Source of the DNA: Flavobacteriales bacterium
GTDB lineage: Bacteria > Bacteroidota > Bacteroidia > Flavobacteriales_F > PHOS-HE28
NCBI GenBank assembly: GCA_047601855.1
Contig: JASGIM010000001.1
Location: 2,820-66,819 of the forward strand
Reading direction: 5' to 3'
Length of the DNA stretch: 64,000 bases
Positions 1-64,000 of the stretch are shown here, piece by piece. The number at the start of each line of letters is the position of its first letter. Positions within the stretch are counted from its first letter, which is position 1. The notes beneath the pieces are model-generated. The model worked only from the letters and a program-made list of their open reading frames with translations. It made no database searches and was not told where the DNA came from. Position numbers and translations under genes: made by a program.

Positions 1-1935
<1,935 letters not shown>

Positions 1936-1947
1936 GGCTGCAGAGGT

Positions 1948-4900
1948 TTAGTTCTTGTTGTTCTCGTTGTCCGATTCCAGGCTCACGTTCAGCGTGAGGC
2001 CGCGAAGTTCGTGCAGCAACACGTTGAAGGATTCCGGGATGCCTGGCGTCGGCAGGGGCTCACCCTTCACGATCGCCTCGTAGGCCTTGGCACGGCCCAT
2101 CACGTCATCGCTCTTCACGGTGAGGATCTCCTGCAGGATGTTCGACGCGCCGAAGGCTTCGAGCGCCCACACTTCCATCTCACCGAAGCGCTGGCCACCG
2201 AACTGGGCCTTACCGCCGAGCGGCTGCTGGGTGATGAGGCTGTAGGGTCCGATGGAACGGGCGTGCATCTTGTCGTCCACCATGTGGGCGAGCTTCAGCA
2301 TGTAGATCACACCGACCGTTGCGGGCTGGTGGAACCGTTCGCCGGTGCCGCCGTCGTACAGGTAGGTCTTGCCGAAGCGCGGCACACCGGCCTCGTCCGT
2401 TTCCTTGTTGATCTCGTCGATCGTGGCCCCGTCGAAGATCGGCGTGGCGTACTTGCGGCCCAGCTTCATGCCGGCCCAGCCCAGTACGGTCTCGTAGATC
2501 TGGCCCAGGTTCATCCGTGAGGGCACGCCCAGCGGGTTCAGCACGATGTCCACCGGCGTACCGTCCTCGAGGTACGGCATGTCCGCGTCGCGCACGATCT
2601 TGGACACGATGCCCTTGTTCCCGTGGCGGCCGGCCATCTTGTCGCCCACCGTCAGCTTGCGCTTGGCGGCCAGGTACACCTTGGCCAGCTTCACGATGCC
2701 TGCGGGCAGCTCGTCGCCGATGCTCACCTGGAATTTCTTCCGCTTGTAGGCACCGCTGATGTCGCTGAAGCGGATCGTGTAGTTGTGGATGAGCTGGCGG
2801 ACCAGTTCGTTGGTCTTCTTGTCGCTGGTCCAGTCCGTCGGGTCCACGGTGATGTAATCCACCGCCTGGAGCACCTTGGCGGTGAACTTCACGCCCTTCT
2901 TGATCTGCTCTTCCTTGTATTTGTTGAAGACGCCTTCGCTGCTTTGGCCGCCCACGAGCGTCATCAGCTTCTCGATCAAGAGCATCTTCAGGTCGCCGAG
3001 CTCCTTGTCCTGCTCCTTGTCGATCTGCTCGAGCACGGCCTTCTCGTTGCCCTTCGTCTTCTTGTCCTTGATGGCCCGGCTGAAGAGCTTCTTGTCGATG
3101 ACCACGCCCTTGGTGCTGGGCGGAGCCTTCATCGAAGCGTCCTTCACGTCACCGGCCTTGTCGCCGAAGATGGCGCGGAGCAGCTTCTCTTCCGGGCTCG
3201 GATCGGTCTCCCCTTTCGGCGTGATCTTGCCGATGAGGATGTCGCCTTCCTTGATCTCGGCGCCGATGCGGATCAGGCCGTTCTCGTCGAGGTCCTTCGT
3301 GGCTTCTTCGCTCACGTTCGGGATGTCGGCGGTGAGCTCCTCCAAGCCACGCTTGGTGTCGCGCACTTCCATGATGTACTCGTCGATGTGGATCGACGTG
3401 AACATGTCCTCACGAGCAACGCGCTCGCCGATCACGATGGCATCCTCGAAGTTGAAGCCCTTCCACGGCATGAAGGCCACCAGCAGGTTGCGGCCGATGG
3501 CGAGCTCGCCATCCTCCGTGCTGTAGCCTTCCACCAGCACCTGGCCCTTGCTCACCTTCTCGCCCTTGCGGACGATGGGGCGCAGGTTCATGCAGGTGCT
3601 CTGGTTGGTCTTCATGAACTTGGTGAGCTTGTACTCCTTCTCGTCGCCCTCGAAGCTCACGGTGCGCTCGTCGGCCGAACGCTTGTAGTCGATCACGATC
3701 TTGTCGGCGTCCACGCTCTTCACGGTGCCATCGCCCTCGGCCACCAGCAGCACACGGCTGTCGCGGGCCACGAGCTCTTCCAGGCCGGTACCCACCACGG
3801 GCGCATCGGGGCGCAGCAGCGGCACGGCCTGACGCATCATGTTCGAGCCCATCAGGGCGCGGTTGGCGTCGTTGTGCTCGAGGAAGGGAATCAGGCTCGC
3901 GGCGATGGAGGCGATCTGGTTCGGCGCCACGTCCATCAGCTGCAGTTCCTTCGGTTCCACCACGGGGAAGTCGCCCATTTGGCGGGCTTTCACGCGCTTG
4001 GTCTCGAAGGTGCCATCGTCCTTCAGTTGGGCGATCGCCTGCGCGATCACCTTGTTGTCCTCTTCCTCGGCGCTCAGGTACACCACGTCACCCTTCACGT
4101 CCACCTTGCCGTCCTCCACCATGCGGTAGGGCGTTTCGATGAAGCCGAGGTTATTGATCTTGGAGTACACGCAGAGGCTGCTGATCAGACCGATGTTCGG
4201 GCCTTCCGGCGTCTCGATCGTGCAGAGGCGGCCGTAGTGCGTGTAGTGTACGTCGCGCACCTCGAAACCGGCGCGCTCGCGGCTCAGGCCACCGGGTCCA
4301 AGTGCCGAGAGGCGGCGCTTGTGGGTGATCTCGGCCAGCGGGTTGGTCTGGTCCATGAACTGGCTCAGCTGGTTCGTTCCGAAGAACGAGTTGATCACCG
4401 AGCTCAGGGTCTTGGCGTTGATCAGGTCGGTCGGGGTGAACACCTCGTTGTCGCGCACGTTCATGCGCTCGCGGATGGTGCGGGCCATGCGGGCCAAGCC
4501 CACGCCGAATTGGCTGTAGAGCTGCTCCCCTACCGTGCGCACACGGCGGTTGCTCAAGTGGTCGATGTCGTCCACATCGGCCTTGGAGTTCACCAGCTCG
4601 ATCAGGTACTTGATGATGCAGATGATGTCCTCCTTCGTCAACACGCGCACGCTCAGCTCGCTTTCGAGGCCGAGCTTCTTGTTGATCCGGTAGCGGCCCA
4701 CCTCGCCCAGGTCGTAGCGCTGTTCACTGAAGAACAGCTTGTCGATCACGCCGCGGGCGGTCTCCAGATCGGGTGGTTCGGCGTTGCGCAGCTGGCGGTA
4801 GATCACCTCCACGGCCTCCTTCTCGGAGTTCGAGGTGTCCTTCTGCAGTGTGTTGTAGATCAGCGCGTAGTCGGCGGCGTTGATGCCGGCCTTATGCAGG

Positions 4901-5792
4901 ATGATGGTCTTCGCGCCGCTGTCGGCGATCAGGTCCACGTGCTGCTCCTCGATCACGGTCTCGCGATCGATCAGCACCTCGTTCCGCTCGATGGACACCA
5001 CTTCGCCGGTGTCCTCGTCCACGAAGTCCTCCACCCAGCTCTTCAGCACGCGGGCGGCGAGCTTGCGGCCCACGACCTCCTTCAGGTTGGCCTTGGTCAC
5101 CTTGATCTCGTCGGCCAGGCCGAAGATCTCGAGGATCTGCTTGTCGCTTTCAAAGCCGATGGCACGCAGCAGCGTGGTCACCGGCAGCTTTTTCTTCCGG
5201 TCGATGTACGCGTACATCACGCCGTTGATGTCCGTGGCGAACTCGATCCACGATCCTTTGAAGGGGATCACACGGGCACTGTACAGCTTGGTGCCGTTGG
5301 CGTGGCGGCTCTGGCCGAAGAACACGCCGGGGCTGCGGTGCAGCTGGCTTACGATCACCCGTTCGGCGCCGTTCACCACGAACGAGCCTTTGGGCGTCAT
5401 GTAGGGATCTGCCCCAGATACACGTCCTGCACGATGGTCTCGAAGTCCTCGTGCTCGGGATCGGTGCAATACAGTTTCAGCTTGGCCTTGAGGGGCACGC
5501 TGTAGGTGAGGCCACGCTCGATGCACTCATCGATGCTGTAGCGCGGGGGGTCTACGAAATAGTCGAGGAACTCCAGCACGAACTGGTTGCGGGTGTCCGT
5601 GATGGGGAAGTTCTCCATGAACACCTTGTAGAGACCTTCATCGTTCCGGTTCTCCGGAAGGGTCTCGATCTGGAAGAACTCCTGGAAGCTCTTCAGTTGG
5701 ATGTCCAAGAAATCCGGATACTGGGCCGGAAGGGCAAGGGAACCGAAATCGATGCGCTTGTTCTTGCGCGAAAGGGTCTTCGCCTGGGCCAT
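1948..5792 (-). CDS. rpoB: DNA-directed RNA polymerase subunit beta (~1281 aa). Apparent 1-nt deletion near 5403.
   Basis: N-terminus [19 protein letters not shown]...VYLGQIP is in ORF 5397-5792. The body [29 protein letters not shown]...ESDNENNKN is in ORF 1948-5526 in a different frame. The junction is at GTAGGGATCTGCCCC (5401-5415). Confidence 0.92.
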
Positions 5793-5910
5793 AGGGTGCT
5801 GCTGCGGGGGAAGGTTAAGGAACGAACGACCTGAACGACGTCACGTGCACCGGATGAGGCCCTGGTGCGCGGGCTGGAAAGCCTGCCGATGAACGGCAGA
5901 AACCACCCGT

Positions 5911-5941
5911 GGGCCGCCCCGACTTCCGTCGGAGCGGCCCC
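5911..5941 (-). terminator. GC-rich hairpin in the rplL-rpoB intergenic region; candidate partial terminator/attenuator.
   Basis: GGGCCGCCCCGAC-ttcc-GTCGGAGCGGCCCC forms a ~12 bp stem with one bulge. On the minus-strand transcript it is followed by a UUUCU tract. Its position matches the classical rplL-rpoB attenuator. Confidence 0.4.
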
Positions 5942-5965
5942 GGTGGTCAATTCTTCGTGAGGTGC

Positions 5966-6346
5966 TTACTTGACCTCAACTTCAGCGCCGGCTTCCGTCA
6001 GTTGCTGCTTCAGGTTCTCTGCGTCCTCTTTGGACACGCCTTCCTTCAGCGGCTTCGGAGCGCCGTCCACCAGGTCTTTCGCCTCTTTCAGTCCGAGACC
6101 GGTGAGCTCTTTCACCAGTTTCACCACGGCAAGCTTGTTGGCACCGCCGTTCTTCAGGATCACGTCGAAGCTGGTCTTGGCTTCAGCGGCTTCGCCACCG
6201 CCACCGCCTGCGGCAGGGCCAGCGATCGCCACAGCAGCTGCTGCCGGCTCGATCTTGTATTCGTCTTTCAGGTAGGTCGCCAGTTCGTTCACCTCTTTAA
6301 CGGTGAGGCCTACGAGCTGATCGCCCAGGGCTTTGATGTCTGCCAT
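5966..6346 (-). CDS. rplL: 50S ribosomal protein L7/L12
   Basis: [34 protein letters not shown]...Ala/Gly hinge...[22 protein letters not shown]. Confidence 0.95.
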
Positions 6347-6433
6347 TGTTCGGGTTTGTTACTTGTTGTTCGGGGAAGCGGACGTGCGTAACGCGTTTGG
6401 TCTTGTTGTTGGGGCGCGAGCTCGTGCCCTTGC

Positions 6434-6967
6434 TTATGCGGCGCGCTCTTCGAGCGTTTTCAGGAGGCCGGCGATCTTTTGACCACCGCTGCCTTGCAGG
6501 CCGCTGATCAGGTTCTTCATCGGGCTTTGCAGCAGGCCGATGATCTCGCCGATCAGTTCCTCCTTGCCTTTCAGGTTCGCCAGCACGGCCACCTGGTCGT
6601 CGCCGATGAACACGGCCTCATCGATCCAGGCGCTCTTCAGCGCGGGCCGGGTATCCTTCTTCTTGCGGAAGTTCTGGATGAGCTTGGCCGGGGCGTTGCC
6701 CTTCTCGGCGAAGAGCAGCGCGGTCTGGCCTTTCAGCGTGGGGAACAAGGCGCTGTAGTCCTTGCCCTCGATGCGCTCCATGGCCTTCTGGAGCAGGGTG
6801 TTCTTCACCACCTTCATGCGCACGCCACCGTTGGCGCAGGCGCGGCGGAGGTTGGCGGTGGCCTCGGCGTTCATCGAGCTGGCATCGGTGAGATACAGCA
6901 CGTTGGTGCCCTTGATCTCGCCGATCAGTTCGGCGATGGCTTGGTCTTTCTGTTCGCGGGTTGCCAT
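6434..6967 (-). CDS. rplJ: 50S ribosomal protein L10
   Basis: 177 aa. MATREQKDQAIAELIGEIKGTNVLYLTD... Typical L10; conserved order rplJ-rplL. Confidence 0.95.
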   Translation of the reverse strand: MATREQKDQAIAELIGEIKGTNVLYLTDASSMNAEATANLRRACANGGVRMKVVKNTLLQKAMERIEGKDYSALFPTLKGQTALLFAEKGNAPAKLIQNFRKKKDTRPALKSAWIDEAVFIGDDQVAVLANLKGKEELIGEIIGLLQSPMKNLISGLQGSGGQKIAGLLKTLEERAA

Positions 6968-6985
6968 TGTCGTGTGTATCTCGGG

Positions 6986-7681
6986 TTATGCGCTCACCAC
7001 GCGGGTATCCACTTTCACGGCGGGGCTCATGGTGCTGCTCACCGTGATGCTCTTGATGTAGGCGCCCCGGGCGGTGCTGGGCTTCAGCTTCACCAGGGTC
7101 TGCAGCAGTTCGTTGGCGTTCTCGCTCAGCTTCGCAGCATCGAACGAGGCCTTGCCGATCACCGCGTGGATGATGCCGGCCTTGTCCACCTTGAAGTCGA
7201 TCTTACCGGCCTTCACCTCTTTCGTGGCCTTCGCCACGTCCATCGTCACCGTGCCGGTCTTGGGGTTCGGCATCAGGCCGCGGGGACCGAGCACACGGCC
7301 CAGCGCACCCACCTTGGCCATCACGGCCGGCGTGCAGATGATCACATCCACGTCCGTCCAGCCGCCTTTGATCTTCTCCACGTACTCATCGAGACCGGCC
7401 ATGTCGGCACCGGCGGCCATGGCCTCCTCGCACTTGGCGGGGTCGGCCAGCACCAGCACCTTCACGGTGCGGCCCGTGCCGTGGGGCAGGCTCACGGTGC
7501 CACGCACCATTTCCGTGCTCTTCTTGGGGTCCACGCCCAGGCGCACGGCGATGTCCACCGTGGCGTCGAACTTGGTCGTGCTCACTTGCTTCACGATCTG
7601 TGCGGCCTCTTTCAGGTCGTACAGCTTGGTACCATCGAACTTAGCGACGGCGGCCTTGCGCTTCTTGGTCAGGGTTGCCAT
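6986..7681 (-). CDS. rplA: 50S ribosomal protein L1
   Basis: 231 aa. [32 protein letters not shown]... Confidence 0.95.
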
Positions 7682-7693
7682 GGTCGTTCGTGG

Positions 7694-8137
7694 TTATTTC
7701 GTGAGGGGGCTGTCACCGGTCACCGTGATGCCCATGCTGCGGGCCGTACCGGCCACCATGCTCATGGCGCTCTCGATGGTGAAGCAGTTCAGGTCGGGCA
7801 TCTTGTCCTGGGCGATGGCTTTCACCTGGTCCCAGGTCACGCTGCCCACTTTCTTCGTCTGCGGCACACCGCTGCCGCCCTTCACCTTGGCCGCGTCCAT
7901 CAGCTGCACGGCAGCGGGCGGGGTCTTGATGATGAAGTCGAAGCTCTTGTCGGCGTATACCGTGATCACCACGGGCAGCACCTTGCCGGCCTTGTCCTGC
8001 GTGCGCGCATTGAACTGCTTGCAGAACTCCATGATGTTCACGCCCTTGGCACCCAGCGCGGGGCCGATGGGGGGTGCGGGGTTCGCCGCCCCGCCTTTCA
8101 CCTGGAGCTTTACCAGGCCTGTGATCTCCTTTGCCAT
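7694..8137 (-). CDS. rplK: 50S ribosomal protein L11
   Basis: 147 aa. [44 protein letters not shown]. Confidence 0.95.
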
Positions 8138-8250
8138 TCTTCCTGTTTTGTGTCCTTGTTAGCGTCCGCCTACGGCGGACTCGGACGGTTTTTCTTTTTC
8201 CTGTTCGGGCACCTGCATCCGCCGACCCGATGGGCCGGCGCTACAGCTGC

Positions 8251-8799
8251 TTACACTTCTTTTTCGACCTGCATGAAGCTCAGTTCCACCGGGGTCTTCC
8301 GGCCGAAGATCTTCACGGTCACTTTCAGCTTCTTCTTCTCTTCGTTGATCTCCTCGATCACGCCGGTGAAGGTGTTGAAGGGACCATCGATCACCTTCAC
8401 GCTTTCACCCACGTGGTAGGGGTTGTGGATCGTTTCTTCGCTCTCGGCCAGCGTGTCCACCGTGCCGAGGATGCGGTTCACCTCGCTCTGGCGCAAGGGC
8501 ACCGGATCGCCGCCCTTCTCGCTGCCGAGGAAGCCGATCACGTTGGGCAGCTGCTTCAGCGTGTGGGCGATCTCGCCGGTAAGGTCGGCCTCCATCAGCA
8601 CATAGCCCGGGAAAAAGTTCCGCTCCTTGCTCACCTTCTTGCCGTCGCGGATCTGGTAGAACTTCTCCATCGGGATGAGGACCTGATGGATGTACGTGCC
8701 CATGCTGGAACGGCGCACTTCGGCGTCGATCAGCTCCTTCACCTTCTTCTCCTTGCCGGAGATGGCGCGGATCACGTACCACTTCTTGCCGTCAGCCAT
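8251..8799 (-). CDS. nusG: Transcription termination/antitermination factor NusG
   Basis: 182 aa. [20 protein letters not shown]... C-terminal KOW motif [20 protein letters not shown]. Confidence 0.95.
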
Positions 8800-9029
8800 T
8801 ACTGCCCGAGGAATTTGTAGATGAACCCGAGGATGCCTTTCCAGAAGCTCGAGTTGCCCATGTTGTGCACCCCGAACACAAAGTCCATGAGGAACACGAT
8901 AAGGGAGATCAGGAGGGCTGCCACGAGCACGATGATGGAACTGCTCTGGATCTCTTTCCAGGTAGGCCAGCTCACCTTGTTCACGAGCTCGTTGTAGCTC
9001 TCGGCGAAGTATGTCTTCAGGCTTGCCAC
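8799..9029 (-). CDS. secE: Preprotein translocase subunit SecE; start uncertain (the ORF extends to a GTG at 9050 that overlaps tRNA-Trp).
   Basis: ...[38 protein letters not shown] is a single-TM SecE signature. Sits between tRNA-Trp and nusG as in other bacteria. Confidence 0.75.
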
Positions 9030-9044
9030 GTCATCGATCGCTTT

Positions 9045-9120
9045 TGGCACGGGTGGCAGGAATCGAACCCGCAGCCTACGGTTTTGGAGACCGTCGCTCT
9101 ACCAATTGAGCTACACCCGT
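9045..9120 (-). tRNA. trnW: tRNA-Trp (anticodon CCA), 3' CCA encoded
   Basis: Minus-strand sequence ACGGGTG-TA-GCTC-AATTGGT-AGAGC-G-ACGGT-CTCCAAA-ACCGT-AGGCT-GCGGG-TTCGATT-CCTGC-CACCCGT-G-CCA folds as a cloverleaf. Canonical tuf/secE-adjacent position. Confidence 0.85.
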
Positions 9121-9205
9121 ATCGTTCCTGTTCTGGTCTTCTTTTCGGCGGCGAAGGCCGTCCCGACACGTCGGGACGGCCCTGCCTCCGTTGGTCTTAT
9201 GGATC

Positions 9206-10393
<1,188 letters not shown>

Positions 10394-10495
10394 GGTCGAT
10401 GGGTCTTGTTGGTTCTGTTCTGTTCGTCGTTCGTTGTGTTCTCTTGTGCTGTACCTGCCACGTGAAGCGCTCGCGGAGCTTCTCCTTCTTCCTTC

Positions 10496-10570
<75 letters not shown>

Positions 10571-10592
10571 CGATGTTCGTTCTTGCGCGGAG

Positions 10593-10664
10593 AGCGGGAG
10601 ACGAGATTCGAACCCGCGACGTTCAGCTTGGAAGGCTGATGCTCTACCACTGAGCTACTCCCGC
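10593..10664 (-). tRNA. trnG: tRNA-Gly (anticodon TCC)
   Basis: GCGGGAG-TA-GCTC-AGTGGTA-GAGC-A-TCAGC-CTTCCAA-GCTGA-ACGTC-GCGGG-TTCGAAT-CTCGT-CTCCCGC-T. The T-stem has two G-U pairs. Confidence 0.8.
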
Positions 10665-10716
10665 CTGCTATGCCGGCCCGGTGCTTTCCAGCATCGGGAT
10701 ATGGCTCCGTGTTGAG

Positions 10717-10802
10717 TGGTGGGGAGAGCAGGATTCGAACCTACGAAGCTGTGAAGCAGCAGATTTACAGTCTGCCCCCGTTGGCCACTTGGGTATCTCC
10801 CC
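10717..10802 (-). tRNA. trnY: tRNA-Tyr (anticodon GTA), long variable arm, CCA encoded
   Basis: GGGGAGATACCCAAGTGGCCAACGGGGGCAGACTGTAAATCTGC...GGTTCGAATCCTGCTCTCCCCACCA; 86 nt class II tRNA. Confidence 0.85.
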
Positions 10803-10817
10803 CGGTTCCGATCACGG

Positions 10818-10890
10818 AGCCAATGAAGGGACTCGAACCCCCGACCGGCTGATTACAAATCAGCTGCTCTACCAGCTGAGCTACATTGGC
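10818..10890 (-). tRNA. trnT: tRNA-Thr (anticodon TGT)
   Basis: GCCAATG-TA-GCTC-AGCTGGT-AGAGC-A-GCTGA-TTTGTAA-TCAGC-CGGTC-GGGGG-TTCGAGT-CCCTT-CATTGGC-T. Confidence 0.85.
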
Positions 10891-11051
10891 GTGTACAGCA
10901 CGAAAAGAACGGCCTTTCCACCCTTCCCCGGAGGGACCCTCCGGAATTGGGCCTGCAAATGTAAGAACAAACGTGACCTGACCAAATGCCAGCGGCCACG
11001 AATTTCTCCGTGGCCGCCCTGCACACCCCGAGGGTGCTTAGGTACTGTGGA

Positions 11052-11357
11052 TCAGCTGGCTTGGCGCAGCTTCGTTTTGCCGCGCTCCACCTGGCTGCGC
11101 AGGGCTTCCACCGCGCTGATGGCCGCTTCCTCGAAGGTCTTGCCCTGCCGCTTGGCGAACAGGTCGTTGCCCGGTACGGCGAGCCTGATCTCCACCACCT
11201 TGTTCTCACGGTGCTCCCCATCGTGCTCCAAGCGGAGGAACACCTCCCCGGAAAGGATGTTGTCGTGGAACTGGGTCAGCTTGTTCAGCTTCTCCTTGAT
11301 GAAATCCACCAGTTTGACATCGGCGTCGAAGTGGATGGAATGCACGTTCACGTTCAT
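11052..11357 (-). CDS. hpf: Ribosome hibernation promoting factor (HPF/RaiA family)
   Basis: 101 aa. MNVNVHSIHFDADVKLVDFIKEKLNKLTQFHDNILSGEVFLRLEHDGE... Confidence 0.85.
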   Translation of the reverse strand: MNVNVHSIHFDADVKLVDFIKEKLNKLTQFHDNILSGEVFLRLEHDGEHRENKVVEIRLAVPGNDLFAKRQGKTFEEAAISAVEALRSQVERGKTKLRQAS

Positions 11358-11393
11358 GGTACTGCTGTTTCGTTTTGAGGTTCGACCCTGGTC

Positions 11394-12288
<895 letters not shown>

Positions 12289-12397
12289 CGATGCAAAAAA
12301 GGCGAAAAGACCCGAGGGCCTTTTCGCCTGTAACGCTCGTTGGGAAAGCTTGGTACGTGGCGCCGCCCTTTTCGGTCAACGCGCGTACCGGACGGCC

Positions 12398-12589
12398 TTA
12401 CTGCTCGCCGCCGTAGGTCTCCAGCTTGTACACGGCGCGGAGGATCTCCGTGCGGCGTTTCACCGAAGGCTTGGTGAAGCTCTGGCGCTTACGCAGCGCG
12501 CGGAGCGTGCCGGTGCGCTCGAACTTCTTCTTGAACTTCTTCAGCGCCTTGTCGATGGGCTCGCCTTCTTTGACGGGGATGATCAGCAT
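12398..12589 (-). CDS. rpsU: 30S ribosomal protein S21
   Basis: 63 aa. MLIIPVKEGEPIDKALKKFKKKFERTGTLRALRKRQSFTKPSVKRR. Confidence 0.9.
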   Translation of the reverse strand: MLIIPVKEGEPIDKALKKFKKKFERTGTLRALRKRQSFTKPSVKRRTEILRAVYKLETYGGEQ

Positions 12590-12686
12590 GTGCGTTTTTC
12601 GCTAAGCGGGCGGCAAATATAACCACTCCTTCGATCCGTGCAACCCACGTTCGGCCCGCCATTGATCAAGGCCGGTCTTAGGGTCT

Positions 12687-14541
12687 TCATCGCACCAGGG
12701 TCACATATCCAGGCACACGATCCGCAGAAGGGTTATCAGGGGTCACCACGTAGTAGTACGTCCCGTCCGGCACGCCCGAGCCGCTCCAGCCTTGGGCCAA
12801 TGCGCGCGTGCTGAAGATCGAGCTGCCCCCAGCGGTTGTAGATCTCCAACAGGCCCGGACTGCCGTCGTAGTTCAGCGGGATGAAGTGCTCGTTCTTCCC
12901 ATCCCCGTTCGGGCTGAACACGTTGGGCATCTCGATCACGCCCGGGCGCACCATCCGCACCACCGAGCGTACCGTATCCACGCAGCCGCCCGCACTGGTC
13001 ACCACCAGCATCACCGGATAGCTCCCCGGAACGGCCGGGAACGTCGCCGTGACGGACGGGTCCGATGCGTTCGGTGGGGCCGCCGCCCCCAGGTCCCACC
13101 ACCAGCTCACGATGTTCCCGGACCCCGTGCCACTGAGCTGCACTTCCGGATGCTCCACGTTCCCCGGATCGGGGTCGATGCCGATCCCACCGCTCACCGG
13201 AGGATAGACCTGCACGTGCAACACCGTGTCACCCGAGCAACCTGCGCTGTTCCGCACCTGTAGCCGCACCTCGTAGTTCCCCGGCGTATCGTACCGGTAG
13301 CTGAACGCGCTGTCCGCTCGGGTTGCGCCACTACCCAGGTCCCACTGCCGGGCGGCCATCCCATGGGTGGTATCTGCCAAGGCGACCGTCAATGGCGCGC
13401 ACCCGATGAAAGGTTCCGCCACCGGCGTAGGCAGCGGCGGTACCGCTGGTGGTACATACGAGGCGCCCATCAGGCACTCCCCATTGAAGGTGCTCGCCAG
13501 GGTATACTGCCCCGCTCCATAGCCGCCTCCGGAAACGTTCAACGTGGTGCCGGTCTGGCCCGGCAGCGCCACACCGTCCCTGTACCATTGGTAATTGCTG
13601 GCACCGGAGGGCGGTGTACCTATGGCCGCGGCGGTTCCGGCGCACAGTGTGCCGGAACTACTCACGGGTTGCAGTATCTGGTCCCCTGCGACGGTGAGCA
13701 TCAGGTCATCCACCAGGAAAAACGGCGCTCCGCTATAGGTCTCGCCCGTGGAAGGGTTGGTGATCAAGGCGTGGGCGAAGGAGGCCGGCACGTCGCAAGC
13801 CCCACCGATCATGATGGTATGGATGTCCTGCGTGGGCGTGAAGGTGATGGAGACACGGGTCCACGCCCATGCAGGCTGCACGGACACACGGCCCAGTTCG
13901 ATCCAACCGGACTGGTAGCCGATGCAGTCCATCGTGGGCACCGGGAAAGGCACGCAGACGTCCGCGTGGCCGAAGAGGGCCAGGGGGAATTGGTCCGTGA
14001 ATGGCGCCACGTACGATTCCTGGGCCCGGGACTGCCCATGGTTGTTGACCGTAACACCCGCGGAGATCCACAAGGAAATGGTGTACGTAGTGCCCGCCAG
14101 CAGGCGCCTATCCGGCGCCGGATAGGTGAGGCAGGTGCCCACATACTCGAAGTAACCCGGCCCGGCAAAGAACCCCACGGCACCATCTCCATCCGGCGGT
14201 GGGAGGTTGAATCCGATGGGCGCATAACCGCACATGTTGAAGTAATCGGATGTGGCGGCCGTGGCCTGGTGCCAGCCTGCTGCACAATCCAGCCAGGGCC
14301 ATGAGACCGGGGTAACGAACCCGAAAGGACAGCACGTTCCGTTCAACCGGTCCTCGAAGGAGTGGTTGCGGATATAGCTCTGCAGGTCGGGAGCCATCAG
14401 CACCGTGGAGCAGGGACAGTCCGGATCGTTCAGGTCAATCAGGCCGTCGCCGTCGTCATCTATACCATTGTTGCAGATCTCCTGAGCGAGAACAGTGCTT
14501 CCCCACAGGAGCAGGAGCAGAACATGCGTCGATCGTATCAT
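12687..14541 (-). CDS. T9SS cargo protein: signal peptide, Cys-rich DDDGDG motif, PKD domain, type-B C-terminal sorting domain (gliding-motility-associated/CHU_C). Apparent 1-nt insertion near 12820.
   Basis: Starts MIRSTHVLLLLLWGSTVLAQEICNNGIDDDGDGLIDLNDPDCPC. Contains a PKD-like segment. The C-terminus ...MPNVFSPNGDGKNEHF...EIYNRWGQL is in frame A, then SIFSTRALAQGWSGSGVPDGTYYYVVTP...GYVTLVR* is in frame B. The junction is at GAAGATCGAGCTG (12813-12825). Confidence 0.75.
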
Positions 14542-16405
14542 CGTACAAGTGTAATGTGGCCGGCTTGCTTCTTCTCGCTGGCATCGTTCGGTGTGACCAC
14601 ATAGTAATATGTCCCCTCCGGCACCTCTTTCCCCGCGGCGCGGCCATCCCAGCCAGCGGCCAATGCCGTAGTGCTGAAGATCGAGCTGTCCCCAGCGGTT
14701 GTAGATCTCCAGCAGCCCGGCCACGCCGTTGTGGTCCAACGGAGTGAATCGATCGTTCTCCCCATCGCCGTTCGGGCTGAATACGTTGGGCATCTCGATC
14801 TCGCCGTGGCGGGTGATGGTCACCACGGAGCGCACCGTGTCCACACAGCCGTTCGCGCCGGTCACCACCAGCACCACTGGGTAGCTGCCGAGTTCAGCAG
14901 GGAAGGTGGCGATGAGCGATGTGCCCGTCGCCGTTGATGGACTCCGCCGCACCGAGGTCCCACCACCACGACACGATGTCGCCTGCCGAACCCCTGCCGG
15001 AAAGGGCCACTTGGAGATCTTCGGCATCGGCGGGGTCGGGTGTGGCCGTGATGCGCCCTGTCACCCCCGGAAGCACGGTCACCGCGTTCGCGACCAGGGT
15101 ATCCCGCTCGCAACCGGCCCCACTGCGCACGGTAAGATGCACATCATAGGTGCCGGGCACGGTGTAGGTGTGGGTGAGCGCATGGTCCGTACTTGTTGTG
15201 CCGTCGCCGAGGTCCCAGCTCACCGTGGAGCCGTCCCCGGTGTTGCTCGCGAACGCCACCGTGAGCGGCGCACACCCGGTGGAAGGCATCACCACCGGCA
15301 TCGGCACCGCCGGTGGTGGCACATAAGCCGCACCCATCAGGCACTGCCCGTTGTAGGTGCTGGCCATGGTGTAGAGCCCTCCCCCCAGGCCGCCAGCGGA
15401 AACATCCAAGGTGGTACCGGTCTGCTCCGGCAGCGCCACGCCATCGTGGTACCACTGGTAACCAGTGGCCCCGGCAGGCGGCTGCGCCACGGCCCGTGCA
15501 TTCCCCTCGCAAATGGCCCCCGAAGCAATGACGGGGCTGAGCACCTGGTCCCCGGCTTCGGTCAACATCAGGTCGTCAATCAGGAAATAGGGATACATCT
15601 CCTTCCAGCCCCAAGCGGTCAGGATCGGCGTGGGCGCGAAGGACGACGGCGCATCGCAGGCGCTGCCGATAATCACGCTGTGGATGTCCTGCGTGGGCCT
15701 GAAGGTGATGGAGACCCGCACCCAGTCCCATGCGGGCTGCACCATCACCCGCCCCAATTCGTTCCAGCCCGGCTGGTATCCGATGCAGTCGGAGGTCCCG
15801 ATCGGGAAGGCCTGGCAGGCATCAGCATAGCCGAAGATGGCCAGTGGCAGCGGGTCGGGGAAAAGGTGCAAGGAACGGCCCTCCTCGTACGTCTGGGCGA
15901 TGTGGTTATCGCTGGCCGCGCCTGCGATCCACAGCGAAAGCGTATAGGTGGTGCCCGCTTGCAGGATGTTGGCCGGTGGAGGATAGGTGAGGCAAGTACC
16001 GACATATTCCTGCCAAGGGAACCCCGGAACGACCTGAAAGGCCGCCGCCCCTTGTCCGTCCGGCGGTGGCATGGGCGTGCCTGCGGGCGCGAACCCACAG
16101 GTGTGCAGGTAATCTGAAGTGGCGGCCGTGGCCTGCTGCCATCCCATTGCACAACTTAAATAAGGAATAGCGGCACCCAAGACCGGCCCGAACGGGCAGC
16201 ACATCCGCTCCTCGAAGGAATGGTTGCGGATGAAACTCTGCTGACCGGGGGCCATCAGCACCGTGGAACACGGACAATCTGGATCGTTCAGGTCGATCAA
16301 CCCGTCACCGTCATCATCAATGCCATTGTTGCAGATCTCTTGCGCGGGAACCGCTGAACACCATGCGGACAGGACAAGGGTGGATGCCCAATGCAACTTC
16401 TTCAT
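14538..16405 (-). CDS. Paralogous T9SS cargo protein (signal peptide, Cys-rich DDDGDG motif, PKD domain, type-B C-terminal sorting domain). Two apparent 1-nt insertions near 14925 and 14683.
   Basis: Starts MKKLHWASTLVLSAWCSAVPAQEICNNGIDDDGDGLIDLNDPDCPC. PKD segment SWDLGDGTTSTDHALTHTYTVPGTYDVHLTV. The C-terminus is split across three frames: ...WDLGAAESINGDG | TSLIATFPAELGSYP...EIYNRWGQL | IFSTTALAAGWDGRAAGKEVPEGTYYYVVTP...HITLVR*. The stop overlaps the downstream start of the paralog (ATGA). Confidence 0.75.
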
Positions 16406-16570
16406 GCGTTATCCAACGGATAGTGTGGTGACCTGACGGCTTTTCCGGCCAGTGTCCCACTTCCCACAGGTCTTGCCTTCCGCTCATGGCCCTACGCTCC
16501 AAACCTACGTCGCCGATCCTTCAGGTCAAAGGAGCCGCTCAGGGCCCATCGCAGCATGGCCGGATCCCGC

Positions 16571-17716
16571 TCACCCCTTGAGCACCTCCCGGCTGATGAC
16601 CAGCTTTTGGATCTCGCTGGTGCCCTCGCCGATGGTGCAGAGCTTGCTGTCGCGGTAGAACTTTTCCACCGGGAAATCCTTGGTGTAGCCGTAGCCGCCG
16701 AAGATCTGTACCGCCTCGTTGCTGGCCCATACGCACACCTCGCTGGCGTAGTACTTGGCCATGGCGCTTTCCTTGGTCATCTTCTGGTGGCGGTTCTTCC
16801 GATCAGCGGCCTGGAGGGTGAGCAATTCCGCGGCGTCGATGCGCGTGGCCATGTCGGCCAGCTTGAATGCGATGGCCTGGAAGTTGGCGATGGGCTGGCC
16901 GAACTGCTGGCGCTCCTTGGCGTACTTCACACTGGCGTCATAGGCACCCTTGGCGATGCCCAGGCTCAGCGCGGCAATGCTGATGCGGCCGCCGTCCAGC
17001 ACCTTCATGGCCTGCTGGAAACCCTCCCCGACCTGGCCGAGGATGTTGGCCTCCGGCACGCGGCAATCCTCGAAGATCACCTCGGCCGTTTCGCTGCTGC
17101 GCATGCCCAGCTTGTTCTCCTTCTTGCCGGCCTTCAGGCCCGGGGTGCCGCGCTCGATCACGAAGGCGGTCATGCCCTTGCTGTCCAGCAGCTCGCCGGT
17201 GCGCGCGATGGCCACCACCACGTCGCTGCTGATGCCGTGCGTGATCCAGCACTTGGTGCCGTTGAGCACCCATTCATTGCCGTCCTTCCTGGCCGTGCAT
17301 TTCATGCGCATGGCATCGCTGCCTGTGTTGGGCTCGGTGAGGGCCCACGCGCCCAGCCATTGGCCGCTGGCCAGCTTGGGCAGCCATTCCTTCTTTTGTT
17401 CGTGGCTGCCGAACTGCAGGATGTGCCCCGTACACAGTGAATTGTGCGCCGCCACGCTGAGACCGATGCTGCCGCACACGCGGGCCACTTCCACGATGGT
17501 GCTCACGTATTCCAGGTAGCCCAGACCAGCACCGCCATACTCCTCCGGCACCAGCACGCCCAGCATGCCTGCGGGGCCAAGGTGCTGCTTGAAGAGGCCG
17601 ATCGGCATGTGCTGCCGTTCGTCCCAATCCATCAGGTACGGGCGGATCTCCTTTTCGGCCAGGTCGCGCACAGCCTGGGTGATCATCTGTTGGTTCTCGG
17701 TCCGGTTGAATTCCAT
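16571..17716 (-). CDS. Acyl-CoA dehydrogenase
   Basis: 381 aa, full-length ACAD fold. ...[36 protein letters not shown]... and C-terminal [24 protein letters not shown]. Confidence 0.9.
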
Positions 17717-17829
17717 GCGTGCAGGTAGGTGGCCCAGTGGATCAGGGCCGTGTTGTCAGGTCCCAACGCCGTTGGTAACGGGCGATGGAAGGCGCGCGAA
17801 ACTACTGAAAAGCCAAACCGGCCGGGCCC

Positions 17830-18729
17830 CTACTCCACTGTGAGGTACGGGGCCAGCTTGCGGTAGATGCTGTCCGTGACGAGCACACAGCCCTTGATGT
17901 CCTTCAGCTCGCGGAAGGGTCCGTGCATCTTCCGATAGGCCACCAGCGCCCTGGCCACCTTCCAGCCGGCATAGGGGTGCTGTCCCAGCTCCTCAGCCGT
18001 AAGGCTGTTCACCGGGAGGCGGCGCAGCATGAGCGTGTCGAGCAGCAGCTCTTCCTTGAGGCGGGCAACGGCATCGGGCTTATCACGGAGAATGTGGACC
18101 TCCCCCAATTGGTCCAGGCTGCGGAACCCGCCCAAGCGGTCGCGATACTTCACGATGCCACGTGCGAAGGCCGGACCGATACCGCGCACCTGCACCAGGA
18201 GCGTGGTGTCCGCCGTGTTCACATCGATGCGGGCATGCGTGGAGCGCGGCGCCTCCTTCCCTTCCTCCCGCGGCCAGGCTTGCGTTCGCGGTGCGCCATC
18301 AGCAAAGTCCCCATGGCCCGCCCGCGGGAGGCTGTCCGGCAACTGGATGTAGGGCGCCCATCGCTCGTAGAGCGCCGGGTCCACCACCCGCATGCGGGCC
18401 ACGTCATGCTTGCTGCGGAACCGGCCGCCACCGGCCTCGTACCGCAGGATGGCCTCCGCCTGGCGCGGGCTCAGGCCCAAGGCCACCCACCGCTCTTTCG
18501 GCAGGCCGTTGGGATCGAAAGCGAACAGCTCCACCGATCGCGGCGCACGTGCGGGGTAATTGCCGACGCTGTCCGGCCGCTCCGCCTCCCACTGGAGCCA
18601 GGCCAGTTGCAACTGCGCCACGCGTTCGGGATGGCCCGGCCGCCACCATTGCTCGTAGATGACCCAGGCCGCCGCCAACAGGCAGGCGGCCAGCAATACG
18701 GCGAACCCACGGCGCTCACCCCGATGCAT
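17830..18729 (-). CDS. ComEA-like helix-hairpin-helix DNA-binding membrane protein (three HhH modules)
   Basis: N-terminal TM helix MHRGERRGFAVLLAACLLAAAWVIY. Repeats such as IDVNTADTTLLVQVRGIGPAFARGIVKYRDRLGGFRSLDQL. Start taken at the internal Met; the ORF extends to 18783. Confidence 0.75.
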   Translation of the reverse strand: MHRGERRGFAVLLAACLLAAAWVIYEQWWRPGHPERVAQLQLAWLQWEAERPDSVGNYPARAPRSVELFAFDPNGLPKERWVALGLSPRQAEAILRYEAGGGRFRSKHDVARMRVVDPALYERWAPYIQLPDSLPRAGHGDFADGAPRTQAWPREEGKEAPRSTHARIDVNTADTTLLVQVRGIGPAFARGIVKYRDRLGGFRSLDQLGEVHILRDKPDAVARLKEELLLDTLMLRRLPVNSLTAEELGQHPYAGWKVARALVAYRKMHGPFRELKDIKGCVLVTDSIYRKLAPYLTVE

Positions 18730-18869
18730 CACGAAGAGGTCTTTTAACCCCTCCTTCCAAGGCCGGGTGGGGCGGCTTTGCATGGGAGCTTGGATGGCGA
18801 ACGGGACATGAAGGCCCCGCCGATCCGGACCCCAAGGTAGATCAAGCGGACGCTGCCACGAACACCGGG

Positions 18870-19797
18870 CTATGCGTTGGCCGAAGCGGCCAGCTGGGCA
18901 CGCAGCACGCCCAGTCCTTCCTCGAACGTCCGGGGGGCGTACCCGAGCTCACGGCGGGCCTTGTCCAGGATGAAGCCAGTGCGCGGCGGCCGCTTCGCGG
19001 GCTGGGAAAGGCTGGCGGAAGTGATGGGCCGGATCCCGCTCGGGATCCAGATCGAAGAAGCGCGCGACCCGCTGCACCAGTTCAAGGATGCTCATGCCAT
19101 CCGGCCCGCTGAGGTGGAAGATGCCGATGGCCTTTCGCTTGGCGATCCGGATGCAGCCATCGGCCAGGTCCTCGGCGAGCGTGGGCATGCGCCATTGATC
19201 ATCCACCACATTGATAGGCTGCCCCTTCTCCAAAGCCCCTTTCACCCAAAGCACCACGTTGCTCCGGCTGAGCCCGGCGGCCACGCCATAGACGATGATG
19301 GTGCGGGCAATGGCCCAGCGTTCCAAGCCGCTGTCCATCACCACCCGCTCCGCATCGAGCTTGCTTTGGCCGTAGACGCTCAACGGGTCCGCAACATCCT
19401 CCTCCCGGTACGGCCCATGCTCGCCGTCGAAGATGAAGTCGGTGCTGAGGAGGATGAAGTGGCTGCCATGGCGCTTGGCCGCGTTCACCAGGATCTCCGT
19501 TGCCGTCACGTTCTGTAGCTGGCAGTTCACGGGATCCAGCTCGCAGGCATCCACGTTGGTCATGGCGGCGGTATGGATCACCACTTCCGGCCGGGTGGCA
19601 TCGAACACCTGGTCCACGTCCGCGGCCACCGTGGTGTCCAAGGACCGGTACCGCTCGTTCAAGGAATCGGGTGTGCGGTCCTCTCCCCGCGAGGTGGCGA
19701 TCAACCCGACCGCGGGGTCGTTCCGCAGGGCGGCCACAAGTTTCTGGCCCAGAAGGCCATTGCTGCCGGTGGTCAGAATACGAAGAAGGTCGGGCAT
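18870..19797 (-). CDS. rfbD: dTDP-4-dehydrorhamnose reductase-like NAD(P)-dependent sugar reductase (RfbD family). Apparent 1-nt insertion near 19037.
   Basis: N-terminus MPDLLRILTTGSNGLLGQKLVAAL...YGQSKLDAE... is in ORF 18949-19797. The C-terminus ...SGIRPITSASLSQPAKRPPRTGFILDKARRELGYAPRTFEEGL is in ORF 18870-19085. The junction is at GGATCCCGCTCGGGATCC (19028-19046). Confidence 0.75.
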
Positions 19798-19831
19798 GGG
19801 CCGCGAAACTAGACTAGGACCAGCGGAGCGG

Positions 19832-20065
19832 TCACAGTTCCCACACGGTGCTCCGCTTCGCGAAGGGCCGCTTGATGCGCTCCTTGTGGGCGAGCACGAA
19901 GGCCATCACCAAGTAGACCACGAGGTTGAGGCCCGCCGTGATGAAGCCCAGGTAGATGAAGCTGAGGCGCACCTGCTCGGTCTTGATGTTGAGCTTCCTG
20001 CCCCACCACGCGCACACGCCGAAAGCGTAGTGTTCGAAGAAGGTCTTGATGCGGGCGATCATCAT
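19832..20065 (-). CDS. PspC-domain small membrane protein
   Basis: 77 aa. MMIARIKTFFEHYAFGVCAWWGRKLNIKTEQVRLSFIYLGFITAGLNLVVYLVMAFVL matches the PspC domain pattern (...GVC.G...........RL.F.....). Confidence 0.6.
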   Translation of the reverse strand: MMIARIKTFFEHYAFGVCAWWGRKLNIKTEQVRLSFIYLGFITAGLNLVVYLVMAFVLAHKERIKRPFAKRSTVWEL

Positions 20066-20090
20066 TGTTCGCCGAAGCCCGGCGAAGGCG

Positions 20091-21470
20091 TTAACGCTTG
20101 AGGAGCTCGGTTCCGATGGTGCAAAATAAGCACTTGCGTTGGGCGCAGTAGGTGTTCTTCAGTTCGATCAAGGCCTGGCTGCGGCCGGCGGAGCGTGCCA
20201 CGAGCCCATGCCTGGCCCAACCTGCTGTAATGACGTTGTTCTCCGGCGGAAGTTGCTCGAGCAGGTGCAGGGCCCGGTCGGACAGCCGCTGATCCCCACG
20301 TATGCGGCCCATGGCGAAGAGGTAGGGCACGATGGTGTTGATGATGAGCCCGTCCGCGGCAGCGCGGCCGAACCGCTTCGCCACCGACCGTCCCGGATGA
20401 TCGAAGCGGTAATGGTCCGTCCAATAGCCCTCCGCACGCACGTCCAACCGGGTGCGTATGACGGCTGCATCATCCAGATCGGTCAAGGAAGCCGGATCGC
20501 CATCCAGCCGCGCCAGCAACCGCGCGAACTGCGCCAACCGGACCGTGGGAAAATTCGCGGGCCGCAAACGGCCGAACTTCCAAGCCGCCACGGGAACGGG
20601 CTCAAGGCCATGAAGGTGCCGTAAGATCTGATATTCGCGATAGAGCGCACGCGGGTAGGCCTCCGCATAGTCGCCGTGCAGGAACCCCGCCTGACCGAAG
20701 AGTAAGGCCTCCCTGCGGAACGGATCATCGCGGTATTTGAGCAGCACGCGCAAGGGGAGCGCACGGGCCAGCAGCGCGAACGGCTCCGCGTTCACCTTCG
20801 CGCCGAACCCACGCAGGAGCATGTGGTGGAACGTCCCGGCGGGATCATTGCCCAGTTGGCGGTACAAGGCCTCCACTTCGGTGGTCTTGCGTTCCAGGCG
20901 CTCCACCAGCACCCGCTCCAGCCAAAGCTCGGTCCGGGCAGGCTCCACGCGGCCCACCTGCGGAGCACACGGCACCCAGCTGCGCCCCTGCATCAGGGCC
21001 CGGTGGGCGGCCAGGCTTTGCGGATGCAGGCGCGAGCGCAGCTCCACCGTGGGTGGCACGAGGCCCTGCTCGGTCCGCACCTCGGAATCGTAGGCGTACA
21101 CCACGTGCAACACCACGTTGTTGTAGGCCGGATCGTGTTGATGGCCGTGCATGTTCCACTCGCTCGACCGGATATGCACCTCCACCTGCCCGGCCCAGAT
21201 CTGTCCATCGATCCGCAGCAACGCATCGTTCAGGTCGGGGCCGCTATGGCGTTGGATGCGGCCGGGGCGCAGCACCTCCACGGCGCGGCCATCGGTGGTG
21301 CGCAATCGCCGCGCATCGAACAGCCGCGATTCCCACAGGAACTGCAGCAGGTCCTCCCCATACGGAAGTTCCGGATCGAACAGGAGCGGCGTCCCCGCCG
21401 CCAACCCCGGAACGGGGCGGGAAGGCCAGTGGACCGGAACGAGCGTGGGTGCGGAATATCCTATGCGCAT
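20091..21470 (-). CDS. DUF2851-family protein; start uncertain
   Basis: Contains ...EDLLQFLWESRLFD...GRAVEVLRPGRIQRHSGPDLNDALLRIDGQIWAGQVEVHIRSSEWNMHGHQHDPAYNNVVLHVV, typical of Bacteroidota DUF2851 proteins. Confidence 0.65.
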   Translation of the reverse strand: MRIGYSAPTLVPVHWPSRPVPGLAAGTPLLFDPELPYGEDLLQFLWESRLFDARRLRTTDGRAVEVLRPGRIQRHSGPDLNDALLRIDGQIWAGQVEVHIRSSEWNMHGHQHDPAYNNVVLHVVYAYDSEVRTEQGLVPPTVELRSRLHPQSLAAHRALMQGRSWVPCAPQVGRVEPARTELWLERVLVERLERKTTEVEALYRQLGNDPAGTFHHMLLRGFGAKVNAEPFALLARALPLRVLLKYRDDPFRREALLFGQAGFLHGDYAEAYPRALYREYQILRHLHGLEPVPVAAWKFGRLRPANFPTVRLAQFARLLARLDGDPASLTDLDDAAVIRTRLDVRAEGYWTDHYRFDHPGRSVAKRFGRAAADGLIINTIVPYLFAMGRIRGDQRLSDRALHLLEQLPPENNVITAGWARHGLVARSAGRSQALIELKNTYCAQRKCLFCTIGTELLKR

Positions 21471-21512
21471 GATGCATTATCCGTCAAGTGAGCGACGGAC
21501 AATATAACACGC

Positions 21513-22703
21513 TCACATACCCGCCCGCAGGATGCTGCGCCTTGGGATGCCGTTGGCGCGCCCGAAATCACCGGCGACCAACAGGCCGCCCCTGGTATCC
21601 TCCGCCATGCAGCGCACCTGGCCGTCGAATTCCTCAATGGGCGGAAGGGCCGGATCCACGCGGCCATCCGGGCGGAAGGCCACCACCCGGTCGTAGACCT
21701 CACCGTTCGATAACCGCACGGTGCCACTGGCGATCACCGATGCGTCCTGCCTGGCGATCAAGCAGGCCACGTCCCCGTCGAACACCTGCTCCGCCTTGAA
21801 CGTCCGGACGACCCTTCCCGAGGCATCCAACCGCACGATGCCGTCGCAGGGCCCACCCGCGAACCACATGACGCGGCCACCCAGGAACGCGCCACCATCG
21901 GCCAGCGGCGCCAGGGCGATCACGGGGTCCGAGCATCCGCCACAAGGATCGAACGAAGAATCCAACGCCCCGTCGGGCAGCAGGCGGGCGATCCCTCCCC
22001 GCGGCGTCCCATCGAAGGAATGGAACCGCCCCGCGGCCAGGATCCGCCCATCGGGGCCTAACGCCAGCGCCCGCACACAGGCCTCCCCTTCCGCCACGTC
22101 CAGTTGGAAACCGCCCCCCGGCCGGAACGAAGCATCCAGTTGTCCGTCGGGCAGAAGGCGCGCGATGCGCCCCATCCGCTGCCCATTGATCCCGGTGAAA
22201 CTGCCGCCCACCAGTATGCGGCCGTCCGGCAGGAGCGCCAGCGCATAGAAATAGCCGAAGAACTCCGTACCGAACGCGAAGCTGCCGTCCACCCGACCAT
22301 CGGGCAGCAACCGGGTGATCGACGGTGTGCCTAATGCGCCCCAGCCCGCCACCAGCAGGCGGCCGTCCGGCTGCATAGCCAGGGCGAACACCGGCCCGCA
22401 GCAGTTCTCCTCCGGCTGGAACGAAAGGTCCAGCGAACCGTCCGGCGCCAACATCGCCACGCGGCAGCGAGGGACGCCATTGAACGCGGAGAAGGCGCCA
22501 CCGATCAGCACCCGGCCATCCGGGAGCGGAAGCAGGCAGCGCACACGGTCGTTCGCGCCACCGCGCGGGTCGAACGCGATGTCGATGCTTCCCGGCGAGA
22601 GGGACGGACGGCCGAGAACGAAGCGGGGCGGCCGGAGGCGCCGCAAGAAGCGGCGGATCGGATGATCCATGGGCGTAACGGTCTGGTGGAAGCACATGCG
22701 CAC
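21513..22703 (-). CDS. Delta-60 repeat-containing protein (beta-propeller-like tandem repeats)
   Basis: Six or more repeats of the form LLPDGR(I/V)L(V/I)GG(S)F(T).FNG..R..IARL..DGSLD.SF. No type IX C-terminal domain is recognisable. N-terminus unclear. Confidence 0.6.
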   Translation of the reverse strand: MRMCFHQTVTPMDHPIRRFLRRLRPPRFVLGRPSLSPGSIDIAFDPRGGANDRVRCLLPLPDGRVLIGGAFSAFNGVPRCRVAMLAPDGSLDLSFQPEENCCGPVFALAMQPDGRLLVAGWGALGTPSITRLLPDGRVDGSFAFGTEFFGYFYALALLPDGRILVGGSFTGINGQRMGRIARLLPDGQLDASFRPGGGFQLDVAEGEACVRALALGPDGRILAAGRFHSFDGTPRGGIARLLPDGALDSSFDPCGGCSDPVIALAPLADGGAFLGGRVMWFAGGPCDGIVRLDASGRVVRTFKAEQVFDGDVACLIARQDASVIASGTVRLSNGEVYDRVVAFRPDGRVDPALPPIEEFDGQVRCMAEDTRGGLLVAGDFGRANGIPRRSILRAGM

Positions 22704-22728
22704 TCAAATGAACGATCATAATCCCAAT

Positions 22729-22772
22729 GTTCCATACATACGTATTTTCATTCATCAACATCCGTATGGAAC
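22729..22772. promoter_or_regulatory. Perfect 9-bp inverted repeat GTTCCATAC-N26-GTATGGAAC in an AT-rich divergent intergenic region
   Basis: Lies between the start of the delta-60 gene (22703, minus) and a plus-strand HTH regulator ORF. It is the only AT-rich island in this part of the window. Internal ATACGTAT palindrome. Confidence 0.3.
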
Positions 22773-23027
22773 GAACCCCTCACCACGGTCATGAGGACCA
22801 GCCTCCGTGAGGCGCCGCCGCTCCGAGGGGTGAAAATGGAAGGATGAGCATACGTTGACAAACTCCCACATACATATATCTCATTAACCTGAACGAGTAT
22901 TCATCAAGCGCGAAGCATGCTTTTCGCTTGGCGCGTGCTCCCCGCGAAGTTTTGCGGTGTGGCGAAGAGCAAGACGAAGACGGCTGCCAAAGCGGCCGCA
23001 AGGGTACCGGAGATCCACGTGGGCGCG

Positions 23028-23399
23028 ATGCTTCGTGCCTACATCACGGGGAAGGGATTGAACCAGGCGGAGATCGCACGCCGTTCGTTCATGACACCGC
23101 AGACGCTCTCGGGCGTGTTCAAGCGCAGCACCGTGCAGCTGGAGACCTTGATCCGCCTGAGCCTGGCCATGGAGCATGATTTCCTGGCGGACATCAGCGC
23201 GCACACCATGGGCAGCCTCGCGAAACGAGCGGATGCCGGCGATCCTCCCGTGGTGTACCCGCAACGGCCTGGCCGGGCGCCGATCCGTTTCGTGATCGAG
23301 GCGGACCCGGACGACGAACGCACGCTGCGCCAAGTGGCGGAACTGCTGCGCGAGATCACCGTGGTGAGCGCGCAACCGGCGCCGGTCAAAGAGAGCTGA
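23028..23399 (+). CDS. Small XRE-family-like HTH transcriptional regulator (putative)
   Basis: MLRAYITGKGLNQAEIARRSFMTPQTLSGVFKRSTVQLETLIRLSLAME resembles an HTH_XRE domain. Only plus-strand ORF in this stretch. Its 3' end overlaps pyrF by 14 nt. The ORF could start at 22917. Confidence 0.45.
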   Translation: MLRAYITGKGLNQAEIARRSFMTPQTLSGVFKRSTVQLETLIRLSLAMEHDFLADISAHTMGSLAKRADAGDPPVVYPQRPGRAPIRFVIEADPDDERTLRQVAELLREITVVSAQPAPVKES

Positions 23400-24225
23400 T
23401 GACGTTGCGCGCCACGAGCGCCCTTTCCATCACGCGTTGGAGCGCCTGGGCGGCCACGTGGGCGGCCGGTATCGCGGCATCGCCCTTTCCGGCATAGAGG
23501 ATGCCCCGGCTGCTGTTGATGAGCAGCCCGCCTTCATCCGTCATCCCTTTCGCCAGCACCGCCTCCAGATCGCCGCCCTGCGCGCCCACGCCCGGCACCA
23601 GGAAGAAATGCCGCGGCGCCGCGGCCCGCGCCTGATCGAGCACTTCCGTGCGCGTGGCGCCCACCACGAACATCGTGTCGTCCACGGTACCCCACTCCAC
23701 CGTACGGCGCATCACGCGTTCAAAGAGCGGCTGGGCGCCGCCCTCCACCGTGAGGAACTGGAAGTCCATGGCGCCTTCGTTGCTGGTGACACCGAGCACG
23801 ATGGCCCATTTGCCGGGCCTTCCGAGGAAAGGTTCCACGCTGTCATGGCCCATGTAGGGCGCGATGGTGACGGCATCGAAGTCGAGGGCATCGAAGAACG
23901 CCTCGGCATACTTGCGGGCGGTGTTCCCGATGTCGCCGCGTTTCGCGTCGGCGATGATGAAGCAATCGCCCTTGCTGCGGATATAGGCCACGGTGCTCTC
24001 GAGGTCGCGCCAGCCGTCGGTGCCATTGGCCTCATAGAAGGCCAGGTTGAGCTTGTAGGCCACGGCCAGGTCGTGCGTGGCTTCGATGATGGCATGGTTG
24101 TAGGCGCGCACCGGGTCGCTTTCCGCGCGGAAATGCTCAGGCAACAGGTGTTCCTCGGTATCCAAGCCTACACAGAGCAGGCTGCGCTTGCGGCGGATGG
24201 CGGCGATGAGTTCGGATCGGGTCAT
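23386..24225 (-). CDS. pyrF: Orotidine 5'-phosphate decarboxylase
   Basis: MTRSELIAAIRRKRSLLCVGLDTEEHLLPEHF...DCFIIADAKRGDIGNTARKYAEAFF...; 279 aa type-2 OMP decarboxylase. The Arg-rich in-frame extension of ORF 23386-24933 is rejected. Confidence 0.85.
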   Translation of the reverse strand: MTRSELIAAIRRKRSLLCVGLDTEEHLLPEHFRAESDPVRAYNHAIIEATHDLAVAYKLNLAFYEANGTDGWRDLESTVAYIRSKGDCFIIADAKRGDIGNTARKYAEAFFDALDFDAVTIAPYMGHDSVEPFLGRPGKWAIVLGVTSNEGAMDFQFLTVEGGAQPLFERVMRRTVEWGTVDDTMFVVGATRTEVLDQARAAAPRHFFLVPGVGAQGGDLEAVLAKGMTDEGGLLINSSRGILYAGKGDAAIPAAHVAAQALQRVMERALVARNVISSL

Positions 24226-24290
24226 TGCGGCTACAAAGGTCCGAAGTGTTCGATGAACGATCGCTTTCGCACCTCGCGGAACGGACAGGC

Positions 24291-25368
24291 TTAGCTCCCC
24301 TCCTTCAGCTTCTCCGTGCGGTCCGCGAGCTGGAGCGCGTCGATGATGTCCTGCAGATCGCCATTGAGCACTTCGCCGAGGTTGTGTACGGTGAGCTCGA
24401 TGCGGTGATCGGTGACGCGGCTTTGCGGGAAGTTGTAGGTGCGGATCTTGGCGCTGCGGTCGCCGCTGCTCACCTGGCTCTTGCGGTGCGCCGCCAGGGC
24501 CACTTGCTCCGCATGCACCTTCTCTTCGTAGAGCTTGTTGCGGAGCATCTGCATGGCCTTCATGCGGTTGCCCAACTGGCTGCGCTCGGTCTGGCACATC
24601 ACCACGGTGCCGGTGGGAATGTGCGTGAGGCGCACCTTCGTTTCCACCTTGTTCACGTTCTGTCCTCCGGCGCCGCCGCTGCGGGCGGTCTCCATCTTCA
24701 CGTCGCTCTCCTTCACCTCCACGTCGAACTCGTCCGCCTCGGGCAATACGTTCACCGTGGCGGCGCTGGTGTGGATGCGCCCGCTGGCCTCGGTGGCGGG
24801 CACGCGCTGCACGCGGTGTACACCGGCCTCGTATTTCAATACGCCGTACACTCCCTCCCCCGTCACGTTGAAGACGACCTCCTTGTACCCACCGGCGGTG
24901 CCCTCGCTCACGTCGGCCACCTCCACTTTCCATCCACGGCCTTCACAGTAGCGGGTATACATGCGGAAGAGGTCGCCGGCGAACAGGCTGGCCTCGTCGC
25001 CACCCGTGCCTGCGCGTACTTCCACGGTGCAGTTGCGTTCGTCGTTCGGGTCCTTCGGCACCAGCAGCATGCGGATCTCCTCCTCCATCGCTGCGATGGC
25101 CGGGCGCAGTTCGTCCTGTTCCGCCCGGGCCATCTCCACCAGCTCGGGATCCTTCTCAGAGCGCAGCATGTCCTCCGCGCTCTGCAAATGCTCCGTGGCG
25201 CGCTTGTAGCGCTGGAAAGCTTCGTCGATGGGCCCCAGGTCGCGGTACTCGCGGTTCAGTTCCACAAAGCGCTTCTGGTCCGCGATCACGCTGGGGTCCG
25301 CGAGGCGCTTACTCACCTCGGTGCGGCGGTCGTGGATTCGCGCTCAGTTTCTCCAGCAGCTCGCTCAT
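24291..25368 (-). CDS. prfA: Peptide chain release factor 1. Apparent 1-nt insertion near 25337.
   Basis: [10 protein letters not shown] (ORF 25309-25680 frame), then ...[16 protein letters not shown]...[35 protein letters not shown]... (GGQ motif) in ORF 24291-25316. Junction at GTGGATTCGCG (25331-25341); the uninterrupted reading would be GCGATCCAC. Confidence 0.88.
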
Positions 25369-26534
25369 GGGTAGCGGAATTCGCCGTGCGCGCCGCTCAC
25401 CACCACCTCGGCGCGGCCAGGCAGGGCCTCCACGCGGCCGATGACCTTGGCCGCGATGCCGAAGCCCTCCGCGATGGCGATGATCTCCGCCGCATGGGCC
25501 CTGGGCACATAGAACTCCAGGCGGTGGCCCATGTTGAACACCTTGTACATCTCGCTCCAGCCGGTGCCGCTCATCCGTTGGATGGTGCTGAACAACGGCG
25601 GCGTGGGGAACAGGTCGTCCTTGATCACGCGCACGTTGCTCACGAAATGGAGCACCTTGGTCTGCGCGCCGCCGCTGCAATGCACCATGCCGTGTATCCC
25701 ACCGCGCATGCGCTGGAGCACTTCGCGCACCACGGGCGCATACGTGCGGGTGGGCGAAAGCACGGCCTTCCCCAGGTCTAGCGGCGTGCCGGGCAGCGGA
25801 TCCAGCAGTCCGGCCTGGCCGCTGTAGACCAGCTCATCCGGCGTGCCAGGATCATAGGTCTCGGGGAACTTGCCGGCCACGGCCTTGGCGAACACGTCGT
25901 GCCGGGCGCTGGTGAGGCCGTTGCTGCCCATCCCGGCGTTGTAGCTGTCCTCATAAGTGGCCTGCCCATCACTGGCCAGGGCCACGATCACATCTCCGGC
26001 CTGGATGCGTGCGTTGTCGATCACCTCCTCGCGCTTCAGCCGTGCGACCACAGTGCTGTCCACGATCACGGTGCGCACCAGGTCGCCCACGTCGGCGGTC
26101 TCGCCACCGGTGCTGCGGATGCCGATGCCCAGGCCGCGCATCTTTTCCAGGAACGCTTCCGTGCCCTCGATGATGGCGCTTATGACCTCACCGGGAATGA
26201 GCCGCTTATTGCGGCCGATGGTGCTGCTGAGCAGGATGTTGTCCGTGACGCCCACGCACAGCAGGTCGTCCAGGTTCATCACCACCGCGTCCTGCGCGAT
26301 GCCGTGCCACACGGAAATGTCACCGGTCTCCTTCCAGTAGGCATAGGCCAGCGCGCTCTTCGTGCCCGCGCCATCGGCATGCATCACCAGGCAATGACCG
26401 GGACTGCCGGTGAGGTCATCCGCCACCACCTTGCAGAAAGCCTTCGGAAAAAGGCCTTTGTCCAGCGTAGCGATGGCCTTGTGGACGTCCTCCTTGGCGC
26501 TGGAGACGCCGCGTTGTTCGTAGCGGGAGCTCAT
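25365..26534 (-). CDS. purM: Phosphoribosylformylglycinamidine cyclo-ligase (AIR synthase)
   Basis: 389 aa PurM-like. ...ADGAGTKSALAYAYWKETGD...VHCSGGAQTKVLHF... The stop overlaps the prfA start (ATGA). Confidence 0.9.
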   Translation of the reverse strand: MSSRYEQRGVSSAKEDVHKAIATLDKGLFPKAFCKVVADDLTGSPGHCLVMHADGAGTKSALAYAYWKETGDISVWHGIAQDAVVMNLDDLLCVGVTDNILLSSTIGRNKRLIPGEVISAIIEGTEAFLEKMRGLGIGIRSTGGETADVGDLVRTVIVDSTVVARLKREEVIDNARIQAGDVIVALASDGQATYEDSYNAGMGSNGLTSARHDVFAKAVAGKFPETYDPGTPDELVYSGQAGLLDPLPGTPLDLGKAVLSPTRTYAPVVREVLQRMRGGIHGMVHCSGGAQTKVLHFVSNVRVIKDDLFPTPPLFSTIQRMSGTGWSEMYKVFNMGHRLEFYVPRAHAAEIIAIAEGFGIAAKVIGRVEALPGRAEVVVSGAHGEFRYP

Positions 26535-26595
26535 GGATCGGGGTGCAAAGAAGAAGGCATCCCGTGTGTGGGATGCCTTCTTCCTGCCGCATGCG

Positions 26596-28627
26596 CTAGT
26601 TGTTCTGCGGCGCTGGCGTGTCCTTGGGCACGTAGTCGAAGCTGATCACCTTGAAGTCGGTGCGGCGGTTGCGCTGGTGCGCGGCCTCCTGCTCTTCCTT
26701 GGTCTTCATCTTCTTGATCTCCGCATCCGAGAATCAACGGTTCCGTGGCCCCCTTACCCACCGGCACCATGCGGGCCGGATCGATGCCTTTCGTCACCAG
26801 ATAGTTCACGCAGCTCTGCGCGCGCAACTGGCTCAGTTCCATGTTACCACCCTTGTAGCTACGGGTCTGACGGGAGTCCGTATGCGAGCGCAGCTCGATC
26901 ACGATCGTGGGATTCTCCACCAGCGTGTTGTAGAGCGTCTCCAACGAATCCTTGCCAGCCTGCGTCAGAGCGAACTTATCCACTTCATACAGCACCTGCG
27001 GCAAAGGAATCCCCCCCACAGGAGGAACAGCTGGTTGCAGGAAGTATTCCTTCACGAAGGTGGTGCTTTCAGTGAGACCCACCGTGGTGATCTGGTCGGT
27101 CACCACCAAGTATTTATCGTGGCTAGCGCGGATGCTATAGCTCGTGTTCTCCTTGATATAGCGCTCCTTCGTTGTTCCCGTCCCCTTCTCGACGAAGTTG
27201 AACCCGCCGTTGGCATCGGTGATGGCCGAGAAGCTGGAACCGTCCGTGCCCACCACTTCGATCTTGGTGTCCGGCAGGGGCGCGCCCGTAGCCTTGTCAT
27301 AGGTGGTGCCTTGCAGCGCGAACACGAGGTTCGGCATCATGAAGCGCCAGATGTCGTCCTGGCCTTTGCCGCCGGGGCGGTTGGATGTAAAGTAGCCCTT
27401 CTCCTCGTCGCCGTCGAAGATGATGCCGAAGTCATCGCCGCTGCTGTTGAGCGGGGACTTCAGGTTCTCCACGTGGCCCCAGGTGTTGTCACCGGTCTTT
27501 TCGGCCATGAACATGTCCATGCCGCCCATGCCTTGGTGGCCGTCGCTGGCGAAGTAGAGGTTGCCATTGCTGCGGAGGAAGGGGAACATGTCGTCCTTCG
27601 CCGTGTTCACCTCAGGACCGAGGTTGGAGGCCACGCCCGTGGGCTTGCCGTCCTTGTCCAGGCGGATCATCCACAGGTCCTTGCCGCCCTTGCCACCTTT
27701 CATGTTGCTGCTGAAGATCAGCAGGCCGTCATCCTTGGACAGCGCAGGGTGGCCGATGGTGATCACGTTGGTGTCGTTCTTCTCCTGCTGCGGGCGGAGG
27801 GCCAGCATTTCGGGCTCGCTGAAGTTGTTGCCCACCTTCTTGCTCATCCAGATGTCGCAGCCGAAGGCCTTCTTCTTCTCATGGGGGCAGCGCGTGAAGT
27901 ACATCACCGAGCGCTTGCTGTTGAAGGTGGCGCTGCCCTCGTGGGCGGGGGTGTTGATGCTGGGGGGCAGCTTCACCGGCTCGCTCCACTTGCCGAGCTT
28001 GTCGCGGCTGCTGGTGAAGAGGTCCGTGAAGGAGCCGCCGATGATGCCGTCCTGTTCCACGCCGGTGGAGGCGGTGCGGCTGCTGGCGAACACGAGGTCG
28101 CTGTTCTTCTTGTCCGAGAATGTGGGGCTGAAATCCAGTTCAGGCGTGTTCAGCAGCACTTCGGGGTCCACCACGTAGCGCGAGGGCTGGTCCTTCCAGG
28201 TCTGGGCCAGCTGGCAGGCGGCGAGGCTGGCGTCGGCACGGGCGTCACCGGGGTTCTTCTCCTTGTACTTGTTATAGGCGGCGATGGCCTCGGCATACTT
28301 GCCCTGCTCCTTCAGCGCCTCACCGATGTAGTAGTAGGTGATGGGGTCGGGATACTGGGCCTTGTTGGCCTTCTCGTACCACACCTGGGCGTTGGCCGCG
28401 TCGCCCAGCACGCGGTAGCACTCACCCACCTTGAAGATGAGGGCGGCCTTGTCGCTGGCCTTCTTCTCCTGGGTGTAGGCCTTCTTGTAGAGCTCGATCG
28501 CGTTGAAGTAGAACCCTTTCTTGAACGCCTCTTCAGCCTCGACGGACTGTTTGCCTTGCGCCATCGCAACGGACACGCACAACATGCTGAAGACCGAAAA
28601 GGCCAGGAGCTTCCTCATACTCATCAT
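26596..28627 (-). CDS. OmpA-family outer membrane protein with N-terminal TPR region, WD40-like (TolB/PD40) repeats and C-terminal OmpA peptidoglycan-binding domain. Apparent 1-nt insertion near 26727.
   Basis: Signal peptide MMSMRKLLAFSVFSMLCVSVAMAQ. TPR-like FYFNAIELYKKAYTQEKK.... PD40-like repeats. OmpA C-terminus ...SHTDSRQTRSYKGGNMELSQLRAQSCVNYLVTKGIDPARMVPVGKGATEPLI, then after the frame change ...DAEIKKMKTKEEQEAAHQRNRRTDFKVISFDYVPKDTPAPQNN*. Confidence 0.8.
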
Positions 28628-28786
28628 CGGGTTGCGGAAAGGGGGTGTAGGGGACAGTAGGGCACAACGAGTGCCCGGCGAAAATAAACAAAGTCGCATA
28701 CCGGACACCCCTTCGAGGGGGGAACCGTTGGATCCTACGGGGCTACGGACCAAGGCGCCAGCGATACCGGGCCTTCCGGAAGCGGC

Positions 28787-30979
28787 TCAGCGGGTGAACA
28801 GGAGCTCACGCAGCTTGGGCAGCGGCCACAGTTCGTCGTCCACGGTCAGCTCCAGCTTGTCGCTGTGGTAGCGGATCTCGTCCAGGAAGGGCTTCACCTT
28901 GTCGCAATAGGCGATGGCGCGCGAGCGATGGTCCTCGATGGTGTTGGCCTTCTTCCGTTCCTCGATCATGGCGTCGGTGAGGCTCTTCAGCTTGCCCACG
29001 CGCTCGCTGATGTCCTCGATCATCTCCACCTGGGTGGCGGCGGCCTTCTTCGCCTTGTCCGCGCCGAGCACCTCGCGCAACCCGCGCACGTTCTCGATCA
29101 GCCGGTTCTGGTACGTGATGGCGGCGGGGATGATGTGGTTCATCGCCAGATCGCCGCATACGCGGCTCTCGATCTGGATCTTCAGGGTGTAGCTGTGCAG
29201 TTCGATCTCGTGGCGGGCCTCCAGTTCCACGGCGCTCAGCACGCCCATGTCGGCGAAGAGCTTCTTGGTCTCCGGGCGCTCCCACACGTCCAGCGCGCGC
29301 GGCGTGTCGGCGATGTTGCTGAGCCCGCGCTTGGCGGCCTCCTTCTTCCACTCGTCGCCGTAGCCGTTGCCCTCGAAGCGGATGCTCTTGCTCTCCACGA
29401 TCAGGTCGCGGATCACGCGGAGGATGGCCTCGTCCTTCTTCACGCCCTTCTTGATCAGCGCATCCACCGTCTGCTTGAACGACCGCAGCTGGTTGGCCAC
29501 GATGGTGTTCAGCACGGTCATGCTCGCGGCGCAGTTGGCGCTGCTGCCCACGGCGCGGAACTCGAACTTGTTGCCGGTGAAGGCGAAGGGGCTGGTGCGG
29601 TTGCGGTCCGTGTTGTCCTGCATCACCGGCGGTATGCGGCCGATGTCCAGCTTCAGCTCGGTCTTGCTCGCCGGGCTCATCGTGGCCTTGATGTTCCTCT
29701 CCAGCTCGTCCAGCAGATTGGTGAGGTAGTCGCCAATGAACACGCTGATGATGGCCGGCGGGGCCTCGTTCGCACCCAGGCGGTGGTCGTTGTTGGCGCT
29801 GGCGATGCTGGCGCGCAACACGTCCGGGTGGCTGTGGATGGCCTTGATGGTGTTAACGAAGAAGGTGAGGAACTGGATGTTCTCCTTCGGCGTCTTCGCG
29901 GGGCGGAGCAGGTTCTTGCCGGTGCTGGTGGCGAGGCTCCAGTTGTTGTGCTTCCCGCTGCCGTTCACCCCGGCGTAGGGCTTCTCGTGGAAGAGCACGC
30001 GGAAGTCATGCTTGCGCGCGGTCTTCTCCATCACGTCCATCAGCAGCATGTTGTGGTCCACGGCGAGGTTCAGTTCCTCGAACACCGGGGCGCACTCGAA
30101 CTGGTTCGGGGCCACTTCGTTGTGGCGCGTCTTCACGGGGATGCCCAGCTTCAGCGCTTCCGTTTCGAAGTCGCGCATGAACGCCTGGGCGCGCTCGGGG
30201 ATGCTGCCGAAGTAGTGGTCCTCCAACTGCTGGCCCTTGGCCGGGATGTGCCCGAAGAGCGCGCGGCCGGTCATCATGATGTCGGGGCGCGCATAGTAGA
30301 GGGCCTCATCGATGAGGAAGTATTCCTGCTCCCAGCCCAGGGTGCAGGTCACCTTAGTCACGTCCTTGTCGAAGTACTGGCACACCGCGGTCGCCGCCTC
30401 GTCCACGGCCTTGATGGCGCGGAGCAGCGGCATCTTGTAGTCGAGCGCTTCGCCGGTGTAGCTGATGAAGATGGTGGGCACGCAGAGCGTGCGGCCCATG
30501 AGGAAGGCCGGGCTGCTGGGGTCCCACGCGCTGTAGCCGCGGGCCTCGAAGGTGTTGCGGATGCCGCCGCTGGGAAAGCTGCTGGCGTCGGGCTCCTGCT
30601 GCACGAGCATGCCGCCGTCGAACCGCTCGATGCTGCGGCCGCCGGGGATGGGTTCGAAGAAGGCGTCGTGCTTCTCGGCGCTGGTGCCGGTAAGGGGCTG
30701 GAACCAGTGCGTGTAGTGCGTGGCGCCCTTGCTGGCGGCCCATTCCTTCATGCCGCTGGCCACTTGGTCCGCCAGCTTGCGGTCGATGCGCGCCCCATGG
30801 CTGATGGCCTGGTGCACGGCATAGTAGGCCTCTTCGGTGAGGAACATGCGCATGGCCTCCTCATTGAACACGTTCGTACCAAAGAACTCGCTGATGCGCT
30901 GGCTGGGCGGCTCCGCGGGCCGGGGCTGCCGGTTAAGGACATCTTCCAAGGCCTTGGCGCGCAAATGGGGGGCGGGCAT
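28787..30979 (-). CDS. glnN: Glutamine synthetase type III
   Basis: About 730 aa. MPAPHLRAKALEDVLNRQPRPAEPPSQRISEFFGTNVFNEEAMRMFLTEEAYYAV... and GS-III core ...KPYAGVNGSGKHNNWSL.... Confidence 0.9.
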   Translation of the reverse strand: MPAPHLRAKALEDVLNRQPRPAEPPSQRISEFFGTNVFNEEAMRMFLTEEAYYAVHQAISHGARIDRKLADQVASGMKEWAASKGATHYTHWFQPLTGTSAEKHDAFFEPIPGGRSIERFDGGMLVQQEPDASSFPSGGIRNTFEARGYSAWDPSSPAFLMGRTLCVPTIFISYTGEALDYKMPLLRAIKAVDEAATAVCQYFDKDVTKVTCTLGWEQEYFLIDEALYYARPDIMMTGRALFGHIPAKGQQLEDHYFGSIPERAQAFMRDFETEALKLGIPVKTRHNEVAPNQFECAPVFEELNLAVDHNMLLMDVMEKTARKHDFRVLFHEKPYAGVNGSGKHNNWSLATSTGKNLLRPAKTPKENIQFLTFFVNTIKAIHSHPDVLRASIASANNDHRLGANEAPPAIISVFIGDYLTNLLDELERNIKATMSPASKTELKLDIGRIPPVMQDNTDRNRTSPFAFTGNKFEFRAVGSSANCAASMTVLNTIVANQLRSFKQTVDALIKKGVKKDEAILRVIRDLIVESKSIRFEGNGYGDEWKKEAAKRGLSNIADTPRALDVWERPETKKLFADMGVLSAVELEARHEIELHSYTLKIQIESRVCGDLAMNHIIPAAITYQNRLIENVRGLREVLGADKAKKAAATQVEMIEDISERVGKLKSLTDAMIEERKKANTIEDHRSRAIAYCDKVKPFLDEIRYHSDKLELTVDDELWPLPKLRELLFTR

Positions 30980-31154
30980 GAAAATGGGGTGTTTGGCGCG
31001 GCGAAGGTATCTTGTAAAGGGGGTATCTACCCAAAACAAGCACTTTTCTTTCTGAACAGGGGTCCATTTTCAGGGATAGAACCGTTGGAATGATGGTTTT
31101 TCAGCCCACCTCCCCCACGATGTCGCCACGAGCGTGGTCGAGAGGCCCACTTTC

Positions 31155-31186
31155 GATCAGATGATCAGAAAATGAGATGATCAGAT
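31155..31186. promoter_or_regulatory. Triple direct repeat GATCAGAT / GATCAGA / GATCAGATG (three clustered GATC sites) about 175-205 nt upstream of the glnN start
   Basis: cGATCAGATGATCAGAaaatgagATGATCAGATGccc. Lies in the tatA-glnN intergenic region. Confidence 0.25.
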
Positions 31187-31211
31187 GCCCCCGCCCCAGA
31201 ACGCGGTGTCA

Positions 31212-31289
31212 CTGCGGCCTTGAGCCGCAGTCGCAACCAGGAGTGGGCACCCCAGCCTGCTGCTTGCGATGGCGGCTCAAGGCCGCCAT
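31212..31289. other. Pair of mutually complementary hairpins (CTGCGGCCTTGAGCCGCAG and ATGGCGGCTCAAGGCCGCCAT) downstream of tatA and upstream of glnN
   Basis: Each is a perfect short palindrome. The two share a 15-nt core in reverse-complement orientation, so they could also pair with each other over 15 bp. Candidate structured RNA, terminator or operator. Confidence 0.3.
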
Positions 31290-31355
31290 GACAGCGCGTC
31301 GTCGGGGCGCTAACGCGCGAGGAAAGCCAAGAAGGATCGGCAAGAAGGCCTAAGC

Positions 31356-31700
31356 CTATCCTTGGGAGGGGGCCGCAGGAGGAGCGTCCACCGAAGGAGC
31401 GGATGGCATCTCAGGCGTGGCCGGGGCTGTTGGCGGAGCGGCCGGTTGCTGCGGAACGGCGTTCTCGGGCGGCTCGATGCGGAAGGCACGGCGCTGTTCC
31501 TCGTACCCCTGCTTCACTTCATCGGCCCCGCGCTGGATCTCCCGCTGCACCTCGGCCGTGGCATCACGCAACTGGCGCATGGTGCGCCCCATGGTGCGCG
31601 CGATGCCGGGAAGGCCCTTGCTGCCGAAGAACAGCAGCACGAAAAGCAGGATCACGATGAGCTCGCCACCGCTCACGTCGAACAACAGAGCCACGGACAT
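31356..31700 (-). CDS. tatA: Twin-arginine translocase subunit TatA/E
   Basis: MSVALLFDVSGGELIVILLFVLLFFGSKGLPGIARTMGRTMRQLRDATAEVQREIQ..., followed by a Pro/Ala-rich tail. Confidence 0.85.
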   Translation of the reverse strand: MSVALLFDVSGGELIVILLFVLLFFGSKGLPGIARTMGRTMRQLRDATAEVQREIQRGADEVKQGYEEQRRAFRIEPPENAVPQQPAAPPTAPATPEMPSAPSVDAPPAAPSQG

Positions 31701-31749
31701 CGGGACAAAGGTACCCTTCCACAAGCTCAGGATGACACATACAACCGCA

Positions 31750-31778
31750 TGTCACCCTGAGCCTGCCGAAGGGTGACA
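31750..31778. repeat. REP/MITE-like palindromic element, short form (TGTCACCCTGAGCCTGCCGAAGGGTGACA)
   Basis: Stem GTCACCC/GGGTGAC with a 13-nt loop. This is copy 1 of three in the secDF-tatA intergenic region. Confidence 0.8.
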
Positions 31779-31790
31779 CGTGCGATCACC

Positions 31791-31885
31791 TGTCACCCTG
31801 AGCCTGCGCGCCGACGCCGAAGCGCTTTGGCGCCTTGCTCCGCCGAAGGCTATGCGAAGGCGCTGCAGGCGCCCGAAGAGCGACA
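31791..31885. repeat. REP/MITE-like element, long form with a ~32-bp internal insertion and a degenerate right end
   Basis: TGTCACCCTGAGCCTGCGCGCCGACGCCGAAGCGCTTTGGCGCC...AGGCGCCCGAAGAGCGACA. Colinear with the 62-bp copies at 38934 and 60561. Confidence 0.75.
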
Positions 31886-31895
31886 CCTACTCACC

Positions 31896-31924
31896 TGTCA
31901 CCCTGAGCCCGCCGAAGGGTGACC
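31896..31924. repeat. REP/MITE-like palindromic element, short form (TGTCACCCTGAGCCCGCCGAAGGGTGACC)
   Basis: Third copy in the same intergenic region. Confidence 0.8.
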
Positions 31925-31985
31925 TCCCCGAACGAAGCGCGGCGCCCAAGGGCGCCGCGCTCACAGAGTTCGATCGTACCGCAGA

Positions 31986-34900
31986 TCAGGCGGTCACCGG
32001 CACGGCGGGGGACTTTTCGGGAACACCGTCCTTGTGCAGGTCCACCACCACCGCGGAGGCGATGAAGATGGAGGAGTACGTACCCACGGCGATACCCACG
32101 AGCATCGCGAACACGAAGCCTTTGATGGAGTCGGCGCCGAAGAGGAAGATCACCAGCAGCACGATCAGCACGGTGACCGACGTGTTGATGGTACGGCCCA
32201 GCGTGGAGTTGATGGCCTTGTTGAAGACCACGGCCCACGGGTCCCGCTTGTGGTCCTGGAGGTACTCCCGGATACGGTCGTACACCACCACCGTATCGTT
32301 GATGGAGTAGCCGATCACCGTAAGGATGGCGGCAATGAAGTGCTCATCGATCTCCAGCGAGAAGGGCATGATCTTGTACAGCAGCGAGTAGAGCGCCACC
32401 ACCACCAAGGCATCATGCGCCAGCGAGAGCAGGGCGCCCAGGCCGAACTGCCAGGTGCGGAACCGCACCGCGATGTAGAGGAAGATGAACAGCAGCGCAG
32501 CTATTACGGCGTACCAGGCATGGGCGCGGATGTCGTCGCTGATCGTGGGGTCCACCTTGCGCGAGGCCGCCACGCGGAACGGGTCGTTCATCGTGCGCAG
32601 GCCTTCCTGGAGCTTGTCCTCCACCAGCTTGTCCGTGGCCAGGTCGGTGCTGTTCACCATGTAGTTGGTGGTCACCTTCACCTGGTTGCTGCCGCCGTAG
32701 CTCACCACGCGCACGCCGCTTTCCACGCCTTCCAAGGTGAAGGCCGGCTCCAGGGCCGTGCGCACGTGCTCCACCTCCACCGGCTGGTCGAACTTCACCA
32801 CGTACTCACGGCCGCCGGAGAAGTCCACCCCGTAGTTGAAGCCCTGGGTGAACATGCTCACGAAGCCGGCGATGATGAGGACGCCGGAGAAGAGGTAGAA
32901 GTACTTCCGCTTGGCCATGAACTGGTAGTTCGCGTGGGCGAAGATGTCCTTGTTCCAGCTGTGCCAGAAGGTCATGGACTTGCCGTTCTCCAAGCGCTTG
33001 GAGATGATGAGGCGGCTGATGAAGATGGCGGTGAAGAGCGAGGTGAGGATACCCAGCGCCAGCGTGACCCCGAAGCTCTTGATGGGGCCTGTGCCGAAGA
33101 AGATCAGGATCACGGCCACTACGAAGTGCGTCACGTTCGCATCGATAATGGCGGACATGGCGTGCTTGTAGCCCAGGTCCACGGCGCTCTTGATGGCCTT
33201 GCCGTGGCGCAGTTCCTCCCGGATCCGTTCGTTAATCAGCACGTTGGCATCCACGGCCATACCCACCGTGAGCACGATACCCGCGATGCCGGGCAGGGTG
33301 AGCGAGGCCTGGAGCGAGGCCAGGGTGCCCATCAGCACGAACACGTTGGCGAGCAGGGCCACGTTGGCCACCCAGCCCGAGCCGTTGTAATAGATGACCA
33401 TGAAGAGCATCACCATCAGCATGGCCACCGCGAAGGAGATGAGGCCGCGCTGCACATTCTCGCCACCGAGTGAAGGGCCCACCACCGTTTCATCGATGAT
33501 GCGCGCAGGCGCCGGCAGCGCACCGGCCTTGAGCACGTTGGCCAGGTCGGTCGCTTCTTCCAGTTGGTTGTTGCGGTCGCCGCTGCCCATGCTGATGCTG
33601 CTGCGGCCGCCGGGGATCTCGCCCATGACGTTGGGCGAGGACACCACGCAGCCGTCCAGCACGATGGCGATCTGCTTGCCCACGTTCTCGCCGGTCATCA
33701 GCTTCCAGGTCTGGCCGCCTTCGGCGTTCATCTGCATGGTCACCTCGGCATCGCCCTTCATGTCGAAGTCCTGGCGGGCATCCACGATCACGCTGCCGTC
33801 CAGTTTCGGCTTGCCGCCACGGGGCACGCGCAGGGCGTGGAGGGTGAGGAAATCACGGCCGTTGCCGTCGGCGGCGAACATCTTCGTGGGCTTGCTGCTC
33901 CAGGCCAGTTTCAGGCCCTGGCTCGCGTTCGGGCTGCTGGGGGGGGCCAGGCGGAGCAGGCGGGCCACCTCGGCGGTGTCGCTCACGGCGCAATACCCCA
34001 CCACGTCACCGCGGCCCAAACGGCCGTCACCGGTCATGTTGGGCACCAACCGGCCCAGCAGCGGGTTCTTGGCCAGGCGTTCGGCCTCGGTCATCTCAGG
34101 CTTGGTGGAATCCGCAGCGGTGGTGTCCGCCAAGGCGGCATCGGCCAGGCTGTCGGCCTTGGACTTGCCCGCGGTCTCGGCGGAAGGGTCGGTGGCCAAC
34201 ACCCTCAGGGCCATGCGACGGTTCTTCGCACGTCCTTCTGCAGTAGCGTTGCTGGCCACGGGGTGCTGCGAACCATAGCCTTCCGCTTCCAGCCGGCCGG
34301 TCGCCACACCCTTGCCCACCAAGGCGGCCACTACGGCCTCGGCACGCTGCTGGGAGAGGCGTTGATTGGCCTGCTCATTGCCCGTGCTGTCCGTGTAACC
34401 ACCGATCTTCAGGCGGACCGCTGGATAGGCCTTCATCACTTCGGCCAGGTTGGTCAGCTGTTCCATTGAGCGAGCTGCGTCCAGCTTGGCGCTGCCGCTC
34501 TCGAACGTCACCCGGTCGAAGTCGATCCAATTCTCTTTGTCCACCGCCTTGCCACTGGCCAGGAGATCCACCAATCGCTTCTCCACGCCGGTGGTATTAC
34601 CGCTGATCTTGGTGCCCGTAGGCAAGGTGTGGTCATACGTAGCGCCTCCCTTGTCGGCACTGTCGGCCTTCGCCAGCTCGGGGTGGAGCATGGCGCTGAG
34701 CTTGGTGTTGGAAGCGGCGATCGCCGGGAACACGTCCTGGTTGTCGAAGGTCTCCCAGAACTCCAGGTTGGCGGTGCTTTGCAGCACTTTGCGCACCCGC
34801 TCCTTGTCCTTCACGCCGGGCAGCTCGATCTGGATGCGGCCGCTGATGGACTGCTTCTGGATGCTCGGCTGGGCCACGCCGAACTTGTCGATACGGGTGC

Positions 34901-35513
34901 GGAGGATGCGTTCGGTGTTGTTCAGCGCGATACCGGCCTGGTTGCGCAGCGCGGCGATCACCTGGCTGTTCGTGCTCTCCCGCGGGAACATGGCCGCATT
35001 GTCCTGCGAACTGAAGATGGCGGCGAGGCTGCCGTTCGGGGCGGCCTTGCGGAACTCTTCATCGAAAAGGGTGATGAAATCGCTGTTGCTGCTGGATTGG
35101 CGATGGCGGGCGGCGTCCAGCGCAGCGCGGAAGGCGGGGTCTTGGCTGTTGCCGCTGAGGTTGTCCACCAGTTCGGGGATGCTCACCTCCAGGGTCACGG
35201 CCATGCCGCCCTTCAGGTCAAGGCCGAGGTTGATCTCGCGCTCCTTGCACTCCTTGTACGTGTAACCGAAGAGCGGGTACACCTTGTCGTCATCGTGGTC
35301 GCGCAGGTATTTGTTCTCGAACACCAGCTTGATCGAATCGCGATCGATGTGGGCGGGGTTGCCCAGCGTTCCGATCAGCGAGTCGGCCTGGGCCACGGCG
35401 ATGCCGTCAGCCTTCCGTTCCAGGCCGCCGGTGAAGAAGGAAAAGGACAGCTGCCACAAACATGCGATCGCCAGGAGGATGGTGAACACCCATAGCGCGC
35501 CTCGATTCTGCAT
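31986..35513 (-). CDS. secDF: Protein translocase subunit SecDF (fused), ~1175 aa, with an OmpA-like domain embedded in the SecD periplasmic region
   Basis: MQNRGALWVFTILLAIACLWQLSFSFF... Conserved SecD motifs ANLEFWETF and ...IAIVLDGCVVSSPNVMGEIPGGRSSISMG...LANVLKAGALPAPARIIDETVVGPSLG. SecF half ...GVDFSGGREYVVKF.... Between the SecD motifs lies FDRVTFESGSAKLD...GGYTDSTGNEQANQRLSQQRAEAVVAALVGKGV...GYGSQHPVASNATAEGRAKNRRMALRV (nt ~34197-34526). Confidence 0.88.
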   Translation of the reverse strand: MQNRGALWVFTILLAIACLWQLSFSFFTGGLERKADGIAVAQADSLIGTLGNPAHIDRDSIKLVFENKYLRDHDDDKVYPLFGYTYKECKEREINLGLDLKGGMAVTLEVSIPELVDNLSGNSQDPAFRAALDAARHRQSSSNSDFITLFDEEFRKAAPNGSLAAIFSSQDNAAMFPRESTNSQVIAALRNQAGIALNNTERILRTRIDKFGVAQPSIQKQSISGRIQIELPGVKDKERVRKVLQSTANLEFWETFDNQDVFPAIAASNTKLSAMLHPELAKADSADKGGATYDHTLPTGTKISGNTTGVEKRLVDLLASGKAVDKENWIDFDRVTFESGSAKLDAARSMEQLTNLAEVMKAYPAVRLKIGGYTDSTGNEQANQRLSQQRAEAVVAALVGKGVATGRLEAEGYGSQHPVASNATAEGRAKNRRMALRVLATDPSAETAGKSKADSLADAALADTTAADSTKPEMTEAERLAKNPLLGRLVPNMTGDGRLGRGDVVGYCAVSDTAEVARLLRLAPPSSPNASQGLKLAWSSKPTKMFAADGNGRDFLTLHALRVPRGGKPKLDGSVIVDARQDFDMKGDAEVTMQMNAEGGQTWKLMTGENVGKQIAIVLDGCVVSSPNVMGEIPGGRSSISMGSGDRNNQLEEATDLANVLKAGALPAPARIIDETVVGPSLGGENVQRGLISFAVAMLMVMLFMVIYYNGSGWVANVALLANVFVLMGTLASLQASLTLPGIAGIVLTVGMAVDANVLINERIREELRHGKAIKSAVDLGYKHAMSAIIDANVTHFVVAVILIFFGTGPIKSFGVTLALGILTSLFTAIFISRLIISKRLENGKSMTFWHSWNKDIFAHANYQFMAKRKYFYLFSGVLIIAGFVSMFTQGFNYGVDFSGGREYVVKFDQPVEVEHVRTALEPAFTLEGVESGVRVVSYGGSNQVKVTTNYMVNSTDLATDKLVEDKLQEGLRTMNDPFRVAASRKVDPTISDDIRAHAWYAVIAALLFIFLYIAVRFRTWQFGLGALLSLAHDALVVVALYSLLYKIMPFSLEIDEHFIAAILTVIGYSINDTVVVYDRIREYLQDHKRDPWAVVFNKAINSTLGRTINTSVTVLIVLLVIFLFGADSIKGFVFAMLVGIAVGTYSSIFIASAVVVDLHKDGVPEKSPAVPVTA

Positions 35514-35720
35514 GACGGAAGGACGGTTGGTTTTGGAAAGGTCCGCTTCGGCGGTGGGCCTTGGACGGAGAATGGGGCGGCAAATATAGAAGGATGCCCC
35601 AGCCGTGGACGGGGGGCCTGGACAGCCCACCATGGATGGTGGACAACGCGGCCCCGCGACCGCCCTCCCCGGCCGCGCCAGTGCTCTAGCTTCGCAGCGA
35701 TCCGCTCCATCCCACCCCGC

Positions 35721-38000
35721 ATGCGCCATCGCCTGTCCACCCTCTTCTCCGTTCTTCCCCTGCTCCTCAGCGCGCAATTCGACCTGCATCCCGACCAAAG
35801 CATCCCGGTAACGCGCAACGGCCAGCTGCTCGGCATGCCCTGGGCCGGGGGCCTCAACTACCCGCAGGTGTCGGACATCGATCTGGATGCCGACGGCGAC
35901 AAGGACCTGTTCCTGTTCGACCGCTCCGGCAACCAGGTGATCACCCTGATCAACGATGGCGTGGAGGGGCAGATCAGCTACCACCTCTCGCACGACTACG
36001 ACCACATCTACCCCTTCGCCCAATTGCAGGAGTGGGCGCTTCTGCGCGATTACAACTGCGACGGCAAGGAGGACCTGTTCACCTATACCAATGGTGGCGT
36101 TGCGGTGTACAAGAACACGAGCGTGGGCGGCCACCTCTCCTTCGAACAGGTGGATACGCTGGTGCGGACCAATTATGTGCCGACGGTGACGAACCTATAC
36201 ATCACCCAGGTGGACATCCCGGGCATCGAGGACATCGACGGCGACGACGACCTGGACATCCTCACCTTCAGCATCTTCGGCAACTTCGTAGAGTTCCACC
36301 GCAACATGAGCATGGAACGGTACGGCACCTGCGACAGCCTGGCCTATGAAGTACACAACCGCTGCTGGGGCTTCTTCTCGGAAAGCCTCACCAGCAATGC
36401 CCTGCGCCTGAACAATCCCTGCCAATACAACGTGCCAGCCCCCGAATTTCCGGGCAGGATCACGGAATGGGTCCAGCAACTGAAGTCCAGCAATCCGGCC
36501 GTGGCCGCCAACGCTTTGAAGGAGCTGCGGGCCGCGCACGTGGGCAGCACCCTGCTCCCCTTGGACCTGGACGGCGACCGCGACATGGACCTGATCCTCG
36601 GCGACGTGCTCTACAACAACCTCGTCGCATTGACCAACGGCGGCACCATCGCACAAGCCAACATGACCGCGCAGGACACGCTGTTCCCGCAATATGATGA
36701 CCCCGTGAACCTGGACCTTTTCCCGGCGGCCTTCTTCAAGGACATCAATAACGACGGCAAACGCGACCTGATCGTGACGCCGAACTACCCCACGCAATCG
36801 CAGAACTTCCAGAGCGTGTGGTACTACAAGAACGTGGGCACCGATAGCACGCCGGTGTTCAACTTCCAGCAGGAGGACGTGTTCCAGGACCGCATGCTGG
36901 ACTTCGGGGAGGGCGCCTATCCGGTGGCCTTCGACTATGACCGCGACGGGCTGATGGACCTGGTGGTGGCCGACTACGGCTACTACCAGCAGGGGGGCTC
37001 ATACCCGAGCAAGATGGCCCTGCTGCACAACACGGGCACGGCCTCTGAACCCGCCTTCACGCTGGTGACGGACCACTATGCCGACCTGGACACCACGAAC
37101 CTCAAGGCCATCTATCCGGCCTTCGGGGACATGGACGGCGACGGCGACATGGACCTCTACCTCGGAGAGTACGAAGGGCTCCTGCACTTCTACCGCAACG
37201 TGGCCGTTTCCGGCCCGCCGCAATTCTCGCCGCAGAGCAACCTGGTAAAGGACGATAACGGCACCGTGATCGACGTGGGGCAGTTCTCCACGCCGCAGTT
37301 CTTCGACCTGGACAACGATGGCCTCCAGGACCTGCTGATCGGCGAACGCAACGGCAACCTGAGCTACTACCGCAACACCGGCACCACCAGCAGCCCGGTG
37401 TGGCATCTGGAGAACGACAGCGTGGGCGGGGTGAACACCGCGGAGTGGTGGAACGTCACCGGGTTCAGCGTGCCGTGCATGTTCCGCGGTCCGGACGGCC
37501 AGGCCCGCCTGCTGCTGGGCAGCGAGAGCGGCTGGATCCATGCGTACGACAGCATCGACAACAACCTCAACGGCACCTGGCGGATGTTGGACAGCACTTG
37601 GCAGGACATCCACGAAGGGGCCCGCACGGGCCTTGCCGTGCATGACTTCGACGGCAACGGCAGCCTGGACGTGGTGATCGGCAACTACCGCGGCGGCATC
37701 AGTTTCTGGCGGAACGACCATGTAACGGGCATCGAGCAGGCGGCGGCCCGCGTGGAACATGCCTTCCAAGTGATGCCGAACCCGGCGAACACGGCAGCGG
37801 ACATCCTCCTGGCCCTGGACGCACGGACCGGTATGCGCCTGGACGTGCTGAACGAGCTTGGACAGACGGTCCGTTCCCTGCCCGTGCGCGGCAAGCGCCT
37901 GCACATGGACACCGAGGGCCTGCGCAACGGCGTGTACATGCTGCGCCTGAGCGACGGCCCCGCACGCTGGACGGAACGGCTGGTGGTGCTGCACGAGTGA
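35721..38000 (+). CDS. FG-GAP/VCBS-repeat beta-propeller protein with T9SS type-A C-terminal sorting domain
   Basis: Signal peptide MRHRLSTLFSVLPLLLSAQ. Repeated D.D.DGD.DL(I/V) FG-GAP-like motifs. C-terminus ...FQVMPNPANTAADILLALDARTGMRLDVLNELGQTVRSLPV...GVYMLRLSDGPARWTERLVVLHE. Confidence 0.8.
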   Translation: MRHRLSTLFSVLPLLLSAQFDLHPDQSIPVTRNGQLLGMPWAGGLNYPQVSDIDLDADGDKDLFLFDRSGNQVITLINDGVEGQISYHLSHDYDHIYPFAQLQEWALLRDYNCDGKEDLFTYTNGGVAVYKNTSVGGHLSFEQVDTLVRTNYVPTVTNLYITQVDIPGIEDIDGDDDLDILTFSIFGNFVEFHRNMSMERYGTCDSLAYEVHNRCWGFFSESLTSNALRLNNPCQYNVPAPEFPGRITEWVQQLKSSNPAVAANALKELRAAHVGSTLLPLDLDGDRDMDLILGDVLYNNLVALTNGGTIAQANMTAQDTLFPQYDDPVNLDLFPAAFFKDINNDGKRDLIVTPNYPTQSQNFQSVWYYKNVGTDSTPVFNFQQEDVFQDRMLDFGEGAYPVAFDYDRDGLMDLVVADYGYYQQGGSYPSKMALLHNTGTASEPAFTLVTDHYADLDTTNLKAIYPAFGDMDGDGDMDLYLGEYEGLLHFYRNVAVSGPPQFSPQSNLVKDDNGTVIDVGQFSTPQFFDLDNDGLQDLLIGERNGNLSYYRNTGTTSSPVWHLENDSVGGVNTAEWWNVTGFSVPCMFRGPDGQARLLLGSESGWIHAYDSIDNNLNGTWRMLDSTWQDIHEGARTGLAVHDFDGNGSLDVVIGNYRGGISFWRNDHVTGIEQAAARVEHAFQVMPNPANTAADILLALDARTGMRLDVLNELGQTVRSLPVRGKRLHMDTEGLRNGVYMLRLSDGPARWTERLVVLHE

Positions 38001-38109
38001 TGGCCGCCGCTCTAGGCACGATGCTCTTCGATGGCGATCGCGCCTACTGCAACGGCTGGGCGCGGTGGCCCCGCTTGGGGATGAGGGACGAATGCGAACT
38101 TCCAAGGAC

Positions 38110-38851
38110 ATGAAAGAGAACTTCTTCTCCCCCATCGCCGCGGACTATGCGCGGTTCCGCCCCACCTACCCGCCAGAACTGTTCGCCTATCTGGCATCCA
38201 TCGCGCCGGGCCACGCACTCGCCTGGGACTGCGCCACGGGCAGCGGACAGGCGGCCGCCGGCATGGCTGCGCACTTCGATCGGGTGATCGCCACGGACAT
38301 CAGCGCGGAGCTGCTGGCCCAGGCGCGACCGGACCCGCACATCACTTACCGGCAGGCCGAGGCGGTGGCCAGCGGGATCGCCACCGGCACGGTGGACCTG
38401 GTGACGGTGGCCAACGCGCTGCATTGGTTCCACGGCGCGGCCTTCGAGCACGAAGTGCGGCGCGTGCTGCGCCCGGGCGGCGTCATCGCCGCATGGAGCT
38501 ACGCCTACTTCCGGATCGACCCCGCCGTGGACGCGCTCACCCGCCGGGTGCATGACGTGATCGTGGATCCGTTCTGGATTCGAGCCGAACCGCATCATTG
38601 AGCGCGGCTATGTGGACCTGCACTTCGGCTTCACTCCCATCGTCCCGCCGCCGTTCACCATGACGACCCAGGCGGACCTGGCCGCCATCGAGGGCTACAT
38701 GCGCACCTGGAGCGCCTCGGTGAAATACACCAAGTACCACGGCAGCGATCCGGTATCGCTGGTGCACGGGGAACTGCTGGCCGCCTGGGGCGATCCACAG
38801 GAAGTGCGGCCTGTACACTGGCAACTCAACCTGCGCGTAGGGCGCGTGTGA
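38110..38851 (+). CDS. Class I SAM-dependent methyltransferase. Apparent 1-nt insertion near 38570.
   Basis: ...LAWDCATGSGQAAAGMAAHFDRVIATDISAELL...LRPGGVIAAWSY... is in ORF 38065-38601. The continuation NRIIERGYVDLHFGFTP...HGELLAAWGDP is in ORF 38612-38851. Junction at GTGGATCCGTTCTGG (38562-38576). Confidence 0.7.
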
Positions 38852-38880
38852 GGCCGAAGCCATCCCATCGGACCGGATGG

Positions 38881-38908
38881 GTCATGCTTCGGCAGGCTCA
38901 GTTATGAC
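38881..38908. repeat. REP/MITE-like element, diverged short form in inverted orientation (GTCATGCTTCGGCAGGCTCAGTTATGAC)
   Basis: Reverse complement GTCATAACTGAGCCTGCCGAAGCATGAC. The stem changes are compensatory (GTCATAA.../...CATGAC versus GTCACCC/GGGTGAC). Confidence 0.6.
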
Positions 38909-38933
38909 ACACATGGCCGTTCGGGGTCCGTGC

Positions 38934-38995
38934 TGTCACCCTGAGCCTGCGCGCCGACGCCGAAGCGCTTTGGCGCAGGCGCCCGAAGGGTGACA
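38934..38995. repeat. REP/MITE-like element, complete 62-bp long form
   Basis: TGTCACCCTGAGCCTGCGCGCCGACGCCGAAGCGCTTTGGCGCAGGCGCCCGAAGGGTGACA; nested palindrome. Lies in the convergent methyltransferase/mdh intergenic region. Confidence 0.85.
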
Positions 38996-39068
38996 CACCG
39001 GACATCCCTCCGCACATCGGAACGAAAAAGGCGCCCGTAGGCGCCTTTCCCTTGGAGGTCCGTTCGGA

Positions 39069-40082
<1,014 letters not shown>

Positions 40083-40186
40083 TTAGGCCCATGGGGGATC
40101 CCCAGGGTCCACGATCCGGGGCGATTTGCGAACAGGGGATGACGGAACGATCAAAAAATGCTTAATTTCCCCACGTTCAGCCCCCC

Positions 40187-40831
40187 ATGACCGCCCTCGA
40201 CCTGGCAACCCTTGAGGCCAACCTCCGTCTAGACCCCACATGGAAGGGCATGGAGGCAGTGGAGCAGGCGTTCGCGAAGCTCATCGATGGATGCATCGCT
40301 GGGGAACGCAAGTGCCAGCAGCGCATCTACGAGCTCTTCTATGGGAAGATGATGGCGGTATGCCTGCGCTACACCAAGAACCACGACCAGGCGAAGGACA
40401 TCCTACAGGATGGCTTCATCAAGGTGTTCCACGGCATGGAGCGGTTCAACCGGGAAGGCAGCTTCGAGGGCTGGATCCGGCGGATCATGGTGAACACGGC
40501 GATCGACCACTTCCGGCGGGCCAAGAACGCCTACCTGTTGCTGGGCGAGGAGCGCAGCATCGAGGAGTTCGGGGACCCGGACGAGGAGGACGACCTGGCG
40601 GACGACGAGATGGAGGACCAGCTGGACCTGAAGCCGGCGGACGTGATCAACGCCATGCAGAAGTTGACGCCGGCCTACCGGACGGTCTTCAACCTCTACG
40701 TCTTCGAGGAATTGACGCACAAGGAGATCGCCGACATGCTGGGCATCAACATCGGCACCTCCAAGAGCAACCTGGCCAAAGCGAAGCACAACTTGAAGAA
40801 GTTGCTGAAGAAAGAACATAAGCTCCCTTAG
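40187..40831 (+). CDS. ECF-type RNA polymerase sigma-70 family factor
   Basis: Region 2: RIYELFYGKMMAVCLRYTKNHDQAKDILQDGFIKVFHGMERFNREGSFEGWIRRIMVNTAIDHFRR. Region 4: LTPAYRTVFNLYVFEELTHKEIADMLGINIGTSKSNLAKAKHNLKKLL. The real start may be the internal Met at 40250. Confidence 0.85.
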   Translation: MTALDLATLEANLRLDPTWKGMEAVEQAFAKLIDGCIAGERKCQQRIYELFYGKMMAVCLRYTKNHDQAKDILQDGFIKVFHGMERFNREGSFEGWIRRIMVNTAIDHFRRAKNAYLLLGEERSIEEFGDPDEEDDLADDEMEDQLDLKPADVINAMQKLTPAYRTVFNLYVFEELTHKEIADMLGINIGTSKSNLAKAKHNLKKLLKKEHKLP

Positions 40832-40835
40832 AGAG

Positions 40836-42179
40836 ATGGCAGAACGGATGAATGAGCTCGACGCCTTCGAGCAGCGCCTGCGGGGCTCCCTCGAACAGTT
40901 CGAGGTACCCTACAACTCAGCGGACTGGGCGCAGTTGGAGCGCGCCTTGGACAATGAGCGCCGGGGATGGCTATTCAAGGGGACCGGCATGGCCACTCTG
41001 TTGGTCGCAGGGGCCTTGGTGGCAGGCGGTGCCGCCTACCTCTGGAGCGGCAAAGGGGATGCGGCCATCGCCGGCAATGGTGGCGCAACCAGCGACCAGC
41101 ATATCCCGGCCAGCACGCCCGGGGCCACCGGCAACGTAGAGAACGCGAACACCGGGTCCGCCCATGCGAACGCCGCCGGACAGGCAGGAACGCAGGTCTC
41201 CTTCGACCATTCGGGCAACACGCCGGAAGGCCCCTCCTCCAACGGTGCCGGTATCCACGCGGCGGGCATCGTGAGCACCGCACACACGCCCGACCATCTC
41301 CACAGCACATCCAACGGGGAGCAAGCGGCCACGACCAAGGCCCCTGCTACCAGCAATGCCGCGGCGCCCGCTACGGCCAAGGCCGCGGAGACGCCCAAGG
41401 CCGAACCGACCTTCCACGCCAGTGTCAGCCAGGGCTGTCCCGGCGCCCCGGTACACTTCAAGGTGGAGCACATGCCCGAGGACGGCATCTACCTCTGGAA
41501 CTTCGGCGATGGTAGCTTCAGCAACAAGCCGAACCCCGAGCATACCTTCAGCAAGCCCGGTACCTACCAGGTGATGCTGTCCATGTCCGCCAGCGGCGTG
41601 GGCACCATCCACAACAAGCCGAGCAGCGACGTGATCGTGATCCACGAACCGCCGCAGGCCGCCTTCAACATCCTGAAGCAGGAATACGACGGCCATATCC
41701 CCTCGGTACACTTCGAGAACCGCGCCATGGGCGGCAAGACCTACGCCTGGTCCTTCGGCGACGGCGCCACCAGCAGCATTGCCCATCCGGATCACATCTA
41801 CAAGAAGAAGGGCGTCTACCAAGTGGAACTGACCGTGACGAACGAGATCGGCTGCGTGGACAAGACCCTGCGCGAGGTGCTCATCGAGAAGGATTACAAC
41901 CTGGATGCGCCCACGGCCTTCTCGCCGAACGGGGACAATATCGACGAGACCTTCATCCCCGAGGCATTGCGCCAACTGGGCGTGAAGTTCCACCTGGCCG
42001 TATACGACACCAACGGCGGGCTGCTGTACGAGACCAACGATGCCACCAAGCCTTGGACCGGCCGCCTGAACAACCGCGGCGACGTATTGCCGGCAGGCGA
42101 GTACGTATGGGTGGTGGACGTGAGCGAGAACCTGCACCTGGACGAGACCTACACCGGCAAGGTGAAGCTAGTGCGCTGA
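40836..42179 (+). CDS. Putative membrane-anchored anti-sigma factor with extracytoplasmic PKD domains and a T9SS type-B C-terminal sorting domain
   Basis: Starts 4 nt after the sigma gene. Short cytoplasmic N-terminus, one TM helix (GMATLLVAGALVAGGAAYLW), a low-complexity Ala/Thr/Pro linker, two PKD-like modules (WNFGDGSFSNKPNPEHTFSKPGTYQVMLSMS; WSFGDGATSSIAHPDHIYKKKGVYQVELTV), and C-terminus LDAPTAFSPNGDNIDETFIP...AVYDTNGGLLYETNDATKPWTGRLNNRGDVLPAGEYVWVV...GKVKLVR. Confidence 0.7.
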   Translation: MAERMNELDAFEQRLRGSLEQFEVPYNSADWAQLERALDNERRGWLFKGTGMATLLVAGALVAGGAAYLWSGKGDAAIAGNGGATSDQHIPASTPGATGNVENANTGSAHANAAGQAGTQVSFDHSGNTPEGPSSNGAGIHAAGIVSTAHTPDHLHSTSNGEQAATTKAPATSNAAAPATAKAAETPKAEPTFHASVSQGCPGAPVHFKVEHMPEDGIYLWNFGDGSFSNKPNPEHTFSKPGTYQVMLSMSASGVGTIHNKPSSDVIVIHEPPQAAFNILKQEYDGHIPSVHFENRAMGGKTYAWSFGDGATSSIAHPDHIYKKKGVYQVELTVTNEIGCVDKTLREVLIEKDYNLDAPTAFSPNGDNIDETFIPEALRQLGVKFHLAVYDTNGGLLYETNDATKPWTGRLNNRGDVLPAGEYVWVVDVSENLHLDETYTGKVKLVR

Positions 42180-42201
42180 ACACGCATTCCTGATGGGATA
42201 A

Positions 42202-42226
42202 CAAGGCCCGGTAATGCCGGGCCTTG
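42202..42226 (+). terminator. Rho-independent terminator-like hairpin after the anti-sigma gene
   Basis: CAAGGCCCGG-taatg-CCGGGCCTTG (10-bp perfect stem) followed by TCTATTCC. Confidence 0.5.
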
Positions 42227-42546
42227 TCTATTCCATCATCCTCAGCAATTCGCCACCAATACCAATAGCCCCATGTCCAGCGAGGCTCGGACATCTCAAT
42301 GTCATGTCATGTGAACTGGAATTGTGACCGGGTTGAAAAGCTCCAGGCACCCTTACGGGCTATCGGACCGTCTTGGTAACAAGGGTCTCATCACGGATGA
42401 TGGGCCGGATCATAATTCGCTACCTTGCACAGATTAGTGCACATGACACCGGATATCCTGCCTGCCCTGATTTGTCCGCTTCAGTCCCAACGGAATAGGC
42501 GTGAAGGCTACTTACCCCTAGGATCCTGACACATGCCCCTACCACG

Positions 42547-45500
42547 ATGAAGCATCCGTTCCTACCGGGCCGCTTGAGCATTGCAATGGCCTTGGCCTGC
42601 GCGCTGGTAGGGATCTCATCATCTGCCCAGATCGTTCTGAACCAGACCCAGGCACCCACCACCTTGGTGCAGAATGTGCTGATCGGCACGGGCATATTTC
42701 CGAGCAACGTCACCTTCAATGGTGCACCAGGTAACACTGTGGCAAATGTTGGCATAGGTCCCAGTGAGATCGGCCGGTTCAATGGCGCCAATACCTGTCT
42801 TGGCCTGGTCAGTGGTGTATTCCTCTGCCCGGGTGTTGCTCAAGTGCATCTTCCAGGTCCCAATGATCGCCTGAACCGCTTCAGTGGAGGAATGGGATTC
42901 GGCCCTGCAGGTATGCCCACGCCTGACCTCGACCTGAGCCACCTGACGAAGTGGGAGAACTGGCGGGTGAGCGGAGGGAACAACATTTATAATAAGGCCA
43001 ACCTCGAGTTCGATTTCGTGCCGCTCAAGGACATGGTCAGTTTCCGGTACGTCTTCAGCTCGGAGGAGTACGAACGCTGGGCCTGCAGTCAGTATAACGA
43101 CGTGTTCGGCTGGTTCATCAGCGGTCCGGGCATCCCCACCAACATCAACGGCCCGTTCACCAACAACGCCATGAACATCGCCTTCATCCCGGGTTCCCTG
43201 AAGCCAGTGGCGATCAATACGGTGAACAGCGGAAGGACGGACGCCAGCAATGCGAACGGCCCTGATTTCACCGATCTTTTGGGTCCGTGCTTCGCTGCCG
43301 ACTCGAACTGGCAAGCCAATGCCCGCTACTACCGCTACAACGGAGGGCTGTGGCCATTTCCACAGCCGCCGGACGGGGTGGCTCAGTTGGACGCGCCCTA
43401 CAATACGGCCCCCTATTACATCGAACACAATGGCATGACCGTGGTGCTCACGGCAAGCGCCGCAGTGCAGTGCGGAGAGACCTACCACATGAAGATGGGC
43501 GTAGCGAACGTCGGTGACAGTAATTTCCCCTCCGCGGTCTTTCTGGAGAAGGAGAGCTTCAAGAGCACGAACCGGTTCTCCATGGATGTGATGCCGGGCC
43601 CCACCGTGGAAGCGCGGGGCACCGACACGGTCTTCATCGAAAGCAACTGCGACAGCGTATACCTGCGCTTCCACCGCTGGGGCGGCTTCTACCTGGACGA
43701 GGACCTGGAGATCGCCACCTCGGGGACCTCCACCGCCGGGGTGGACTACCTGCCCATCCCCACCAAGGTCCACTTCAACCAACTGGACAGCATGGTGGTG
43801 CTGCCACTGGCCATTCCCGTGGACAGCGATGGCGTGGAGAGCCTGGTGGTGGACATCGTGACCTGTGCCGGGTCCAGACACGTGTATATGATCGACCAGC
43901 GGCCACCCTTGGAGGTGATCCTGGAGGACCAAGCCCTGACCTGTCCGGGCAGGATCGACCCTGGCCCCGCAGGTCTCCGGCGGCTCCAACGACCCTGCAG
44001 GCCTGATCTACCGCTGGAGCACCGGGGAGACCACCCCCAGCATCAACCCGCTCGTCCTACAGACCACCCAGTTCTGGGTCACCGTCACCGACAGCTGCTG
44101 GACACTCCCAGTGACCGACAGCGCCTGGGTGACCGTACCCCTCTATGACCCCATGGTCCTGACCCTGACCCCGGACACGGCCATCCCCTGCCTGAGCTCT
44201 GCGGAACTTCAAGTGCAGGCCACCCTCGGGGCAGGCGGCTACACCTATGCCTGGGCCTTGAACGGCGCTATCCAAGGCACGGACAGCACCTTGACCGTGC
44301 CTTCAGCGGTCCCTTCGGTATACTACGTGGCAGCCGTCACTGACCGCTGCGGGATCGTGGCCAAGGATTCGGTGCTGGTCTCCCAGGCCCCGCCGCCTCC
44401 ACTGGTGGTGACCACCACTCCCGATACGGCCATCGCCTGCCTGGACAACGCGGACCTCACGGCCACCGTGACCGGAGGTGGAGGGATCATCCAGTACAAC
44501 TGGGCCAACAGCAGTGGTGTGGTGGGCGATACCCCCACGATCAACGTGCCCGCCGCCGTGCGTGAGGTCTACACCGTGACGGTGAGCGACCAATGCGGCC
44601 AGTCCGAGCAGGCCCAGGTGGTGGTCACCACCGGACCCACGCCTCCCCTGGTGCTCACCGTCGAGGGCGATACGGCCATCTGTGCCGGCATGCCCATCGT
44701 ATTGCAGGTGCTCTCGGTCAGCGGTGGAGGAGGCGCCTACACCTATGCCTGGAGCCCCGGCGGTACCGGCCCTTCCCATGAGCCATCCTTGGGAGTGAGC
44801 GTGCAGGACGACACCCCCTTCACCGTGACGGTGACCGACGAATGCGGCAACCGGGCCGACACCACTGTGATGGCCGTGGTGATGGACCATGATCCCCTCT
44901 CCCTGGAATGGTCCAACGACACCACCGTGTGCCCGGGTGAGCGCGTGCCCCTGTGGGTGACCCCCACCGGCGGGGCCGGCGGCTACGTGGTGCAATGGCC
45001 CGGCATCGGCAGTGGCCCCGAGGTGGAGTGGACCGCCGGGCATCAGGACATCCAGGCCCAGGTGAACGTGACCGACCTGTGCGGCACCACCGCCTCGGGA
45101 GCGGTGAACGTACTGGTGTATCCGGCCGGGGCCTCCATCCATGCCACCCCGATCACCGAGGTGCAATGGCAGTTCGCCGCCACCACCGTCCCGGCCACCG
45201 GGGTGGACCTCTCCTGGGACCTGGGGGATGGCACCACCGATACCGCCCCCACGGTGGTCCACCAGTACACCGACTACCTGGGCCACTGGGTGGTCCTCCT
45301 GGTGGTGACCCCGGAGGGCTGCGTGCAGGTGGACAGCGTGTACACCCCGCCTCCCTCGGGCACGCTGTACTTCCCCAACTCCTTCACCCCCGATGGCGAT
45401 GGGGTCAACGACACCTTCGGGGGGGAGGGCACCCTGATCACCGGGTACGAACTGCTGATCTTCGACCGCTGGGGCCGGATCACCTTCGAGGCCCACGACA

Positions 45501-45634
45501 TGGCCCGCCGATGGAACGGACGCTCCTCCGACGGGGAGGAGGTCCCACAGGGTGTTTACCAGTACAAGTTCCTGGCCAAGACCTCCGATGGCCGCTTCCT
45601 ACAAGGCTTCGGACATGTGACACTCCTGCGGTAA
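42547..45634 (+). CDS. Large T9SS adhesin-like protein (~1028 aa): signal peptide, choice-of-anchor-L N-terminal domain, repeated Ig/PKD-like modules, type-B C-terminal sorting domain. Apparent 1-nt insertion near 43958.
   Basis: MKHPFLPGRLSIAMALACALVGISSSAQIVLNQTQAPTTLVQNVLIGTGIFPSNVTFNGAPGNT... (choice-of-anchor L). The frame changes at CAGGATCGACCCTGG (43950-43964); removing one base gives ...CPGRITLAPQVSGGSNDPAGLIYRWSTGETTPSINP. C-terminus ...YFPNSFTPDGDGVNDTF...LLIFDRWGRITFEAHDMARRWNGRSSDGEEVPQGVYQYKF...GHVTLLR. Confidence 0.8.
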
Positions 45635-45663
45635 ACTTCGCTCGGTCTGATCCCCTATACATC

Positions 45664-47151
45664 ATGCTTCTTCGACCCCTGGCTCTGATCGGCCTATTCC
45701 ATTGCGCGTTCACACTGTTGGCGCAACCTACCGCGAGCAGCACACGGGTGCATTGGAGCCCGCCCTTCACAACGAAGGAGAACGGCGAATTCCAGATGGT
45801 GATGGAGTAGCGGGAAGGCGATTCCTATCTCTATTGCATCCGGGATGGTAAACAACTCATCGCCAAGCTGGACGACGCGATGCAACTGGTCTATGAGCGG
45901 GAAATGGACGAGGGCATGCAAGATGATCAGCGGTCGCTGGTCCGGATCATTCCCTTGGCCGACCGGTTCGTGGTATTCACCAGCAAGGAGGACAAGGCGA
46001 AAGAGCGCACGGACCTCTTCGCGCATGCCTATGCAAGGAGCGACTACTCCCCCTTGGGTGCAAGCCGCCTGGTGGCTTCGCTCGCGGATGAACGGCACAG
46101 GTCATACGCGAGTTTCGCGGTAGGCTTGCTAGCGGATAACAAGGTCATTGCCATCCGACTGGCCGGGCCTTACAACAAATCCATCCCCGCGTCCATCAGC
46201 TTCAAGTTCCTCGACCTGGAGCTGAACGAAATACTTGAGCCGACCTCTGCGGCAACGGCCAAGGTCGAACGAACAATCCCTCAGGGCATCTCCGTAGATG
46301 AGAAGTTCAACTGGAACGATAGCTCATCCACGTATATCGGGCACACGGCCCCTGCCGAGTATAAAGGGCACAAGGTCTCTCCTCCGCAACAAGCATTCGT
46401 CCTGCTGGCCTATCCGCAAGGATCAGCCGAGGGAACAGCACAACGGATAGAACATCCCGGCACTTATTTCCTGGACATGACCTGTGCCCAAGGAATGAAC
46501 AGCCATGTGCTCTGCACAGGCCTTTATGCCGACAAGCCCGAATGGACAGCCACGGGAGCGTTCTTTCTGGAGGTGGACCCCGGCACGGGAGCGATCGTCC
46601 GGGCCAGTTTCAAGCCGATGACCTGGGGAGAAGGCGACGAGGATGCGCGGAACCACCTGCGCGTGGACAGGATGATGCAACGCGCAGACCACAGCTGGAT
46701 GGTGATCGGTGAGCAGAGTGAGCGCAACACCACATGCACGGACCAGATCTACAGCAATGGTGACCGCGTCTGCAATACACAATACATGGTCGGGAACAGC
46801 TTCGTCTTCCATGTGGAACCGGGTGGAGAGGTCGGCTGGCTTACCGAAGTGCCCAAGCGCCAACGCGTATCGAACACGGATGGCGTATATGCCGGCTGTG
46901 CTTTCCACCAAGAGGGCGATCGCCTGATACTCCTATACAACGACGACCCAGCGAACTTGGATAGCCGGATGGGAAAGAAGCCCAAGAACTTCACCGCTGG
47001 CAATGATGCGGTGATCGTGATGGCCACGGTAGAGCCGGACGGTTCCATGCACCGGGAACAGCTACAGGGCATGAACAGGCCTGGGCTGCTACTGAAACCG
47101 GCCGGCGCCGTGGACCGAGCGGACGGCCGTTGGGCCATCGGTGGAGGGTAA
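45664..47151 (+). CDS. Hypothetical secreted protein; an in-frame TAG (45808-45810) separates a signal-peptide exon-like N-terminus from the 423-aa body (alternative start 45880)
   Basis: 45664 MLLRPLALIGLFHCAFTLLAQPTASS...MVME-TAG-REGDSYLYCIRDGKQLIAKLDDAMQLVYE... runs in the same frame throughout. The body has no recognisable domain. Confidence 0.5.
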
Positions 47152-47299
47152 GGCGGGCTACAGCTTCGGGGTCATCGATCCTGAATAATACCGTTCTGCT
47201 GTTCAACTCCATCTGAACTCCTTCCGTACCTCCACAGGAGAAAAGCTTGCTGGACATAGGCTGGGTAGCATCGCTCATGACAGGCTATGGGGACGCCGT

Positions 47300-47338
47300 C
47301 CAATGGAAAAGCCCGGGTTTGCCGGGCTTTTCCATTGG
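47300..47338. terminator. Bidirectional rho-independent terminator between the convergent hypothetical gene (+) and gyrB (-)
   Basis: CCAATGGAAAAGCCCGG-gtttg-CCGGGCTTTTCCATTGG. Perfect 17-bp stem with A/T tracts on both sides. Confidence 0.65.
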
Positions 47339-47352
47339 ATGATGCGCAACGA

Positions 47353-49575
<2,223 letters not shown>

Positions 49576-49614
49576 CAGTATGGGACGGCCCGGACAATCG
49601 GGAGATCAGGCCAT

Positions 49615-49683
49615 CACCCTTCGGCTACGCTCGGGGTAACAGAAGCACGGTGGGTCACGCTTCGGCGGGCTCAGCGTGACAGG
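49615..49683. repeat. Tandem copy B of the same repeat
   Basis: CACCCTTCGGCTACGCTCGGGGTAACAGAAGCACGGTGGGTCACGCTTCGGCGGGCTCAGCGTGACAGG. Lies 106 bp after copy A, between the gyrB start and the 3' end of the porin gene. Confidence 0.75.
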
Positions 49684-49707
49684 TGTTCACTGGGGCACGT
49701 GTGGGGA

Positions 49708-51432
49708 TCAAAACGCATATGTGGCTCCGCCTAGGAAGAGCGTACGCTGCACCGGGTAGTTGGCCCAACGCTGGTACTTGCTGGCGCTCAGGTTGCTTAC
49801 GTCCAGGAACACGCTGAGGCGCTTCGTGTAGCGGTATTCCAAACCCAGGTAGAGGTCCACGTATCCGTCCAGGTCCACGGTCGTTGCGGGTGTTCCGTCG
49901 GTGTTCAAGGGCCCGTAACCGGCTTTCCGGGCGCCGAGGAACTGGGCCTCCAGCTTCAGCAGCAGCTTGTTCTGGAAGTCGTAGACGGCCCCCAGGGCCA
50001 GCTTGTAGGGCGGCAGGTTCCAGGCCTCGGGTTGCTTGTCCGTGGTGTAGGTATAGATGTCCGCGCGGCCGTATACATTGATGTGCTCGTCGTGGCTGTA
50101 GTGGATCTCGCCGCTGATGTCCAACTGCTTCACATCGTCGTATACCACGCCGAACCGATCGCCGAAGGTGATGCCTTGGTAGGCGGTGGGGGCGCTCACG
50201 AAGAGCGCACGGTCCTTGGTGCGGCTGGTGCTGATGCGCACATCGAACCCGATGTCGCTGCTGAAGCTGCCGCGCAAGCCGCCGTAGATGTCGTACATCC
50301 TGCTGCTGTTGGCCAGCACCGGGGCCCCGCCCAGCCAGGGGTTCTCGCGCGTGAGGCTGCGGAAGCTGTTGCGCTGGCGCTGACCGTCCACGCCCGCGTA
50401 GGGCACCAGGATGTCGTCGAAGAGGCGGTATTGCAGGTAGGCCTGCGGAAAGAAGTGGAAGCTGGTCTTGTCCATGGCATCGATGTAGATGCCGGCGCCG
50501 ACCTTCACCAAGTACTTGTCGCCTTCCGTGCGGATGAAGGGGGAAAGGCCCACGAGCGTCCCGCTCTGCCGGAAGTCGCCCAGCCCCGTGCCCAACTCAC
50601 CGCGATAGGCGTTGTTGTCGATGAGGACATCGCCGCCATAGGTCTCGGTGCCCTGCTCCATGCTGAGCGCGGCGGACAGCTTCACGTTCATCTCCCGGCT
50701 GCCGGTGAGGTTGGTGTAGTTGTGCACCTCCAGTCCCACGTCATGGGCCAGCTTCGTGCTGTCCTTGTAGAGGCTCTTCAGGCGGAAGGCGAAGCCGATG
50801 TCGTTATAGACCTGCTTCACGATGTCGTCCGGCGGCTGGGGCGCGTTCAGGATCAGGTTGTTCAGGCTGTCCGTGCGATCATAACCGTAGTAGCTCACAC
50901 GGCGACGGTCATAGAGGAACCGGCCTTCCACCTGATGGTGCTTCAGGTAGGCATCGTAGTAGGCATCCACGTTGTTGAAGCTGTAATCGCTCGGCCCCAC
51001 ATCGCTGATGCCACCGTTGCTGCTCATGTGCTTGTAGTGCAACCCGAAGCCGTTCTTGCGCGACCGTGTCTGATCGTAGTAGACCTCGGCCAGCGGCGTG
51101 GTGTAGAGCCCGAAGCCGGCCTTCACGAAGCCCTTGTAGAGCTTCTGCTGGGCGAGCTGGATGTTGAGCTTGGCGGCCTCGATGCTGTCCACGCGCGCGG
51201 GCACGGTGCCCCTCACGTTGATCAGGCGGTAGTCGATGGTCTTCTCGGGCAGGATGGTATCGATGGGCACGGGCCGCTTGTCGATCTTCTGCACGTTGGC
51301 GATGGTGGGCGTGTAGATGCCTTGGATGTAGTACTCCTCGCCGGTCTGGGCGATCAGGGGGGCGGCGGCCGATGCGGCGATGGCCCACCCGGCGATGCGG
51401 AGGAAGGGGGTGCGGATCATCGGTCGGTTCAT
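49708..51432 (-). CDS. Outer-membrane beta-barrel protein (putative porin family)
   Basis: Signal peptide MNRPMIRTPFLRIAGWAIAASAAAPLIAQ. 574 aa rich in alternating aromatic/polar strands. C-terminal ...TLFLGGATYAF (terminal Phe). The start overlaps the stop of the upstream TPR gene (ATGA). Confidence 0.65.
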   Translation of the reverse strand: MNRPMIRTPFLRIAGWAIAASAAAPLIAQTGEEYYIQGIYTPTIANVQKIDKRPVPIDTILPEKTIDYRLINVRGTVPARVDSIEAAKLNIQLAQQKLYKGFVKAGFGLYTTPLAEVYYDQTRSRKNGFGLHYKHMSSNGGISDVGPSDYSFNNVDAYYDAYLKHHQVEGRFLYDRRRVSYYGYDRTDSLNNLILNAPQPPDDIVKQVYNDIGFAFRLKSLYKDSTKLAHDVGLEVHNYTNLTGSREMNVKLSAALSMEQGTETYGGDVLIDNNAYRGELGTGLGDFRQSGTLVGLSPFIRTEGDKYLVKVGAGIYIDAMDKTSFHFFPQAYLQYRLFDDILVPYAGVDGQRQRNSFRSLTRENPWLGGAPVLANSSRMYDIYGGLRGSFSSDIGFDVRISTSRTKDRALFVSAPTAYQGITFGDRFGVVYDDVKQLDISGEIHYSHDEHINVYGRADIYTYTTDKQPEAWNLPPYKLALGAVYDFQNKLLLKLEAQFLGARKAGYGPLNTDGTPATTVDLDGYVDLYLGLEYRYTKRLSVFLDVSNLSASKYQRWANYPVQRTLFLGGATYAF

Positions 51433-54400
51433 TTCTTTTCAGGCATGGGCACGGTGAGCTCCTCTGCGGGCGCGGAAGCGCCATTGGCCGCCGGGGCATT
51501 GATCTGCGCCAGGCGAGCGCGGGCCTGTTCCACCAGATCGGGTTCGTCGCAATGATCGATCACGCTCTGTAGCGTGGTCCGGGCCTGGAAGCGGTCATCA
51601 AGCTGCACGTACACATCGCCGAGCAGGATGAAGCCCTTGGCCTTCCAGTGGTCGTAGCTCGGGAACTTCTGCACCAGGTCGAACACTTCCTTCTCGGCGT
51701 CGCGGTACTTCTTCTGGAGGTAGCGCACGTAGGCCATGCCGTACTTGGCTTCGGCACCGATGGCGGCCTTGTTCGCGGAGACCGTCTTGAACTTTGCGTA
51801 GGCCTGTTCCAGGTCGTTCTTGTCCAGCAGCCCTTGCGCGACGGCCAGCCCGGCCTCGGCTTTCAGATCGGCGTTCGCATCCGGGTTCTTCAGCAGGCGT
51901 TCCCCCACCGCGGCAGCCTCATCGTTGCGCCCCAGTTCCTTCAGGCAACGCAACTGGCCCACCAGCCCCGCGAGCACGTTCTGCGGCATGCTGGCCGTCT
52001 GTTCCAATAGTGCGAAATAGTCCCGTGCTCCCTCCCAGCGCTTGTCGCGGTAGAGGATGTCGCTGGCCGCGAAGAGCGAGGGTTCCAGGAACTGCGCAGC
52101 ACCCTGCTTCACCACGGCCTCGAAGCCCGGCAGGGCCTCGGCATATTTCTTCGCGCGGTACAGGCAGTCCGAGGCATAGAAACGTGCGTTCAGCGCATAG
52201 GCGCCGCTGGGGTACTTCGCCAGGTAGTCCTGGAAGGAGCCGACGGCCTTGTCGCAATTCCCGTCGTTGTAGAACTGCTCGGCGCTGCGGTAATACTTCT
52301 CATCCAGGTCCAGCGATCCCTGGTCCACGAAACTGAGCGAACGCACGTAGGACTCGTATTCGGCCACCTTGCCCTGCTCCACGTAGATGCTCTCGATGCC
52401 CGCGAGCGCCTCGCGCGAACCGTCCATCGTCGGGTACTTCGTCACGATGTCCTTGAACTCGGTGAGGGCCTGGTCGGTCTTGCCCATGCGCTTGTGGATG
52501 AGCGCGCTTTGCAGCAGGCTCTGCCGGATGTGCGGCGAGTTGGGGTGCTGCGTAATCACCTGCTGGTAGTAGTTCAGCGCGTCGGCGTCCTTCTCCAGCG
52601 AGATGTAGGTCTGGCCCAGCTCGAACTTGGCGTCGGCGGCATACTGGCTGTTGGGTTTCTCCGCCAGCATCTTCTTCAGCGTGGCGATCTTTTCGGTGTA
52701 CTGCTTCTCGAGCCCCTGGCACACGCCTTTCTGGTAGAGCGCATAGTCCCGGGCCGTGGTGCCACCGGCCATGGCCTTGTCGTACCAGCTGATGGCGGTG
52801 GGTTCGTCCTTCGTCACGAAATAGCAGTCGCCGATGCGCAGCAGGGCGTCCGCCTTCTGGTCCGCCGCGATGCGGGGCACGTCCACGAACCGGCGGAACG
52901 AGGTGGCCGCCTCACCATAGTCCTTCTGCTTGAAATAGGCGTAGCCCATGCTGTAGCTGGCCTGTTCGTAGAGGTCGGTGGCGTACGCGCCGGGGCTGTT
53001 ACGCAGGTCGTCGTACTTGCGCAGCGCCGCGTCATAACGGCCCTGGGCGTACTCGCTTTCCCCCATCCAGAAGTGGGTCTGCGCGGTGGCCGCCTTGTCC
53101 ACGGGGTACTTCAGCGCGCGGCCGAAGGCGGCGACGGCCTCGGGGTACTTGTGGCCTTCGTACAGCTCCACGCCACGGTCGAAGGCCAGCTTCTGATAGG
53201 CCCCTTGCAGGCGCAGGTCCTTGGTCTTGATCGCATCCAGCGTGTTCAGTGCTTCCTCGTAGTTCTTCGTTTTCAGGAACACGCTCAGCAGGAACTCCTG
53301 CGCCTCGTCGTGGCGGGGCGAGTCGGGGTACTTCTTCATGTAATCCCGCAGCGCGATGATGGCCTCGTTGTAGGGATCGAACGAAAGCTCGTAGGCCAGC
53401 TTGGCGTAGTTGAAGAGCGCATCCTCCGTCACGCGCGGATCGTTGCCCAGGTCGTAGGCCTTCTTGAAGGCATTGCGGGCGTATTGCTTCTCGCCGAGCT
53501 TCAGATAGCAATCGGCCATGTGGTACGAGGCCAGCTGCGCCAGGCTGTCCGTGCTGTTGCTCACCACCTGGATGAACTGGTCCACCGCCTTCTTGTACTG
53601 CGCATCCTTGTAGTACGCGTAGCCGGTGGTGTAGCGGTCGCCACGTTCCACGCCCGCGCGCTGGAGGCTCTTCTCCAGGTACGGCAGCGCCTCCTTGTAC
53701 TGGCCCGTACGGAAGTAGGCTTCACCGGCCAGCCGGTTGATGTCGCCCGCCCGCTTGGTGTCGCCGCCCTCCGCCAGCAGCGGCTTGGTGTACTCGAGCA
53801 ACGCGTCGTAATGCCCTTGCAGGAATTGGATCTGCGCGATGTAGTAAGGCACGATCCGCTCGAAGTTGGCATCGTCCTTCAGCTTCGTGAAGCCCGCCAG
53901 CGCGGTCTCGTAGTTGCGCTTCTCGTAGTTGATGTGCGCCGCGTAGTAGGTGGCCGGGGCCGCATAGATGCCGGTGCCGTCCTTCACCTTGGAGAACTCG
54001 GTCAAGGCCTTGTCGCGCTCGCCGCTCTGGAACAGTGCGTAGCCTTTTTTGAAGGCGAACTCCTCCTTGTCGTTGATGCCAAGGCCGAACTCGTCCACCC
54101 GGCCCGCCCATGCGAGCGCGTCGCTCCAGCGCTTCTGGTTGAAGTAATGGCGGAACAGCTCCAGTTCGATGGCCTCCACGTGGAAGTTCTCCGGATGCCT
54201 GTCGATGAAGGCCAGCAGGCGGTTCGAGGCATCGTCGTGGAAGAGGCGCACGGCGCAGATGGCGCTCAAGAACTCGGCCTCGATGCGGGTGCCGTCGTAC
54301 GGGTCGCGGATGCGGTCCACCACGCAGTCCAGTTCGTACTGGGCAGCGCCGTACTTGGCCTTATCGAAGAGCTCCTGGGCATGCACCAGGTCGGCATCCG

Positions 54401-54506
54401 GGTGTTCGTAGTGGGCCGGCCGCTGGGCGGTGGCCACCAATGCGCATAAACCCGCCATAGCGCCCAGTACCAGGCGCTGGGGCGCGGGTCCGAAAAGGTT
54501 CATCAT
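51429..54506 (-). CDS. Large tetratricopeptide-repeat (TPR) protein with signal peptide (~1025 aa)
   Basis: MMNLFGPAPQRLVLGAMAGLCALVATAQ. More than 15 TPR-like units (...AYYKDAQYKKAVDQF..., ...GDCYFVTKDEPTAISWYDKA...). No lipoprotein Cys after the signal peptide. Confidence 0.8.
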   Translation of the reverse strand: MMNLFGPAPQRLVLGAMAGLCALVATAQRPAHYEHPDADLVHAQELFDKAKYGAAQYELDCVVDRIRDPYDGTRIEAEFLSAICAVRLFHDDASNRLLAFIDRHPENFHVEAIELELFRHYFNQKRWSDALAWAGRVDEFGLGINDKEEFAFKKGYALFQSGERDKALTEFSKVKDGTGIYAAPATYYAAHINYEKRNYETALAGFTKLKDDANFERIVPYYIAQIQFLQGHYDALLEYTKPLLAEGGDTKRAGDINRLAGEAYFRTGQYKEALPYLEKSLQRAGVERGDRYTTGYAYYKDAQYKKAVDQFIQVVSNSTDSLAQLASYHMADCYLKLGEKQYARNAFKKAYDLGNDPRVTEDALFNYAKLAYELSFDPYNEAIIALRDYMKKYPDSPRHDEAQEFLLSVFLKTKNYEEALNTLDAIKTKDLRLQGAYQKLAFDRGVELYEGHKYPEAVAAFGRALKYPVDKAATAQTHFWMGESEYAQGRYDAALRKYDDLRNSPGAYATDLYEQASYSMGYAYFKQKDYGEAATSFRRFVDVPRIAADQKADALLRIGDCYFVTKDEPTAISWYDKAMAGGTTARDYALYQKGVCQGLEKQYTEKIATLKKMLAEKPNSQYAADAKFELGQTYISLEKDADALNYYQQVITQHPNSPHIRQSLLQSALIHKRMGKTDQALTEFKDIVTKYPTMDGSREALAGIESIYVEQGKVAEYESYVRSLSFVDQGSLDLDEKYYRSAEQFYNDGNCDKAVGSFQDYLAKYPSGAYALNARFYASDCLYRAKKYAEALPGFEAVVKQGAAQFLEPSLFAASDILYRDKRWEGARDYFALLEQTASMPQNVLAGLVGQLRCLKELGRNDEAAAVGERLLKNPDANADLKAEAGLAVAQGLLDKNDLEQAYAKFKTVSANKAAIGAEAKYGMAYVRYLQKKYRDAEKEVFDLVQKFPSYDHWKAKGFILLGDVYVQLDDRFQARTTLQSVIDHCDEPDLVEQARARLAQINAPAANGASAPAEELTVPMPEKK

Positions 54507-54655
54507 GGCTGGGATCAAAGTTCCGGGGCGTGCGGGGGACGGTTCCAAAGGAGGAACGTACTTATCCACGCCAGCGTGTTCACGTGCTGTGGATGAACAC
54601 CGGAAGGTCACGTCGAAAAGCCCTCGGGATCTCCTTCCTTTGGCCGCTGCCCGCC

Positions 54656-55348
54656 ATGACGACCTCCGGCCCGATCATCGAACTGCACGACTGCCGCATC
54701 TTCCAGCGGGAGAACCTGGTGTTGAACTACGTGGACCTCACCGTCCATAGCGGCGAGTTCATCTACCTCATCGGCCGCACCGGCAGCGGCAAGAGCAGCC
54801 TCATGCGCACGCTCTATGGTGACCTGCCGCTCCAGGAGGGCGAGGGCCACGTGGCCGGTTTCGACCTGCGCACGCTGAAGCGCAAGCAGGTACCCTACCT
54901 CCGCCGGAAGATCGGCATCGTGTTCCAGGACTTCCAACTGCTGGGCGACCGCAGCGTGAACGAGAACCTGCTGTTCGTGATGCGCAGCACCGGCTGGAAG
55001 GACCGGAAGGCCATGGACAGCCGCATCCAGGAAGTGCTGGAGAAGGTGGGCCTCGGCAACAAAGGCTACAAGATGCCGCACGAGCTGAGCGGCGGTGAGC
55101 AACAGCGCGTGAGCATCGCGCGGGCATTGGTGAACGACCCGGAGCTGATCATCGCCGATGAGCCCACCGGGAACCTCGATCCCGAAACGACCGAGGAGAT
55201 CGTGGACCTGCTCTTCAGCATCAGCCAGGGCGGCCGCAGCGTGATCATGGCCACGCACGATTACACGCACATGAAGAAGGTGAACGCCCGCGTGGTGCGC
55301 TGCCAGGATGGGAAGGTGCTGGAGAACAGCACGGCGCCGGTCGGCTAG
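54656..55348 (+). CDS. ftsE: Cell-division ABC transporter ATP-binding protein FtsE
   Basis: Walker A GRTGSGKSSL; signature LSGGEQQRVSIARAL; Walker B LIIADEPTGNLD; H-loop MATHD. Confidence 0.85.
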   Translation: MTTSGPIIELHDCRIFQRENLVLNYVDLTVHSGEFIYLIGRTGSGKSSLMRTLYGDLPLQEGEGHVAGFDLRTLKRKQVPYLRRKIGIVFQDFQLLGDRSVNENLLFVMRSTGWKDRKAMDSRIQEVLEKVGLGNKGYKMPHELSGGEQQRVSIARALVNDPELIIADEPTGNLDPETTEEIVDLLFSISQGGRSVIMATHDYTHMKKVNARVVRCQDGKVLENSTAPVG

Positions 55349-55369
55349 CCTCCATTCCCGCGAGGTGCA

Positions 55370-56689
55370 ATGACAGCGATCGCTACAAAGCCCAGCGTCC
55401 TCATCCTCTCCTATCAGTTCCCGCCGGTGAACGGCACGGGCGCACGCAGGCCCTACTACCTCGCCCGGCAACTGGCCGACACCGGCCACCGGGTGAGCGT
55501 TCTCACCACCGACATCGCCGAAGCACAACCCTGGCTCCCTAACCTTCATGGCATTTCGGTCCTACGCACACCCAAAACGACGGTGCAACGGGACATGAAC
55601 AGCGTGCAACAGGCCATCGCACGACTTTACCAACACATGCAAGGGAGATCGGGGCATGGCCTCATCCGGGTCCTGGCGGACGTGATGTTGCCCGAAGGCC
55701 ACATCGACCGCTGGGACATTCTTCCCGAAGAGGTCGAGGCACGACTGGGACGGCACGACATCGTACTGGCCACCTGCCCGAGCTGGTATCCCTTCCGGCT
55801 GGCCGCCAAACTCGCGGGCAAGTGGAAGGCAATGTTCATTGCCGACTATCGCGACCCGTGGACCATCCATATCCCCACGCTCCACCTGAAAGGATTCACT
55901 TCGTTCGGTACTGGTCCGGCCGGCTGGCTTCGGACCCGCAAGATGCTGGCCATGGAGCATGCATGGCCGGGGAAGGCCTTCGCGCTATCGGCCATAAGCG
56001 GGCCTTTGCTGTCGAACGCCCGCATGGCGACCGGCGTGGAGCGGGGCGCGGTCTTTCACGGAGGCTATGATCCGCTATTACGTGCGCAGCCTTACCAGCG
56101 CAAGGACCGTTTCACGCTCGTTTACACCGGCCGTGTATACACCCAACAGGATTGGCGGGGGCTGTTACGGGCACTGGATATCGCACAGAGAAGAGATCCC
56201 GATCTGGCGCAGGATATCCACATCGCACTATATGGGGCCACCAGCAATAACGAAGCGCTCCTGGAAGAACTCCGGGCCTACGGGGCTGGCACGGGCATGA
56301 TCGAGCTGCTGCCGCGCACAGGGCGTGACGAGACGATGCGCGCGCAACAGACCGCCGACGCCGTACTGCACATCTCCCCCGATGACCATCAAGGTGGCCT
56401 TCCGGTGAAATTCCTGGAGTACCTAGGCTGCGGACGACCGATCCTGCTGTTCATCAAGAAAAAGGACATCGAGTCGGACGTGGTGCAGCGAACACGGACA
56501 GGTGTGATCGTGAGCGATCCGCAGGCATTGGCCGACACACTGGTGGAGCGAGTGAAGGAATGGCGCCAAGGCGGCGTGTGGACCATCACCCCCGACCACA
56601 AAGAGCTCGACATGTTCAACTATGCGAAGAGCATGCAAGCCATGGTGGCCCAACTTGAAGAGTGGTACCTGGCCTACCGCGGCGGCTGA
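55370..56689 (+). CDS. Glycosyltransferase (GT-B fold, family 4-like)
   Basis: N-terminal LILSYQFPPVNGTGARRPYYLARQLADTGHRVSVLTT. C-terminal E-x7-E-like region ...PVKFLEYLGCGRPIL. Confidence 0.7.
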   Translation: MTAIATKPSVLILSYQFPPVNGTGARRPYYLARQLADTGHRVSVLTTDIAEAQPWLPNLHGISVLRTPKTTVQRDMNSVQQAIARLYQHMQGRSGHGLIRVLADVMLPEGHIDRWDILPEEVEARLGRHDIVLATCPSWYPFRLAAKLAGKWKAMFIADYRDPWTIHIPTLHLKGFTSFGTGPAGWLRTRKMLAMEHAWPGKAFALSAISGPLLSNARMATGVERGAVFHGGYDPLLRAQPYQRKDRFTLVYTGRVYTQQDWRGLLRALDIAQRRDPDLAQDIHIALYGATSNNEALLEELRAYGAGTGMIELLPRTGRDETMRAQQTADAVLHISPDDHQGGLPVKFLEYLGCGRPILLFIKKKDIESDVVQRTRTGVIVSDPQALADTLVERVKEWRQGGVWTITPDHKELDMFNYAKSMQAMVAQLEEWYLAYRGG

Positions 56690-56715
56690 TCCCTCTTTCG
56701 GTGCCATATTCGCGG

Positions 56716-57351
56716 ACCATGCTCAACAACAAGCGTGTTCTCGTGCTCGCTCCGCACACGGATGACGGGGAGTTCGGGTGCGGAGGCACGATCGCAAAGC
56801 TCATCGACCAAGGCAACGAGGTCCACTGTGCGGCCTTCTCCGCCTGTCAGCAGAGCGTACTGCCAACGCTTCCGGCCGACATCCTCATCACCGAGGTCAA
56901 GGCCGCATCGAAGGTCCTGGGCATCCCCCCCGATCAGCTGATCCTGTTCGACTATGAAGTGCGCACTTTCAATTACCACCGGCAGGACATCCTGGAGAAG
57001 TTGATCACCATGCGCTCAGAATTTCGGCCCGAGGTAGTGCTGATGCCTTCCCTGAACGACATCCACCAGGACCACCATACCATCGCCACGGAAGGGATCC
57101 GTGCGTTCAAGAACTGTAGCATTCTGGCGTACGAGGTGCCTTGGAACAACCTCACCTTCAACAGCTCGTCGTTCTGCTTGCTAAGTGAGGAACACGTGGA
57201 GCGTAAAGTGAGGGCACTAGCGGAGTACAAAAGCCAAGCCCATCGGCCGTATGCCAACGAGGAGTTCATCCGTGCATTGGCGCGAACGCGAGGCGTGCAG
57301 ATCGGCACCCAATACGCCGAATGCTTCGACGTGGTGCGGTGGATCCTCTAA
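56716..57351 (+). CDS. PIG-L/LmbE family N-acetylglucosaminyl deacetylase
   Basis: MLNNKRVLVLAPHTDDGEFGCGGTIAKL... (the P-H-x-D-D motif), ...DIHQDHHTIA... Confidence 0.8.
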   Translation, partial: TMLNNKRVLVLAPHTDDGEFGCGGTIAKLIDQGNEVHCAAFSACQQSVLPTLPADILITEVKAASKVLGIPPDQLILFDYEVRTFNYHRQDILEKLITMRSEFRPEVVLMPSLNDIHQDHHTIATEGIRAFKNCSILAYEVPWNNLTFNSSSFCLLSEEHVERKVRALAEYKSQAHRPYANEEFIRALARTRGVQIGTQYAECFDVVRWIL

Positions 57352-57366
57352 AAAACAACGCCACCC

Positions 57367-58260
57367 ATGATCGTACAAGAACTGCTCCGTTCGTTGGAAC
57401 ATGAGCGGGTATTGGGGGCCGTCGACACCAATATCACGGCGGCATTACCCCTGGACCTAGCAAATACGCGCACTGACGTGCTCAGCTGGTGCAGCGATAA
57501 GAACGTACCGCTACTTGCGCAAGTAAGGGCGGGAGTGGTGATCGTGCCTGCGACCGTCAGTGCCCTACCCAGTACTGAAGGCTGTACGTTCATCCTATGC
57601 CGGGACCCGCGCGCTGCGTTCCGTGATGCGTTCAACCTGCTGCACCCTCCCGCCCCACGCCAGGCCTTCCGTTCGCCCAGCGCGGTGGTCGATCCCACAG
57701 CGGTCATCGGCGATCACGTATATATCGGGCACCACGTGGTGGTGGACGCCGGATGCACCATCGGGGAAGGCGCTATCATCGGCCACAATACCGTACTGCT
57801 GAACGCCACGCAGATCGGCATTCGCGCGGTGATCGGGTGCAACTGCACCATCGGAGGAACGGGCTTCGGCTACCAGCCCGACGGCAATGGCGATCAAGTG
57901 TTGATGCCGCATGTGGGCAACGTAGTGATCGGCGATGGTGTGGAGATCGGCAACAACACGTGCATCGACCGTGCAGGACTGGGAAGCACCATCATCGGGC
58001 GGAACGTGAAAGTGGATAACCTCGTACATATCGCGCACAATGCGGTGATCGGGGAAAATTCGCTTGTGATCGCGCATGCAATGGTAGCGGGCAGTTGCGC
58101 CATCGGCCGTAATGCATGGATCGCGCCCCATGCGGCTATCCGCAACAAGGTGCGTATCGGGAACAACGCCACGATCGGCCTGGGTGCCGTAGTGGTAAAG
58201 GATGTCGCGGACGGGGCCACGGTGGCCGGCAATCCTGCACGTCCCTTGGAACGGCCATGA
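57367..58260 (+). CDS. lpxD: LpxD-like hexapeptide-repeat (left-handed beta-helix) UDP-3-O-acylglucosamine N-acyltransferase, short form
   Basis: ...[31 protein letters not shown]...[13 protein letters not shown]...[60 protein letters not shown]... Confidence 0.75.
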
Positions 58261-58273
58261 ACCTGCTCGTTAA

Positions 58274-59392
58274 TCAGCGGAGCAGTTCCACGATCCGCTC
58301 CGCATTGCGTCGGTTGCTGAACCGCTCTTCGAGGATGGCGATGCGCTTCTCCAGCGTGGACCCGTTCGCGGGCTTGCCCATGCAGGCCTGGATCGCCAGG
58401 CGCATCGTTGCGGGATCGTCCTTCACGTGACAGAGCTCTTCCAGGCCGGTGCCCTTCACCATGGGGGTGTTGCACACCACGTGGCGGCCCTGGAAAAGGC
58501 AGAGCAGCAACTTCAGCTTGATGCCCGTGGCCTGGAAGGTGGGCAGCACGTTCACCTGGGCAGTGCGCACCAGGTCCGTGATCTCCGCCGTGGGAATGCC
58601 TTCGCGCAATTCCACGTTCGGCGCATAGGCCACGGCGGCCTTCAATTCCGCGCTGGCCCCGCTGCCGGCGATCACCAGCTTTTCACGCAGACCATTGAAC
58701 ACCTCGTTCACCAGGAAGAGCGCGGCCTGATCGTTCTCCGGCACGCCGAGCGCGCCGTGGTAAAGGCAGAACTCCCCCATGCCGTCGGGCACTTCCACGC
58801 GTTCAGCGGGATGGAAGGCGGGGACCTGCGTGGCGTGGCGGAAGTGCTTCGCGAAGTAGGCCTGGTCGTTGGGCGAGATAGTGAGCAGGCGATCGGCCTC
58901 GCTCAGCACGGGTTCGAAGCGCTTGAGCTTGCGGGCTTCGCGGATGAAGTACGTGCGCTTGAAGGTGCTCCGCTCGGCGCGGGCCAGCGCCGCATAGTAG
59001 TCATGCTCCACGTTGTGGGTACGCACCAGCCGCAGGCGGCCATGCAGGCGGGGATCCCCCAGGTGGAAGCAGGAATGCAGTCCTTCGAAAAGGATCGGAT
59101 GATCGTCCTTCAGCAGGCGCTCCACCAAGGCCTCGCTGCGGCGCCCGGCCACCACGTATGGAAGACGGCCCAGGAGCAGCAGTTTGCCCGTGTGGCGCTG
59201 GTAGTAGTGTACGCTGGCGCACCACTTTCTCAGTTCCGCGCTGTGCGGACGGCCGTACTCGAAGCAGTGCAGATGCACCTTCACACCGAGGCCGTGCAAG
59301 GCCTTCACCTTGTGGAAGACGTCGATCACCCCGCCGTAGTCCGGGGGTGCCGGCACATCGAAGCTGATGATATGGAGGTGGCGTTCGGTCAA
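58274..59392 (-). CDS. Glycosyltransferase family 1/4 (GT-B)
   Basis: 372 aa. MTERHLHIISFDVPAPPDYGGVIDVFHKVKALHGLGVKVHLHCFEYG... The C-terminal half has a GT1 fold. Confidence 0.75.
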   Translation of the reverse strand: MTERHLHIISFDVPAPPDYGGVIDVFHKVKALHGLGVKVHLHCFEYGRPHSAELRKWCASVHYYQRHTGKLLLLGRLPYVVAGRRSEALVERLLKDDHPILFEGLHSCFHLGDPRLHGRLRLVRTHNVEHDYYAALARAERSTFKRTYFIREARKLKRFEPVLSEADRLLTISPNDQAYFAKHFRHATQVPAFHPAERVEVPDGMGEFCLYHGALGVPENDQAALFLVNEVFNGLREKLVIAGSGASAELKAAVAYAPNVELREGIPTAEITDLVRTAQVNVLPTFQATGIKLKLLLCLFQGRHVVCNTPMVKGTGLEELCHVKDDPATMRLAIQACMGKPANGSTLEKRIAILEERFSNRRNAERIVELLR

Positions 59393-60507
59393 GCGTTCCT
59401 CAGCACCGCGACCAGTTCTTCCATCTCCTTCCCCCCATCCAGTTCGCGGGCCGCGAAAGTAGCGTTCTGCCGCAAGGCGGCGGTCCGCGCGCCATCCGAG
59501 AACACGTGGCGGACGGCCGCCGCGATGGCCGCGGGCGTGGGCACGGCGCTCACCACCACCCCGGCGTCATACCGCCGCACGATGCGCGCCACTTCCGGCA
59601 GGTCCGTGGCCAGCACGGGGATGCCCGCGTGCAGGTAGTCGAAGAGCTTGTTGGGCAGGCTGAAACGGTAGTTCAGGTTCGTGTCCTTGTCCAGGGTGAG
59701 GCCCAGGTCCGCGTTGCGGGTGTAGGCCATCATCCGTACATAAGGCATCTTGCCCAAGAGACGCACGCGATCCTGCAAACGATGCTCGGCCACCAGCCGC
59801 TCCAGCACCGGCCAGGCATCCCCACCGCCGATGATGAGCAGCAGGCAACCCGGCAACTCGCGCATGGCCAGCACGACCTCTTCCGCTCCACGGTCCACGT
59901 TGATGCCCGCCCCTTGCAGCACCAGGATGTGCCGGTCCGCAGGCAGCCCCAGCTCGGAACGCGTGGGCAACGGCCCCAGGTCCCGCCGCATGGGGATGTT
60001 GCGCACCACGTGCAGCTCCTTGCCGTACCGCTCCTTATAGGCGCTGGCGATGCTCTCGTTCACCGTGATGATGGTGCGCAGCTTGGGGAAGGCCCACCGT
60101 TCGATGCGGAGCCAAATCGCGCGCACGCGGGGGCGGGCCACGAGCTCCGGCACCTCGGTGTAGAACTCATGCGTGTCGTACACCAGTTTCCGGCCACGGC
60201 GGGCCAGCAGGTTGGCCGGCAGCGTGTCGAGGTCGTTCGCCAGCAGCAGCCCGGCGCGGCGGAAAAGCAGGAAAAAGAAGAGCCGCAGCTCGTACTCGGC
60301 ATAGAACAGCGGCCCCTTGTTGAACAGCAGCCGCATGCGGTGCGTGCGGTAGGGCCGGTCCAGCGGCAGGCTGCCCGGCAGACGGCGCCCCACCAGCAGC
60401 ACGTCGTAGCCCAGCTCCCCCAGCGCCAGACAGGTGCGGTGCACGCGGTTGTCCGTGGCCAGGTCATTGGTCACGCTAACAAGCGCGCGTGGACGCGGGG
60501 CTGCCAT
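59389..60507 (-). CDS. Glycosyltransferase family 4
   Basis: MAAPRPRALVSVTNDLATDNRVHRTCLALGELGYDVLLVGRR...LPNKLFDYLHAGIPVLATDLPEVARIV... The stop overlaps the downstream GT start. Confidence 0.75.
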   Translation of the reverse strand: MAAPRPRALVSVTNDLATDNRVHRTCLALGELGYDVLLVGRRLPGSLPLDRPYRTHRMRLLFNKGPLFYAEYELRLFFFLLFRRAGLLLANDLDTLPANLLARRGRKLVYDTHEFYTEVPELVARPRVRAIWLRIERWAFPKLRTIITVNESIASAYKERYGKELHVVRNIPMRRDLGPLPTRSELGLPADRHILVLQGAGINVDRGAEEVVLAMRELPGCLLLIIGGGDAWPVLERLVAEHRLQDRVRLLGKMPYVRMMAYTRNADLGLTLDKDTNLNYRFSLPNKLFDYLHAGIPVLATDLPEVARIVRRYDAGVVVSAVPTPAAIAAAVRHVFSDGARTAALRQNATFAARELDGGKEMEELVAVLRNA

Positions 60508-60560
60508 GCGGTCAAAGTAAACGGGAGCGGCGCTAGTAAACTTGCGCCGCCTATCCGTGG

Positions 60561-60620
60561 TCATCCTTCGGGCGCCTGCGCCAAAGCGCTTCGGCGTCGG
60601 CGCGCAGGCTCAGGGTGATA
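60561..60620. repeat. REP/MITE-like element, 62-bp long form in inverted orientation
   Basis: Reverse complement: CCACTATCACCCTGAGCCTGCGCGCCGACGCCGAAGCGCTTTGGCGCAGGCGCCCGAAGGATGA. Nearly identical to the copy at 38934-38995. Lies in the GT4 / murB divergent intergenic region. Confidence 0.85.
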
Positions 60621-60642
60621 GTGGGAGCGGCGTGTATCTTCC

Positions 60643-61674
60643 ATGGACATCCACCGCGACGTCGATCTACAGCCTTACAATACGTTCCACGTAGCGGCCC
60701 GCGCGGCGTGGTTCGCACCGTTCACCACGGCGGACGAACTGCGGCATGCGCTCACGGACGACCGCCTCCAAAGCCTGCCGCGGCTGGTGCTGGGCGGTGG
60801 CAGCAACATGCTGTTCACGCGCGACTGGCCCGGCGTGGTGCTGCGCAACGAGATCCCCGGCATCGAACTGCTCAGCGACGACGGCGATACTATCGTGGTG
60901 CGGGCGGGTGCCGGCGTGGTGTGGCATGAACTGGTGCTGCACTGCGTGGGCATGGGCTGGGGCGGCCTGGAGAACCTCTCGCTGATCCCCGGCCGCGTGG
61001 GCGCGGGGCCGATACAGAACATCGGCGCGTACGGTGTGGAGATCAAGGACCGGTTCGACCACCTGGAAGCACTGCGCATCAGCGACGGCGAGGTGGTGCG
61101 GTTCAGCGCAGTGGACTGCCGCTTCGGCTACCGGGAAAGCTTCTTCAAGCGCGAGGGCAAGGACCGCTTCATCATCCTGAACGTGGCGTTCCGCCTGAAG
61201 AAGAACGCGGAGGTGCACGTGGCGTACGGCAGCATCCAGAGCGAACTGGCGAAATACAACGTGGCGCACCCGACGATCAAGGACGTGAGCGACGCGGTGA
61301 TCCGCATCCGCAGCAGCAAACTGCCCGCCCCCAGGCAGGTGGGCAACGCGGGCAGCTTCTTCAAGAACCCGGTGGTGGAAGCCGCACAGGCCGATCGCCT
61401 CCGGGAACACATCCCGGACCTGGTGACCTTCCCCGCGACGGACGGCCACGTGAAGCTGGCGGCAGGCCAGCTGATCGAAAAGGCCGGTTGGAAGGGCTAC
61501 CGCCACGATCTGCCGGACCACGGCGGCTATGGCGTGCATAAGGACCAGGCGCTCGTGCTGGTGAACTACGGCGGCGCGTCCGGCCACGCCATCTACGACC
61601 TCAGCACCCGCATGCTCGAGGACGTGGAACGCCGCTACGGCGTGGCACTGGAGCGGGAAGTGAACATCATTTAG
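60643..61674 (+). CDS. murB: UDP-N-acetylenolpyruvoylglucosamine reductase
   Basis: 343 aa. FAD-binding ...LVLGGGSNMLF...; ...GWGGLENLSLIPGRVGAGPIQNIGAYGVE...; C-terminal ...GNAGSFFKNP... Confidence 0.9.
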   Translation: MDIHRDVDLQPYNTFHVAARAAWFAPFTTADELRHALTDDRLQSLPRLVLGGGSNMLFTRDWPGVVLRNEIPGIELLSDDGDTIVVRAGAGVVWHELVLHCVGMGWGGLENLSLIPGRVGAGPIQNIGAYGVEIKDRFDHLEALRISDGEVVRFSAVDCRFGYRESFFKREGKDRFIILNVAFRLKKNAEVHVAYGSIQSELAKYNVAHPTIKDVSDAVIRIRSSKLPAPRQVGNAGSFFKNPVVEAAQADRLREHIPDLVTFPATDGHVKLAAGQLIEKAGWKGYRHDLPDHGGYGVHKDQALVLVNYGGASGHAIYDLSTRMLEDVERRYGVALEREVNII

Positions 61675-61795
61675 GAGGCGAAAGGGTCAAGGGGCAAGGC
61701 AAACAACGCCCTTCACTCTCTCCTTCCCTCCTTTCCGATCCGCGGACCGTTTGGCCGGTCCGTTGGAAGCGTAGACCTTCGCACCCCTCAACCTC

Positions 61796-63982
61796 TTGCC
61801 CATGCGCCGTGCCGCCCTTGTGCTGTCGTTCCTCCTGGCCGTTTGCGCCGTTGACGCCCAGGAAAAGCTGAAGGACCTCTCCCTGAAGGACGCCATCACG
61901 AAAGCCTATTCCGAGTATGCGCCCGAGCAATTGAAGGGGCTGGCCTGGATTCCGGGAACGGAGGAATTCTCCTACGTGAAGGACGACGTACTGATGCGTG
62001 GAGCGGTGTCCAAAAAGAGCGATACGCAGCTGGTGACCCTGGCGCAGTTGAACGCGGCGCTGCCCAAAGGCACGGCATCGCTCCGGTACTTCCCGCCCAT
62101 CGACTGGATCGGCCCGGACGCCTTCCAGTTCGACCTCGGCGAACGCATCATGCGCTACGACCTGAAGCAAGGCGCCTGCACCACGGTGCTCAACGTCGAT
62201 GCGGAAGCCGAGCGCCAGGACCTGGACGACAGCAAGCAGCGCATCGCCTACACGATAGGCGAAGACCTGTACGTCACGCTCTCCGACAAGGAGCCGGCCG
62301 TGCGCGTGACCAACGACGGCGCGGACGGCATCGTGAACGGCCGTAGCGTACACCGCGAGGAATACGGCATCACCAAAGGCACGTTCTGGAGCCCCGGCGG
62401 CAACCGCCTCGCCTTCTACCGCATGGACGAAACGATGGTGACACCCTACCAATTGGAGGACATCACCACCAAGCCCAGCACGTTCAAGAAGATCCGTTAC
62501 CCTATGGCCGGGCAGGCTAGCCACCACGTCACGCTGGGCGTGTTCGACGCGCGCACGAAGAGGACGGTCTTCCTGAAGACCACCGGCGCGCCGGACGACT
62601 ACCTCACCAACATCAGCTGGGAGCCGACGGAGAAGTACGTGTTCGTCATCCACCTTGACCGCGCCACCGACCACCTGCGCGTGGTACAATACGATGCCGC
62701 CACCGGCGAGCCGGTGAAGACCCTGATCGAGGAGGACGACAAGAAGTGGCTGGAGCCGCAGCATCCCCTCACCTTCCTGAAGCGCGCGCCCACGCAGTTC
62801 ATCTACTGGAGCCAGAAGGATGGATACTGCCACCTCTACCTGCACGACACGGGGAAAGGCCTGCTGCGCCAGCTCACCAAGGGCAGCTGGGTGGTGAAGC
62901 GCATCACCGGCATGGACGCCAAGGAGACGGCGATCTACGTGGAGGGTACGGGCATCATCGACCAGAAGGATCCGAAGGGCGCCATGGAAACGCACCTGTA
63001 CCGCGTGGAGCTCGCGACCGGCCGGACCACGCGCCTGACCCAGGCGCCCGGCACGCACCACGGCGAACTTTCCGGGAGCGGCCGCTTCCTGATGGACACC
63101 TGGAGCAGCATCGCCGTACCCGGCCGCACCGAAGTGCTGGACGCCGCGAAGGGCAACACCTTGAAGATGGTGAAGGACAGCCGCGATCCATTGGCTGGCA
63201 TGAACGTGGGTACCATCGAACTCGTGCAGATCCCCGGCGAGAACGGCGACGTATTGAACGCCCGGTTGGTCAAGCCGCGCGGCTTCGATGCGTCGAAGAA
63301 ATATCCCGTGCTGGTGTACCTCTACAACGGCCCGCACGTGCGCCTGGTCAGCAACGCGTTCCTCGGCGGCGCCAACCTGTGGATGCTGCATGCCGCGCAA
63401 CGCGGCTACCTCGTGTTCACGGTGGATGGGCACGGCAGCGAGGACCGCGGGCGTGACTTCGAGCAGGTGATCCACCGCCAGCTGGGCACCGTGGAAATGA
63501 AGGACCAGCTGCACGGCGTGGAGTACCTCAAGAGCCTCCCCTACGTGGACAGCGGCCGCATGGCGGTGCATGGCTGGAGCTTCGGCGGCTTCATGACCAC
63601 GTCGCTGATGCTGAAGGCGCCCGGCACCTTCCAGGTGGGCGTGGCCGGCGGTCCGGTGATGGACTGGAGCATGTACGAGGTGATGTACACCGAACGCTAC
63701 ATGGACACGCCGGAGGAGAACCCCGACGGCTATGCCAACGCGCTGCTCATCGACAAGACGCAGAACCTGCAAGGCAGCTTCCTGCTGATCCACGACAACA
63801 TGGACGACACCGTGCTGCCCGAGCACAGCATGCGCTTCCTGAAAAGCTGCGTGGACAAGAGCATGCAGCTGGATTTCTTCATGTACCCCGGCCACCCCCA
63901 CAACGTGCGCGGCAAGGACCGTGTACACCTGATGACCAAGGTGCTGGGCTACATCGATACCCACCTCGGCGTGGGGCATTGA
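61796..63982 (+). CDS. S9-family serine peptidase (dipeptidyl-peptidase IV-like beta-propeller plus prolyl-oligopeptidase catalytic domain)
   Basis: Signal peptide MPMRRAALVLSFLLAVCAVDAQ. Catalytic serine motif HGWSFGGFMT. ...LLIHDNMDDTV... and ...HPHNV... complete the triad region. Confidence 0.85.
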   Translation: MPMRRAALVLSFLLAVCAVDAQEKLKDLSLKDAITKAYSEYAPEQLKGLAWIPGTEEFSYVKDDVLMRGAVSKKSDTQLVTLAQLNAALPKGTASLRYFPPIDWIGPDAFQFDLGERIMRYDLKQGACTTVLNVDAEAERQDLDDSKQRIAYTIGEDLYVTLSDKEPAVRVTNDGADGIVNGRSVHREEYGITKGTFWSPGGNRLAFYRMDETMVTPYQLEDITTKPSTFKKIRYPMAGQASHHVTLGVFDARTKRTVFLKTTGAPDDYLTNISWEPTEKYVFVIHLDRATDHLRVVQYDAATGEPVKTLIEEDDKKWLEPQHPLTFLKRAPTQFIYWSQKDGYCHLYLHDTGKGLLRQLTKGSWVVKRITGMDAKETAIYVEGTGIIDQKDPKGAMETHLYRVELATGRTTRLTQAPGTHHGELSGSGRFLMDTWSSIAVPGRTEVLDAAKGNTLKMVKDSRDPLAGMNVGTIELVQIPGENGDVLNARLVKPRGFDASKKYPVLVYLYNGPHVRLVSNAFLGGANLWMLHAAQRGYLVFTVDGHGSEDRGRDFEQVIHRQLGTVEMKDQLHGVEYLKSLPYVDSGRMAVHGWSFGGFMTTSLMLKAPGTFQVGVAGGPVMDWSMYEVMYTERYMDTPEENPDGYANALLIDKTQNLQGSFLLIHDNMDDTVLPEHSMRFLKSCVDKSMQLDFFMYPGHPHNVRGKDRVHLMTKVLGYIDTHLGVGH

Positions 63983-64000
63983 CCCCCCGCTCAGGGCAAG

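What the first reader, a model, noticed from the sequence alone, without database searches (positions are those of the whole stretch)
12687..16405. Tandem pair of divergent paralogous T9SS type-B cargo genes with an N-terminal Cys-rich acidic DDDGDG motif, nested between rpsU and an acyl-CoA dehydrogenase
Both proteins begin, immediately after the signal peptide, with AQEICNNGIDDDGDGLIDLNDPDCPC(S)TVLMAP. This Cys-rich motif resembles calcium- or metal-binding repeats (thrombospondin type 3 / dockerin / MopE-like). Both then carry a PKD domain and a gliding-motility-type (CHU_C) C-terminal sorting domain. The two genes overlap by ATGA, so they are probably co-transcribed. They are well diverged in the middle but almost identical at the ends. 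Both contain the same apparent 1-nt insertion at the same position of the C-terminal domain (QL|IFST, next to a GATC), so the shared site is more likely an error hot-spot than a shared mutation. The function of such secreted PKD proteins inside a housekeeping neighbourhood is unknown.
Basis: partly seen in the sequence, partly recalled or inferred. Interest (0 to 1): 0.55.

Follow-up and report, generated by a model that had tools for sequence, protein, structure and literature searches.

The report
Paired secreted surface-binding proteins, assembly frameshifts
Two neighbouring genes of an uncultured Flavobacteriales bacterium encode ordinary type IX-secreted surface proteins with a calcium-binding cap and a sugar-binding-like head, and the odd frameshift they share is an assembly error that recurs at GATC sites, not biology.

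Summary
Two minus-strand genes, A (16405..14538) and B (14541..12687), overlap by ATGA. After frame correction they encode 621 and 617 aa paralogs that are 62.5% identical. Each has a signal peptide, an acidic Cys motif, a head with no Pfam match, an Ig-like domain, two PKD domains and a full-length type-B T9SS sorting domain.

The shared 1-nt "insertion" is an assembly artefact. The same T[C]GATC signature breaks rpoC, xerC/D and another cargo gene in this window, and rpoB has a 1-nt deletion next to a GATC. More than 100 homologs are intact at this site, and close relatives read CTG ATC there.

The family is large (about 1,250 clusters) and is often tandemly duplicated. In ten relatives it follows a LuxR regulator and a beta-propeller sensor kinase. 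The rpsU/acyl-CoA dehydrogenase setting is not conserved.

Verdict: a new member of a known kind, most likely Ca2+-stabilised surface lectins or adhesins. Interest is low to moderate.

The parts
16500..16530 (-). Bacteroidetes-type promoter-like site, TTTG-N19-TAGGTTTG, about 95 nt upstream of gene A's ATG
   Evidence: The pattern TTTGN{17,21}TANNTTTG has 2 matches in the window against 0.14 expected. The other match lies upstream of the tRNA/tuf region. The consensus itself is from my own knowledge of Bacteroidetes promoters.
14538..16405 (-). Gene A: 621-aa type-B T9SS cargo protein. The assembly breaks it into three frames.
   Evidence: Pfam and NCBIfam hits are on the corrected protein. 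NCBI called only the first 503 aa (P0109, MFT3883870.1).
16343..16405 (-). Gene A signal peptide, MKKLHWASTLVLSAWCSAVPA, with probable cleavage before QEIC
   Evidence: By inspection of the sequence (basic n-region, hydrophobic core, VPA|QE). No signal-peptide predictor was available.
16268..16342 (-). Gene A acidic Cys motif, QEICNNGIDDDGDGLIDLNDPDCPC
   Evidence: NF033662 at E=2.3e-8, residues 21-45. Aligns to teneurin-4 C-rich domain 7PLP.
14923..14923 (-). Gene A frame break 1: an extra base in GACGGG[C]ACATCG. The exact base is uncertain within a few nt, and the site is not next to a GATC.
   Evidence: Frames 0 to 1. Removing the base gives DLGAAESINGDGTSLIATFP, the same length as B's DLGAAAPPNASDPSVTATFP. 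tblastn hits with L070 orthologs switch frame at 14927-14940.
14682..14683 (-). Gene A frame break 2: an extra base in CAGCT[C]GATCTTC inside the sorting domain (QL|IFST)
   Evidence: Homologs all read NRWGQ[LMV][IV]FS, and relatives' DNA reads CAG CTG/ATG/GTG ATC TTC.
14538..14799 (-). Gene A type-B C-terminal sorting domain (approximate start)
   Evidence: CHU_C 1-86/86 at 70.7 bits. TIGR04131 1-85/85 at 61.1 bits.
12687..14541 (-). Gene B: 617-aa paralog of A (62.5% aa identity) with one frame break
   Evidence: NCBI's call P0001 (712 aa) is a chimeric ORF that starts inside A's sorting domain and ends prematurely.
14485..14541 (-). Gene B signal peptide, MIRSTHVLLLLLWGSTVLA
   Evidence: By inspection of the sequence.
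14410..14484 (-). Gene B acidic Cys motif (residues 20-44), probably binding Ca2+
   Evidence: NF033662 at E=4.3e-8. 7PLP alignment. E2, C4, D9, D17, D20 and C23 are invariant across a 32-sequence alignment whose members are 32-64% identical to gene B.
13687..14379 (-). Gene B head domain (about residues 55-285): a disulfide-rich jelly roll like CBM4/CBM22, with no Pfam family
13453..13665 (-). Gene B Ig-like beta-sandwich (about residues 293-363)
   Evidence: Model strands 274-344. Weak Ig_2 hit. Weak Ig_7 hit at 365-446 of gene A, just downstream of the corresponding region.
12937..13434 (-). Gene B: two PKD domains (about residues 370-535)
   Evidence: PKD_4 at E=9.9e-17 and PKD at E=2e-13, two stretches each.
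12819..12820 (-). Gene B frame break: an extra base in CAGCT[C]GATCTTC, the same 18-nt context as in A
12687..12936 (-). Gene B type-B C-terminal sorting domain
   Evidence: CHU_C 1-86/86 at 59.9 bits. TIGR04131 1-85/85 at 35.6 bits, cutoff 35.
12614..12643 (-). rpsU's own promoter-like site, TTG-N19-TATATTTG, in the 97-nt spacer after gene B
   Evidence: Read from the sequence. It argues that rpsU is not part of the A-B transcript.

Best explanation
A and B are two intact, co-transcribed paralogous genes for cell-surface proteins exported by the type IX secretion system (T9SS).

**Proposed route and function**
1. A Sec signal peptide takes each protein to the periplasm. This step is inferred from the sequence.
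2. The type-B C-terminal domain directs it through the T9SS. As for other type-B cargo, it probably stays on the cell surface. Family membership is shown; surface retention is inferred.
3. An Ig-like domain and two PKD domains form a stalk. The stalk holds out an N-terminal jelly-roll head that looks like a carbohydrate-binding module. The fold is shown by a confident model.
4. The head is capped by a disulfide-clamped acidic loop (C-x4-DDDGDGLID-x2-DPDC) that most likely binds Ca2+, as the teneurin C-rich and thrombospondin type-3 loops do. This is inferred from ligand conservation.
5. The head most likely binds a polysaccharide or another surface ligand. The two diverged heads probably give two specificities. 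This step is inferred.

**Regulation.** In this genome the pair has its own promoter. In relatives the family sits behind a two-component system.

**Frame breaks.** All three are assembly errors, not mutations. Two of them belong to a recurrent error class in which TGATC is written as TCGATC.
For: **Domain calls**
- PKD x2, CHU_C and TIGR04131 score above cutoff, and the sorting-domain models are matched end to end only after frame correction.
- More than 100 full-length homologs of 612-647 aa cover 97-100% of corrected B. All twelve sequences read in full, apart from this window's own two calls, have NRWGQ[LMQR][ILV][FLY][SG]T uninterrupted.

**Frame breaks are artefacts**
- The identical T[C]GATC insertion splits rpoC at 1150, xerC/D at 11884 and a 1,030-aa cargo gene at 43957.
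- rpoB has a 1-nt deletion in GATCCC at 5404.
- The corrected RpoC and RpoB peptides align without gaps across the junctions to solved RNA polymerase (9n9p_D and 9n9p_C, E=1e-86 and 7e-103).
- Five of about eight frame breaks in 64 kb lie directly against a GATC. About 1.4% of positions do so by chance (one search counts), giving a binomial P of about 3e-8 (my arithmetic).
- Relatives read CAG CTG ATC TTC, or ATG, GTG or TTG before ATC, at the sorting-domain site.
- The downstream frame is conserved in protein between A, B and homologs, with in-frame indels.

**Head and cap**
- AlphaFold pLDDT is 92.9 and pTM 0.89.
- The motif hits NF033662 and aligns to 7PLP. The C838/C857 cysteine pair and 8 of 9 Ca-ligand side chains are kept or conservatively replaced.

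**Operon.** ATGA overlap, promoter-like site upstream of A, and 2-6 nt junctions in relatives' pairs.
Against: - No ligand is known for any member, and sequence similarity to CBM_4_9 is below cutoff (16.7 bits against 25.9).
- The same fold also serves protein-protein adhesion (MAM, ephrin-receptor and reelin hits).
- No PorP/SprF-like partner gene lies next to the pair, and no core T9SS gene is in the window.
- Ca2+ binding rests on a non-significant PDB hit (E=0.19) plus motif logic. The motif has 3 cysteines, not 6.
- The error is not deterministic: 26 sites of the form G[CG]TGATC[CT] are intact. So two hits in two paralogs need the identical 18-nt context to explain them. No reads were available for direct proof.
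Confidence: 0.62

Rival explanations
1. The head is a protein-binding or cell-cell adhesion module of the MAM type, or a gliding-motility adhesin in the manner of SprB or RemA, rather than a glycan binder. It could also bind a metal, as the jelly-roll protein CorA/MopE does.
For: The top Foldseek hit is the MAM-Ig module of RPTP mu, which has the same jelly-roll-plus-Ig layout. Meprin, neuropilin MAM and ephrin-receptor domains also score. CorA (4bz4) appears at rank 43. In my own knowledge of the field, type-B sorting domains are typical of motility adhesins.
Confidence: 0.25
2. The frameshifts are real. One sorting domain acquired a 1-nt insertion, and a short gene-conversion tract copied it into the paralog, so both genes are recent pseudogenes or make truncated, unsecreted products.
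For: Gene conversion between paralog tails is evident in other genomes, where tails cluster by genome. About 40 nt around the site are nearly identical in A and B. Gene A has a further, unrelated break at 14923.
Against: The same T[C]GATC insertion occurs in essential single-copy rpoC and in xerC/D, and rpoB is also broken. No conversion tract is visible between A and B, whose synonymous codon identity is 0.5-0.85. The downstream frames still encode conserved sorting-domain sequence.
Confidence: 0.05
3. A programmed +1 ribosomal frameshift at CUC-G-AUC regulates how much sorting-domain-bearing protein is made.
For: The site and the 18-nt context are identical in both paralogs.
Against: No homolog has the shift. 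There is no slippery or stall motif. The same sequence change disrupts unrelated genes, including rpoC.
Confidence: 0.01

Closest known systems
T9SS type-B CTD cargo proteins (TIGR04131 / Pfam CHU_C), e.g. Flavobacterium johnsoniae SprB and RemA
   Same: A C-terminal sorting domain matched end to end above the curated cutoffs, an N-terminal signal peptide, Ig/PKD-type stalk domains, and a Bacteroidota host.
   Different: Much smaller (about 620 aa). There is no adjacent PorP/SprF-like gene. The head is a CBM-like jelly roll, not SprB repeats or RemA's lectin domain. The comparison with SprB and RemA is from my own knowledge.
CBM4 / CBM22 / CBM16 carbohydrate-binding modules (Pfam CBM_4_9 superfamily), and the CBMs of T9SS or PKD proteins of marine Bacteroidota (PDB 8xmz porphyran-binding, 8qx6 laminarin-binding)
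   Different: Sequence identity is 10-19%. The Pfam CBM_4_9 score is below cutoff. The domain is larger (about 230 aa), rich in conserved cysteines and capped by an acidic Ca motif. No ligand is known.
Teneurin C-rich domain (human teneurin-4 residues 834-871, PDB 7PLP)
   Same: The core C-x4-D-[DN]-D-G-D-G-L-[IV]-D-x2-D-P-D-C is shared. The Cys1-Cys3 pair and 8 of 9 Ca2+-ligand side chains are kept.
   Different: Only 3 of the 6 cysteines are present. The conotoxin-like C-terminal half is missing. The profile hit is not significant (E=0.19). It precedes a jelly roll, not a transthyretin-like domain.
NCBIfam NF033662, acidic double-disulfide repeat
   Same: The motif matches profile positions 3-27 of 32 at E about 2-4e-8. 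Giant relatives carry 8-20 tandem copies of the same motif.
   Different: There is a single copy, so the protein scores 33 bits against a cutoff of 41. No paper describing the repeat was found.

Membership tests
T9SS type-B sorting domain proteins (TIGR04131 / PF13585) | HMM match above the curated cutoff | tested here: met
   TIGR04131 scores 61.1 bits (A) and 35.6 bits (B) against a cutoff of 35. CHU_C scores 70.7 and 59.9 bits against 27. B is only just above the NCBIfam cutoff.
T9SS type-B sorting domain proteins (TIGR04131 / PF13585) | Domain at the extreme C-terminus, complete | tested here: met
   Profile 1-85/85 and 1-86/86 end at the last residue, but only after removing the extra base.
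T9SS type-B sorting domain proteins (TIGR04131 / PF13585) | N-terminal Sec signal peptide | tested here: inconclusive
   A typical n-h-c layout and an AxA-like site are seen by eye. No predictor was run.
T9SS type-B sorting domain proteins (TIGR04131 / PF13585) | Genome encodes a T9SS; cognate PorP/SprF-like partner | not testable with these tools
   The window holds other type-A and type-B cargo but no core T9SS or PorP/SprF gene. The rest of the genome is not available.
PKD domain (PF18911 / PF00801) | HMM match above cutoff | tested here: met
   PKD_4 scores 77.3 and 61.2 bits against a cutoff of 27, with two stretches in each protein.
Acidic double-disulfide repeat (NF033662) | Score above the curated whole-protein cutoff (repeats in tandem) | tested here: not met
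   33.6 and 32.7 bits against a cutoff of 41, from a single copy. The motif-level match is significant at E about 1e-8.
Acidic double-disulfide repeat (NF033662) | Four cysteines forming two disulfides within the repeat | tested here: not met
   The motif has only three cysteines (C4, C23, C25). Any partner for C25 must lie in the head domain. Model coordinates could not be inspected.
Teneurin C-rich Ca2+-binding domain | Six cysteines, three disulfides (1-3, 2-5, 4-6) | tested here: not met
   Only the Cys1/Cys3 equivalents align. Positions of Cys2 and Cys4 are Leu and Pro.
Teneurin C-rich Ca2+-binding domain | Eight acidic residues plus one Asn coordinating three Ca2+ | tested here: inconclusive
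   By alignment, D843, N844, D845, D847, D851, D854 and D856 correspond to D, D, D, D, D, D and D. D840 corresponds to N. E835 corresponds to E, shifted by one residue. Metal binding itself was not tested.
CBM_4_9 (PF02018) carbohydrate-binding modules | Sequence HMM match above cutoff | tested here: not met
   16.7 bits against 25.9, E=0.0096, over a short stretch.
CBM_4_9 (PF02018) carbohydrate-binding modules | Jelly-roll fold superposable on CBM4/CBM22 | tested here: met
CBM_4_9 (PF02018) carbohydrate-binding modules | Binds a carbohydrate | not testable with these tools
   This needs a binding experiment.

The most novel reading that the evidence does not exclude
The head plus its cap is the founding example of an undescribed ligand-binding module: a cysteine-rich CBM-like jelly roll capped by a teneurin-type Ca2+ loop. 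It always sits at the N-terminus of Bacteroidota T9SS cargo (about 1,250 clusters at 50% identity, no Pfam model). It is kept as diverged tandem paralogs whose stalks are homogenised by gene conversion. In many Flavobacteriales it is wired to a beta-propeller sensor kinase and a LuxR regulator. Together these would form a surface glycan-capture system independent of SusC/D. The bacterial motif may also be the ancestor of the teneurin C-rich domain.
Probability: 0.3. Interest if true: 0.45.

Novelty: new member of a known kind. Interest (0 to 1): 0.22.

Why it matters
There are two practical points.

**Assembly quality.** This long-read-style metagenome-assembled genome carries a recurrent insertion at GATC sites, about one frame break per 8 kb in this window. 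The errors split essential genes and produced two wrong protein records in NCBI: a 712-aa chimera and a 503-aa truncation. Anyone mining this assembly for pseudogenes or recoding events would be misled. The pattern also hints that GATC is methylated in this organism.

**Protein family.** The proteins belong to a large secreted family that is unnamed apart from its PKD domains and sorting tail. Its head is a confident CBM-like fold with a probable Ca2+ cap. That gives a concrete, testable guess for what many "gliding motility-associated C-terminal domain" proteins of environmental Flavobacteriales do. Nothing here overturns current understanding.

Tried and rejected
- **Synteny.** tblastn of tuf, hpf, xerC/D, rpsU, the acyl-CoA dehydrogenase, the HHH-motif protein and the gene at 18949..19797 against 80 related loci found no conserved link to the pair. 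The only hits were two acyl-CoA dehydrogenase hits in distant loci. The "housekeeping context" idea was dropped.
- **Exact-sequence look-ups.** Look-ups of P0002 and P0109 to fetch their contigs returned nothing. The closest relative's DNA and the rest of this contig could therefore not be read.
- **Generic frame-change scan.** A GC3-based scan at every GATC was too noisy, because antisense frames also score well in a 62% GC genome.
- **Deletion test.** Deleting the C at all 86 TCGATC sites and looking for merged ORFs was also too noisy. The census of frame breaks therefore rests on overlapping coding-like ORFs plus homology and may be incomplete. The break near 38575 in a methyltransferase was not pinned down.
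- **Pfam on the motif alone.** At E<=10 there were no hits to thrombospondin type-3, dockerin or MopE families.
- **Literature.** A search for the NCBIfam repeat name found no paper. A search on nanopore errors at Dam sites gave nothing I relied on. The link to methylation is my inference.
- **Profile search against PDB.** The head-domain profile found only the teneurin motif, not a CBM.
- **AlphaFold database.** The afdb50 fold library was unavailable.
- **Gene conversion between A and B.** I looked for a recent tract and did not find one.
Full report
**What is there**

The minus strand between 16405 and 12687 holds two genes in tandem. Gene A starts at 16405. Gene B starts at 14541 with an ATG that overlaps A's TGA stop as ATGA.

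As assembled, neither gene reads through:
- A changes frame twice, near 14923 and at 14682/3.
- B changes frame once, at 12819/20.

Removing one base at each site gives proteins of 621 and 617 aa. They are 62.5% identical in protein and 67% in DNA.

"Almost identical at the ends" is too strong. The motif is identical in protein, but only 56-59% of its identical residues use the same codon. The sorting domain is 70-80% identical. No recent conversion tract is visible.

**Domains**

On the corrected proteins:
- Pfam finds two PKD stretches in each, plus CHU_C matched 1-86 of 86.
- NCBIfam finds the type-B T9SS sorting domain TIGR04131 matched 1-85 of 85. All of these are above the curated cutoffs.
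- The acidic Cys motif hits NCBIfam NF033662, the "acidic double-disulfide repeat", at E about 2-4e-8. This is a single copy, so the protein stays under the whole-protein cutoff.
- Residues ~50-365 have no Pfam family apart from a faint CBM_4_9 hit (E=0.0096) and a weak Ig_2 hit (E=0.024). The motif alone hits nothing in Pfam even at E<=10.

**The frameshifts are assembly errors**

Homologs are intact:
- More than 100 homologs of 612-647 aa cover 97-100% of corrected B.
- The sequences I read in full have the NRWGQ-x-x-F-S-T stretch unbroken.
- The window's own NCBI protein calls are a 503-aa truncation of A (P0109) and a 712-aa chimera that begins in A's sorting domain and runs through B (P0001).

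Other genes in the window show the same damage. I looked for overlapping coding-like ORFs on one strand.
- **rpoC:** ...VVPV / [16 protein letters not shown]... is split at GGT[C]GATCC (1150).
- **xerC/D:** ...DRL / ILELLYGTGMRLAEL... is split at GCT[C]GATCC (11884). Pfam places the N-terminal SAM-like domain and the catalytic domain on the two pieces.
- **A 1,030-aa type-B cargo gene:** split at GGATC[G]ACC on the plus strand (43957). This is the reverse complement of the same change, and tblastn with an ortholog switches frame there.
- **rpoB:** lacks one C in GATCCC(C)TAC at 5404.

The corrected RpoC and RpoB peptides align without a gap across the junctions to solved RNA polymerase chains (9n9p_D at E=1e-86; 9n9p_C at E=7e-103). 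Essential single-copy genes cannot be truly broken, so this error class belongs to the assembly.

The A and B sites have exactly the same signature, CAGCT[C]GATCTTC. In relatives the site reads CAG CTG ATC TTC, or ATG, GTG or TTG before ATC. That is TGATC with no extra C.

By my arithmetic from the counts:
- Five of about eight frame breaks in 64 kb abut a GATC.
- About 1.4% of positions do so by chance.
- The binomial P is about 3e-8.

The error is partial. Twenty-six sites of the form G[CG]TGATC[CT] are intact. The identical 18-nt context in A and B is the likely reason both were hit.

The source appears to be an NCBI metagenome-assembled genome. Related records with nearby accession numbers sit on 1.3-1.65 Mb contigs. 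This suggests a long-read assembly. A link to GATC methylation is my inference and was not tested.

A real mutation spread by gene conversion is very unlikely, and so is programmed frameshifting.

**The N-terminal motif**

A profile of the module, built from 32 sequences that are 32-64% identical to gene B, found only one thing in the PDB. That was the C-rich domain of human teneurin-4 (7PLP), aligned as iCnngiDddgdgliDLnDpdC to [21 protein letters not shown]. The hit is weak (E=0.19).

The crystal structure paper reports (PMC9058538):
- three Ca2+ ions held by eight acidic residues and one Asn;
- two of the ions coordinated as in thrombospondin type-3 repeats;
- a Cys1-Cys3 disulfide.

In A and B the Cys1/Cys3 pair is kept, and eight of the nine ligand side chains are kept or conservatively replaced. 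Cys2 and Cys4-6 are absent. E2, C4, D9, D17, D20 and C23 are invariant across the family alignment.

The motif works like that domain but is not a member of it.

**The head**

AlphaFold on residues 20-365 of B, with 46 aligned sequences, gave pLDDT 92.9 and pTM 0.89. The model has a beta-sandwich of about 200 residues followed by an Ig-like sandwich.

- MAM, reelin and ephrin-receptor domains follow slightly lower.
- Foldseek agrees, and also lists the MAM-Ig module of RPTP mu.

The fold is therefore a galactose-binding-like jelly roll. Carbohydrate binding is the best guess, and protein adhesion is the main rival.

**Family and context**

An exhaustive HMMER search with the cap plus head found 1,247 cluster representatives (660 at E<=1e-10). 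In most of the 150 best hits listed the module starts near residue 20, in proteins of very different lengths. A few giant proteins repeat the acidic motif 8-20 times.

The rpsU/acyl-CoA dehydrogenase setting is not conserved in any of 80 related loci. In ten relatives the family member or pair instead follows a LuxR-type response regulator and a ~1,040-aa sensor kinase with beta-propeller repeats. In at least two of them (L070, L003) it is followed by 1,030-1,160-aa type-B cargo. This window holds the ortholog of that cargo at 42532..45631 but no such two-component system.

Tandem pairs with 2-6 nt or a few hundred nt between them occur in several genomes. Trees show that heads group by paralog type across genomes, while stalks and sorting domains group within genomes. 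This means concerted evolution of the tail and divergence of the head.

In this window a Bacteroidetes-type promoter match (TTTG-N19-TAGGTTTG) lies 95 nt upstream of A. It is one of only two such matches in 64 kb, against 0.14 expected. rpsU has its own match after B. The pair therefore looks like a self-contained two-gene unit that landed among housekeeping genes.

**Verdict**

The genes are ordinary members of a large, generically annotated family of T9SS type-B cargo. The shared frameshift is a systematic assembly artefact.

The modest novelty lies in three things:
- the head is a confident CBM-like fold without a family model;
- its cap resembles the teneurin Ca2+ domain;
- relatives link the family to a sensor kinase.

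None of this is surprising for a specialist. Interest is 0.22.

Noticed in passing
window 1150 (-), 5404 (-), 11884 (-), 43957 (+): Single-base frame breaks occur in rpoC, rpoB, xerC/D and a 1,030-aa type-B cargo gene. Three are the same T[C]GATC insertion seen in genes A and B, and rpoB has a C missing from GATCCCC. The assembly has roughly one frame break per 8 kb here, mostly at GATC. This suggests a long-read consensus error, possibly tied to GATC methylation.
   Followed up: yes
window ~38560-38600 (+): A SAM-methyltransferase-like ORF (37990..38598) continues in another frame (38561..38848). The exact break was not located and is not obviously at a GATC.
   Followed up: partly
L070 5914-19846; L003 6128-17183; also L001, L004-L007, L010, L011, L044: In ten related Flavobacteriales genomes the family member or pair follows a LuxR-type response regulator and a ~1,040-aa sensor kinase with beta-propeller (Reg_prop) repeats. 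In L070 and L003, the two loci where downstream genes were checked, further type-B cargo of 1,030-1,160 aa comes next. This conserved cluster is absent from the window.
   Followed up: partly
P0024/P0043, P0075/P0102, P0058/P0070, P0081/P0085; L003 and L005 pairs: Within a genome the two paralogs share near-identical stalks, sorting domains and sometimes signal peptides, while the heads stay distinct. Tail trees group by genome and head trees group by paralog type. This indicates gene conversion of the tail.
   Followed up: partly
P0081 and P0085 (1.33 Mb contig, NCBI MFT3884775.1 and neighbour): Both paralogs start their sorting domain with an aberrant shared segment, GIQAHGLADSGHWQNGRFIPP, in place of IEMPNVFSPNGDGxNDRFxP. 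Both lose the CHU_C Pfam hit. This may be another assembly error or a converted lesion.
   Followed up: no
NCBI accessions MFT3883870.1, MFT3884775.1, MFT3884978.1, MFT3886204.1: The window's gene A and three homologs on 1.33 and 1.65 Mb contigs have accession numbers within about 2,300 of each other. They may all come from one near-complete genome, which would then hold at least six paralogs of this family.
   Followed up: no
window 40166..45631 (+): An ECF sigma factor (40166..40828) is followed by a 456-aa PKD and type-B cargo protein (40809..42176) and by the frameshifted ~1,030-aa type-B cargo (42505..45631). A FG-GAP protein with a type-A sorting domain lies at about 36201..37997.
   Followed up: partly
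window 31989..36194 (-): The SecDF fusion ORF carries an OmpA-family domain (residues 328-424 of the translation from 35489) between the first SecD domain and the P1 head. This is an unusual insertion, if it is real.
   Followed up: no
window 10956..10986 (-) and 12614..12643 (-): There are further Bacteroidetes-type promoter matches. TTTG-N19-TACATTTG lies between hpf and the tRNA/tuf region. TTG-N19-TATATTTG lies 25 nt upstream of rpsU.
   Followed up: partly
P0128, P0135, P0145, P0159 and similar: Giant proteins of 1,000-4,700 aa carry 8-20 tandem copies of the same acidic Cys motif. The similarity of this bacterial motif to the teneurin C-rich domain may bear on the bacterial ancestry of teneurins.
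   Followed up: no

Follow-up and report, generated by a model that had tools for sequence, protein, structure and literature searches.

The short palindromes dispersed over a 64-kb stretch of Flavobacteriales DNA (hereafter the window, i.e., the whole 64,000 nucleotides that were analyzed) belong to one widespread hairpin family that crosses phylum boundaries. Across phyla, these hairpins are physically linked to genes encoding GIY-YIG nucleases, and the hairpin type co-varies with the nuclease lineage. We think it probable, albeit far from certain, that the copies in the window are orphan (gene-less) members of a widespread REP-type family whose cognate enzyme is this GIY-YIG nuclease. More tentatively, we propose that a large UPF0213 clade and YGTC-tagged hairpins may form a REP/RAYT-like partnership in many phyla and some phages, in which the nuclease would cut the hairpin and drive its spread.

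Hairpin copies in the window and at the secDF-tatA site

The window has a G+C content of 63%, and its gene order around a tRNA cluster, with rpoC at the left end, is of a type associated with Bacteroidota. Eleven copies of the hairpin family were found in it, in short, long, and decayed forms (Table 1). As the sequence-only reading of this DNA had stated, all of them are intergenic, often in inverted clusters; they occupy four intergenic regions rather than the "five loci" given there. These regions are the stretch from the secDF 3' end to the tatA start, the convergent 3' ends of a methyltransferase gene and mdh, the spacer between an unknown ORF and the gyrB start, and the divergent spacer between a glycosyltransferase gene and murB, which holds the copy at 60559-60620. 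The unit measures 27-29 nt in the short form and 62 nt in the long form, the latter with a nested hairpin in its loop. In the cluster at 31710-31924, the copies stand in alternating orientation. The 5' tag of the window copies is TGTC, which happens to be paired there, unlike in most foreign copies. The decayed copy at 31710-31737, an addition to those listed in the sequence-only reading, is head-to-head with the 31750 copy and ends 9 nt short of the tatA start codon.

Table 1. Hairpin copies in the window. R1 is the covariance model described in the text; z refers to folding as single-stranded DNA relative to shuffles.
Position	Strand	Form	Evidence
31710..31737	(-)	Decayed short form TGTCATCCTGAGCTTGTGGAAGGGTACC	R1 match at 31706-31740(-), 27.3 bits, E 7e-7; fold z +0.5
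31750..31778	(+)	Intact short form TGTCACCCT / GAGCCTGCCGA / AGGGTGACA	R1 41.1 bits, E 1e-11; DNA fold -8.7 kcal/mol, z -3.3
31791..31885	(+)	Long form whose nested loop hairpin holds a further 33 nt; 3' arm diverged (GAGCGACA)	Partial R1 match at 31788-31832, 19.3 bits
31896..31924	(+)	Intact short form, loop GAGCCCGCCGA	R1 40.4 bits; z -3.0
38880..38909	(-)	Decayed short form TGTCATAACTGAGCCTGCCGAAGCATGACC	Loop exact; R1 19.6 bits, one insertion; z -0.3
38934..38995	(+)	Intact 62-nt long form	DNA fold -22.2 kcal/mol, z -4.0; R1 18.8 bits
49511..49537	(-)	Decayed copy, sister loop type (CGAGC-GTAG-CCGAA)	Sequence; z +0.5
49547..49573	(-)	Short form, CGC/GCG stem variant, outer 3' arm imperfect	R1 37.0 bits
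49612..49641	(-)	Decayed copy, sister loop type (CGAGC-GTAG-CCGAA), TGTTACCCCGAGCGTAGCCGAAGGGTGATG	R1 6.8 bits, E ~10, weak; z 0.0
49653..49681	(-)	Intact short form, compensatory CGC/GCG stem (GTCACGCT...AGCGTGAC)	R1 39.2 bits; z -3.5
60559..60620	(-)	Inverted long form, outer arms diverged	Nested insert equal to that at 38949-38982; R1 10.1 bits; z -1.6

The palindromic repeat family that had been recognized by inspection is real. The short form TGTCACCCTGAGCCYGCCGAAGGGTGAC(A) occurs at both 31750-31778 and 31896-31924, and the 62-nt long form was recovered at 38934, in inverted orientation at 60559-60620, and with its additional insert (33 nt) at 31791-31885. Shuffle controls exclude chance: CCGAAGGGTGACA, with up to two mismatches allowed, has 10 matches in the window versus 2.2 expected, and none of 100 shuffled sequences reached 10, while CTGAGCCNGCCGAAG has five exact matches versus 1.3 expected at up to two mismatches. 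When folded as single-stranded DNA, intact copies gave z-scores of -3.0 to -4.0 relative to shuffles; decayed copies scored about 0, no better than the shuffles themselves. In the long form at 38934-38995, the short-form stem and a T-GA-G/C-GA-A internal loop are retained, and a nested GC-rich hairpin replaces the apical loop. The 34-nt loop insert of this copy, GCGCGCCGACGCCGAAGCGCTTTGGCGCAGGCGC, is identical in the long form at 60559-60620, and the recurrence of the nested insert in three window copies shows that the long form was copied as a unit.

The compensatory stem changes that had been reported for diverged copies proved to be of two kinds. The CGC/GCG stems at 49653-49681 and 49547-49573 are genuinely compensatory, but the GTCATAA...CATGAC arms at 38880-38909 form a mismatch and a bulge and reflect decay. 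Likewise, among the diverged members reported for 49511-49683, only the CGC/GCG copies stand; those at 49511-49537 and 49612-49641 are decayed copies of the sister loop type. The sister loop type seen at 49511-49537 also flanks GIY-YIG genes in three of the fetched loci (L165, L168, and L176).

The proposed comparison of orthologous sites in related strains was carried out at the secDF-tatA spacer, and it revealed that the hairpins are present in the window and absent in relatives, as evidence of their gain and loss. The spacer spans 284 nt in the window, where 4-5 hairpin copies follow a terminator-like hairpin equivalent to that of the relatives; it spans 34-80 nt in relatives with 83-85% identical TatA and 154 nt in a relative with 68% identity. 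The R1 model found no match in the spacer of any of these relatives, each of which has the terminator-like hairpin. One relative carries a diverged long-form copy elsewhere, downstream of tatA.

The hairpins were also compared with known classes of elements. They are short imperfect palindromes, multi-copy, and intergenic, frequently arranged in inverted dimers or clusters, as REPs in general are. Of the earlier label "REP/MITE-like", the first half is thereby supported and the second found no support, as neither target-site duplications nor IS-type termini were seen around the copies. In a scan of the whole window against Rfam 15 at the gathering threshold, only tRNAs reached threshold, and an E-value scan of 31650-32000 returned only spurious miRNA-hairpin matches. 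A search of 31300-32100 for terminator-like sites found none, and the identification as intrinsic terminators was rejected because no T/U tract follows any window copy. A hammerhead or K-turn reading of CUGAGC...CGAAG, considered by eye, was also rejected, as the core is unlike that of a hammerhead and there is no 3-nt bulge. Searches of open-access text with the hairpin sequence or with peptide strings returned nothing relevant.

Consensus, covariation, and distribution of the family

The family consensus is (T/C)GTC-A-nnn-T-GAGC-YTGY-CGA-A-n'n'n'. Drawn as a hairpin, it comprises an A-T pair, three free pairs, a T-A pair, tandem G.A/A.G positions, a G-C pair, and a pentaloop (CYTGY). A scan covering one genome per species, with the 27-mer GTCACNCTGAGCCNGCCGAAGNGTGAC and its free N positions as the query, uncovered 12 loci in 12 species genomes. 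The carriers belong to Chitinophagales and Flavobacteriales (Bacteroidota), Ignavibacteria (Ignavibacteriota), Eremiobacterota, and Spirochaetaceae (Spirochaetota), together with one gammaproteobacterium. The two free stem positions are complementary in all 15 instances of the 27-mer, window included, with C-G, A-T, T-A, and G-C pairs all represented, and copies with other stems neighbor the 27-mers in the same loci.

In the metagenome scan, only the 14-base 5' half GTCANNNTGAGCNNGNCGAA was specified, and at least 120 stretches matched. Among the matches listed, the unconstrained 3' triplet was fully complementary in 114 of 151 unique copies versus ~5% expected by chance, and all Watson-Crick pair types occurred at the three variable stem positions. 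This complementarity in foreign copies indicates that selection acts to keep the stem paired. The sequence-only reading had argued for such selection, and the proof comes from outside the window. The base preceding GTCA in the sampled copies was T in 97 of 145 (TGTCA) and C in 22 of 145 (CGTCA). The first stem pair, A-T, was present in 65 of 110 metagenome copies, and TGAC, the 3' complement of the tag, was found in only 14 of 151 among the matches listed; the 3' tails include TCTC, TGAC, TCAG, and others. Long forms from many lineages follow an identical plan up to the G-C pair, beyond which unrelated nested GC hairpins replace the pentaloop.

The covariation analysis that had been suggested for these elements was performed with a covariance model, R1, built only from 110 metagenome copies and none from the window. 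R1 finds the 37-41-bit short forms of the window at E values of 1e-10 to 1e-11. Over the fetched loci, it yielded 221 matches in 591 kb. Collectively, hairpin copies span at least six phyla and also occur in phage contigs, which rules out the two outcomes named at the outset as refuting the family, i.e., that no copies exist elsewhere or that a local assembly duplication produced them. That the palindromes are a product of chance or of an assembly artefact is favored by nothing except the window's high G+C content; given the shuffle controls, the hundreds of unrelated contigs with copies, and the R1 E values, we regard this explanation as practically negligible.

One genuine phage contig, with capsid and protease genes, contains at least 13 copies in 8 kb, as single hairpins or abutting inverted pairs between genes. 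A search of a cultured-phage collection with a 33-nt consensus gave no match. The phage contigs L014-L022 are 100% identical save for one 22-nt coding indel and are uninformative on insertion polymorphism of the hairpins. In dimers outside the window, 30 pairs are inverted versus 8 in the same orientation, and the tags-outward type is the commonest (20 of the 38 pairs). Tandem arrays of half-elements lie beside full copies in three loci (L130, L024, and L178). From these arrays and the variable nested inserts, one might speculate that breakage and repair take place in the hairpin loop.

GIY-YIG nuclease genes between hairpins

All ORFs from the fetched hairpin loci were clustered. The recurrent families near the hairpins were a GIY-YIG protein of ~100 aa and, otherwise, only ABC ATPases, a generic family; no other recurrent candidate enzyme was detected in 847 kb of loci. 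The hairpin-linked proteins match PF01541 at E values of 5e-14 to 1e-19 and carry no accessory domain or recognizable DNA-binding extension. The GIY, YIG, Arg, and Glu motifs are present in them, Y16, Y17, G19, R27, and H31 are invariant, and the nearest relatives in the PDB are 1zg2 and 1ywl. Judged from its sequence, the partner is a minimal Slx1-like GIY-YIG nuclease (UPF0213), encoded by a gene of ~300 bp and with its catalytic motifs intact.

The GIY-YIG ORF lies directly between two hairpins in loci L006, L007, L009, L012, L130, and L042. It is bracketed in this way in 4 of the 12 genome loci, which had been selected by motif; in three of these four, no more than 60 nt separate the gene from the 27-mer, the sole fetching criterion, and in L009 the gene lies at another place in the 8 kb, with other copies of the family on its flanks. 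The 64-kb window itself encodes no GIY-YIG gene. Among the metagenome matches listed, 2 of 120 loci had the gene, a rate that is expected if hairpins far outnumber genes and that a loose association would equally give.

A profile of the hairpin-linked proteins retrieved at least 7,931 clusters at E ≤ 1e-10 from many phyla; these clusters bear no annotation other than "GIY-YIG nuclease family protein" or "putative endonuclease". We fetched seven chromosomal homologs, which were not a random sample but top hits of the profile seeded from hairpin-linked genes, picked by taxon and contig extent: Elizabethkingia meningoseptica, Ca. Brocadia sapporoensis, a Nitrospiraceae MAG, a Kerfeldbacteria (CPR) MAG, Flavobacterium sp. 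270, Mucilaginibacter agri, and a Cyclobacteriaceae MAG. R1 matches occurred at both ends of the ORF in all seven (the 3' match in M. agri being weak), with essentially none elsewhere in these loci. In the usual layout, 1-135 nt separate the end of a (+) copy from the start codon downstream of it, and a (-) copy lies across the stop or after it, with the tags pointing outward; in the Cyclobacteriaceae MAG, both flanking copies are reversed and the tags point inward. The stop codon of the GIY-YIG gene in several loci is the TGA of the tag complement (TGACA). These gene-hairpin units break into gene neighborhoods that are otherwise conserved, namely murG-murC, rplA-gatB, nrdR-methyltransferase, and type I R-M operons.

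More distant homologs on PLSDB replicons, from Alphaproteobacteria, Cyanobacteria, and Cytophagales, are flanked by related hairpins with a lineage-specific tag and loop. The flanking hairpin has a GTTCR tag and TGAGC-GAAG-TCGAA in Sphingomonas and a CCTC tag with a nested loop in Methylobacterium; it reads TGTCATCCCGAGGAACGAGGGAT in Spirosoma and TGTCATTCTGAGTGAAACGAAGAAT in Planktothrix. No hairpins were found at ten GIY-YIG homologs on phage contigs, Bacillus subtilis yazA, a gene on a Legionella plasmid, and one degenerate Sphingomonas copy, and the hairpin link thus holds for a subset of the protein family. In open-access text, we found no report linking GIY-YIG genes to REP-like repeats, and an earlier description may exist elsewhere.

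The main rival to a partnership is that the hairpins are host or independent REP-like elements and that the GIY-YIG gene is a homing-type passenger, with a preference for hairpin dimers as a safe landing site. Some IS elements do target REPs. The gene occupies precisely the position that the spacer has in a tags-outward dimer, the commonest type, it often takes its stop codon from the hairpin tag, and the units have entered conserved operons (murG-murC, rplA-gatB, and type I R-M), all of which speaks for a passenger. On such an account, the nuclease explains its own location and not the spread of the hairpins. However, the tag and loop type change together with the GIY-YIG lineage across phyla, which argues for long co-evolution rather than opportunistic targeting, and the 847 kb of hairpin loci offered no second recurrent candidate enzyme. 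In addition, the account of CGTC-type REPs in Di Nocera et al. 2013 (PMC3733652) presents no transposase linked to them. We therefore consider the passenger unlikely, although it deserves more weight than any other rival.

A weaker rival places the hairpins mainly at the RNA level, as 3'-end stabilizers, processing sites, or non-canonical terminators, with the GIY-YIG protein perhaps acting as an RNA-processing enzyme; in that case, selection on RNA structure would underlie the covariation. The hairpins lie between genes, often directly behind a stop codon, and their tandem G.A pairs fit a classic protein-binding motif of RNA. One phage has a hairpin or a pair between nearly every structural gene, and some GIY-YIG homologs adjoin RNA methyltransferase, rnc, or era genes. 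Yet the copies show no strand preference with respect to co-directional neighboring genes (47 sense, 37 antisense, by heuristic gene calls) even though the G.A motif lies on one strand only. The hairpins have neither a U-tract nor an Rfam family, copies occur in divergent promoter regions as well (60559-60620), and close relatives lack them at the orthologous site. An RNA-level role accordingly appears improbable to us, more so than a passenger. For the suggestion in the sequence-only reading that the elements may mark sites of recombination or transcript stabilization, the missing U-tract and the unbiased orientation offer no support.

Returning to the partnership, we envisage that the GIY-YIG nuclease would recognize the extruded or single-stranded hairpin via its tag and G.A internal loop. 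These invariant parts would serve for recognition, and the three middle pairs would need only to pair. A cut at the hairpin could then seed the copying of hairpins and of the nuclease's own gene, in analogy to the action of RAYT on REP/REPIN elements. We infer both the binding or cutting of the hairpin by the nuclease and the nuclease-driven spread of copies. In their behavior, the GIY-YIG members that are bracketed by hairpins and invade operons resemble a mobile unit, selfish or domesticated.

Relation to known REP classes and nuclease systems

REP/REPIN-RAYT systems (REPtrons) were reportedly described by Nunvar in 2010, Bertels and Rainey in 2011, and Ton-Hoang in 2012. As in those systems, a short tagged hairpin vastly outnumbers a small nuclease gene, the gene itself is flanked by inverted hairpins, dimers can fold into a long hairpin, and the hairpin type co-varies with the enzyme lineage. 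In contrast to them, the enzyme is a ~100-aa GIY-YIG (Slx1-like) protein and not an HUH/Y1 enzyme, and the tag is YGTC and not GTAG. Furthermore, REP/RAYT elements are mostly lineage-specific, whereas near-identical copies of the present hairpins are common to several phyla and phages.

That the hairpins are ordinary REPs or REPINs mobilized by a RAYT is suggested by their shared appearance as short tagged palindromes in inverted dimers and intergenic clusters. We rejected an assignment to GTAG-REP/RAYT, given that the tag is TGTC/CGTC and that no repeat-flanked Y1 (HUH) gene was found. A phmmer search for Y1 transposases in all ORFs of the window and 145 loci detected none in the window and a single PF01797 gene in the loci (L059), which lies 9 kb from any hairpin and is unflanked. 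This explanation is thus very improbable.

The closest resemblance is to a different class. Di Nocera, De Gregorio and Rocco 2013 (BMC Genomics 14:522, PMC3733652) split REPs into GTAG- and CGTC-tagged superfamilies. According to the description of the CGTC class in that paper, the tag is often TGTC or CCTC, the stem has 8-9 bp starting from A-T, the loop has 4-5 nt, and a short tail follows; inverted dimers, often heterodimers, are the prevailing arrangement of the units. The class is described from Bacteroidetes, Chlorobi, Spirochaetes, Thermotogae, and Proteobacteria and, by its authors' account, includes Neisseria dRS3 and Rickettsia RPE-4/-6. The same description explicitly reports the class without an associated or dedicated transposase and without linkage to RAYT.

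The present hairpins fit this CGTC/TGTC-REP architecture, the likeness being one to the published description of the class. They share with it the TGTC/CGTC end tag, the inverted dimers, and the lack of a RAYT, and they agree with an 8-9-bp stem and a 4-5-nt loop only if the two G.A/A.G positions are counted as stem. They differ from it in that these two stem "pairs" are conserved G.A/A.G mismatches, in that tags-outward dimers predominate, in that their tail is not CCA, as it mostly is in the class as described, and in their link to a GIY-YIG gene where no enzyme had been reported for the class. Units of pSymB, a replicon named in PMC3733652, have the form CCTC-ATYCCTGTG-N5-CACAGGRAT-CCA, which shares its plan with the present hairpins and not its sequence.

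On the protein side, the hairpin-linked nucleases resemble the stand-alone Slx1-like proteins (UPF0213 / COG2827; YhbQ, YazA) in consisting of a minimal GIY-YIG domain. Such proteins were treated as vertically inherited putative repair nucleases by Dunin-Horkawicz 2006 (PMC1564403), where the question was raised whether further GIY-YIG members act as molecular parasites. Unlike B. subtilis yazA, which has no hairpins, the partner genes described here are bracketed by hairpins and invade operons. Insertion between conserved genes is a trait they share with free-standing GIY-YIG homing genes (I-TevI, phage seg genes). Nevertheless, the present protein, unlike homing endonucleases, has no NUMOD or other DNA-binding C-terminal domain, and its gene, unlike homing genes, is flanked by structured repeats that exist gene-less by the hundreds; the phage-contig GIY-YIG homologs, for their part, lack these hairpins.

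In bacterial genomes, REP-like repeats rank among the most frequent non-coding features, and to our knowledge an enzyme (RAYT) has been assigned to the GTAG class alone. The GIY-YIG link across at least six phyla makes the missing enzyme of CGTC REPs directly testable with one small protein and a 27-nt oligonucleotide, and it points to a possible role for the unannotated GIY-YIG proteins, whose family is very large (at least 7,900 clusters). If true, the partnership would be the first case of a "REPtron" whose nuclease is not of the HUH type. CGTC-type REPs, perhaps with Neisseria dRS3 and the rickettsial RPEs among them, would thereby gain their missing enzyme, and UPF0213 a function. The hairpins are also frequent insertion-polymorphic sites beside essential genes (gyrB, tatA, and murB), and they cause many spurious ORFs in MAG annotation (e.g., "...HPEPAEG" and "...RLRVT").

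GIY-YIG units at defence loci

The hairpin-bracketed GIY-YIG units, each carrying a ~100-aa Slx1-like nuclease gene, lie recurrently within or adjoining restriction-modification or defence loci. This setting was found in Nitrospiraceae (L162/L163), Cyclobacteriaceae (L168-L170), Ca. Brocadia (L160/L161), and Planktothrix (L178), with gene orders such as hsdM-DUF1016-[GIY]-hsdS, hsdR-[GIY]-methylase, and MmeI-[GIY]-DISARM drmA. A GIY-YIG insertion in an HsdR was recorded earlier (Dunin-Horkawicz 2006, PMC1564403).

Hairpins in a phage and half-element arrays

We found that family hairpins also crowd an 8-kb phage contig (L016, IMG/VR UViG_3300009285_013313; same phage in L014, L017, L020, L021, and L022), which holds at least 13 copies over its whole length. 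Within its structural-gene module, almost every intergenic gap is occupied, either by one family hairpin or by two that abut in inverted orientation and differ in stem. No GIY-YIG gene was found in the fetched part of this phage.

Tandem arrays of 5' half-elements, with a period of 20-23 nt (e.g., TTGTCACGCTGAGCTTGTCG in 5-6 repeats), occur at three loci, in each case directly upstream of a complete hairpin, and suggest repeated breakage or slippage inside the hairpin loop.

Features around secDF and elsewhere in the window

Coordinates of window features and half-element arrays
Feature	Location	Strand	Remarks
Tandem duplication	12736-16405	-	period ~1.86 kb
Spurious ORFs	31564-31922	both	from family repeats
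Hairpin AGCGCGGCGCCC..GGGCGCCGCGCT	31936-31961		immediately 3' of secDF stop codon
secDF	31986-35519	-	fused SecDF, 1177 aa
PF00691	34218-34508	-	OmpA-family domain (Pfam, 76 bits)
Protein with FG-GAP/VCBS-like repeats	35721-38000	+	759 aa
Hairpin AAAGGCGCC....GGCGCCTTT	39027-39048		immediately 3' of mdh stop codon
Half-element array	L130 5040-5200
Half-element array	L024 ~4825-4870
Half-element array	L178 925-1000

It is the two perfect GC-rich hairpins, and not the family repeats, that look like native 3'-end hairpins of secDF and mdh; that of secDF has counterparts at the same position in two relatives (L171 and L172). The family repeats themselves give rise to spurious ORFs with stereotyped peptides (e.g., ...CHPEPAEG, ...FGRLRVT, and ...KLRMT), and MAG annotations can be expected to contain comparable junk ORFs at any site of the family.

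Within SecDF, the OmpA-family domain is inserted in the periplasmic P1 region, with SecD_1st on one side and the P1 head on the other; Pfam gave no PF00691 match in the 1035-aa SecDF of a related MAG (L173).

Other repeats in the window include the tandem duplication, which comprises two neighbouring paralogous genes whose DNA segments are 71-81% identical (repeat families D1-D3, D5, D9, and D15), and the seven FG-GAP/VCBS-like, Asp-rich repeats (DNA repeat family D4) of the 759-aa protein, whose C-terminus, judged by eye, looks like a T9SS sorting domain.

Follow-up and report, generated by a model that had tools for sequence, protein, structure and literature searches.

An OmpA-like module inserted into the periplasmic P1 domain of a fused SecDF from an uncultured Flavobacteriales lineage

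A fused secDF gene lies on the minus strand of the window, the whole stretch of 64,000 nucleotides of Flavobacteriales DNA that was analyzed, with a tatA-like gene directly downstream. The features of the locus are listed here, with amino acid numbers referring to the SecDF protein and AF2 denoting AlphaFold2.

35433..35489 (-): TM1 (aa 9-27), followed by the periplasmic P1 up to TM2 (~aa 690); hydropathy scan, AF2 helices and homology to SecDF structures
34752..34919 (-): N-terminal part of the P1 base (SecD_1st, aa 199-254), with the hinge strand ANLEFWET at its end; Pfam
34674..34742 (-): helical segment from the hinge to the insertion point (aa 258-280); AF2 helices 258-276 and 278-288, pLDDT 83-91 to ~aa 280
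34644..34673 (-): short, low-confidence N-side linker (aa 281-290, AKADSADKGG); mean pLDDT 53, <50 for aa 286-290
34179..34643 (-): complete inserted OmpA-like module (aa ~291-445); AF2 fold, Foldseek, phmmer and homologues
34218..34508 (-): core of the module as delimited by Pfam PF00691 (aa 336-432); 76.1 bits (cut-off 27.2), E=2.9e-21, model positions 1-98 fully covered
34389..34391 (-): Asp375 of the GGYTD motif, predicted diaminopimelate-binding Asp; invariant in 46/46 modules and 34 free-standing relatives
34344..34346 (-): Arg390 of the LSQQRA motif, predicted diaminopimelate-binding Arg; invariant in 46/46 modules and the free-standing relatives
34089..34178 (-): disordered, Ala/Asp/Ser/Thr-rich C-side linker (aa 446-475, ~30 aa); pLDDT 31-54, <50 for aa 447-473
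33474..34088 (-): the P1 head itself, with the stretch that leads back to the base (aa 476-680); Pfam P1_head at aa 568-668, AF2 model
31989..33473 (-): TM2-TM12 and P4 (aa 681-1175); Pfam SecD_SecF_C (two copies) and Sec_GG
31986..35513 (-): the whole fused secDF gene; ORF and translation, 1175 aa plus stop codon
31356..31724 (-): tatA-like gene directly downstream of secDF; Pfam TatA_B_E

The preliminary description of this DNA had reported a SecDF ORF at 31986-35513. The ORF exists and forms one continuous frame, but its strand had to be corrected to minus, and a plus-strand reading of 34197-34526 contained no domain. The protein begins with MQNRGALWVF, a start common to all homologues. Its identity as a fused SecDF was agreed upon by the set of Pfam domains (SecD_1st, SecDF_P1_head, SecD_SecF_C twice and Sec_GG, all above their gathering scores), by a score of 1177.2 bits against a cut-off of 1037 for NF009585, the Bacteroidota SecDF equivalog of 993 positions, and by fold matches to SecDF crystal structures. 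The full-length AF2 model (pLDDT 77.6) had 5yhf, 5xap, 5xan and 3aqp as its top Foldseek matches, with E values from 1e-34 to 1e-31, and residues 564-669 align with residues 153-253 of the T. thermophilus SecDF. The SecDF motor is predicted to be intact. Two putative proton-pathway residues, D755 (GMAVDANVLI) and R1080 (VYDRIRE), occupy invariant columns among 66 homologues, and on the basis of these motifs we take them to correspond to E. coli SecD D519 and SecF R247. The D519 residue of SecD is named in earlier work (PMC7695460).

Canonical fused SecDF proteins (structures 3AQP, 5XAP and 5YHF from T. thermophilus and D. radiodurans, and the NF009585 family) share with it the RND-type core of 12 TM helices, the base and head of P1, P4, the invariant Asp and Arg of the proton pathway, and a gene context with other export genes. 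Unlike them, the protein described here carries an extra OmpA-like module of ~155 aa with its linkers, placed where the hinge-proximal helix leads on to the P1 head, a site at which the NF009585 reference profile has nothing. The profile matched in two stretches with the insert between them, and since the second stretch begins only at aa 446 (aa 446-1163 against profile positions 269-981), the OmpA segment is additional with respect to the reference profile. The protein is 182 aa longer than this profile and exceeds its nearest module-less relatives (1017-1065 aa) by ~110-160 aa.

Positions 34197-34526 of the minus strand translate to IDFDRVTFESGSAKLD...GGYTDSTGNEQANQRLSQQRAEAVV...NRRMALRVL, which is aa 330-439. 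A canonical OmpA C-like domain had been proposed here within SecD, and this was borne out by Pfam, phmmer and Foldseek, with the PF00691 domain placed between SecD_1st (aa 199-254) and SecDF_P1_head (aa 568-668). The interval does hold the OmpA-like core, but the whole module is wider, at 34179-34643, because an N-terminal beta-hairpin and helix also belong to it; the order of elements is beta-hairpin, helix, and then a beta-alpha-beta-alpha-beta-beta core. The N-terminal hairpin and helix extension contains a conserved GVE..L..FL...DK.TW motif. Within the full-length AF2 model the module has a pLDDT of 81-95, and when modeled alone it gave a pLDDT of 88 and a pTM of 0.84. The AlphaFold model of the periplasmic region that had been suggested as a check shows a module predicted with high confidence to fold autonomously, flanked on both sides by low-confidence linkers.

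Foldseek matches of the module included PA0833-PD, the C. gingivalis OmpA-C, YiaD, OprF-C, AbOmpA with DAP, MotB, Pal and TagL, with target TM-scores of 0.81 for 5wtp, 0.80 for 5u1h, 0.80 for 3td5 and 0.75 for 6jfw. The AbOmpA structures with bound DAP and pentapeptide (3td4 and 3td5) gave target-normalized TM-scores of 0.78-0.80 against the module model. The sequence search with phmmer found YiaD (2k1s) at E=9e-26. The module scored below the equivalog cut-offs of YiaD_Gzip_OmpA (116.8 against 175) and anchor_PA1041 (98 against 250), and by these scores it resembles the YiaD and PA1041 families, but is a member of neither. The MotD and MotB profiles matched the OmpA part only and fell far below their cut-offs.

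The Ala/Asp/Ser/Thr-rich linkers that had been described beside the module are real, as AF2 assigned pLDDT values <50 to aa 286-290 and aa 447-473. The N-side linker is poorly conserved, and the C-side linker is the fastest-evolving of all segments. As claimed earlier, the module is embedded in the SecD periplasmic domain; it does not sit mid-head, however, but directly follows the hinge strand and a helix, on the N-terminal margin of the P1 head. The hinge strand (residues 250-255 in the AF2 model) carries the ANLEFWET motif, which is invariant in homologues, and the helical segment that follows (aa 258-280) was found by alignment in module-bearing and module-less forms alike. Orthologues that lack the module have a low-complexity linker of 40-60 aa at this site, and the C-side linker of the module-bearing form corresponds to the DSLA-type repeat linker that is the sole filler of the site in these orthologues. 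The insertion site is a disordered loop in relatives and tolerates low-complexity sequence.

Residues D375, R390, N383, L386 and NRR431-433 are invariant in 46 modules. In the A. baumannii OmpA (AbOmpA), Asp271 and Arg286 hold the diaminopimelate of the stem peptide (PMC12108004). The shared TD...LSxxRA motif and the identical spacing of 15 residues suggest that Asp375 and Arg390 are the equivalents of this pair. From these residues and the modeled fold we infer that the module binds peptidoglycan, which we assume to be of the DAP type in these uncultured organisms. Since the module is located in P1, between TM1 and TM2, and P1 is periplasmic in the solved SecDF structures, the module is periplasmic.

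The module was found at the same site and in frame in 46 homologue clusters drawn from NCBI, JGI, ENA and Logan. Twenty-one GTDB species-representative genomes encode it in an uninterrupted ORF of 1153-1177 aa, and these include long-read contigs and contigs of up to 3.9 Mb. The architecture is not peculiar to this contig, but is real and confined to one uncultured Flavobacteriales lineage, within which it is clade-wide but patchy. No such insert was present in the NF009585 profile or in the cultured genomes of the GTDB scan. Among the best 150 of 1.84 billion representatives, the order SecD_1st followed by OmpA occurred in one 50%-identity cluster alone, P0241, which belongs to the same clade. 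The long multi-stretch candidates chosen for a Pfam check proved to be multi-OmpA proteins or module-less SecDF. A search of the literature for SecDF or SecD with OmpA-like or peptidoglycan-binding domains found no description. Public pipelines already tag the module with PF00691; the source names that we saw were only 'protein translocase subunit SecD' or 'SecD/SecF fusion protein', which hide the extra domain. The window contained no second copy of the module, and the only other match in it fell on a TPR-PD40-OmpA protein (26531-28753), whose OmpA domain is distant.

The gene order FG-GAP/T9SS protein, secDF, tatA is identical in module-bearing and module-less loci. Because the two forms share their gene neighborhood they are orthologues, and paralogy was ruled out. 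On the SecDF tree the module state switches no fewer than 13-15 times, also among species of one genus, and trees made from any part of the gene gave 13-15 changes, versus ~37 when the labels were shuffled. Histories of losses only, gains only and both cost 21, 16 and 14 events, respectively, and none was singled out as the direction. The two members of each of the pairs P0003/P0067 and P0021/P0102 differ in the module but are almost the same outside the cassette. Loss by clean deletion between flanking direct repeats was rejected, as only short chance repeats lie beside the module in the window and, in the two pairs examined, the module-less allele has unrelated low-complexity sequence rather than a trimmed linker. 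The secDF gene itself is mosaic in places, and the identity of modules correlates only moderately with that of the cores (Spearman 0.43). Since congeneric species have lost or replaced the module repeatedly, it is dispensable for the core function of SecDF. Repeated loss could equally mean that the module is useful only under certain conditions.

Where it is present, the module is under purifying selection. Its dN/dS in close pairs is 0.03-0.26, compared with 0.02-0.20 for the rest of the gene, and no frameshift or stop was found in 21 complete genes. The key motifs of the module stay invariant even where the cores of the lineages have fallen to 58% identity. GC3 was lower in the module than in the rest of the gene in 24/24 genes tested.

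The closest relatives of the module are proteins of ~220 aa that consist of one TM helix, a Pro/Ala linker and the module (for example P0121), with up to 62% identity over 96% of its length, N-terminal extension included. DUF937-TM-module proteins also bear it (for example L045 of Dyadobacter luteus), and two Flavobacteriales MAGs that also have the SecDF form encode C-terminal fusions of the module to an H+-pyrophosphatase (L042 and L032; ~55-58% identity). The module appears to have been recruited once, from an inner-membrane-anchored OmpA protein family. Members of that kind (P0121, L045 and the E. coli YiaD, 2K1S) have the same TD...LSxxRA...NRR motifs and the same periplasmic location, but in them the module is C-terminal, on a single anchor and a long linker, whereas in SecDF it is internal, tethered at both ends and part of a motor protein. 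In the H+-pyrophosphatase fusion, as in SecDF, the same module subfamily is added on the periplasmic face of an inner-membrane protein that is polytopic and proton-coupled, but as a terminal fusion on another host rather than as an internal insertion. One OmpA-like module subfamily has thus been reused as a periplasmic add-on of single-pass anchors, of H+-pyrophosphatase and of SecDF, and it may be no mere chance that two PMF-linked proteins are fused to it. MotB, PomB and MotY, and TagL/TssL of the T6SS, also have an OmpA-like domain on a PMF-driven or envelope-spanning inner-membrane machine, and the fold matches. The MotAB-type 5:2 stator, however, has its C-terminal domain on a single-pass subunit, and the module-bearing SecDF does not qualify as a stator anchor of the MotB/PomB type, its host being an RND-type transporter and its module internal.

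The reading that we consider best, and hold to be reasonably probable, is that the module is an accessory, non-covalent tether between the inner membrane and peptidoglycan that rides on SecDF. The gene is predicted to encode a functional, PMF-driven fused SecDF, in which an autonomously folding module of ~155 aa sits in a naturally disordered loop of P1 that separates the hinge-proximal helix from the P1 head. There it would most likely grip the diaminopimelate stem peptide non-covalently through the invariant Asp375 and Arg390, and SecDF, along with any Sec holo-translocon that contains it, would be tethered to the cell wall. SecDF, as an abundant inner-membrane protein, would then serve as an anchor in the way that the H+-pyrophosphatase and the single-pass anchors do. 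Placement near the hinge and the long C-side linker should limit interference with the swing of the head, and the module is kept by purifying selection where present. Since both ends of the module are tethered and the N-side linker is ~10 aa, its reach from P1 to the sacculus is a rough geometric guess, and any influence of it on SecDF is likewise inferred. A peptidoglycan-bound module beside the hinge could also restrict the head, in which case it would be no neutral passenger.

A tighter integration with the motor is conceivable, although we regard it as unlikely. A P1 arm held on the rigid sacculus would provide a stator-like fixed point, or would keep the translocon positioned beneath the wall or beneath BAM, so that PMF-driven movements of P1 would pass more effectively to substrates or across the periplasm and the module would tune export. 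It is consistent with this that the module lies on the mobile element itself, directly after the hinge strand, and that large PMF-driven swings, the reorientation of the P1 head, are the core of the working model of SecDF (PMC5974789). Contacts between the periplasmic domains of SecDF and BAM have been reported, as has the transmission by these domains of PMF-dependent conformational changes from one side of the periplasm to the other (PMC7695460). Other PMF motors use OmpA-like domains as anchors, with MotB and MotY among the structural matches, the selection on the module is comparable to that on the core, and a second proton-coupled protein, the H+-pyrophosphatase, is fused to the same module. 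Against such coupling, congeneric species with nearly identical SecDF cores live without the module, there were at least 13 gains or losses, the same module occurs on unrelated, motor-free anchors, and a site that is a disordered loop in relatives, together with the flexible linkers, suggests that coupling is loose rather than rigid.

By analogy with MotB or TolR stators, a peptidoglycan-bound module at the P1 hinge might go further and convert or gate the PMF-driven head swing, and alleles with and without it would represent two functional states that are maintained, and passed between species through homologous recombination, as an adaptation of the envelope. The SecDF-module protein shows no sign of a plug- or linker-controlled activation such as that of MotB-type stators. 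We think it quite improbable that SecDF is a wall-anchored motor of this kind. If it were, the H+-pyrophosphatase fusion would point to a deliberate immobilization of proton-coupled machines on the sacculus.

It is very unlikely, in our estimate, that the ligand of the module is a different envelope polymer or a protein, or that the module works as a regulatory switch like YfiB. OmpA-like domains of the YfiB type work in signaling complexes and are among the sequence and fold matches, and both the conserved motif of the N-terminal extension and the sub-threshold scores for the YiaD and PA1041 peptidoglycan-anchor equivalogs would fit such a role. YfiB itself binds peptidoglycan too. The Asp, Arg, Asn and NRR residues typical of a peptidoglycan-binding pocket are nevertheless invariant, and in structure the module is matched best by bona fide peptidoglycan-binding domains.

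The frequent absence of the module from close relatives, a loop that accepts arbitrary low-complexity sequence and the low GC3 would all fit a neutral or decaying passenger, a functionless insertion on its way to being lost; this explanation is largely refuted by the selection data, and the intact reading frames, the motifs that stay invariant while cores diverge and the confidently predicted fold make it hardly credible. A chimera, with a fragment of an OmpA gene wrongly joined into secDF during assembly of this metagenomic contig, can be set aside with near certainty: the source is evidently a MAG (P0001), but the same in-frame architecture recurs at the same site in many independent assemblies, which excludes a mis-join, and the overall G+C of the module is no different from that of the gene.

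The reuse of this module subfamily bears on the links between inner membrane and sacculus in the Bacteroidota, whose envelope tethers are poorly known. The module-bearing SecDF and its module-less sister species also form a ready-made comparison, which could show whether the translocon must be mobile, how far P1 extends and whether Sec is positioned with respect to the wall.

Translation placed the fused secDF gene of the window on the minus strand (31986-35513(-), 1175 aa), beginning with the sequence MQNRGALWVF that is common to all of its homologues. The observation in the preliminary description was confirmed; the interval flagged there, 34197-34526, is meaningless when read on the plus strand and encodes aa 330-439 on the minus strand, exactly the sequence that had been quoted. 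Using Pfam to search the window SecDF, we found the proposed OmpA-like domain (PF00691) at aa 336-432 (76.1 bits, E=2.9e-21). SecD_1st (aa 199-254) precedes it and SecDF_P1_head (aa 568-668) follows, ahead of two SecD_SecF_C bundles and Sec_GG. The NCBIfam equivalog for Bacteroidota SecDF, NF009585, was matched with 1177 bits (cut-off 1037) in two separate stretches, the second pairing aa 446-1163 with profile positions 269-981. Since the match is split, the OmpA segment is extra to the reference SecDF profile, as the preliminary description had supposed. Every testable defining feature of the SecDF family was present in the window protein, as was every testable defining feature of the OmpA-like family in the insert. 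The proton-pathway residues D755 (VDANVLI) and R1080 (DRIRE) were invariant across 66 homologues, and the SecDF motor itself looks intact.

When aligned with module-less relatives (1017-1065 aa), the insert had sharp edges, the N-side edge falling after '...LHPELAKADS' and the C-side edge before an A/D/S/T/L-rich linker leading to 'KNPL...'. A whole-protein AlphaFold2 model (mean pLDDT 77.6), whose top PDB fold matches were crystallographic SecDF structures (5yhf, 5xap, 3aqp), showed the following order of elements.

Features of the AlphaFold2 model around the insert
aa 250-255, hinge strand LEFWET
aa 258-288, helices, confident to about aa 280
aa 281-290, short low-confidence stretch on the N-side of the insert
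aa 291-445 (34179-34643(-)), confidently folded OmpA-like module, pLDDT 81-95
aa 447-473, disordered A/D/S/T/L-rich linker, pLDDT <50
C-terminal of the disordered linker, P1 head

The model agrees with the Ala/Asp/Ser/Thr-rich linkers noted beforehand. TM1 (aa 9-27) precedes the module and TM2 (at about aa 690) follows it, which places it in the P1 region, periplasmic in solved SecDF structures. Modeled alone, it gave a pLDDT of 88 and a pTM of 0.84, and a structure search superposed it on solved peptidoglycan-binding OmpA-like domains: PA0833-PD (6jfw), the Capnocytophaga OmpA C-terminal domain (5wtp; rmsd 1.6 A across about 105 columns of the alignment), YiaD (2k1s), the OprF C-terminal domain (5u1h), A. 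baumannii OmpA with diaminopimelate or pentapeptide (3td4, 3td5), MotB, Pal and TagL. By sequence, the top solved relative was E. coli YiaD (E=9e-26). The module scored below the cut-offs of both the YiaD and PA1041 equivalogs and is a member of neither.

The GGYTD motif (including D375), N383, L386, R390, A391 and NRR431-433 were invariant across 46 SecDF modules and in 34 free-standing module relatives. D375 and R390 lie 15 residues apart in a TD...LSxxRA motif and, by this motif and spacing, would correspond to the two residues, Asp271 and Arg286, through which A. baumannii OmpA binds diaminopimelate in peptidoglycan (PMC12108004). The best-supported reading, which we consider somewhat probable, is that the module acts as an accessory tether. 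Held at both ends, with a linker of about 10 aa on its N-side, it is predicted to bind DAP-type peptidoglycan non-covalently; SecDF, and with it the holo-translocon, would thereby be held at the wall, SecDF serving as the membrane anchor of an accessory inner membrane-peptidoglycan link. The main alternative, less likely although worth considering, is that such anchoring is mechanistically meaningful as a fixed point or positional cue for the motor. In its favor, the module adjoins the hinge and has a parallel in an H+-pyrophosphatase fusion; the P1 head switches orientation among the Super-F, F and I forms (PMC5974789), and contacts of the SecDF periplasmic domains with BAM, together with a relay of PMF-dependent changes, have been reported (PMC7695460). 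That the module instead binds some ligand besides peptidoglycan, or acts in signaling, appears improbable.

In close gene pairs (dS 0.26-0.45, Nei-Gojobori), dN/dS was 0.03-0.26 for the module and 0.02-0.20 for the rest of the gene, while the C-side linker evolved faster. The module is therefore kept by selection and is not decaying; these data contradict the idea that it is a neutral passenger, which we regard as very improbable.

The insert was found in one continuous frame in the window, and the same was seen elsewhere. One protein from an NCBI 'Flavobacteriales bacterium' MAG is identical to the window protein, and an OmpA segment occupies the same position in 46 of the 120 best homologue clusters, these 46 being 1126-1192 aa long and drawn from NCBI, JGI, ENA and Logan on contigs of up to 3.9 Mb. 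With one genome scanned for each GTDB species, the junction and module were recovered in about 24 representatives, all of them Flavobacteriales-type MAGs, uncultured and from activated-sludge or lake sources; the ORF is single and uninterrupted (1153-1177 aa) in 21, long-read 'tig' contigs among them, and in two others the gene runs off the contig end. Module and secDF gene have equal overall G+C, and the probability of an assembly artefact is negligible.

The SecDF proteins with and without the module are orthologues. Loci with it (L001, L083) and without it (L002, L084) share the neighborhood of the window, namely an opposite-strand FG-GAP/T9SS-tail protein, secDF and tatA, with GSIII downstream. 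Forms with and without the module were interleaved on a Neighbor Joining tree (974 shared columns), with 14 state changes by Fitch parsimony; trees from the N-flank, P1 head, immediate flanks or TM region required 13-15, and shuffled labels about 37. A losses-only history takes 21 events and a gains-only history 16. All modules were at least 58% identical pairwise, and module and core divergence were moderately correlated (Spearman 0.43), which fits a single origin and mostly vertical descent with many losses, possibly with some recombinational exchange. Among the best 150 matches when 1.84 billion cluster representatives were searched with HMMER, P0241, from the same clade, was alone in spanning SecD_1st and OmpA; long, multi-stretch candidates picked from that search proved, by Pfam, to be multi-OmpA proteins or SecDF without the module. 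The architecture appears to be restricted to a single lineage.

Some pairs of clusters are nearly the same outside the cassette; they represent congeneric species, not strains, whose background DNA identity is about 85-93%. P0003 and P0067 have about 100% protein identity outside the cassette (DNA 90-95%), and for P0021 and P0102 identity is 100% across the C-terminal 600 or so aa. The module-less allele as a simple deletion was rejected, since 40-60 aa of unrelated low-complexity sequence stands there in these pairs. In the module-less orthologues P0009, P0016, P0025 and P0102 (L084, about 8850-9000), a low-complexity linker of this length stands at the module site and consists of (D/T)SL(A/K)-type repeats such as DSLKTPVDSLKTAADTL and DSLATDDLATDSLSTD; imperfect tandem repeats in the DNA encode it.

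Recombination does act on the secDF locus. A 2.6-kb tract (L083 9985-12585, L084 9592-12192) is 98-100% identical against a background of about 85-93%; it covers the 3' part of secDF, tatA and a Na_Ca_ex gene, starts about 600 bp downstream of the cassette and indicates recent homologous recombination. Separately, the L016 secDF had a dN of 0.25 against L014 and L018 in its C-terminal half (aa 681-1160 equivalents) and of 0.01-0.04 in N-terminal parts, indicating a mosaic with a divergent C-terminal half. The nearest core relative of the window gene, P0002 (80% identity), lacks the module, while the window module most resembles that of P0015 (78% identity, versus 64% for the core). GC3 of the window module was 0.76 versus 0.91 for the rest of the gene (z=-6.3) and 0.88-0.90 for the flanking soluble P1 segments; a dip relative to the rest of secDF appeared in each of the 24 genes tested and was strongest in the window gene. 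The dip may reflect foreign or recombinational origin or different constraints; together with the P0002 and P0015 relationships, its strength hints at lateral acquisition in the window lineage.

Outside SecDF, the closest module relatives reach 62% identity across 96% of the module, with the N-terminal hairpin and helix included. These relatives (about 220 aa; P0121, P0131, P0171) begin with a short cytoplasmic tail, followed by a single TM helix, a Pro/Ala linker and then the module, and DUF937-TM proteins (Dyadobacter luteus L045; P0300) also end in it. An 894-aa H+-translocating pyrophosphatase (L042 1766-4450(+); H_PPase E=1.7e-261) has a C-terminal OmpA-like module of the same subfamily as that in SecDF, as does a second (L032 9-1985(+)); both MAGs (new MAG-317, UBA3364) also carry SecDF-OmpA (L019, L012). 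Partial P0150, P0160 and P0188 show the same fusion. Given these hosts, the module is a reusable periplasmic add-on for inner-membrane proteins. As for the predicted tether, the disordered loop in relatives, the long C-side linker, the unrelated anchors and the repeated loss argue for loose coupling and a module dispensable for the core SecDF cycle.

Several neighboring or related proteins were also noted. Just one further OmpA-like sequence occurs in the window, 29% identical to the SecDF module; it belongs to a 740-aa protein (26531-28753(-)) that combines TPR and PD40 (WD40-like) repeats with an OmpA domain at its C-terminus and is conserved around the related loci L083 and L084. P0316 (810 aa) joins a PorP/SprF type IX secretion membrane domain to two OmpA-like domains of the same general subfamily. 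An FG-GAP repeat protein (35721-38000(+)), divergently adjoining secDF and with orthologues bearing Por_Secre_tail, and a PKD-domain protein with a CHU_C sorting domain (40836-42179(+)) are likely type IX secretion substrates flanking secDF, and the synteny of both genes is conserved across the clade. A 515-aa ORF (23386-24933(-)) has an OMP decarboxylase domain only at aa 252-487; its N-terminal extension of about 250 aa may be an over-extended call or an extra domain.

Where names are shown, NCBI calls module-bearing proteins 'protein translocase subunit SecD' and those without the module 'protein translocase subunit SecDF', and JGI gives the former as 'SecD/SecF fusion protein'; a precomputed PF00691 match nonetheless exists for the module-bearing proteins. 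The insert thus seems to alter the automatic product name yet goes unnamed. No account of SecD or SecDF with an OmpA-like or peptidoglycan-binding domain turned up in literature searches. The insert is not a MotB-type stator anchor, since host protein and module position both differ. The parts are familiar and OmpA-like domains are promiscuous, but an internal insertion in the moving SecDF arm, with natural presence/absence variants, seems to be new, and those natural variants with and without the insertion are experimentally useful.

Follow-up and report, generated by a model that had tools for sequence, protein, structure and literature searches.

A tandem ECF sigma factor and candidate anti-sigma factor in Flavobacteriales, the latter ending in a type IX secretion sorting domain

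Gene content and promoter-like sites of the locus

The window analysed here is a stretch of 64,000 nucleotides from a Flavobacteriales bacterium (assembly GCA_047601855.1, contig JASGIM010000001.1). An ECF sigma factor gene, a second gene of unusual domain composition (gene 2), a hairpin and an adhesin-like gene follow one another in it, together with two promoter-like sites (Table 1). Matches in Pfam and NCBIfam to Sigma70_r2 (61 bits), r4_2 (53.5 bits) and TIGR02937 (102 bits) confirmed the ECF sigma gene that a preliminary description of the locus had named. Its product contains regions 2 and 4, lacks regions 1.1 and 3 and is about 190 aa long, which places it among the group 4 factors. Its relatives in the PDB are SigW, SigH and SigE, SigW being the nearest (1.7e-16).

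Table 1 Features of the sigma factor, gene 2 and adhesin locus (positions in the window).
Feature	Position	Strand	Description
ECF (group 4) sigma-70 factor	40187..40831	+	Annotated 214 aa, MFT3883889.1; probable start ATG 40250, giving 193 aa
Candidate autoregulatory ECF promoter	40204..40230	+	-35 GGCAACC 40204-40210, 15-nt spacer, -10 CGTCT 40226-40230
Gene 2, cytoplasmic N-terminal module, residues 1-49	40836..40982	+	Candidate sigma-binding (anti-sigma) domain
Gene 2, single TM helix, residues ~50-71	40983..41048	+	Signal-anchor, N-terminus inside (predicted)
Gene 2, low-complexity disordered linker, residues ~72-191	41049..41408	+	Candidate periplasm-spanning tether
Gene 2, two PKD (Ig-like) domains	41409..41885	+	PKD_4 96.4 bits, two stretches
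Gene 2, T9SS type-B sorting domain (CHU_C), then stop codon	41904..42179	+	PF13585, TIGR04131
GC-rich hairpin	42201..42227	+	11-bp perfect stem, 5-nt loop; 3' of gene 2
Candidate second ECF-type promoter	42346..42373	+	-35 GGCACCC 42346-42352, 16-nt spacer, -10 CGTCT 42369-42373
[quoted passage not shown]

The exact 214-aa sigma sequence is present in NCBI. Its annotated start is probably 63 nt too far upstream, because the candidate promoter of the operon falls within the annotated 5' end. The orthologues of two related loci (L003 and L008) were called at 193-194 aa, and the 193-aa form shares 84% identity with the sigma factor of L003. The promoter motif, GGCAACC-N15-CGTC(T/A), was present in all 46 loci outside subgroup B, 42 of which had an in-frame ATG exactly 20 nt past it, and subgroup B loci carry GGCATCC-N15-CGTC in its place. 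A relaxed form of the motif matched 102 times in 2.4 Mb, with 91 of the matches at a sigma gene, and the copy at the window's sigma gene was the top position weight matrix (PWM) site of the 64 kb (29.7 bits). A scan with the sigma-70 promoter consensus found no promoters. Another, conserved element, CCACGATC-N10-11-TTGCCAACAG (40109-40133), was dropped as the promoter of the sigma gene for being confined to the window's subclade, and GGCAACC-N15-CGTCT was preferred because it occurs in all 46 non-subgroup-B loci.

Downstream of gene 2, a hairpin had been described ahead of the adhesin, and it was recovered with an 11-bp stem. The minimum free energy of the 70-nt region was -37 kcal/mol. The hairpin has no U-tract, and a simple terminator scan missed it for want of a T-run. 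Perfect hairpins of at least 7 bp occurred no more than 90 nt from the stop codon of gene 2 in 47 of 77 related loci, as against 20 of 770 control segments, and the structure probably terminates or attenuates transcription of the sigma/anti-sigma operon. Co-transcription of gene 2 and the adhesin, as read from the short gaps to 'longest-ORF' adhesin starts, was rejected, since hairpins lie inside the apparent overlaps.

The adhesin begins with a typical signal peptide (MKHPFLPGRLSIAMALACALVGISSSAQ) and a choice_anch_L head (NF038133, 173.7 bits against a cut-off of 27), and ends in a type-B CTD (TIGR04131, 41.8 against 35; PF13585, 57.8 against 27). These two ends agree with the adhesin of about 1,030 aa reported in the preliminary description, but a single ORF was not found: the span of 3,088 nt is not divisible by 3 and is split into two ORFs (42547-44148 and 44111-45634). 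Frame 1 is sensible up to ...LEDQALTCPG (about 43950) and then junk until the stop at 44148, while frame 2 is open from 43940 and carries on as GSTLAPQVSGGSNDPAGLIYRWSTGETT; alignments obtained by tblastn with the adhesins of other loci also reach back to 43940 in frame 2. We therefore place one extra base near 43951, in CCGGGC-A-GGATCG (a +1 frameshift), repair of which would give about 1,028 aa. This may be a sequencing error or the mark of a pseudogene. The protein collection, which holds the sigma factor and gene 2, contains neither half of the adhesin. The head domain differs between genomes, and a phmmer search of the fetched related loci for a choice-of-anchor-L head like that of the window matched only the window's own copy.

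A search for an ECF-type promoter upstream of the adhesin had been suggested, and the second-best PWM site on both strands of the 64-kb window (17.5 bits) was found there, 173 nt ahead of the ATG. It differs from the sigma factor's own site by one -35 mismatch and by a spacer of 16 rather than 15 nt. The same GGCACCC-N16-CGTCT variant was also found in loci L024 and L071, and the broader form GGCA(A/C)CC-N16-CGTC/CATC was enriched after the hairpin, upstream of the adhesin. Post-hairpin sites scoring at least 8 bits occurred in 19 of 73 loci, compared with 1.6% of random controls, and nowhere (0%) on the opposite strand, and the scores of post-hairpin sites differed from those of controls (Mann-Whitney p about 6e-17). 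The proposal that the sigma factor drives the adhesin gene thus gained in-silico support for the window itself and for only about one locus in four, the others remaining below 8 bits.

Domain organisation of gene 2

Gene 2 (40836-42179, 447 aa) begins 4 nt past the sigma stop codon. Its sequence is present in the protein collection under the NCBI name 'PKD domain-containing protein'. The layout ascribed to it earlier, in which a segment of about 50 aa is followed by one TM helix, a linker, two PKD modules and a type-B C-terminus, was upheld by topology and by the PKD_4, PF13585 and TIGR04131 scores. Outside the ectodomain, conservation in the family (22 sequences, 49-69% identity) is highest over the first ~45 residues. 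Their motif, FEQRLxxSLEQFEVPYNSxDWAQxERAL, is predicted to form a helix, an EVPYN turn and a second helix, and AlphaFold2 (AF2) placed helices at residues 10-20 and 28-40. Among the 22 sequences, F11, E12, L19, E23-V24-P25-Y26-N27-S28 and D30-W31 are invariant or nearly so. Residues 1-75 had no match in Pfam or NCBIfam, even at E = 1, and the motif had none in the PDB. As the preliminary description had said of the ectodomain, no match to FecR was found in gene 2, nor to ZAS/RsrA-type, RskA, DUF4179 or other anti-sigma families, and a search of the N-terminus for the HxxxCxxC zinc motif found no Cys or His motif.

A single hydrophobic segment was detected at residues 51-70 (Kyte-Doolittle maximum 1.72), and AF2 modelled a helix at residues 50-71. 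The 50 residues ahead of it contain four K/R in the last 15, with RRGWLFK just before the segment. Across the family its hydrophobicity is kept but its sequence is not, and no conserved AxA site was found around it in the orthologue alignment. The position of the segment, from residue 51 and behind a conserved domain, does not fit a cleavable Sec signal peptide.

The linker is rich in A, G, T and S over residues 71-195, with an AF2 pLDDT of about 30 at residues 72-187. Its sequence cannot be aligned among orthologues, its length is kept (median 116 aa, interquartile range 108-124, 160 family members), and the orthologue alignment contained no conserved cleavage motif in it. The PKD region was modelled by AF2 as confident beta-sandwiches, and Foldseek with the whole model returned only generic PKD/Ig arrays. 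The sorting domain scored 46.5 bits with PF13585 (cut-off 27) and 36.5 bits with TIGR04131, the latter barely over its cut-off of 35. The type-B CTD is highly conserved in the family, and CHU_C and TIGR04131 exceed their cut-offs in distant relatives too. No barrel was found at the C-terminus of gene 2, a local barrel HMM having no match in the window.

Linkage of the N-terminal motif to ECF sigma genes

An exhaustive phmmer search collected 93 representatives carrying the N-terminal motif as 1-7 tandem repeats of up to ~290 aa, which directly precede a TM helix in every full-length protein checked. The C-terminal partner of the motif was a beta-barrel in 27 representatives and PKD plus CHU_C in 25. 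Since other proteins carry up to seven copies before their TM helix, the motif cannot be a signal-peptide n-region, and the possibility raised at the outset, that the TM segment is a cleaved signal peptide, becomes unlikely. A profile of the 43-aa motif run against an index of 5.8 billion proteins gave 17 candidates and one match, the word index being ill-suited to so short a query.

Of the sigma, anti-sigma and adhesin triad, the first two members recur together: an ECF sigma gene lies immediately upstream of the gene 2 orthologue in 86 of 86 related loci, with a gap of -35 to +25 nt that is in the range of translational coupling. The downstream adhesin, on the other hand, is missing in some relatives (L053 and L092). 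The block sits among conserved housekeeping genes (secDF, mdh and gyrB), with mdh upstream in 83 of 89 loci, and adjacency alone is therefore weak evidence of function. Non-orthologous motif carriers adjoin other neighbours, such as recQ or a hydrolase gene, and all six unrelated carriers that were looked up directly follow an ECF sigma gene. Given its conserved N-terminus, the motif repeats of other proteins and this linkage, gene 2 is very likely a single-pass anti-sigma factor with its N-terminus inside that would bind the adjacent sigma factor, in agreement with the preliminary description. The window's sigma factor shares 42-45% identity with the sigma factors paired with barrel-type motif proteins, which is no more than an indirect pointer to ECF21, the cognate sigma subgroup of Dma proteins.

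Judging by a PorE-like gene at 26531-28753 (500 bits, E = 9e-150, below the cut-off of 600) and by other CTD cargo, the genome probably has a type IX secretion system (T9SS); type-A and type-B cargo genes are both present in the window. No PorP/SprF-like gene was found in the 64 kb. T9SS cargo normally carries a cleaved Sec signal peptide, and the genuine type-B cargo from the same search (P0240-P0248) has classic signal peptides.

A possible tethered anti-sigma factor as T9SS cargo: proposed mechanism and alternatives

The plan of gene 2 resembles that of the Dma proteins, known from Bacteroidota only, in which the N-terminal 40 aa bind the sigma factor and are followed by a TM helix, a disordered tether and an outer-membrane barrel (PMC10927553; PMC13088901); residues 1-40 of Dma1 suffice to bind Das1 (PMC10927553). 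Common to both are the order of sigma and partner gene, a short N-terminal cytoplasmic segment, one TM helix, a long disordered periplasmic tether, a C-terminus apparently destined for the outer membrane and confinement to Bacteroidota. The likeness is one of plan, and any homology to the proven sigma-binding segment of Dma1 is indirect. Proteins built on the Dma plan (repeats, TM helix, linker and OMP_b-brl_2), which likewise follow ECF sigmas, carry the same N-terminal motif as gene 2. In gene 2, the 8-stranded barrel is replaced by PKD-PKD and a type-B domain, and delivery by the T9SS would replace that by BAM. The known Dma regulon (vesiculation, NigD1) is unrelated to adhesins.

We consider gene 2, with a probability of roughly 55%, a Dma-like anti-sigma factor with T9SS cargo as its outer end. 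This reading draws on features of the sequences themselves, namely the domain order, the motif-sigma linkage, the motif shared with barrel-type proteins, the tether length and the two promoter-like sites. The locus would then comprise a two-gene ECF sigma/anti-sigma operon and a separately promoted adhesin gene. The cytoplasmic helix-turn-helix module would hold the sigma factor at the inner membrane, to which gene 2 would be anchored by its one TM helix, and the disordered tether of ~116 residues would cross the periplasm. The two PKD domains and the sorting domain would take the position of the Dma barrel, and this far end would be presented to, or carried through, the T9SS. A PorP/SprF-type partner would retain it at the outer membrane, like other type-B cargo, which stays bound to PorP-like outer-membrane proteins (PMC9143113). 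Loss, cleavage or pulling of the far end would free the sigma factor to transcribe its own operon from the site GGCAACC-N15-CGTCT and the neighbouring gene of the T9SS-secreted adhesin from GGCACCC-N16-CGTCT.

More doubtful is the further step that the T9SS has the anti-sigma factor itself as a substrate, still tethered to the inner membrane, so that engagement or pulling of its CTD, or failure of this, releases the sigma factor. If so, the secretion machine would itself, through its activity, set how far T9SS adhesin cargo is transcribed, and one polypeptide would provide secretion-to-transcription feedback across the whole envelope. A difficulty for the preferred Dma-like reading is that an inner-membrane-anchored chain would have to pass or occupy the SprA translocon. 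The frameshift in the window's adhesin, the deviations of its promoter-like site from the sigma factor's own, the low scores of that site at most loci, the relatives with no downstream adhesin, the weakness of adjacency as evidence, the lack of a PorP/SprF-like gene in the 64 kb and the borderline TIGR04131 score also count against it.

The last two of these points would suit an ordinary single-pass anti-sigma factor whose PKD-PKD-CHU_C part is a periplasmic sensor that never engages the T9SS, with CHU_C re-used as a beta-sandwich binding module. The missing signal peptide fits as well, and in most ECF groups the anti-sigma factor is single-pass, with periplasmic domains of many kinds (PMC7826278). 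We nonetheless regard this as unlikely: the CTD is among the best-conserved parts and exceeds both cut-offs, distant relatives included, and a periplasmic sensor would have no need of a ~116-aa tether of kept length. Moreover, proteins of the sister class, which have this N-terminal motif in common with gene 2, carry an outer-membrane barrel at their end, and this argues that the C-terminus of gene 2 is meant for the outer membrane. The kept tether length would also be unexplained if the linker were a cleavage site only, as in a pro-protein whose PKD-PKD-CTD part is exported as T9SS surface cargo while the stub is degraded, freeing one sigma factor per export. Such a scheme removes the topology problem at the translocon, the full-length chain never spanning both membranes. 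A disordered linker is an easy protease target, and Dma1 was seen both full-length and as C-terminal fragments, the fragments alone reaching vesicles (PMC10927553). With no conserved cleavage motif in the linker, however, we judge it quite improbable.

Least credible, and very improbable indeed, is the reading of gene 2 as a secreted PKD surface protein whose signal-anchor is unusually long, its place after the sigma gene and beside the adhesin being inherited synteny without regulatory meaning. The bare NCBI name and the housekeeping neighbourhood would accord with it, but the motif is linked to sigma genes in other surroundings as well (next to recQ, a hydrolase gene and others), relatives carry up to seven motif repeats ahead of the TM helix, genuine type-B cargo from the same search has classic signal peptides, and the spacing of the pair is fit for translational coupling at all 86 loci.

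In the FecA-FecR-FecI and RsgI/SigI (Clostridium thermocellum) systems, an ECF-type sigma factor is controlled by a membrane anti-sigma factor informed from outside the cytoplasmic membrane (Fec is discussed in PMC10927553 too); the ectodomains of RsgI proteins bind carbohydrates, and the genes under their control encode surface or extracellular machinery. [quoted passage not shown] The PorA-PorXY-SigP pathway of Porphyromonas gingivalis likewise has a T9SS CTD protein that reports from the surface to an ECF sigma factor over T9SS-related genes (PMC7712824, PMC12152298). However, PorA is a protein of its own, fully secreted and with a type-A-like CTD; it has no physical tether to the inner membrane, and it acts via the two-component system PorY/PorX rather than as an anti-sigma factor. 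With type-B cargo that has PorP/SprF-type partners (SprB/SprF of Flavobacterium johnsoniae and PG1035/PG1034 of P. gingivalis; PMC9143113, PMC12618676), gene 2 shares the CHU_C/TIGR04131 CTD and Ig/PKD-type repeats. The downstream adhesin is a typical member of this cargo. Typical members have a cleaved Sec signal peptide and often an adjoining PorP/SprF gene; gene 2 has neither in the window, and instead a conserved cytoplasmic domain of 50 aa, followed by a TM anchor.

The Dma architecture itself has been published (PMC10927553), and what appears new here is a T9SS sorting domain in place of the barrel. A sister class combining a sigma-binding-type N-terminus with such a domain would show the tethered anti-sigma design to be modular and connect it with a second way of delivery to the outer membrane. 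It would pose to T9SS biology the question of whether an inner-membrane-anchored chain can be a substrate, and could offer Flavobacteriales a route to adjust the expression of adhesins to the state of secretion or of the surface. As neither Pfam nor NCBIfam has a model of the N-terminal motif, a new domain family could be defined. Relatives of gene 2 occur in 165 species-level genomes, many from activated sludge and lakes, and are annotated everywhere as 'PKD domain-containing protein' only.

Gene 2 and its putative anti-sigma segment

The locus lies in the MAG of an uncultured Flavobacteriales (window G+C of ~63%), and its features are listed in the table below. Its neighbours throughout the window are housekeeping genes (rpoB/C, rplJ, nusG, tuf, type III glnA, secDF and murB), and it is not a mobile island.

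Features of the sigma locus and of other regions in the window
Feature	Position or length	Strand	Remark
PKD/type-B CTD region	12736-16405	minus	overlapping ORFs 12736-15027 and 14894-16405
Overlapping ORFs	23437-25781	plus	23437-24294 and 24225-25781
PorE-like protein	26531-28753	minus	740 aa
SecDF fusion	31986-36134	minus	
FG-GAP/VCBS-repeat protein	35721-38000	plus	759 aa
mdh	39069-40040	minus	
Intergenic element	40109-40133	plus	between mdh and sigma
ECF sigma ORF	40187-40831		annotated extent
Bipartite element	40204-40230		inside annotated sigma ORF
Gene 2	40836-42179		start 4 nt past sigma stop
Hairpin	42201-42227		after gene 2
Candidate promoter	42343-42376		17.5 bits
Spacer	367 nt		before adhesin-like gene
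Adhesin-like gene	42547-45634		
ORF without assigned function	45880-47151	plus	423 aa, followed by gyrB

The product of gene 2, the ORF directly after the ECF sigma gene, was identical to MFT3883890.1, named "PKD domain-containing protein". All domains named in the preliminary description were present, each above its family cut-off, and the single-TM layout of gene 2 was recovered as one hydrophobic segment (residues 51-70) after 50 residues ending in RRGWLFK. The AlphaFold2 prediction, which drew on 22 homologues, placed two short helices at residues 10-20 and 28-40 and the TM helix at 50-71, followed by a segment with pLDDT of ~30 (residues 72-187) and three confident beta-sandwich domains corresponding to the two PKD domains and the CTD. 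In more than 100 full-length homologues with 48-69% identity, the N-terminal 45 residues were near-invariant (FEQRLxxSLEQFEVPYNSxDWAQxERAL), the TM sequence drifted and the linker was not alignable. This tether retained its length but not its sequence (median 116 aa, IQR 108-124, n=160), as would be expected of a spacer of fixed reach; a rough estimate for related proteins ending in an outer-membrane barrel gave a similar median of 132 aa.

Gene 2 had been described as an anti-sigma factor from its layout. Its N-terminus matched none of the known anti-sigma families, and the motif is not represented by any Pfam or NCBIfam model. When the first 75 residues of gene 2 served as query in an exhaustive HMMER search, 93 cluster representatives carrying the motif were identified; in many of them it occurs in tandem, with up to 7 copies, and the repeats always ended at a TM helix. 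Because the repeat segment reaches ~290 residues and cannot be a signal-peptide n-region, the N-terminus of gene 2 is, judged by sequence, cytoplasmic. Full-length representatives had two kinds of C-terminus: 27 ended in an OMP_b-brl_2 beta-barrel (2-7 repeats) and 25 in PKD+CHU_C (1-4 repeats). An ECF sigma gene immediately preceded the motif gene in 6/6 non-orthologous carriers looked up, which had unrelated neighbourhoods, and in all 86 orthologous loci whose upstream sequence was long enough. The window sigma shared 42-45% identity over its full length with the sigmas paired with barrel-type proteins. Given this combination of conservation, repeats before the TM helix, two C-terminal kinds, sigma adjacency and sigma identity, a putative sigma-binding role for the N-terminus is the only economical reading.

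[quoted passage not shown] (PNAS 2024; PMC10927553). Dma genes follow an ECF21 sigma gene and are restricted to Bacteroidota; the N-terminal segment of Dma1 (residues 1-40) pulls down the sigma factor Das1, and in the family this segment is followed by a TM helix, a long disordered periplasmic tether and a C-terminal 8-stranded outer-membrane barrel (PMC10927553). The barrel-type motif proteins found here fit this plan; any homology of the motif to the proven binding segment of Dma1 is indirect. Gene 2 has the first three modules in common with the published plan, its N-terminus as a putative sigma-binding segment, but differs in the fourth, the defining barrel being replaced by a secretion signal. 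A literature search found no published description of an anti-sigma factor that carries a T9SS sorting domain, and gene 2 is of real interest for the fields of ECF signalling and type IX secretion.

Sigma start and candidate promoters

When the sequences upstream of 81 related sigma genes were aligned, a strict bipartite element, GGCAACC-N15-CGTCT, emerged in 46/46 loci outside one subclade, with an in-frame ATG exactly 20 nt past it in 42 of the 46. The remaining subclade carried GGCATCC(TTTT)-N-GCGTCT ~60 nt upstream, distant relatives carried GGCAACC-N15-CGTTT, and a near match occurred at one barrel-linked sigma. The position of the window copy would place the start codon at 40250, and the annotated sigma start (40187) is probably wrong. 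Read from 40250, the sigma comprises 193 aa, in agreement with the 193-194 aa called in the related loci L003 and L008. A relaxed search of both strands of 2.4 Mb gave 102 matches, of which 91 were at the sigma gene and 3 in the stretch from gene 2 to the adhesin. Each of these 3 reads GGCACCC-N16-CGTCT, and the window site is among them. Another conserved element, CCACGATC-N9-11-TTGC(C/G)AACAG, is located between mdh and the sigma gene, at -72 to -87 relative to the annotated start of the sigma. It is confined to the window's subclade, does not recur elsewhere in the loci, and might control mdh or act as a second control site of the sigma operon.

The hairpin reported after gene 2 proved to be real, with an 11-bp stem and without a U-tract, and a GC-rich hairpin occurred there in 47/77 loci, versus 2.6% of controls. 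A two-block weight matrix applied to the first 400 nt downstream of gene 2 reached 8 bits or more in 19 of 73 loci, versus 1.6% of random segments and no case on the opposite strand (Mann-Whitney p ~6e-17). These sites read AGGCA(A/C)CC-N16-(C/G)(A/G)TC(A/T) and were mostly located 60-100 nt past the stop, just beyond the hairpin. The whole 64-kb window held only two strong sites, that of the sigma itself (29.7 bits) and the candidate ECF-type promoter upstream of the adhesin. Based on the candidate sigma promoter, the conserved hairpin and the sites after gene 2, the predicted locus order is promoter, sigma, anti-sigma, hairpin, weaker related promoter and adhesin. As motif evidence only, this order supports the proposal that the sigma may drive the adhesin gene.

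Variation of the downstream gene

The proposed association with an adhesin recurred among the 67 loci with enough downstream sequence: a large secreted type-B CTD protein started <=1 kb downstream of gene 2 in 51 and was found within 6 kb in 59. The window adhesin itself contained the domains attributed to it but was not one intact ORF, since a +1 frameshift near 43951 interrupts it. The sequence was meaningful in frame 1 as far as ...LTCPG and resumed in frame 2 with GSTLAPQVSGG..., a typical Ig-repeat start, and the adhesins of other loci aligned in frame 2 back to 43940. Neither fragment was found in the protein collection, and the frameshift reflects either a sequencing error or a pseudogene. 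Frameshifts in these MAG assemblies are not confined to this gene, since in the long-read MAG of L042 the gene 2 orthologue (7992-9346) is split into two ORFs of 165 and 286 aa. The second PKD/type-B CTD region of the window, whose first ORF has one CHU_C match at residues 77-115, points either to a further frameshift or to two adhesin genes that are fused or adjacent. The overlapping same-strand ORFs at 23437-25781, without family matches, may be another interrupted gene.

Adhesin head domains varied by locus, with choice-of-anchor-L in the window and NIDO or P_proprotein elsewhere, and the proteins were alike only in Ig repeats and CTD (~30% identity). No adhesin followed gene 2 in L053 and L092. 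In two distant relatives whose gene 2 has 2 and 4 repeats, L008 and L091, the place of an adhesin was taken by a small 128-aa gene (7620-8006 in L008; 5981-6367 in L091, where it is SiaC-like). In L091 the next genes encode an M4 peptidase, probably secreted, that carries PKD and CUB domains, and then a protein whose T9SS sorting domain is of type A (Por_Secre_tail). What stays constant is the pair of sigma and gene 2; the putative target is in most loci, though not in all, an adjacent T9SS cargo gene. The ORF between the adhesin and gyrB had no Pfam or NCBIfam match and matched only itself in a phmmer search against the other loci; L003 has a 457-aa Por_Secre_tail protein at the equivalent position.

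Possible coupling to type IX secretion

A PorE-like protein with TPR, PD40/WD40-like, CarboxypepD_reg and OmpA domains indicates that the genome encodes a T9SS; its best NCBIfam match, with E = 9e-150 and a score of 500 bits that falls short of the cut-off of 600, was to the PorE family T9SS protein. The genome also encodes several cargo genes of type A and type B. Type-B cargo is known to remain attached to PorP/SprF-type outer-membrane proteins (PMC9143113). No PorP-like gene was found in the 64-kb window. By analogy with Dma, the CTD of gene 2 would carry the distal end of the tether to the outer membrane, where disturbance of this link would release the sigma. Since an inner-membrane-anchored chain would have to pass or occupy the translocon, three readings remain: the chain could span the full envelope, the CTD could stay periplasmic, or the linker could be cut before export. 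The preliminary description, which proposed a surface-signalling module with type IX coupling, was largely right in its observation and is partly supported in its interpretation, the anti-sigma identity by comparative evidence and the adhesin link by the promoter motifs.

Elsewhere in the window, an OmpA-family domain is inserted in the SecDF fusion at about ORF residues 543-639, an unusual decoration for SecDF that was also called in L003 (1,162 aa). The FG-GAP/VCBS-repeat protein carries a type-A T9SS sorting domain (Por_Secre_tail, ~26 bits, just below the cut-off), and its position is kept in the related loci L001, L003 and L008.
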